DNA from: Elusimicrobiota bacterium
Lineage (GTDB): Bacteria > Elusimicrobiota > Elusimicrobia > UBA1565
Length of the DNA stretch: 21,438 nucleotides
Reading direction: 5' to 3'
Assembly (NCBI GenBank): GCA_043819795.1
Contig: JBDREN010000158.1
Location: 1 to 21,438 of the forward strand
Part shown: in pieces, positions 1 through 21,438 of the stretch
Layout of the letters: every line of letters starts with the position of its first letter
How positions within the stretch are numbered: position 1 is the stretch's first letter
Program-made: the position numbers and the translations under genes
The notes under the pieces: model-generated
Seen by the model: the letters and a program-made list of their open reading frames with translations, nothing else
Databases searched by the model: none
What the model was told of the DNA's origin: nothing

Positions 1-137
1 TCCAAATGGTTGGAGACCAGGCTTGTTGGCCGACCAGGAAATCTACCATCATCAGAACTTCCATCCGACTCGCAACGACGACTGAGTGCGGCTGCACCAC
101 AAATTTGGCACACGCGCCAGGGGGGGTGGGGGCGACA

Positions 138-170
138 AGAAACCCGCTCCAGGTTCTGGAGCGGGTTTCT
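138..170. terminator. Probable intrinsic (possibly bidirectional) terminator downstream of tRNA-Ala
   Basis: Perfect 15-bp inverted repeat AGAAACCCGCTCCAG (138-152) / CTGGAGCGGGTTTCT (156-170) with T-rich ends on both strands, 34 nt 3' of the tRNA CCA end. Confidence 0.75.
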
Positions 171-204
171 CGTCGAGGATTCGGCCTTTTTGGGGCCTCT
201 TAGA

Positions 205-280
<76 letters not shown>

Positions 281-648
281 GTTTTCTCGTCGGAGAACCT
301 TCCTCCAACTCCCCTCGCCAAGCCGCCAGTGTAGCGGTCTGGCAAGGGTCGATTTTCGGTCCGCTTCAAATATCAAAGGCCCCAGTGTGCTACCGGACAC
401 CCGAAGGCTCCGCGCCAGGACCCATAAAGCGAACCTCCCTCAGGTCTTGCCCGGTAGCAGAACCAGTATATCAGACAGGCCGGGGATTTCAAGAGCAGTG
501 TAATATACGCGCGGGCGGGCGTGCCCCAACCGCCGGGACTATCCGATCGATTCCGCACCCCCACCTTGGCAGAAGTAGCGGGGGCGGGGGTCCGGGAGAT
601 AGGCAAGTGCCGGCGGGGGGGCGTTCTCCCTGGGCCGGGCGGCATCCC

Positions 649-1392
649 CTAATATTTTATGCCAATGCAGCGGGCATACCACGACCAAACCCACTGACCG
701 CCGCCTTGTTTGCTGCAGGGGTGCGGCTGAGATTCGTGCCCAGACTCCCAAGCTGAGATGCATACCTCACCGTGGGACTGACACTCCGCGTCCCCGGAGG
801 TTAGGTTTCCTTGGAAATTGCGGTTCGTCGCAGCCAGGCCAGCTGTAAAGTCTTCACCTGGGTCTCCCTTGTCGCCCTTATCTCCCTTGGGACCTTGTAT
901 GCCCTGTATGCCCTGGATGCCCTGTCCGCCTTGGTCTCCCGTGTCGCCCTTGTCTCCCTTGTCGCCCTTGTCACCCGTGTCGCCTTTCTCGCCCTTCAAC
1001 CCAGCCAGTTGTTCCGGTGTGAAATCAGCGTAGGTGAATGCATCGCCTATATCTCCCTTATCGCCCTTTTCGCCCCTATCGCCTTGCGGCCCTCGCTCAC
1101 CAACGTCGCCTTTTACTCCCTGAGCGCCTTCGCCTGTGTCGCCTTTTGCTCCCGGAGGGCCTTGAATGCCTTGATCGCCCGGGTCGCCCTTGGGCCCCGC
1201 AGGTCCGGCGGGCCCCTGCGGACCCTGGAATGCCACGTTCGACATTTCCAAGATCAGCTTCCCGTCGGTGTTTGTCCGCAGAACGTGCTTGGTACCGGTC
1301 TCGTCCTCTCCGCGCAGCACTCCGCTGCCCTCGGCCGCGGCCAGCCCCGTCCATCCCAGAATCAGCACTCCGGCTACGATCAGCTTCTTCAT
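649..1392 (-). CDS. Secreted collagen-like (Gly-X-Y) protein with a small 4-Cys C-terminal domain, 247 aa
   Basis: Start moved to [20 protein letters not shown] (Sec-type signal peptide, purine-rich sequence upstream). About 36 Gly-X-Y triplets in two blocks separated by [15 protein letters not shown]. The C-terminal ~65 aa contain four Cys. Confidence 0.88.
850..1224 (-). repeat. Collagen Gly-X-Y triplet repeat region
   Basis: [15 protein letters not shown]...GDKGDKGDK...[24 protein letters not shown], with matching 9-nt DNA periodicity (e.g. gtcgccctt, atgccctgt). Confidence 0.92.
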
Positions 1393-1434
1393 CCTCGCCC
1401 CCTGTCCAAGCGCCCCGGCGCCTGAATCCGAGAT

Positions 1435-1464
1435 AGTGTAGGTCCCGAGTCGCTGACTTTTCAA
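1435..1464 (-). promoter_or_regulatory. Putative sigma70-type promoter of the collagen-like gene
   Basis: Minus strand TTGAAA (1459-1464), 18 nt spacer, TACACT (1435-1440), 42 nt upstream of the ATG and preceded by an AT-rich tract (about 1480-1525). Confidence 0.5.
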
Positions 1465-1897
1465 GGACATCAGATGACTTTGATGCAGAAAAAGAGCTTA
1501 CGGAATAAGCATGAAAAAATTATGTCAGCGAATTGCCCTGGTTCAGCCCAGGGGAATGCTCGCGCGGGCGTGCGGGTGGGCCCCCTCGCGTTCGGGAGGG
1601 CGGTCAGGGCGATTGGCGTCCCGTTCGGTTCAGGGGGTTTCGACCTTATGGAAAGTCCCAGCGGATAAGCATATCGGGCGCGGGATTTCGGGAGGGTATG
1701 CCCCTCGGCCCTCCCGCGCGACTTGAACATGGTGAGGGATTGGTCCCAGGACGGCGTCGCTGGCTTGAGGCTCTGGATGACGAGCGGTCCGCTCATGGTT
1801 TTCTCTCCCGGAAGCGGACCTGCATAGGTAGCGTTCCGGCAGGGGCTTTTGAACGCTATCCGGGTGTGTCGGAAGGTGGGTTTTCCGTCGAGAAATG

Positions 1898-1970
1898 TGG
1901 ACGTGCGGGGGATCGAACCCCGGACCTCTACCTTGCGAAGGTAGCGCTCTCCCAGCTGAGCTACACGCCC
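1898..1970 (-). tRNA. tRNA-Ala(CGC), copy 2, CCA not fully encoded
   Basis: Same cloverleaf as copy 1 except the first T-stem pair is C-G instead of A-U (positions 1922/1906 vs 232/216). The 3' end reads ...TCC A CA T. Confidence 0.93.
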
Positions 1971-2052
1971 GTGAACGCTTGTCCGGCCGAGCGGTCCCTC
2001 CTCGTGCCGGCCCGCTACGAATCGCGAGGCGATTGCCGCCGCCTCAGGGAGG

Positions 2053-2061
2053 ATTTTAGCA
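2053..2061 (-). promoter_or_regulatory. Putative extended -10 promoter for tRNA-Ala copy 2
   Basis: Minus strand TGC-TAAAAT about 80 nt upstream of the tRNA. No clear -35; a palindrome GAGCGCG-T-CGCGCTC (2066-2080) lies just upstream. Confidence 0.45.
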
Positions 2062-2158
2062 CATAGAGCGCGTCGCGCTCCAGGCTGGCTGGCGCCGAAG
2101 CGCCGATAAGGCTTGCACTGCTCGAGGCTGGGCCGACCGAAGGGAAAGACCGCGCGGA

Positions 2159-2378
2159 CTACCAGCCGGCCACTTCGCCCCGCGAATCCACCACCAGCCT
2201 GTAGATCGGGAGGAATTCCTCGGACAGGCGCTTCCGCTTGTCTTCGTCTTTCATGAGCCTGGCCATGATGAGTCGGTTCTTCAAGATGGCCAGAAACGTG
2301 GGGGCCAGCTCTTGCGCCCGGTCATCCTGGAGACAGGCCTATATGCGTCGTCGCGTCCATCCGACCTTCGCGAGGCAT
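2159..2378 (-). pseudogene. Possible small (~72 aa) gene interrupted by a single-base frameshift
   Basis: GGGAG precedes ATG at 2378 (MPREGRMDATTHIGLSPG*, stop 2322-2324). Another frame is open from 2338 to TAG at 2159-2161 (ACLQDDRAQELAPTFLAILKNRLIMARLMKDEDKRKRLSEEFLPIYRLVVDSRGEVAGW). The total span is 220 nt = 73 codons + 1. Confidence 0.3.
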
Positions 2379-2428
2379 GGTCCGGAATACTCCCGCGCGG
2401 GAGCGGCCTCGGCGGCGGTTCGCTCGTG

Positions 2429-3415
2429 TCATTTCTTTCCGGAGCGGCGCTGGCGGAGCCTCTCCCGCTTGACCTTCTCGCGGGCCCGATTGTGCTCCTT
2501 GAGGGTCCGGCTGAATATATGCCGCCCGTCGTTATCGGCCACGAAGTAGAGGGCGTCGGTCTCCGCCGGCAGCAGCGCCGCCCTGACGGCGTCCACTCCG
2601 GGGCTGCAGATGGGGCCCGGCGGAAGCCCGAAGTACAGATAGGTGTTGTAGAGCGAGCGCACCTCCAGATGCTTGTAGCGCAGGCCCTGCTTCCATTGTC
2701 CTGTCTCATTGCCGAGGGCGTACTGCACCGTCGGGTCGGCATCCAGGCGCATGCGCTTGCGGAGGCGGTTGCGGTAGACCGCGGCGATCATCGGCATCTC
2801 GTCGACGACGCGCGCCTCGCGCTGGATGATGGAGGCGAGGGTCACGACCTGCTTGAGCATGAAGCGCTCCTGTCGCACGGACGCGAAGACCGGCTCGACC
2901 CGCCGCCGGAACTCCATGTGCATGTGATGCGCCACGGACCGCGCGGGGAGGCCCTTGGCGAAGTGGTACGTCGTCGGGAAGAGGAAGCCCTCCATGTTGT
3001 TCGCCCGGACGTACTCCATGAACGGCCCCGCCTCCGTGACGGCGTTCGCCTCGAGACGGTCGGCCGTCTGCTTGGCCATGAAGCCCTCGGGGATCACGAC
3101 CTTGACCGGGTCGATCCGGCCGCGATGCAGGCGCCAGAGCGCCTGCGCCGAGGACATCGGCCGCCGCAGCGTGTAGAGTCCGGGCTTGAGGCTGCGGTCG
3201 AAGCCCGAAAGCGTCCCGAACACCTTGAAGAGGGTGACGCTGCGGATGACGCCCCGGCTCTTGAGGAGGTCGGCCGTGCCGGCGGCGGAGAGCCCGCTCG
3301 GGACCTCGACCCGGATCCGCTCGGATCCCGGGCGCAGCCACCAGGCCATAACGCAGGCCATGCCCGCGGCGAGAACGAGGGCGATAGCGGTCTTCGCTCC
3401 GGGCCTGGGAGTCAT
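2429..3415 (-). CDS. mltG: Endolytic peptidoglycan transglycosylase MltG (YceG family)
   Basis: N-terminal TM anchor; IPEG, EGFLFPTTY, LASIIQRE (catalytic Glu), NRLRKRMRLDADPTVQY, YNTY..GLPPGPICSPG, LYFVA..GRHIFS.TL.EH motifs. Confidence 0.96.
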   Translation of the reverse strand: MTPRPGAKTAIALVLAAGMACVMAWWLRPGSERIRVEVPSGLSAAGTADLLKSRGVIRSVTLFKVFGTLSGFDRSLKPGLYTLRRPMSSAQALWRLHRGRIDPVKVVIPEGFMAKQTADRLEANAVTEAGPFMEYVRANNMEGFLFPTTYHFAKGLPARSVAHHMHMEFRRRVEPVFASVRQERFMLKQVVTLASIIQREARVVDEMPMIAAVYRNRLRKRMRLDADPTVQYALGNETGQWKQGLRYKHLEVRSLYNTYLYFGLPPGPICSPGVDAVRAALLPAETDALYFVADNDGRHIFSRTLKEHNRAREKVKRERLRQRRSGKK

Positions 3416-3424
3416 CGTATCGGC

Positions 3425-3997
3425 TCAGGGAGCGGGGAGGGGAAAGCGCTCGATCGCCCGGTAGGAAGGTCCCTCCGAAGAGAGCCGGCTCTCGAAGAGC
3501 GCGATCCCTCCGGCCTCGAAAGCCGCCTCGTCCCAGAGCCGGGCGTCGCGCCAGCGCTCGGCCCGCCGGCGCAGCGGCCCCAGCCGCCTCGGCGAGCGGA
3601 CGCGTCCGAGCGTGGCGTGGGGATGGAAGGAGCGCTTCTCGAGCGCGAAGCCCTCATCGGCCAGCGCGTCCTGTAGGATCCGGGCGGCCGCCGACAGAGG
3701 CTCGGCGCCCTCCCCGAGGCCCGCCCAGAGTACGCGGGGACTCCTCCAGTCCGGGAAGGCTCCCAGGCGGTCGAAGGCCATGCGCACGGGCCCCTGACGG
3801 CCGCGGAGCCGGCGCGCGGCGCGCGCAGCGGGCTCCAGCCGCTCCGCGGGCAGCTCTCCCAGGAAAGCGAGCGTCATGTGAAAAGTCTCGGTGCGCACCC
3901 ATTTGACGTCGGGGCCGGCCCCTCTCAGGTCCTCCAGCGCCCCCCGAAGCGTCCCCGCGGCCGGCTCGCCGACCTCGAGGGCGAAGAACAGGCGCAC
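3425..3997 (-). CDS. thpR: RNA 2',3'-cyclic phosphodiesterase (2H phosphoesterase, ThpR/LigT family)
   Basis: MRLFFAL start (GTG), two HxT motifs (FHMTLAFLG, HPHATLGR), GAFP..PRVLWAG and LFESRL...GPSY. Confidence 0.95.
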   Translation of the reverse strand: MRLFFALEVGEPAAGTLRGALEDLRGAGPDVKWVRTETFHMTLAFLGELPAERLEPAARAARRLRGRQGPVRMAFDRLGAFPDWRSPRVLWAGLGEGAEPLSAAARILQDALADEGFALEKRSFHPHATLGRVRSPRRLGPLRRRAERWRDARLWDEAAFEAGGIALFESRLSSEGPSYRAIERFPLPAP

Positions 3998-3998
3998 G

Positions 3999-4376
3999 TC
4001 AAGCGCGGGCCCTTCGGCGGACAGCCCTCATCCGGGCCAGCAGGTCCTCTGCCTGGAACGGCTTGATGATGAAATCGTCCACCCCGAAGTGGAGGGCCTC
4101 GAGCTCGTCGTCGGCGGTCTGCTTGACCGTCAGCATGATGATCGGGATGTCCTTGTTCTGCTCATCGCGCCGCATCGCCTGGACGCACGCCTGCCCGTCC
4201 ATCCGCGGCATCATCCAATCGACGAGGATCACCTCGGGACGGTACTCCTTGAGCGCGGCCAGTCCCTCCTCCCCGTCGGCCGCGACGCGGACATCGTAGC
4301 CCGCCGCCTCGAGAACGTCCTTGATGATGATCCGGTAATCCTCCTCGTCGTCCACGACCAGCACTTTCGTCGCCAT
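3999..4376 (-). CDS. Single-domain response regulator (receiver only), 125 aa
   Basis: Start moved to MATKVLVVDD with GGAGG upstream. Has the DD acidic pocket, phosphoacceptor DWMMPRMDG, IIMLT and KPF; no output domain. Confidence 0.93.
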   Translation of the reverse strand: MATKVLVVDDEEDYRIIIKDVLEAAGYDVRVAADGEEGLAALKEYRPEVILVDWMMPRMDGQACVQAMRRDEQNKDIPIIMLTVKQTADDELEALHFGVDDFIIKPFQAEDLLARMRAVRRRARA

Positions 4377-4390
4377 GATTCCCTCCGAAA

Positions 4391-5761
4391 TCAGACCATC
4401 CTCAGATTGAACAGAAACTGCGTTCCCTTCCCCGGCTGGGACTTCACGCTGACCTTCCCGCCGTGGGCCTCGACGATCGACTTGACGATGAACAGCCCGA
4501 GGCCGGTCCCCCGGGAGCCCGTCAACCGGGAGTTCGTGTTCTTGCCCTGCTGGAACTTGGAGAAAAGCTTCTTCCTGTCCTCGTCGTCCATCCCGCTGCC
4601 GGTGTCCACGACCGAGACCTCGATGAACTTGCTGCCCTCCTCGCGGTACTGCTCGCCCTGGATCCAGACGTTGCCGCCCTTGGGCGTGAACTTGAGCGAA
4701 TTGGCGATGAGGTTCACGAAGACCTGGCGCAGGCGCTCGGAGTCGCCCTGGACGGGGCCCATCTGCCGGTCCAGGCGGTTGGAGACCGTCACGCCCTGCT
4801 CGCGGCTCTTGGCCTCGAAGAACTGCACGACCTCGCCCGCCACGTTCTGGACCTGGATGGGCTTGAGCGTGCACTCCATCTTCCCGCGCTCGATCTTCGC
4901 CACGTCGAGCAGGTCGCTGATGAAGCCCGAGAGACGCTTCACGTTCGTCTTGATCCGGCCGAAGTACTGCATGAACTGGTCCGGGTTGGTCGGCCGGCCG
5001 CCGACCATCTTGCCCTCCATGAGGTTCAAGAAAGACTCGATCGCGCCCAAAGGCGAGCGCAGCTCGTGCGTCACCGCCGAGATGAAATCCTTCTTCATCA
5101 CGTCCAGCTCCTCGAGCCGCCGCGACATATGGTTGAAGCCGGCCACGAGCTCGCCGACCTCGTCCTTCGACTTCCACTCCAGGCGCACGCCGAGCTTGCC
5201 GCGGCCGATCTCCCCGGCCACTTCGGAGAGGGCCCCGAGCGGGCGGGTGATCTTGCGCGCGAACCAGACCGAGAACAGGATACCGACGAGGAGCGCGATC
5301 CCGAAGAGCCGCATGAGGTCCCGCTGCATACGCGAGACCTCCTCGTCCACCTTGGCCTTGAGGATGCTCTCGTCGATCCCGATGTCGAGGACCACCTGCC
5401 GGCTCTTGTCGGCCGGGTCCACGACCCGAAGCACGCGCGAGCGGACGCTGCCGGTGGTCGCCTTCGCCCCGATATGGTGCGTGCGCGTCCTCTCGCCCGC
5501 GACCCACGTCAGGTTGCAGTAGGTGAGCTCCTCGAACTGGCGCCTGAGGAACTTGACGTAGCTCAAGAGCAGGATGTCGTCGCGCTGCAGAAGGGCGTCG
5601 CTCGCCGCGCGCCGGACCGTGTTCTCGATGATCTGCGTCTTCTCGAGCGTCTCGGCCTTCACGCGCGCCTGCCCCACGCGCACGATGGAGTAGCCGAGCA
5701 TCCCCAACGTGGCCGTGAAGAGCAGCGTCACCGACAGCGTCAGCTTCGTCCGGATGGTCAT
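4391..5761 (-). CDS. Membrane sensor histidine kinase (2 TM, HAMP, HisKA, HATPase_c)
   Basis: Two hydrophobic segments, HAMP (ITRPL...DEVGEL..GFN.M), H-box THELRSPL, N-box QVFVNLIANSLKFT, DTGSG, F-box, GTGLGL. Confidence 0.96.
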   Translation of the reverse strand: MTIRTKLTLSVTLLFTATLGMLGYSIVRVGQARVKAETLEKTQIIENTVRRAASDALLQRDDILLLSYVKFLRRQFEELTYCNLTWVAGERTRTHHIGAKATTGSVRSRVLRVVDPADKSRQVVLDIGIDESILKAKVDEEVSRMQRDLMRLFGIALLVGILFSVWFARKITRPLGALSEVAGEIGRGKLGVRLEWKSKDEVGELVAGFNHMSRRLEELDVMKKDFISAVTHELRSPLGAIESFLNLMEGKMVGGRPTNPDQFMQYFGRIKTNVKRLSGFISDLLDVAKIERGKMECTLKPIQVQNVAGEVVQFFEAKSREQGVTVSNRLDRQMGPVQGDSERLRQVFVNLIANSLKFTPKGGNVWIQGEQYREEGSKFIEVSVVDTGSGMDDEDRKKLFSKFQQGKNTNSRLTGSRGTGLGLFIVKSIVEAHGGKVSVKSQPGKGTQFLFNLRMV

Positions 5762-5813
5762 GCGACCGTCCTATGCTCCGTTCGGCGCAGCGCCCCGCCG
5801 GCAGTCGTCATCG

Positions 5814-7814
5814 TCACTCTCCCCGCAGGATCTCCGCCTGCACGCGGCTGAGCGCCCTCTGGGCCGACCGGTTCTTCGGATCGACCCGCAGTATCCTCTG
5901 GAACATGTTCGCGGCCTCGCTGAGCCTGCCCTGCGCGTAGAGGTCCACGCCCGCCTCGTAGAGGCGCTGGATCTCGACGGGCGCCACGCGCTTGGCCGCC
6001 GGCTGCACGCGCGGCGTGGGGGCCTTCTTCTTGGCCTCGCCCTCCATGAGCTTCACCAGGGCGTCGATATAGCGGCGGAGCGTCTTGCGCTCCTCGGACT
6101 GGCGCGTGTTCCGGTAGGCCAGGCGCAGGTACTTGAGCGCCTGCGGGTTGTCCTTCTTCGCGTAGTAAGAGGTCGCCGTGCGCTTGAGCGCGAGGGCGTT
6201 GCCGGGGTCGACCTCGAGGACTTCCCCGGCGAGTTTGATCACCTTGTCGTAGGCGCCCTCCCGGAGCGCGACGTCCATGAGCGCCATCCGCGCGCCCACG
6301 ATCTTCTCCTTGCCGAGCGTCGGCGCGGGCCTGTCGGCGGGGACGGGGAGCTCTCGCGCGAGCCCCGCCTTCTGCTCGACGGCCTGCAGGAGCTGCTCGA
6401 CCCGCTCGTCGGCGGGCTGCAGACTCTGGGCGTAGGCCAGCTTGCGCACGGCGCTCTTCTCGCGGCCCGCGATCACGTCCATGATGCCCTCGTAGAGCGC
6501 CGCCTGGCCGGGGTCGGTGCGGAAGTTCTCGAGCGCGGGGAAGATGTCGGCCGCCATCGAGACGCTCTCCAGGCTGCCCTGGATGCTGCGGTCCTTCGGG
6601 TTGAGCCCGAGGGCCTGGTGCAGCTTCTGCTTGGCCTCGGCGAACCGGCCCTCGCCGGTGTCCACCCGCGCCTGCCGCAGGAACTCCTGCTGCGCCGTGC
6701 GCTTGTAGAGCGCCAGCTGCTCGGCCTGGGCCCGGAACTCGGGCGTGCCGATATCGGCCAGCTCGCGGATGTTCTCGAGGATGGCCTCCGCGAACTTCGG
6801 CTCGGCCATGAGCGGGCGCCCGAAGCGGAAGCTCAGGCCCATGCGGTGCGTGCCGAAGGTCGAGTTGATCGTCCCGAGCGGGATCGCGAAGCTGTAGTCC
6901 AGCTGCATCCGGTAGATCCGGTAGGAGATGCCCGCCGTGAACTGCCGGTACTCGCGGTCGCCGACGCCCATCGAGCCGCGGACGCCGAAGGTCCCATGCA
7001 GGAGCGTGGGCAGCCATTTCTCGGCGGCGAGGGTCGCGACCCGGTCCGTCGAGCCGTCCGGGGCCTTGAGGAAGCCCAGCTCCCCGGAGAGGCTCGTCCA
7101 CGGCGTCTGGTACGCCGCGCCGAGCTTGACGTTGCGGCCCAGCTTGTCGGTGTCGTTGTCGGAGAAGGCGATGTTCGGCTCGAGCAGGTGCTGGACCATC
7201 AGGCCCGTCGTGAAGCGCGGGCGCGGGCGGTAGAGCAGCCCGAAGTCGAAGTCCATGTTGCTCTTCGAGCCCTTCTGCAAGACCGGGTCGGGCACGCCCA
7301 GCCGCACGGCGCCGGTATCGCTGAAGGAGTTTTCGGCGGCGTCGGTGCTCCCGACCCCGCGGCTCAGGGACTTGAGCGTCGCCCCGACGTACAGGCCGTG
7401 CGGCGCCTGGTCGGGGAATATGCGCCTCCCGTACGACCCGAGGAGGCTCGACTCGCGGTACAGGCCGCTCAAGGTGAAGTAGTTCCAGGCCATTCCGTAC
7501 GCGCCGTGGCGGCCGTGCTGGATCGGCTTTTCGAACGCGATGAACGAATTCTGGAGGTTCGAATTGTCCGAGAGGCCGGTGAAGAGCCTCGAGTACGTCG
7601 TAGCCAGCTGGGGACGGTCCAGCGTCCCCAGGCCCGCCGGGTTGTAATAGACGGCGTAGACGTCGTCCGCGATGGCGGTGAAGGCATTGCCCATCCCCGT
7701 CACGCGGGCGCCGACCCCGACGTCCTCGTACGCCGCGCGCGTTTCCGGAGTGTAGCAAGCCGCGACGAAGAGTGTCAACAGCGCTGAAATCTTCATGTTT
7801 TTGTTAGATTTCAT
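5814..7814 (-). CDS. PorV/PorP-SprF-like outer-membrane beta-barrel fused to C-terminal TPR repeats, 666 aa
   Basis: Start MKSNKNMKISALL (GAGGT upstream) with signal peptide. GARVTGMGNAFTAIADDVYAVYYNPAGL is the PorV/FadL-like N-terminal signature. Amphipathic strands end in HRMGLSFRFG, followed by TPR-like helices (ALGLNP, VLEVDPGN, ILRVDPKNRSA). Confidence 0.82.
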   Translation of the reverse strand: MKSNKNMKISALLTLFVAACYTPETRAAYEDVGVGARVTGMGNAFTAIADDVYAVYYNPAGLGTLDRPQLATTYSRLFTGLSDNSNLQNSFIAFEKPIQHGRHGAYGMAWNYFTLSGLYRESSLLGSYGRRIFPDQAPHGLYVGATLKSLSRGVGSTDAAENSFSDTGAVRLGVPDPVLQKGSKSNMDFDFGLLYRPRPRFTTGLMVQHLLEPNIAFSDNDTDKLGRNVKLGAAYQTPWTSLSGELGFLKAPDGSTDRVATLAAEKWLPTLLHGTFGVRGSMGVGDREYRQFTAGISYRIYRMQLDYSFAIPLGTINSTFGTHRMGLSFRFGRPLMAEPKFAEAILENIRELADIGTPEFRAQAEQLALYKRTAQQEFLRQARVDTGEGRFAEAKQKLHQALGLNPKDRSIQGSLESVSMAADIFPALENFRTDPGQAALYEGIMDVIAGREKSAVRKLAYAQSLQPADERVEQLLQAVEQKAGLARELPVPADRPAPTLGKEKIVGARMALMDVALREGAYDKVIKLAGEVLEVDPGNALALKRTATSYYAKKDNPQALKYLRLAYRNTRQSEERKTLRRYIDALVKLMEGEAKKKAPTPRVQPAAKRVAPVEIQRLYEAGVDLYAQGRLSEAANMFQRILRVDPKNRSAQRALSRVQAEILRGE

Positions 7815-7819
7815 GGCTA

Positions 7820-8293
7820 TCACCTCACCACCAGCACTGTGCCGGTAACGACGACGTCCTCGGACTTGATCTGGTAGATGTAGACCCCGCCCGAGACCGG
7901 CGTTCCGTTGGAGCGCCCGTCCCAGGTGAGGGCCTCCGTGTTCGGTACCCCCGGCGGCGCGGGCGGGCACTGCGCGATGATCGCCGCTGCGTCCGTGTGG
8001 GCCATGCCGGAGACTTGGTGCCCGCGCAGGTCGAAGACGTCGCCGCTCACCCCCGAGAACCTCGGATTGTCGAAGCACACGATCGCGAGGTCGTTGGCCC
8101 TGTCGCCGTTGGGCGTGATCACGCGCACGAGCGCGCCCAGGAAGTGGAACCCCGCGCCCGCCTGCGCGTTCAGATGCCCCGTCCCCAAAACGGCCCCCAA
8201 GAGCGCCGCCGCGGCGGCCCACAGCGCGACCCACACCTTGCGCCGGGTCCCGCGCTCTGCGAAATTTATGCGAATTTTATTAAGCTTTTTCAT
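7820..8293 (-). CDS. Exported protein consisting only of a T9SS type-B-like (gliding-motility-associated/FlgD-Ig-like) C-terminal domain
   Basis: AAAGGAG RBS and a hydrophobic signal/TM segment. RVITPNGDRAND...VFDLRG...WDGRSNG..VSGGVYIYQI...GTVLVVR is closely similar to the C-terminus of the upstream giant protein. Confidence 0.85.
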   Translation of the reverse strand: MKKLNKIRINFAERGTRRKVWVALWAAAAALLGAVLGTGHLNAQAGAGFHFLGALVRVITPNGDRANDLAIVCFDNPRFSGVSGDVFDLRGHQVSGMAHTDAAAIIAQCPPAPPGVPNTEALTWDGRSNGTPVSGGVYIYQIKSEDVVVTGTVLVVR

Positions 8294-8316
8294 GCCCGCT
8301 CTCCTTTATATAGTCA

Positions 8317-11300
8317 TCACCTGGCCACCACGATGGTGCCGTTGAACGTCTTGCCCTCGCCCTTGATCTGGTAGATGTACACGCCGCTCGTCACGACCGT
8401 GCCGTTCATGCGGCCGTCCCACTGCAAAGTGTCGGGCTGTGGCCCGGCGGTCATGGGCGCCACGTACGCGCCGCGCAGGTCGTAGACCTTGCCTTCGACC
8501 GCCGACCCGGCGGGATTGTCGAACAGGAAGATTACCGCGTCGTTCTTGTTGTCGTTGTTCGGCGTGATCACCCGGGTCGTGATGTTCGAAAGGTCGAAGG
8601 TCACGCCCGCGTCCCGCAGTTGGCTCCGGATCTGGAACTTGCCGATGTTCGGCGTCTTGACCGTCAGCGTCTGCTCGGTCTTGTCGATCTTGCCGTAAAG
8701 CTTCTTGTACTCCTTGCCGTTGTTCCAGAACATGCCCAGGTGCGAGGTCTTGCCGTTGGCCTCTTGGGTCCGCATCGTGCCCCGCTGGGCGCGGGCCTGC
8801 TCCAGGCTGTAGGTCCGGGTCTGCGGGACCGGCTGGCCGTTCGCGTCGGTCACGAAGTGCACCTGAATGGACACCGGCTCGGGGAATGCGAAGCTCTTGA
8901 GCTCCTCGCGGCCGCCGAGCATCGGGATGAACTCGATCGCCTGCATGACCTTGCCGCCCGTATCGTCCGGCACGCGCCGGCCGTGGATCAGGATGTCCTC
9001 GTCATAGCCGCTGGTCTCCTGGTTGATCGCGGCGACCGCCTTGGCATCGAGCACGACCTGCGTGACCTCGTCATCGAGGACGATCTGCTGCTGGCCCAGG
9101 GTGGTCACGTAGAGGGTCGCGGTGGAGAAGCCCAGCTGGTTGAACGACCGGACCCGGTAGCGGTACGCCTGGCCGTTGGTGAAGTCGGTGAAGCTGCTCA
9201 CGCCCACGTCCACGGCGCCCCGCAGCGTGAAGCCGGCCCGCGGGTTGGTCGTCCGCGAGATGGTGTAGCCCAAGAGCTCGTCCGCGGTCGGGGTCTTGGT
9301 GCTCACGAAGCGCGTGCCGTCCGCGAACTGCGTGGTCGGCGACCAGCGCACCGTGATGTTCCCGCCTCCGTTGCTCACCTTGAGCCCGAAGACCTCCTGC
9401 GGGACGATCGCGTAGGGCGCCACGCCGATCGAGGCCGAGGGCGCGCTCTCGTTGCCGCCCTTGTCGCGGGCCGCCACGCGGAAGTAGTAGGTCGTGAAGG
9501 CCTTGAGCGGCCTGTCGGTGTAGGACACGCCGGTCGTGGTGGTGACCGTCACGAAGCTCGCGTTGTCGGTCGAGCGCTCCAGGCGGTAGTGGCTGAAGTC
9601 CAGGCCCTTGCCGCCCAGGCCCTCGGGCAGCGCGTTCCAACTGAGCTGCGCCCGGACGAGTCCGGAGACCGCGCTCAGGCCGGTGGGCGTGGCCGGCGCC
9701 TTGTTGCGCGGCAGGGAGAAGGCCTGCTGGCGCGGCGCGGCCGGGTCCGCGCCGAGGTCCACGAATGAGGTCTCGCCCAGCGCGTCGATCGAGCGCACCG
9801 CGAAGTAGAAGGTGGTGAGCGGGTTCAGGCCGCCCACCGTCAGGGTCTCGAGCTGGCCGGGAGCCTTGGCCGGGCTCAGGACCCGCTGGCTCGAGGCCGC
9901 CAGGCTGAACCAGGCCGTGGCGTCGTTGCCCAGCGCGGCCACCGACACGGTCGCGAAGCGCACCTCGTAGCGGGCGATCGGGATGAGGTTCTTGTTCTCC
10001 GGGGCCGTCCACTGGAGCGCGACGTCGCCCTCGGCCGCGCCCTTGAGCGCGGTCAGGTCCGTGATCTGCTCGGGCAGGTTCGGGAAGAAGCTCGCGGCCG
10101 CGTAGTTGTTCACGTTCAGGTTGAGAGCGACGCTCCGCAGCCAGGTCCCGACGTTCGCGACCGGGGCCGAGGAGTCGATGATGCGGATGGCGAAGTAGTA
10201 GGTCGTGAACGGCGTCAGGCCGGTGACGCGCAGGGCCTCGGCCGTCCCGCCCGCCGCCACCGACGGCGCCTGCGACTTACTGAACGCCGACAGAGGCTGG
10301 GCGGCGTTGAAGGCCGCGTCGTCGCCGATGTTGCCGGCCGAGGACATCCGGATCTCGTAGCGCTCGGGCGGGACCGTGCCGGCGCGCAGGGGGGCCGTCC
10401 AGGTCAGGTCGATGGCGCCGGCGCCGCCGTTGGTCACGGCCACGAGGTCCGCCACGCGCGCCACGCCGTTGGCCCGGGCGCCGGCCTGGACGCCCGGCCG
10501 GGCCGGGTCGGCGCCGTCGTCGATCGGCGAGGCCTCGCTCACCGCGTCGTAGGACCGGACCGCGAAGTAGTAGAGCTCGCCGGTCGCCAGGCCGGTGACG
10601 GTCAGCGTTTCGCGGCCGCCGGGCTGCTTGGCCGGGGCCACGACCCGCAGGCCCGCCGCCGCGTTGAACCAGGCCGTCGTGTCGCCGCCGAGCTCGAGCA
10701 CGGAGAAGGTGGCGAAGCGGACCGTGTAGCTCGAGATCGGCACGAAGTTCCGGTTGCGCGGCGCGGTCCAGCTCAGGTCCACCTCGCCCGCCGCCGCGCC
10801 GGTCTGGGCCGTGAGGTCGGTGACCGGGTCGGGCAGCCTGGCCTCGAAGCTGGCGATCGCCGAGTTGTCCACGTTGAGGCCCAGGGCCACGCTGCGCTGC
10901 CATACGCCGGCGTTGGCCACCGGCGCCGAGGAGTCCTCGACCTTGATCGCGAAGTAGTACCGCGTGAACGGCACCAGGCCCTCGACCGTGAGGGTCTCCA
11001 CCGCGCCGCCCGCGCCGACCGCCGGCGCCGCCGTGATGCTCAGCGCGGTCAACGGCAGGGCCGAGGCGAAGGCGGCCTCATCCGCGAAGTTGGCCGCCGA
11101 CGAGATCTTGATCACGTAGCGTTCGGGCAGGGCCGCGCCGGCGCGGTGAGGGGACGTCCAGGTCAGGTCGACCGCGCCGGAGGCGCCGTTGGTCTGCGCC
11201 CTCAGGTCGGTCACGGGCGCCACGCCGGTCGCCCGGGCTTCGGCCTGCGCGCCCGCCTTGGCGGGCTCGGCGCCGTCGTCGATGGGCGAGACGTCGCCCA

Positions 11301-14300
11301 CCGCGTCGAAGGACTTGACGCCGAAGTAGTAGAGGACGCCGGGCTGGAGCCCGCTCACGGTCAGGGTCTCGACGCGGCCGGGCTCGCGGGCCGTGGGCAG
11401 ATGCCGCTCGTTGGCCGCCGCGAGGTTGAACCAGGCCGTGGCGTCGCCGCCCAGCTCGAGCACGGAGAACGTCGCGAACCGGACGGTGTAGCTCGAGATG
11501 GGCACGAAGTTCTGGTTGCGCGGCGCGGTCCAGCTCAGGTCCACCATGCCCGCCAGAGGCCCGGGCTGCGCCGTCACGCCGGTGATCGGATCCGGGATCT
11601 CGCTGACGAAGCTCGGCAGCGCCCAGTTGCCGATGTTGAAGTCGAGGGCGACGCTGCGCAGCCAGCTCCCGGCGTTGGCCAGCGGCGCCGAGGAGTCCTC
11701 CACCCGGATCGCGAAGTAATAGGTGGTGAACGGCGTGGAGAGGCCGGTGACGCACATCGCCGCCGTGGAGCCGCCCACGCCGACCGCCGGCACCGGCGAG
11801 AGGCTCAGCGCGGAGAGCGGCAGGGCCGCGTCGAAGCCCGCGTCATCGGCGATGTTGCCGAGAGTGGAGACCCGGACCGTGTAGGACTCGGGCAGCGTGG
11901 TGGCGGCGCGGTACGGGGCCGTCCAGGCCAGGTCGATGGCGCCCGAGCCGCCGTTCGTCGCGGCCGCGAGGTCCGTGATCCGGGCCACGCCCGTGGCCCG
12001 GGCCCCGGCCTGCGCGCCCGCCCTGAGCGGATCGGAGCCGTCGTCGATGGACGAGGTCTCGCCGATCGCGTCGGCCGACTTCACCGCGAAGTAGTAAAGC
12101 TCGCCGGCCTCGAGGCCGCTGACCGTCAGGGTCTCCACGCCGCCGGGCTCGCGGGCCGGGGCCTGGACGCGCTCGCTCGAGGCCGTGGCCGTGAACCACG
12201 CCGTGGTGTCGCCGCCAAGGTCGGCCACCGAGAAGGTGGCGAAGCGCACCGTGTAGGTCGAGACCGGCACGAAGTTCCGGTTGCGCGGCGCGGTCCAGGT
12301 CAGGTCCACCATGCCCGCCAGAGGCCCGGCCTGCGCCGCCAGGTCGGTGATGGGGTCGGGCAGGTTCGCCTGGAAGCCCGGCACCGCGTCGTTCCCTATA
12401 TTGAAGTTGAGGGCCGCGCTGCGCAGCCAGCTCCCGGTGTTCGCCAGCGGCGCCGAGGAGTCCGCGACCCGCATGGCGAAGTAGTGGGTCGTGAAGGGCG
12501 CCAGGCCGGTGATGGTCACGGACTCGGCCGCGCCGCCCGCGGCCACAACCGGCGGGACCGTCCCGCTGAAGGCGCTCAGCGGCCGGGCCGCGGCGAAGGC
12601 CGCGTCGTCGGCGATGTTGCCGAGCGTGGACACCCTGATCTCGTAGCTCTCGGGCAATACCGTGGCGGCGCGGTAAGGGGCCGTCCAGTTCAGGTCTACC
12701 GAGCCGGAAGTCCCGGCCGCCTGCGCGGCCAGGTCGGTGATCCGCGCCGCGCCGGCGGCCCGGGCCTCGGCCTGGACGCCCGCCTTGGCCGGATCGGCGC
12801 CGTCGTCGATGGGCGAGGTCTCGCCGATCGCGTCGGCCGACTTCACCGCGAAGTAGTAGAACTCGCCGGCCTCGAGGCCGCTGATGGTCAGGGTCTCCCG
12901 ATAGCCGGGCTCGAGCGCCGTGCTCAGCACGCGCTCGCTGGAGGCCGTTGCCGAGAACCAGGCCGTGGTGTCGCCGCCGAGGTCGGTCACGGAGAACGTC
13001 GCGAACCGGACGGTGTAGCTCGAGATGGGCACGTAGTTCCGGTTGCGCGGCGCGGTCCACGACAGGTCCGCCATCCCCGCCAGAGACCCGGTCTGGGCCG
13101 TCAGGTCGGTGACCGGGTCCGGCGGCTTGGGCTGGAAGCTCGGCAGCGCCCAGTTGCTCACGTTCAATCCCAGGGCCGCGCTCCGCGTCCACACGCCCGC
13201 CTTCCTCACCGGCGCCGAGGAGTCCTCCACCCGGACCGCGAAGTAGTGGGTCGTGAAGGGCACCAGGCCGGTGATGGTCACGGACTCGGCCGCGCCGCCC
13301 GCGGCCACGGCCGGCAGGTCCGTCCCGCTGAACGCGGAGAGCGGCTCGGCCGCGGCGAAGGCCGCGTCGTCGGCGATGTTGCCCAGCGTGGACACCTTGA
13401 TCACGTAGGTCTCGGGGAGAACGGTTCCCGCACGTCGCGGGGACGTCCAAGTAAGGTCGATGGCGCCCGAGCCGCCGTTGGTGAGCGCGACGAGGTCGGT
13501 GACGGGGATGATGCCGTTGGCCCGGGCGCGGGCCTGGTCGTCGAGCTTGGCCGGATCGGCCTTGTCGTCGATGGCCGAGACCTCGCTGATCGAGTCGTAG
13601 GACTTGAGCGCGAAGTAGTAGAGCACGCCGGGCTCCAGGCCCGTGACGGTCAGGGTCTCGAGTCCGCCGGGCTCCAGGGCCGGGGCCACGACCACCGAGC
13701 TCGAAGCCGCGTTGAACCAGGCCGTGGTGTCGCCGCCCAGCTCGCTCACCGGGAAGGTGGCGAAGCGGACCGTGTAGCTGGAGACCGGCACGAAGTTCAG
13801 GTTGCGCGGCGCGGTCCAGGCCAGCTCGATGGCGCCCGCAGCGTCGCCGGTGAGCGCGGTCAGGTCGCTGACCGGCTCGGGCGCCCGCGGCGTGAAGGCC
13901 GGGGCCGTCCAGTTGCCCGCGTTGAAGCCGAAGGCCACGTCGCGGCTCCACACGCCCGCCTTCGGCGCCGGCGCGCCGGAGTCCTCGGCGCGGATGGCGA
14001 AGTAGTAGGTGGTGAACGGCGCCAGGCCGGTGACGGTCAGGGTCTCGGCCGCGCCGCCCGCGGCCACGGCCGGCAGAGGCGTCCGGCTGAACGCGGAGAG
14101 CGGCTCGGCCGCGGCGAAGTCCGCGTCGTCCGCGATGTTGCCCGCGGAGGAGGCCTTGATCACGTAGCTCTCGGGCAAAACGATTCCAGCGCGTTGCGGG
14201 GACGTCCAGGTGAGGTCCACCGAGCCGGAGGCGGCGCCGGCCTGCGCGGCCAGGTCCGTGACCGGGATGACGCCGTTGGCCCGGGCCCGGGCCTGGTCCA

Positions 14301-17300
14301 CGACGCCGGCGGCCCGCTCGTCGATCGGCGAGACCTCGCTCACCGCGTCGGTGGACTTGACCGCGAAGTAGTAGAGCACGCCGGGCTCCAGGCCCGTGAC
14401 CGTCAGGGTCTCGAGGTCGCCGGGCTCCAGCGCCGGGGCCACGACCACCGAGCTGGAGGCCGCGTTGAACCAGGCCGTGGTGTCGCCGCCCAGCTCGCCC
14501 ACCGAGAAGGTGGCGAAGCGGACCGTGTAGGTCGCGATGTCCACGAAGTTCTGGTTGCGCGGCGCGGTCCAGGCCAGCTCGATGACGCCCTCGGCCGACC
14601 CGGTCAGGGCGGTCAGGTCGCTCACCGGATCGGGCGGGTTCGGCTGGAACTGCGACGGCGAGGAGTTGTTCACGTTCAGGCCCTGGCCCACGTCCCGCAG
14701 CCAGCGGCCGATCAAGCCCGAAGAGTCCTCGGCGCGGACCGCGAAGTAGTAGGTCTTGAAGGGCACCAGCCCGGTCACGGTCAGGCTGACGGGGACTCCG
14801 CCGGTTCCGACGGCCGGGATCGAGGTGTCGCTGAACGCGTCCAGGGTCTGGGCCGCGTCGAAGGCCGCGTCGTCCGCGATGTTGCCGGTCGTGGACATCT
14901 TGATCACGTAGCCCTCCGGCGGGGTGACGCCGGCGCGGAACGGAGCGGTCCAGGTAAGGTCGATGTCGCCCGGAGCCGAGCCGGCTTGCGCGACCAGGGC
15001 GGTGACGCTCTCGATGCCCTTGGCGTTCGCCCGGACCTGCACGCCGCCCGCCTGGGTGTCGATCGGGCTGGCCTCGCCGGCCCGGTCCTCGGACTTGACC
15101 GCGAAGTAGAACCGGCCGCCGGAAGCCAGGCCGGTCAGGATCAGGCTCTCCTTGGAGCCCGGATCACGGATCTGGGTGACGGCGGCGGAGGAGGCCGCGG
15201 CGAACCAGACGGCCGTGTCGCCGCCCATGTCCACGACCGAGAAGGTGGCGTAGCCCACGTCGTAGCGCACGATCGGCGTGAAGTTCGCGTTCTTCGGCGC
15301 GGTCCAGGCCAGGCCGATCTCGCCCTCCGCGCCGCCCGTGAGCGCGGTCAGGTCCGTGATCGCGTTGGGCAGGTTCGGCACGTGCAGCGGCGCGGTGGAG
15401 TTGTACACGTTGACGTTCTGCCCCACGTTGCGCCGCCACTCGCTGACCTCCGGCGGGGTCTTGGAGTCGAGCTCGCGGATCGCGAAGTAGTAGGTCACGG
15501 TCGGCGTCAGGCCGTTGACCACGAAGGAGCGCGCCCCGCCGCTTCCGGGCGTGGGGAGGGTGGACGGGCTGAACGCGCTCAGAGGCTGGGCCGCGTCGAA
15601 GTCCGCGTCGTTCTCGATGTTGGCGGCGCTCGACACCCTGATGTCGTAGGACAGCGGCGGCGCGAGCCCGATATTCTGGGGCTCGGTCCACTCGAGCCGG
15701 ACGCTGGCGATCGTGTCGCCCGTGTTGGCGACCAGGTTCTGGATGGGCGGGATCGGCTTGGGCCGCGACCGGACCTGGTTGATCACGCTGGCCGCCTGGA
15801 GGTCCTCGGCGGAGACCGCGCCCGTGATGTCCACGGACTTGACCGCGGCGTAGTACGTCAGGGCGCCGTTGAGCCCGGGGACGACCAGCGTCACGAAGGC
15901 GCCCGGGGCCTCCGCGGCCGGAGCCATGGTCGTCGAGTCGGCCAGGCTGAACCAGTTGCCGAGCTGCTCCTCGGGGCTGCCGCCCGGCATGTCGGAGACG
16001 CTCTTGGTGTTGACCTTGACCAGGTAGTGGTCGATGGGCACCCCATTGGTGTTCTCCGGGGCGGTCCATCTGAGCTCCAGGTCGCCCACGAGCCATCCCT
16101 GCAGGGCCGTAAGGTCCAGGATGCGCTCGGGGTCGCGCAGCTCGAAGTAGGCGGTGGCGTAGGCCTGGCCGGGCGGCACGAGGGGGTCCGCCGGCTCGTC
16201 TATCGGCGAGATCTCTCCGGTCCGGTCTATGGACTTGATTCCTACATAGTAGACCATGCCGGGCACCAGGCCGGTGACCGTCACGGTCTCGAGGCTGCCG
16301 GGCTCCAGCGCCGGGTAAGCGACGCGGGATGTCGAGACGGCCGCGTTGAACCAGGCCGTGGAGTCGCCTCCCAGCTCGGCCACCGAGAAGCTGGCGAGGC
16401 GGATGTCGTAGCCGTTGATCGGCACGAAGTTCTCGTTGCGCGGGGCCGTCCACGCCAGGTCGATCGTCCCCGGCAAGGAGCCGATCAGCGCGGTGAGATC
16501 GGTGATCGCGTTCGGCGGGCCGGGCGCGAAGGCCGCGGCCGCGAAGTTGCCGGCGTTCAGGCCCCTGCCCGCGTCGCGCTGCCAGAGGCCCGCCCGCGCG
16601 CTCGGCAGGGAGGAATCCTCGACCCGGATGGCGAAGTAGTAGGTCACGCTCGGGATCAGGTCGATGACGGTCAGGCCCTCGATGGCGCCGCCCGCGGCCA
16701 CGGGCGGGACCGACGTGGCAGGGCTGAAGACGCTGAGGTCCTGGGCGGCCTCGAACTCGGCGTCGTCGCTTATGTTGGTGAAAGACGATGCCTTGATCAC
16801 GTAGCGAAGCGGCGGCGTGAGCGCGCCGGTGCGCAGCGGCGAGGTCCAGGACAGGCTGACGGCGGCGTCCTGGAAGGCGTGGGTCGCCGCCACGAGGTTC
16901 GTGACCGGGGCGATGCCTTCCGGCACCGCGAAGTTGGACTCGTTGACGCCGGTCTCCACGACCCACCGGCCCTCGAACCGCGGCGCGCCGGAGTCCACGG
17001 CGCGGACCGCGAAGTAGTAGGTGACGCTGGAGGCCAGGCCCGTGATGGCAAGGGACTCGGCCGCATCCTGGCCGCCCACGACCGGGACCGGCGAGCCGGA
17101 GAAGATCGTCAGAGGCTCGGCGGCCTCGAAGGCGGCGTTGTCCGCGATCTGGCCGCTCGTGGAGGCCCGCACCTCGTAAGAGAGCGGCGCCGTTTCGCTC
17201 TGGCGCCTCGGGGTGGTCCACGCGAGGTCGATCTCGCCGTCCTGAGCGCCGGCCTGGGCCGCGAGGTCCGTGATCCCGGCGATGCCGGCCGCAAACTCCC

Positions 17301-20082
17301 TGTCCTGCTGGCCCGGCTGGCCGGGATCGGCCTTGGTGTCGACGGGCGAGGTCAAGCCCGCGTCGTCGGTGCTCTTGACGGCGAAGTAGTAGAGCAGCGT
17401 GGGCTCGAGGCCGGTGATGGTCAAAGTCTCCGGGCTGCCCGGAGGCAGGGCCTGGGCCAGCACGCGCTGGCTCGAGGCCGTGGCCGTCCACCAGGCCTCG
17501 GCGTCCCCGCCGGACCCGGTGACCGAGAAGGTGGCGAAGCGCACCGTGTAGCTGGAGATGGCCGCGAAGTTCTGGTTGCGCGGGGCCGTCCAGCTCAGGT
17601 CGATCTCGCCCTCGCCCGAGCCCGGCAGGGAGGTGAGGTCGGTGATCGCCTCCGGCAGCGAGAGCACGAAGAACGGCGTGGTGGAGTTGTTCACGTTGAA
17701 GAGCGCGTCCACCGTCCAGGCCCCGAAGAGGCCCGCGCTGTCCTCGACCCGGACCGCGAAGTAATGGGTGGCCGCCGGGTTGAGCTCGCTGAGCGTGACG
17801 ATCACCCGCTCGCCGCCCGCGCCCAGGGCGGGGGCCGTCGTGGCGCTGAACGCGGAGAGCGGCTGGGCCGCGTCGAACTCGGCGTCGCCCGTGATGTTCG
17901 CGGTCGTGGAGACCTTGATCACGTAGGCCTCGGGCAAAGTCGCGGCGGCCCGGTACGGCGCGGTCCACTCGAGCTCGATGTCGCCCGCGCTCGAGCCCTG
18001 GCGCGCCGCCAGGTCGGTCACTCCCTCGATGCCCCTGGGCCGCGCCCGGACCTGCGCGCCTCCGGCCTGGGTGTCCAGCGGGCTGACCTCCTCGGCGCGG
18101 TCGATGGACCGGACGGCGATGAAGTAGAGCCTGCCGGGCTCGAGGCCGGTCAGGGTCAAGGTCTCCAAGGAGCCGGGATCGCGCGCCTGGCCCAGGCCGC
18201 TGGAGTAGGCCACGTTGAACCAGGCCATGGTGTCTCCGCCCAGGTCGGCCACGGAGAAGGTGGCGAAGCCGACTTCGTAGCGGTCTATGGGAGCGAAGTT
18301 CAGGTTGCGCGGCGCGGTCCAGGCCAGGTCGAGCTCGCCCTCGGCCGAGCCGGTCAGGGCCGTCAAGTCCGTGACCGGTTCGGGATCGTTGGGGATCAGC
18401 TTCGGCAAGGCGAAGTTCGTGGTGTTCTTGTTGAGCGCCGGATTGCGGTCCCACGCGCTCACGTCCGGAGGATCGTTGGAGTCCTGATGCCGGATGGCGA
18501 AGTAGTATTTCACGGTCGGGATCAGGCCCGACACCGTGAAGGTTCTCGCCCCGCCGCTTCCGTGCGCGGGCAGCGAGGAGCTGGTGAAGGCCGTCAGCGG
18601 CAGGGCGGCCCCGAAGTCCGCGTCGTTCTCGATGTTCGAAACCGTCGACGCGCGGAATTCATAGCTCAACGGCAGCACCAGGTTCGCGTCCGAGGGCTCG
18701 GTCCACTCGAGCTTGATGCTGGCGATCTGCGCGCCGGTGGTCGCCGTCAGATTGGATATGGCCGGGATCGGCCGCGGCCGCGACTTGGCCTGGGTCAGCA
18801 CGCCGGCCGCCTGGTCGTCGACGTCCGAGACCCGGTCGGTGACGTCCACGGACCGGACCGCCACGTAGTAGCTCAAGGCGCCGTTGAGCCCGGGGACCTC
18901 GACCGTCACGTCCGTGCCCGGGGTCCGGCCGGACACCACCACCTCGGTGGAGTCCGCCAGGTCGAACCAGGCGTAGGGGTCGAAGCCGGTGTCCACGATG
19001 GTCCGGGTGTTGATCTTCACGATATAGCGGTCGATGGGCACGCCGTTCTGGTTGGCCGGCGCGGTCCACGTCAGCCTGAGCGCGCTCACCTCGGTCCCCC
19101 GCAGGGCCGAGAGGTTGGTGACCGGGTCCGGATCGCCCGGCTCGTACAGCGCCTGGGCGAAGTTCGTGGCGTTGAGGCCGAGGGCCGCGTTCCGCTCCCA
19201 GGTCCCGTCCATCCCGAAGCCGAAGGAATCGCTGGCCCGCGCCGCGAAGTAGTACGTCACGCCCGGGGTCAGGCCCGCCACGTTCATCGATTCCAAGGTT
19301 CCGGACGAGCCCACGACCGGCGGAGCCGAGACCGTGAAGGCCGTCAGCGGCTTGGCCGCGTCGAAGTCCGCGTCGCTCGCGATCTGGCCGGTCGAGGAGA
19401 CCCGGATCACGTAGGCCGTATTGGGCTCGCTATTCCCGATCCGGTTCGGGGCGGTCCAGGCGAGGTCCACTTCGCCGACCGACACGCCGGTCGCGCCGAT
19501 GAGGTCCGTGATCCCGGCGATGCCTTTGACATCCACGTACGCCTGGTTGCTCACCGACCTGGCGTTGTCGTCCAGGTCGGAGGTATTGCCGTTGTCGTCG
19601 GTGCTCTTGAGCCCGAAGTAGTACCTGATCGCGGGATCGAGCTCGGTCAGGATGCTCTGCGGGTTTCCGGGCGCCAGCGCGGGCGGCGGCCCCGTAAACA
19701 GCGTCGCCGCCTGGAACCAGGCGGTGGTGTCCCCGCCCAGGTCGGATATGCTGAACGTCGCGTAGCGGACCGTATAGGACGACACCGCCAGGGTGCTCGG
19801 CTCCAGGAGCCCCATGTCCTCTATGGGAGCGGTCCACTGCAGGTAGACCTGCCGCTCGAGCCCGCTCGGGATGCCCACCAGGTCCGCGACCGGGACCGGC
19901 GGGAAGGAGTCCCTGATCCGGATCGTGAAGGTGACGCTGTCGCCGTTGTTGGACGGATCGGCGTTGGCGATGGCAAAGCGGGCGAGCGCGGCGCCCGCGG
20001 CGGCCAACAGGCCGCCCAGGGCCAGCGCTTTGAGCGCCGCCGTCCACGTGCCGTAGCGTTTCACGACCTTATCGAGACTCAT
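8317..20082 (-). CDS. Giant secreted multi-fibronectin-type-III-like repeat protein with T9SS type-B-like CTD, 3921 aa
   Basis: Signal peptide ending AIA. 27 repeats with P.PVTDL...L.WT(A/S/E/T)P...Y...GL.P...YYFA(V/I) plus two further FN3-like domains, then an unrelated beta domain and the CTD TPNNDNKND...YDLRG...WDG...SGVYIYQI...GTIVVAR. Uninterrupted 11.8-kb frame. Confidence 0.93.
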   Translation of the reverse strand: MSLDKVVKRYGTWTAALKALALGGLLAAAGAALARFAIANADPSNNGDSVTFTIRIRDSFPPVPVADLVGIPSGLERQVYLQWTAPIEDMGLLEPSTLAVSSYTVRYATFSISDLGGDTTAWFQAATLFTGPPPALAPGNPQSILTELDPAIRYYFGLKSTDDNGNTSDLDDNARSVSNQAYVDVKGIAGITDLIGATGVSVGEVDLAWTAPNRIGNSEPNTAYVIRVSSTGQIASDADFDAAKPLTAFTVSAPPVVGSSGTLESMNVAGLTPGVTYYFAARASDSFGFGMDGTWERNAALGLNATNFAQALYEPGDPDPVTNLSALRGTEVSALRLTWTAPANQNGVPIDRYIVKINTRTIVDTGFDPYAWFDLADSTEVVVSGRTPGTDVTVEVPGLNGALSYYVAVRSVDVTDRVSDVDDQAAGVLTQAKSRPRPIPAISNLTATTGAQIASIKLEWTEPSDANLVLPLSYEFRASTVSNIENDADFGAALPLTAFTSSSLPAHGSGGARTFTVSGLIPTVKYYFAIRHQDSNDPPDVSAWDRNPALNKNTTNFALPKLIPNDPEPVTDLTALTGSAEGELDLAWTAPRNLNFAPIDRYEVGFATFSVADLGGDTMAWFNVAYSSGLGQARDPGSLETLTLTGLEPGRLYFIAVRSIDRAEEVSPLDTQAGGAQVRARPRGIEGVTDLAARQGSSAGDIELEWTAPYRAAATLPEAYVIKVSTTANITGDAEFDAAQPLSAFSATTAPALGAGGERVIVTLSELNPAATHYFAVRVEDSAGLFGAWTVDALFNVNNSTTPFFVLSLPEAITDLTSLPGSGEGEIDLSWTAPRNQNFAAISSYTVRFATFSVTGSGGDAEAWWTATASSQRVLAQALPPGSPETLTITGLEPTLLYYFAVKSTDDAGLTSPVDTKADPGQPGQQDREFAAGIAGITDLAAQAGAQDGEIDLAWTTPRRQSETAPLSYEVRASTSGQIADNAAFEAAEPLTIFSGSPVPVVGGQDAAESLAITGLASSVTYYFAVRAVDSGAPRFEGRWVVETGVNESNFAVPEGIAPVTNLVAATHAFQDAAVSLSWTSPLRTGALTPPLRYVIKASSFTNISDDAEFEAAQDLSVFSPATSVPPVAAGGAIEGLTVIDLIPSVTYYFAIRVEDSSLPSARAGLWQRDAGRGLNAGNFAAAAFAPGPPNAITDLTALIGSLPGTIDLAWTAPRNENFVPINGYDIRLASFSVAELGGDSTAWFNAAVSTSRVAYPALEPGSLETVTVTGLVPGMVYYVGIKSIDRTGEISPIDEPADPLVPPGQAYATAYFELRDPERILDLTALQGWLVGDLELRWTAPENTNGVPIDHYLVKVNTKSVSDMPGGSPEEQLGNWFSLADSTTMAPAAEAPGAFVTLVVPGLNGALTYYAAVKSVDITGAVSAEDLQAASVINQVRSRPKPIPPIQNLVANTGDTIASVRLEWTEPQNIGLAPPLSYDIRVSSAANIENDADFDAAQPLSAFSPSTLPTPGSGGARSFVVNGLTPTVTYYFAIRELDSKTPPEVSEWRRNVGQNVNVYNSTAPLHVPNLPNAITDLTALTGGAEGEIGLAWTAPKNANFTPIVRYDVGYATFSVVDMGGDTAVWFAAASSAAVTQIRDPGSKESLILTGLASGGRFYFAVKSEDRAGEASPIDTQAGGVQVRANAKGIESVTALVAQAGSAPGDIDLTWTAPFRAGVTPPEGYVIKMSTTGNIADDAAFDAAQTLDAFSDTSIPAVGTGGVPVSLTVTGLVPFKTYYFAVRAEDSSGLIGRWLRDVGQGLNVNNSSPSQFQPNPPDPVSDLTALTGSAEGVIELAWTAPRNQNFVDIATYTVRFATFSVGELGGDTTAWFNAASSSVVVAPALEPGDLETLTVTGLEPGVLYYFAVKSTDAVSEVSPIDERAAGVVDQARARANGVIPVTDLAAQAGAASGSVDLTWTSPQRAGIVLPESYVIKASSAGNIADDADFAAAEPLSAFSRTPLPAVAAGGAAETLTVTGLAPFTTYYFAIRAEDSGAPAPKAGVWSRDVAFGFNAGNWTAPAFTPRAPEPVSDLTALTGDAAGAIELAWTAPRNLNFVPVSSYTVRFATFPVSELGGDTTAWFNAASSSVVVAPALEPGGLETLTVTGLEPGVLYYFALKSYDSISEVSAIDDKADPAKLDDQARARANGIIPVTDLVALTNGGSGAIDLTWTSPRRAGTVLPETYVIKVSTLGNIADDAAFAAAEPLSAFSGTDLPAVAAGGAAESVTITGLVPFTTHYFAVRVEDSSAPVRKAGVWTRSAALGLNVSNWALPSFQPKPPDPVTDLTAQTGSLAGMADLSWTAPRNRNYVPISSYTVRFATFSVTDLGGDTTAWFSATASSERVLSTALEPGYRETLTISGLEAGEFYYFAVKSADAIGETSPIDDGADPAKAGVQAEARAAGAARITDLAAQAAGTSGSVDLNWTAPYRAATVLPESYEIRVSTLGNIADDAAFAAARPLSAFSGTVPPVVAAGGAAESVTITGLAPFTTHYFAMRVADSSAPLANTGSWLRSAALNFNIGNDAVPGFQANLPDPITDLAAQAGPLAGMVDLTWTAPRNRNFVPVSTYTVRFATFSVADLGGDTTAWFTATASSERVQAPAREPGGVETLTVSGLEAGELYYFAVKSADAIGETSSIDDGSDPLRAGAQAGARATGVARITDLAAATNGGSGAIDLAWTAPYRAATTLPESYTVRVSTLGNIADDAGFDAALPLSALSLSPVPAVGVGGSTAAMCVTGLSTPFTTYYFAIRVEDSSAPLANAGSWLRSVALDFNIGNWALPSFVSEIPDPITGVTAQPGPLAGMVDLSWTAPRNQNFVPISSYTVRFATFSVLELGGDATAWFNLAAANERHLPTAREPGRVETLTVSGLQPGVLYYFGVKSFDAVGDVSPIDDGAEPAKAGAQAEARATGVAPVTDLRAQTNGASGAVDLTWTSPHRAGAALPERYVIKISSAANFADEAAFASALPLTALSITAAPAVGAGGAVETLTVEGLVPFTRYYFAIKVEDSSAPVANAGVWQRSVALGLNVDNSAIASFEARLPDPVTDLTAQTGAAAGEVDLSWTAPRNRNFVPISSYTVRFATFSVLELGGDTTAWFNAAAGLRVVAPAKQPGGRETLTVTGLATGELYYFAVRSYDAVSEASPIDDGADPARPGVQAGARANGVARVADLVAVTNGGAGAIDLTWTAPLRAGTVPPERYEIRMSSAGNIGDDAAFNAAQPLSAFSKSQAPSVAAGGTAEALRVTGLTPFTTYYFAIRIIDSSAPVANVGTWLRSVALNLNVNNYAAASFFPNLPEQITDLTALKGAAEGDVALQWTAPENKNLIPIARYEVRFATVSVAALGNDATAWFSLAASSQRVLSPAKAPGQLETLTVGGLNPLTTFYFAVRSIDALGETSFVDLGADPAAPRQQAFSLPRNKAPATPTGLSAVSGLVRAQLSWNALPEGLGGKGLDFSHYRLERSTDNASFVTVTTTTGVSYTDRPLKAFTTYYFRVAARDKGGNESAPSASIGVAPYAIVPQEVFGLKVSNGGGNITVRWSPTTQFADGTRFVSTKTPTADELLGYTISRTTNPRAGFTLRGAVDVGVSSFTDFTNGQAYRYRVRSFNQLGFSTATLYVTTLGQQQIVLDDEVTQVVLDAKAVAAINQETSGYDEDILIHGRRVPDDTGGKVMQAIEFIPMLGGREELKSFAFPEPVSIQVHFVTDANGQPVPQTRTYSLEQARAQRGTMRTQEANGKTSHLGMFWNNGKEYKKLYGKIDKTEQTLTVKTPNIGKFQIRSQLRDAGVTFDLSNITTRVITPNNDNKNDAVIFLFDNPAGSAVEGKVYDLRGAYVAPMTAGPQPDTLQWDGRMNGTVVTSGVYIYQIKGEGKTFNGTIVVAR
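9710..19900 (-). repeat. Tandem array of alternating A-type and B-type FN3-like repeats (~750-765 bp per A+B pair); boundaries approximate
   Basis: 14 A repeats (RFATFSV..LGGDTTAWF) and 13 B repeats (GNIADDAAF.AA.PLSAFS), counted from the WTxP motifs. Confidence 0.9.
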
Positions 20083-20189
20083 TCTCCGTCAACCCTTCAC
20101 GAACCCTCCGGGTACGGTCTCCGGATACGGCTCATCCTCCTTCTCCGTCGTTTCACGCGTGCTCGCCTGCGTCACGGAGCGGACCCGGG

Positions 20190-20327
20190 TCCCTCCCCGG
20201 GGGGATATCCTCCCCCCGGGAAAGGGACAAGGCCGCAGGGGCTCGATGTCAGCCCGCGCTGTTCTCACGCGCCCCTCGCTTCATGACGCTCTTCGTCGGC
20301 GGACATATCGTCCTCCGCCACACCCCC
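20190..20327 (-). repeat. Conserved structured intergenic element, copy A (3' of the pilin-like gene)
   Basis: Shares ordered blocks with 21292-21432: CCCGGGGGGA/TCCCCCCGGGAAAG hairpin, CAAGGCC(G/A)CAGGGGCTC, TCTCACGCGCCCCTCG..TCATGACGCTCT and GGCGGAC. Confidence 0.85.
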
Positions 20328-20963
20328 TTACGACGCGTCCGCCGCCGTCAGGGTGAATGTCACGTTCTGGTCCGACGCCGTGCTCGTCCAGTTCGGCAGC
20401 CGGAAGAACAGCCACATATGCACCTGGTCGTTCGGCGCCTTGTTGTCCATATCTACCGTATCCGTCTGCCACTCGTACTTCGTGCCGTCTCCGCTATTGC
20501 TGCCCGCACGCTGCGTGCCGCTGATGTAGCTCGCCGCGGCCGTTACGTCCGCGAAGTCGGCCGCGCCCGGAGCCGCGGAGGTCCACGGCGTATCGCCGAA
20601 GAGTACGTACGCGGCCAGCTTGTCCGTCTCGCCGCTCGTCTGGTCCGTCGTCGGTGACGCGTCGAACGTCCAGGGGGTGCCCCCCGACGTGATGGCGCCG
20701 GTCAGGTCCAGTTCCTGGCCCGAGAGCGTGCCCAGGATCGTCACCGTCGCGGGCGACACGGTCTGCGTGGACGCGTACAGGTCCAGCGATCCCAAGTTCA
20801 ACACCACGGTCGCCGTGTCGATCTCGACCCCGCGGTCGATATTCGGCGTGATCGTGATGATGACCTGATCCGTGTCGTTGGTCAGATTAGCGTCCGCCCA
20901 CACGTTGCCCGCGTATCCCAACATCAGCCCCATCAGGGCTATCGCTGCCCACGTCTTCTTCAT
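20328..20963 (-). CDS. Secreted beta-rich protein, putative pilin/fibre subunit (TasA-like pattern), 211 aa
   Basis: AGGAGG 7 nt before MKKTWAAIALMGLMLGYAGNVWA (signal peptide). The mature part is Thr/Asp-rich with alternating-hydrophobic strands and ends MWLFFRLP...DQNVTFTLTA. The coding call is strong; the pilin function is inference. Confidence 0.8.
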   Translation of the reverse strand: MKKTWAAIALMGLMLGYAGNVWADANLTNDTDQVIITITPNIDRGVEIDTATVVLNLGSLDLYASTQTVSPATVTILGTLSGQELDLTGAITSGGTPWTFDASPTTDQTSGETDKLAAYVLFGDTPWTSAAPGAADFADVTAAASYISGTQRAGSNSGDGTKYEWQTDTVDMDNKAPNDQVHMWLFFRLPNWTSTASDQNVTFTLTAADAS

Positions 20964-20984
20964 GGCCTTGCCTCCTTTCCCGGG
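20963..20984. promoter_or_regulatory. RBS region of the pilin-like gene, forming an inverted repeat with 21318-21339 (21/22) and, less perfectly, with 20215-20234
   Basis: Plus strand TGGCCTTGCCTCCTTTCCCGGG versus reverse complement of 21318-21339, TGGCCTTGCCTGCTTTCCCGGG. Confidence 0.85.
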
Positions 20985-21291
20985 ATTCCCCGGTTTGTCT
21001 GTTCCGCCGGCTTTCGCCGGCGCGTTCGTCCTCGTGCCGGCCGGGGTAGTCCCCGCGCCGGCTCGCTTCACCGTCATATCCTTCACGCCGGCCTTGACCG
21101 GCTCGTTCTCTGTGCGCCTGGTCAGGTTATCGCCCATACCGTTCCCTCCGAGTCATGTCCGTCCCGCCGCGCGGCCTCACCGCGCCGCCGGCGCATCGCA
21201 TCGTCAAATCGGTCATATCACCCGCATCTCATCATCCGTCCGCGCCTCCGTCCCGGGGCATTCCGCCCCGCCGGTCCCCGCGAGCCCGCGC

Positions 21292-21432
21292 CCCTTTCCC
21301 GGGGGGAACCGAATCCCCCCGGGAAAGCAGGCAAGGCCACAGGGGCTCAGGCAGAAAGCACATCGCTCTCACGCGCCCCTCGTCTCATGACGCTCTCCTC
21401 TGGCGGACCCATCGAGCCACCGGTCCACCGCC
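21292..21432 (-). repeat. Conserved structured intergenic element, copy B (3' of the upstream gene, 5' of the pilin-like gene)
   Basis: Same blocks as copy A, with a perfect 13-bp stem TTTCCCGGGGGGA (21295-21307) / TCCCCCCGGGAAA (21314-21326). Confidence 0.85.
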
Positions 21433-21438
21433 TTACGA
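21433..21438 (-). CDS. Probable 3' end (Ser-stop) of an upstream gene cut by the window edge
   Basis: TCG TAA on the minus strand sits at the same position relative to element B as the TCG TAA ending the pilin-like gene sits relative to element A. Only 6 nt are visible. Confidence 0.4.
   Translation of the reverse strand, partial: S

Follow-up and report, generated by a model that had tools for sequence, protein, structure and literature searches.

A candidate chaperone-assisted, usher-less donor-strand pilus with type IX secretion-like parts in Elusimicrobiota

Two secreted proteins encoded side by side in a 21,438-nucleotide stretch of an Elusimicrobiota genome (contig JBDREN010000158.1; the whole stretch is called the window here) probably belong to a chaperone-assisted, usher-less donor-strand pilus made of a tip, a shaft and a strand-only base with a T9SS-type tail, a reading to which we assign a probability of about 0.75. 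Because the giant of the two starts with a copy of the adjacent subunit's strand, its most likely role is to close the fibre at its base and tie it to the outer membrane through type IX secretion-like parts, in place of the customary pilus pore. This reading draws directly on sequence classes, gene order, strand co-variation and predicted folds; from these we infer the strand exchange, the binding of the strand in a groove, the action of a chaperone, the order of assembly, the docking of the tail and the fibre itself.

The small secreted subunit, a candidate shaft pilin of 211 aa including a 23-aa leader, is encoded at 20328..20963 (-), and its donor-type N-terminal strand, DANLTNDTDQVIITITP, at 20844..20894 (-). 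A longer call of this ORF, starting at 21137, is unlikely to be the true start. The giant secreted protein (8317..20082 (-); 3,921 aa), a candidate strand-only base subunit, consists in order of leader, strand, FN3-like stalk and T9SS-type tail. Its strand, NADPSNNGDSVTFTIRI (residues 40-56; 19915..19965 (-)), is followed by 27 FN3-like repeats of 118-132 aa each (9649..19902 (-), boundaries approximate), which PF00041 (FN3) matches with E 1.7e-140, and the C-terminal T9SS-type sorting domain lies at 8320..8607 (-). Next come a small secreted protein that is hardly more than a CTD-like domain (7820..8293 (-); PF13585 E 1.6e-4, below cut-off), with counterparts in many related loci, and a PorP/SprF-family outer-membrane barrel with C-terminal TPRs (5814..7814 (-); PF11751 50.6 bits, cut-off 22.3), which is a candidate dock for the giant's tail domain. 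A HAMP histidine kinase (4391-5761) and then a response regulator complete the neighbourhood (3999..5761 (-)). The barrel cluster recurs in 23 of 30 genomes' stretches, the kinase cluster in 21 and the regulator cluster in 14. At the other end of the window (21277..21438 (-)) lie the 3' region and hairpin of an upstream tandem paralogue, whose final codon and stop are 21433-21438; this hairpin region recurs 1,104 bases on, following the window's own subunit gene (hairpin at 20191-20225), and a hairpin stands behind every subunit gene at this locus. Another contig, C185, terminates within a subunit paralogue whose 5' DNA is 83% identical to that of the window's subunit over 115 bases, and it appears to lie next to the window's contig.

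The original prediction began from the likeness of the two strands, and we recover it at the places claimed: an ungapped alignment with 6 of 17 identities, preceded in both proteins by a hydrophobic signal-like leader. The cleavage sites were assigned by eye from sequence, and in the giant an alternative site lies 2 residues further on, after ANA. Taken as a single pair, the likeness is modest. Of 1,847 signal-bearing ORFs, 14 (11 of them unrelated) match the subunit 17-mer at 6 or more positions just behind the leader, and the window's pair ranks 7.5 of 25 among cross-locus pairs. Set against the subunit family, the likeness of the giant's strand is strong. A strand profile of 12 columns, built on 83 subunit relatives with the window protein excluded, gives the giant 19.1 bits and rank 3 of 1,847, behind two subunits only (29.5 and 26.4 bits); the next-best ORF scores 13.0, and the mean over the 1,847 ORFs is -9.6 (sd 5.7). 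Among 1,401,680 scored positions in 3,083 gene-like ORFs, 14 reach at least 19.1 bits, and the other 11 fall within 4 other proteins, at least 239 residues inside. The giant's strand shares 8 of 17 identities with three subunit-family members, and likewise 8 of 17 with the paralogue on contig C185. As had been proposed, it stands alone before the first repeat (19.1 bits there vs at most -3.4 for the other repeats). Used as a marker among co-located secreted proteins, the profile picks out the giant and finds no strand in the co-encoded barrels and chaperones.

The strand is also kept in orthologous gene pairs, as the capping idea had required. Across 25 loci, the strand of the giant's counterpart tracks that of the local subunit (23.5 vs 13.9±1.2), and the signal-peptide control is flat. 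Subunit-positive genomes make up 48 of 201 in the phylum; two large families of small genomes yielded none (0/58 and 0/63), an absence that hints at a free-living trait.

The subunit receives no Pfam family assignment in a Pfam search, but has 108 relatives at E<=0.001. Its AlphaFold2 monomer model is a beta-sandwich (pLDDT 91.4) in which residues 8-20 lie outside any sheet, with pLDDT 90 for residues 11-20. The predicted monomer thus leaves its own N-terminal strand unused, in line with the original prediction, and combines an incomplete sandwich with a protruding N-terminal strand, a feature of donor-strand filaments in general. Within the family the strand follows the pattern L/I-T-I/V-T-I and ends in the family's single invariant proline (P17, 83 of 83). 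Donor-strand filaments are the top matches of a fold search, at weak Z, and the best Foldseek match is TasA (8aur, E 1.3e-4). The TasA fibre has a dedicated SipW peptidase. At the sequence level we found no match to solved chains or to chaperone-usher pilins, and no TasA-family match among the Pfam families listed or the solved chains. For the 83 subunit-family members, PF13731 (WxL) is absent from the best 25 of 35 Pfam families at E<=1, and none of those 25 matched more than 2 members; in the Atlas, WxL has the rank of a lead only, with 0.81 and 12% of the members.

A donor-strand system capped by a strand-only protein predicts proteins with strand and body, with body only and with strand only, and all three classes are found, which supports the capping interpretation. 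The body-only class consists of large proteins with a C-terminal subunit domain, strand-less in 19 of 19 cases, with payloads that vary (FG-GAP, SBBP propeller, FN3). The genome's own tip candidate, on contig C59, matches the subunit profile at E 1.2e-9, beginning at profile position 16. The original prediction saw no chaperone, correctly for the window itself; contig C185, apparently its neighbour, nevertheless carries a candidate. This secreted PapD/WxLIP-like protein has a predicted fold near that of the Elr chaperone, and a PapD-like protein occurs in 44 of the 48 subunit-positive genomes. In its family PF06030 is matched in 2 of 18 members (best E 0.064) and PF11797 in 0 of 18. The reported lack of an usher extends to the genome (90.3% complete), in which PF00577 and PF15976 were unmatched while their controls rang; no usher-like cluster common to at least 4 of the 30 genomes' stretches was found. 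This leaves room for a very divergent usher encoded elsewhere.

The giant was also said to bear a T9SS-type C-terminal domain, and TIGR04183 agrees (26.1 bits vs a cut-off of 23; 27.0 and 26.6 in two counterparts). The type B model TIGR04131 (25.8, cut-off 35) and PF13585 (22.5, cut-off 27) stay below threshold on the same tail. With a Sec leader and a C-terminal sorting domain the giant has the build of T9SS cargo, and T9SS cargo/barrel pairs are a further close known system. The genome contains 6 above-cut-off matches to PorV (PF19572), and three separate parts of an SprA-like ORF of 1,889 aa match with E values from 1e-13 to 2e-15, below cut-off; the GldN and SprA_N profiles gave zero matches, their controls being likewise silent.

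The original prediction took PapH as its model; the closest precedent is instead ElrB, a component of the Enterococcus faecalis Elr/WxL pilus (ElrA-E). The system found here works like that pilus, with the same four-part logic, yet is no member. According to its description (bioRxiv 10.64898/2026.10.17.759780), the Elr pilus occurs in Bacillota only and uses usher-less, chaperone-guided strand exchange in hosts where there is no outer membrane to cross, whereas the Elusimicrobiota host has outer-membrane barrels. Both systems share the donor-only base build and the tip with a C-terminal strand-less pilin domain. They differ in that the Elr chaperone carries a C-terminal membrane helix, while the last element of the candidates here is a beta-strand and a hydrophobic membrane helix is missing; in that the Elr anchor has an LPxTG for sortase, while the base here has FN3 repeats and a T9SS-type tail beside a PorP/PorV-like barrel; and in the strand pattern (D-S-L-T-I-T-I-T-P here, [S/T]-x-[G/A]-x-[V/I]-x-F in Elr). 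Chaperone-usher pili, both the alternate class (CFA/I CfaB, CS17, CS20, CooA) and type 1/P/Csu, are among the closest known systems, but have an usher, for which we found no match in the genome and no cluster shared by at least 4 of the 30 genomes' stretches, and unlike theirs the terminator here lacks a pilin body. TasA-TapA of Bacillus subtilis (PMC10151520; see also PMC9674648) also has an accessory protein that donates only an N-terminal strand, but is described as a Gram-positive matrix fibre that lacks a chaperone of the PapD kind, a tip class and a barrel. Mfa5 of the Porphyromonas gingivalis Mfa1 type V pilus is a T9SS CTD-bearing pilus component as well; it sits at the tip (PMC8512630), whereas we predict the CTD protein here to form the base. 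Type V pilins also start out as lipoprotein precursors, gingipain-matured and Mfa2/FimB-anchored, unlike our subunits, whose leaders are of the ordinary AxA type.

Three other readings have to be weighed. It is unlikely that the giant is a TapA-like initiator, anchored by its tail, first on the surface and seeding outward growth from separately exported subunits, as opposed to a last-added terminator. TasA as best Foldseek match speaks for it, as do the donation of the TapA N-terminus to TasA at initiation (PMC10151520), the absence of any usher match that would force a tip-first order, and a single locus (L067) in which a CTD is joined to a chaperone-like domain, a hint that subunits may be exported while bound to their chaperone. 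No such tail is present in the chaperone candidates of this genome, however, and the PapD-like protein together with strand-less tips better fits assembly from the tip to the base, as in chaperone-usher and Elr pili.

We consider it improbable that no long fibre exists and that the strand joins a short complex of tip, one or a few subunits and stalk, a modular device by which a T9SS-anchored stalk displays interchangeable enzymes or adhesins. The varied tip payloads, a stalk already 27 repeats long and the search output, in which tip-class genes outnumber subunit genes in several genomes, are consistent with it; yet tandem near-identical subunit genes (7 consecutive in genome G092, 3 each in G177 and G064) and the hairpins suggest a high subunit-to-anchor ratio, and strand plus body in each subunit permits open-ended polymers. 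That the strand is a generic extracellular beta-strand or shared 5' gene module, pairing with the giant's first domain or acting as a processing signal in proteins that do not bind each other, seems very improbable. The pairwise identity is attainable by chance, and similar strands occur within other repeat proteins. But the strand is absent from the giant's other repeats, from the tips and from the barrels and chaperones, which are secreted too, and from lineage to lineage it varies together with the subunit of its own locus. The neighbouring signal peptides show no such variation, which argues against 5' gene-end copying.

In the preferred capped pilus, every part would be exported through Sec, and the small subunit would fold to an incomplete beta-sandwich with its N-terminal strand free. 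A soluble two-domain PapD-like protein would keep the subunit until the strand of the next one occupies the groove. The tip would be a large adhesin- or enzyme-like protein with a terminal strand-less subunit domain and the shaft a series of the tandem small subunits, until the giant, with a strand and no groove, plugs the last subunit and prevents further addition. Its tail would be handled by the SprA-like translocon and dock on the co-encoded PorP/PorV-like barrel, and the FN3 repeats would keep the fibre away from the cell surface. Tentatively, one might go further and imagine a third donor-strand route, in which periplasmic tip-first assembly by the soluble chaperone and strand-only closure precede export of the whole tip-shaft-stalk via the SprA-like translocon by the base's tail, which is then parked on its own barrel; strand changes common to base and shaft would form a lineage- and locus-specific plug code. 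Type IX-like secretion would then replace the usher, and one tail would export many tail-less proteins.

We found no published account of such a system in the open-access literature searched. If the pilus reading is right, it adds a pilus class, with a four-part Elr-like logic tied to T9SS-like parts, found in 48 of the 201 genomes of a phylum whose members have outer-membrane barrels, and it raises the testable question of how tip and shaft proteins, having no tail, get through the outer membrane when there is no usher. The reading would also assign a role to many of the unexplained large proteins of a phylum that abounds in huge proteins (PMC11573180). The size of the giant itself is incidental, because its counterparts span about 430 to 1,400 residues.

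The window, the whole of contig C158, belongs to a genome of 4.99 Mb in 241 contigs (90.3% complete), and most named homologues of its proteins come from Elusimicrobiota. Its minus strand opens with the final codon of a gene that lies further upstream; then come a 211-aa secreted protein (the subunit, 20328..20963), a 3,921-aa protein (the giant, 8317..20082), a CTD-like protein of 157 aa, a TPR-bearing PorP/SprF barrel, a histidine kinase and a response regulator. GC-rich hairpins lie behind each subunit gene (20191-20225 and 21294-21327), with no T-run terminator call on that strand, and may set a high subunit-to-anchor ratio. A collagen-like secreted protein (PF01391; 649-1470, minus strand) has a tRNA-like stretch on either side, one near 200-300 and one near 1900-1980, the two resembling each other.

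The 17-mers that the original prediction aligned at the mature N-termini of subunit (20844..20894) and giant (19915..19965) are as described, with 6/17 identities. As a pair the resemblance is modest, because 14 of 1,847 signal-bearing ORFs, 11 of these unrelated, have at least 6 identities with the small 17-mer. The subunit has 108 relatives at E<=0.001, with no known family among them; their best-kept N-terminal feature is D-S-L-T-I-T-I-T-P directly after the leader, the Pro being invariant. On a strand profile of the 12 residues preceding the Pro, built from 83 relatives, the giant scores 19.1 bits and ranks third of 1,847, only both intact subunits scoring higher, and its strand stands ahead of repeat 1 only, of 27. 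Genome-wide, 14 of 1.4 million sequence windows score at least as high, the 11 others lying deep within 4 other proteins, mostly large repeat proteins; the pattern is therefore a common kind of strand, whose rarity lies in its position at a mature N-terminus. Repeat proteins such as G000:C121:29046-33227 (-) and other large ORFs contain internal strands that score equal to the donor strand, which we infer to be similar to a last strand of Ig-like repeats.

On the same profile, 24 counterparts of the giant have a mean score of 3.3 (16/24 above zero), compared with -14.3 for the N-termini of barrels and -9.9 for those of chaperones. Low-scoring counterparts come from lineages whose subunits have drifted too, the two strands drifting jointly, for example ASWGDSFNITFTP with ANWGDSFTVTLTP, GNPDDLSLTVTI with VNPDTLTLTVSI, ALTEDLVLRV with ATEDLILTV, and ATKSIEIHVR with ASKNIAIHVR. 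With strand starts picked by eye, the cognate score across 25 loci is 23.5 versus 13.9±1.2, as high as in 0 of 20,000 permutations, and adjacent signal peptides, the control, have no cognate link. Kin among these loci are not independent; clustered tests give p<=0.001 with 12 clusters and, with 5, a median of 0.016 and a worst value of 0.19. The window pair is among the weaker cognate pairs (rank 7.5); two later-noticed loci, L058 and L060, also agree.

Across the phylum, the subunit profile matches in 48/201 genomes and the chaperone profile in 52/201, 44 being common to both, with no match in two large families (0/58 and 0/63 genomes). Subunit matches fall into small ORFs aligned from the leader onward and large ORFs aligned only downstream of the strand. 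Among 40 stretches retrieved from 30 genomes, one gene order keeps returning: tip, chaperone, subunit(s), strand+FN3+CTD protein and barrel; the subunit domain sits at the extreme end, without the strand, in 19/19 large proteins, and the 43 small proteins mostly have the strand. A candidate tip, an FN3 protein cut by the contig end with a C-terminal strand-less subunit domain, lies at G000:C59:1-1866 (+). Two chaperone-candidate copies, 79% identical, occupy G000:C185:248-1132 (-) and G000:C223:16083-17102 (-), the latter with no subunit gene matched close by. One-domain versions immediately behind tip genes (L047:4858-5379, L049:2913-3386, L051:1118-1666, L053:2860-3387, L058:15594-16028 and others) are possibly tip-specific chaperones.

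We consider a chaperone-assisted donor-strand pilus the probable reading (roughly 0.75). The tip would only accept a strand, shaft subunits would both donate and accept, and the giant, as base, would only donate, its tail, of a kind that tip and shaft lack, holding it on the co-encoded barrel; strand exchange, chaperone action and docking are proposed by analogy with Elr, chaperone-usher and TasA systems. The strand feature is real, and the sequence classes, gene order, strand co-variation and predicted folds support the original picture of a strand-linked subunit fibre with the giant as cap or anchor. A TapA-like arrangement, in which the base seeds the fibre, is unlikely; a short adaptor complex is more doubtful still, and a generic strand is very improbable.

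The proposed donor-strand pilus has the same four roles as the Elr/WxL pilus, whose ElrB is a strand-only LPxTG base and which is reportedly restricted to Bacillota (bioRxiv 10.64898/2026.10.17.759780). The Elusimicrobiota system fails the WxL membership tests. Unlike chaperone-usher pili it has no detectable usher: searches of its own genome (90.3% complete) with the usher profiles PF00577 and PF15976 gave no match while positive controls were detected, nor does any cluster resembling an usher turn up repeatedly in the stretches of the 30 genomes. It would thus work like both without belonging to either. Mfa5 offers a precedent of a CTD protein built into a pilus, though at the tip (PMC8512630). 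No publication on such a system in Elusimicrobiota was found in the open-access literature.

The giant's C-terminal tail is over the TIGR04183 cut-off, and six PorV matches in the genome exceed theirs. A SprA-like ORF (G000:C134:12856-18522 (+); 1,889 aa, ending in Phe) is under cut-off, as are all its homologues in 178/201 genomes of the phylum; it is possibly a T9SS-like translocon, motor-less or powered differently. The GldN profile had no match, but its control was silent as well. Small CTD-only proteins adjoining PorP-like barrels (window 7820-8293 (-), G000:C66:3-350, C172:9006-9665) may plug or chaperone them. A TPR membrane protein inside the loci (L049:3278-5221 (+)), which weakly matches a mannosyltransferase family below its cut-off (PF15971, E 0.004), clusters with proteins in stretches of 9/30 genomes, has a similar protein at L002:8878-11532 (-), and may glycosylate Thr-rich subunits. 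At L067, a 343-aa protein (7760-8788 (+)) with no Pfam match combines an extra N-terminal domain, a strand-like segment and a subunit domain, and is possibly a payload subunit carried in the shaft; at 9747-10997 (+) a chaperone-like domain is fused with a CTD-bearing C-terminus, which is relevant to a possible export route for subunits.

Follow-up and report, generated by a model that had tools for sequence, protein, structure and literature searches.

Few natural long-range interactions with an RBS have been described in bacteria, three of which are cited in PMC12697547; according to the accessible part of that report, distant anti-SD 12-mers still reduce protein by 44% at more than 500 nt. 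In Staphylococcus aureus, a motif in the icaR 3' UTR pairs with the SD region of its own mRNA, which keeps ribosomes from loading and at the same time forms a substrate for RNase III (PMC3868564); the pairing is poorly conserved among relatives (PMC7821165). The highly expressed hbs mRNA of Bacillus subtilis forms a long-range UTR duplex of 14 bp, AU-rich and with an energy of -19 kcal/mol, which modulates, and limits, cleavage at an RNase Y site of the 5' UTR (PMC5737220). In the maturation-gene switch of the Levivirus MS2 the anti-SD strand, located upstream in the 5' UTR of the phage RNA, is first held in a competing hairpin, leaving a time window for translation before the long-distance interaction closes the RBS (PMC4615214). 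OppZ and CarZ are 3' UTR sequences complementary to a translation start in their own operon; they need release by RNase E as well as Hfq and act in trans (PMC7398697). All of these descriptions follow the accessible portions of the cited papers.

The element analysed here would, as far as its sequence goes, be a UTR-to-UTR pairing of the icaR and hbs kind, with as new properties that it is longer, hairpin-gated and repeated per paralogue. Based on the same portions of those papers, the following comparison can be made. As in icaR, the anti-RBS motif lies in the gene's own 3' UTR; the icaR motif, however, measures 7 nt whereas the pairing here spans 20-23 bp over the upstream flank, SD, spacer and AUG, a hairpin masks half of it, and each paralogue in an array of structural genes has its own copy of the unit. 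The difference with hbs is that the RBS itself is targeted, with duplex energies of about -43 to -49 kcal/mol. The competing hairpin is shared with MS2, but the strand is found downstream of the stop of a chromosomal gene. In contrast to OppZ and CarZ there is neither an Hfq match nor a terminator. In the titles and opening lines of abstracts, mostly outside subscription papers, neither the element nor the Elusimicrobiota pilin family was found described. The case combines length, a competing-hairpin gate and natural co-variation, and the genes involved are predicted to encode pilins in an uncultured phylum. Its small size would allow it to be rebuilt in a reporter, and the question it raises is whether a 3' UTR can function as a timer, both for its own mRNA and across the paralogues of an operon.

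The window, i.e. the whole stretch of 21,438 nt that was analysed, is the entire contig C158 of genome G000 (4.99 Mb, 66.8% GC, 90.3% complete). The source is an uncultured groundwater bacterium, presumably of the Elusimicrobiota. Gene Z is the last pilin gene of a tandem array; its product likely carries a signal peptide and the start Met is unchanged across 20 aligned relatives. Pfam gives no match for the gene Z pilin or for the chaperone-like gene of the locus, a PDB sequence search with the gene Z product returned nothing meaningful, and no PF00577 (usher) match is present in the 90.3%-complete genome. The AF2 model (pLDDT 77.8) yields as top Foldseek matches a TasA fibre (E 3.3e-4) and the CS20 pilus (E 3.5e-4), both with TM 0.3-0.4, and VIA gives scores up to Z 6.3 (TLP-1b), which is moderate and under the tool's caution line of Z 8. 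In the ESM Atlas the pilin falls in unnamed clusters, in which WxL (12% of members) and SCPU (19%) are leads only, below 0.9. The label 'pilin', given earlier from the letters, is thus backed by fold comparisons, and it appears a fair working label because the model is closest to TasA fibres and chaperone-usher pilins. Like the donor-strand-exchange pilins (TasA, chaperone-usher CS20/FimG, TLP-1), the protein is predicted to have an incomplete beta-sandwich and an extended N-terminal strand; it differs from them in the missing Pfam, PDB and usher matches and in the PorP/SprF-like and CHU_C-like proteins of its locus. The 3921-aa Fn3 protein next to gene Z has a pilin-like N-terminal strand and a weak CHU_C match at its C-terminus; by inspection, its start region shows no complementarity to element A. 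Coordinates of all features are collected in Table 1.

Table 1. Features of the gene Z region and the evidence on which each is based (positions in the window).
Feature	Position	Strand	Basis
Fn3-repeat protein, 3921 aa, downstream of gene Z	8317..20082	-	ORF, Pfam
Element A, 3' UTR of gene Z	20184..20327	-	sequence comparison, folding
Hairpin 2 of A, 15 bp, no U tract	20191..20225	-	folding
Anti-RBS strand of A, about 94 nt past the stop	20215..20234	-	duplex and folding
Gene Z, 211-aa protein, predicted donor-strand-exchange pilin	20328..20963	-	ORF
RBS target: SD, spacer, AUG	20961..20984	-	sequence comparison with C185
5-bp hairpin immediately 5' of SD; 3' arm belongs to target	20980..20993	-	folding
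Leader between B and gene Z RBS, 333 nt	20985..21317	-	sequence scan
Element B, 3' UTR of upstream paralogue	21285..21432	-	direct repeat of A; X2 contig joint
Hairpin 2 of B, 14 bp, no U tract	21294..21327	-	folding
Anti-RBS strand of B, 21/22, G-U pairs extend over AUG	21318..21341	-	duplex
Last codon and TAA stop of upstream paralogue, contig end	21433..21438	-	same six letters as gene Z end

The locus (C59:1-1869, C185 and window 4391-20963) resembles that of a donor-strand pilus without an usher match. It also holds a minor pilin, a chaperone-like gene, major pilins, a PorP/SprF-like barrel with TPRs and a histidine kinase, while C59 contains an Fn3 protein with a pilin-like terminal domain (weak HMM match, E 0.026). 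The pilin family is present in 42 of the 393 class genomes. Elsewhere in the window (649-1470, minus strand) a collagen-repeat protein with a likely signal peptide is encoded; judged from ORF translations, its gene sits between two tRNA-like sequences, near 230-300 and 1900-1970.

The complementarity between the RBS and its flanks, on which the initial annotation was built, is confirmed and lies well above chance in the window. The RBS 22-mer at 20963-20984 (minus strand) is complementary to element B at 21318-21339 in 21 of 22 positions, with one mismatch, and its pairing with element A consists of 20 core pairs, one bulged A and one internal G-U. Duplex energies amount to -48.7 kcal/mol for RBS:B and -43.0 kcal/mol for RBS:A. 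With up to 3 mismatches allowed, the 22-mer has two matches in the window against 0 in each of 100 dinucleotide shuffles, and in the 4.99 Mb genome it occurs at three places: the gene Z RBS, element B and the RBS of the paralogue on C185. Both elements pair with both known RBSs at -40 to -48.5 kcal/mol, and in all five strong pairings the duplex of the mRNA strand is stronger than that of the opposite strand, by 1.9-5.0 kcal/mol. Ranked by raw energy among the 3807 candidate start/own-UTR pairs of the genome (66.8% GC), the A duplex comes only 10th; nonetheless it stands out in the compact-duplex and shuffle tests. A genome-wide ungapped own-UTR search, based on 2427 ORFs from a crude caller, gave a best match of 17/20 over 3807 candidate starts against 18/20 over 11414 non-cognate pairs, and consequently no second case was found in the genome; this ungapped measure misses the bulged A, and the gene of element B is unassembled.

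The hairpins that were annotated in A and B exist, and their 5' arms take in the 3' half of the anti-RBS strand. Both elements show the same order: hairpin 1 (20297-20320 in A, 21402-21429 in B), anti-RBS and hairpin 2. In A, the 5' half of the anti-RBS is a toehold and the 3' half a hairpin arm. The picture of two flanking elements is only partly retained. The RBS is inverted relative to both, but rather than flanking sites A and B are the direct-repeat 3' UTRs of tandem paralogues. They align by blastn with 74.5% identity over 157 nt (E 4e-16), each begins directly after an identical last codon and stop, and the anti-RBS starts 92-95 nt past that stop. In a contig of run X2, positions 21400-21438 are joined to a paralogous gene about 82% identical to gene Z. 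It is because of this joint, the shared stop and the direct repeat of A that B is assigned to the upstream paralogue. Contig C185 terminates within a paralogue, of which it holds the first 31 codons, with 20 nt before the ATG identical to those of gene Z; this paralogue is preceded by the chaperone-like gene and a more distant family member. Where C185 departs from gene Z, the X2 gene shares 10 of the 10 listed letters, and it departs from both at a minimum of 7 further sites among those listed. In a contig of run X1 a B-type UTR with 2 differences over 171 nt precedes a different leader. Together this indicates that the array probably has three or more units. Tandem arrays are frequent in the pilin family, with for example 7 matches on a single G007 contig.

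Neither a sigma-70-like promoter nor a minus-strand terminator was found in 20050-21438, leader included, nor was there a terminator-like minus-strand site between RBS and anti-RBS. Rfam gave 9 matches at E up to 10, all far under the gathering scores. Element B was also considered as a mobile repeat; this was rejected, as the 393 class genomes give only chance-level matches of 19-35 nt outside G000. Mini-ORFs of 13 and 11 codons are seen in B and A (21347-21388 and 20249-20284, minus strand); they have a conserved ATG start in common and stop shortly 5' of the anti-RBS.

The alternating orientation had been read, as one of three alternatives, as a sign of fimS- or shufflon-like recombination sites that invert the leader or the gene. 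Such a role would fit the inverted RBS, the 21/22 arms around 333 nt and the 20 tyrosine-recombinase matches over the cut-off elsewhere in the genome. Nearby, however, no recombinase match was found. None was seen in the window before, profile searches of the whole of C158 agree, and C185 and C59 (which overlaps C185 by 141 nt) likewise lack a match to PF00589, PF00239 or PF02371 (tyrosine, serine, IS110/Piv); the search covered assembled contigs, and at least part of one pilin unit lies in the stretch left unassembled. Of 59 loci, 34 with two or more family genes and many of these overlapping, 0 carry such genes on both strands. Contigs of four runs contain no strand-changing joints, though no contig spans the leader and rare variants are dropped in assembly; the two joints that were observed both go back on the same strand, as expected from a tandem array. 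Moreover, the leader lacks a promoter-like site, and the arms are imperfect and lineage-specific. We regard inversion as very improbable.

The same low standing applies to a second early suggestion, that RNase III cuts the stem and releases translatable single-gene mRNAs. The enzyme is encoded in the genome, and the arms in A and at the RBS do flank the coding sequence. Cleavage would nevertheless remove the SD and possibly the AUG because the 5' arm of the stem is the RBS itself, with SD, spacer and AUG included. Excision of monocistronic subunit mRNAs would therefore be highly unlikely.

An independent comparison comes from L051, a 1684-bp unbinned contig with 60% GC. Its pilin has 49% protein identity to gene Z and is also the last one before a protein resembling the giant Fn3 protein. 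The L051 3' UTR complements its own, different RBS at 21 of 23 positions, beginning about 10 nt past the stop. A hand count over 21 ATG-anchored positions shows that the RBSs of window and L051 differ at 7, of which 4 are two-sided changes, 1 gives a G-U and 2 are unmatched in the L051 UTR. Consequences of exchanging partners are pronounced: the L051 RBS reaches -39.0 kcal/mol with its own UTR against -25.7 with B, and the window RBS -39.6 with B against -26.5 with the L051 UTR, so that a swap loses 13 kcal/mol. Both lineages have a small RBS hairpin (5-6 bp), which also folds in the C185 paralogue, a free toehold and a masking UTR hairpin. Beyond the pairing block and hairpin only scattered matches of 10-17 nt are left between the two. 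The initial annotation asked for compensatory changes in upstream paralogues; L051, a relative, provides changes of this kind. Specificity by compensatory change is thereby indicated, from natural changes only and in two lineages. In the L051 upstream paralogue the first 200 nt past the stop do not match the RBS. The upstream intergenic region (L051:131-410) has an SD and ATG directly after the stop and a 10-nt complement of SD and ATG before a hairpin, with a second copy past the hairpin; possibly the same design is here aimed at a mini-ORF.

Could the complementarity be a by-product, in which an inverted RBS copy arose by template switching or by recombination of DNA arms and only the local hairpin is selected? 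This would agree with the patchy occurrence and with the decayed look of A; furthermore, the CCUCC core is lost from both A and B, and the hairpin 3' arms resemble the RBS. A and B combined show about 4 departures from the perfect complement; by our estimate, neutral decay at 25% divergence would not clearly have produced more. Neutral drift being compatible with this decay, the argument for selection depends on L051, which is one short contig. Against the by-product stands that it requires two independent events, each copying a lineage's own RBS into an equivalent location, or else long maintenance with 4 two-sided changes. The distance between the proteins of window and L051 is about 1.2 changes per column (summed over a quick tree). 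We consider this explanation improbable.

To assess the distribution of the design, family genes were taken from overlapping genome samples (61, 393, 401, 17 and 393), 10 metagenome loci and 3 titled loci; their starts were called automatically and some are wrong. The shuffle test comprised 59 genes with start, stop and UTR, duplicates and close paralogues included, at 100 shuffles each. L051 (z -7.5) and gene Z (z -7.4) were reached by 0 of 100 shuffles, one further gene (G001 gene 30) scored z -4.0, and 56 of the 59 were at or above -2.0, the null level. In the compact-duplex test, with 59 SD-bearing RBSs against 76 UTRs, z values were -11.0 for L051 with its own UTR, -9.9 for RBS:B and -7.7 for RBS:A, the best of 4332 cross-genome cells being -4.5. 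Another 28 pairs from 35 new genes included none that was convincing. The design is thus patchy: clear in 2 of 59 family genes and weak in two more lineages. The weak leads are the UTR of G001 gene 29, with a helix of 12-13 bp before the hairpin (z -3.4/-3.7, equalled by 0.3-0.5% of cross pairs), and L060, with 10 bp before the hairpin (z -3.3); about 0.3-0.6% of cross pairs attain that level, and in 2 of 3 pairings of these cases the opposite strand pairs better. Two candidates were dropped: in G001 gene 30 the site lies 134 nt past the stop and the compact test gives z -1.7, and L164 (z -4.1) rests on a TTG start without SD that is probably mis-called.

In the quick tree, window and L051 fall in one clade of 27 rows with support 95. 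The full element is absent from the other clade members with DNA context (L052, L053, L055 and two G001 genes), and viral contigs contain no relatives and no pattern match. In the sister loci L034, L053 (two), L055 and, in similar form, L118 a different conserved 3' UTR hairpin replaces the anti-RBS. In L034, L053 and L055 it has a repeated TTCGC-type core, possibly a protein-binding site, and similar repeats are also found upstream of the first operon gene on C185. For 35 of 40 homologues the longest contig measures about 0.8-3.2 kb, which fits assembly breaking at repeated array units; such pilin arrays are probably under-represented in genomes.

Folding gives a less uniform picture than the duplex comparisons. 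The two pairings of the anti-RBS strand had been called mutually exclusive. This holds for the full duplex but not for a partial duplex of 9-12 bp, which in several folds coexists with both hairpins. This toehold duplex lies over the SD end, spacer and AUG, and the two pairings thus exclude each other only by half. In MFE structures RBS-UTR pairing appears in 4/4 L051 constructs and 4/7 constructs of Z with A. Local hairpins only are predicted for the 1289-nt span and for 3/7 Z+A constructs, those with leaders from 21140 or beyond; a partial or extended duplex is found in 3/7 Z+A and 2/6 B+Z constructs, and the full duplex in the Z+A construct without the hairpin 3' arm and in all four of L051. 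When A lacks that arm, freeing the RBS costs 20.4 kcal/mol, compared to 3.7-5.5 without the element. The energetic penalty for an enforced full duplex is +2.2 to +6.3 kcal/mol in the window and +0.8 in L051. Long constructs often fail to form the RBS-UTR pair. Folds of long GC-rich RNA are unreliable, and at best they describe a poised switch.

The design, together with the co-changed letters in a distant relative, suggests that the mRNA, once complete, likely folds onto itself and silences its translation. Specifically, the anti-RBS of 20-22 nt in the 3' UTR of each array pilin would fold back on the RBS of its own mRNA, limit translation and hasten decay, a reading to which we assign roughly an even chance. 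The long-range translational switch proposed initially is supported to this extent, except that the conserved partner, as seen in L051, is the gene's own downstream 3' UTR. Gene Z would be translated freely during transcription, because the anti-RBS emerges about 730 nt after the RBS. The UTR hairpin would then trap the 3' half of the anti-RBS, leaving a toehold of 9-12 nt which, as long as the RBS is unoccupied, may pair over the SD end, spacer and AUG. Once the hairpin 3' arm is lost or opened (by trimming, cleavage or pausing), the full duplex of 21-23 bp could form, block initiation and perhaps become a substrate for RNase III; genes for RNase III and RNase E/G are both present in G000. 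Each transcript would give a burst of limited output that depends on ongoing translation. That a structural protein which is likely abundant should be repressed is counter-intuitive and counts against the cis fold-back. A variant in which terminating ribosomes melt the duplex was set aside as a lead only: the anti-RBS of L051 lies about 10 nt past the stop, those of A and B 92-95 nt, and the only reading frames that end near the latter two are unconserved mini-ORFs.

Pairing in trans was weighed as well. Excision of the UTR might yield a small, stable RNA with all pilin RBSs as targets, which would provide negative feedback as OppZ and CarZ do. A complementarity of 21-22 nt is strong enough without a chaperone, A as well as B can pair with either of the known RBSs, the genome encodes RNase E/G and RNase III, and the hairpins could protect the fragment. 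On the other hand, a U-tract intrinsic terminator at the 3' end is typical of Hfq sRNAs, whereas past the UTR hairpins no U tract or terminator is present, and Hfq (PF17209) has no match in the 90.3%-complete genome. This makes a trans-acting RNA unlikely in our judgement. Slightly less credence goes to a protective fold-back that closes both ends of a processed pilin mRNA and stabilises it, for which hbs offers a precedent in the accessible part of PMC5737220. Pairing is predicted mainly in short-leader constructs, which resemble processed units, and strong UTR hairpins also follow pilin genes without an anti-RBS, e.g. in G055; yet a closed mRNA would be untranslatable because the duplex covers SD and AUG.

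If the cis fold-back applies, B may also act on the RBS of the next gene, 333 nt downstream, because the paralogues share their RBS. Taken further, the array could form a natural toehold strand-displacement circuit, with a shared RBS and a hairpin-gated anti-RBS in each 3' UTR, which we put forward as a rather doubtful extension. Each polycistronic mRNA would then close a different subset of starts (own, next or nested), and subunit ratios or one-subunit-at-a-time expression would be set by RNA, with neither a protein regulator nor DNA inversion involved. Upstream of the pilin start, an in-frame ATG that has an SD-like sequence opens a leader reading into this start (20964-21137, minus strand). 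This open in-frame leader is found in gene Z and the C185 paralogue and was not seen in L051; P0002 has a similar N-terminal extension, of which the final six residues are identical. Ribosomes initiating at the upstream leader ATG could strip the RBS duplex.
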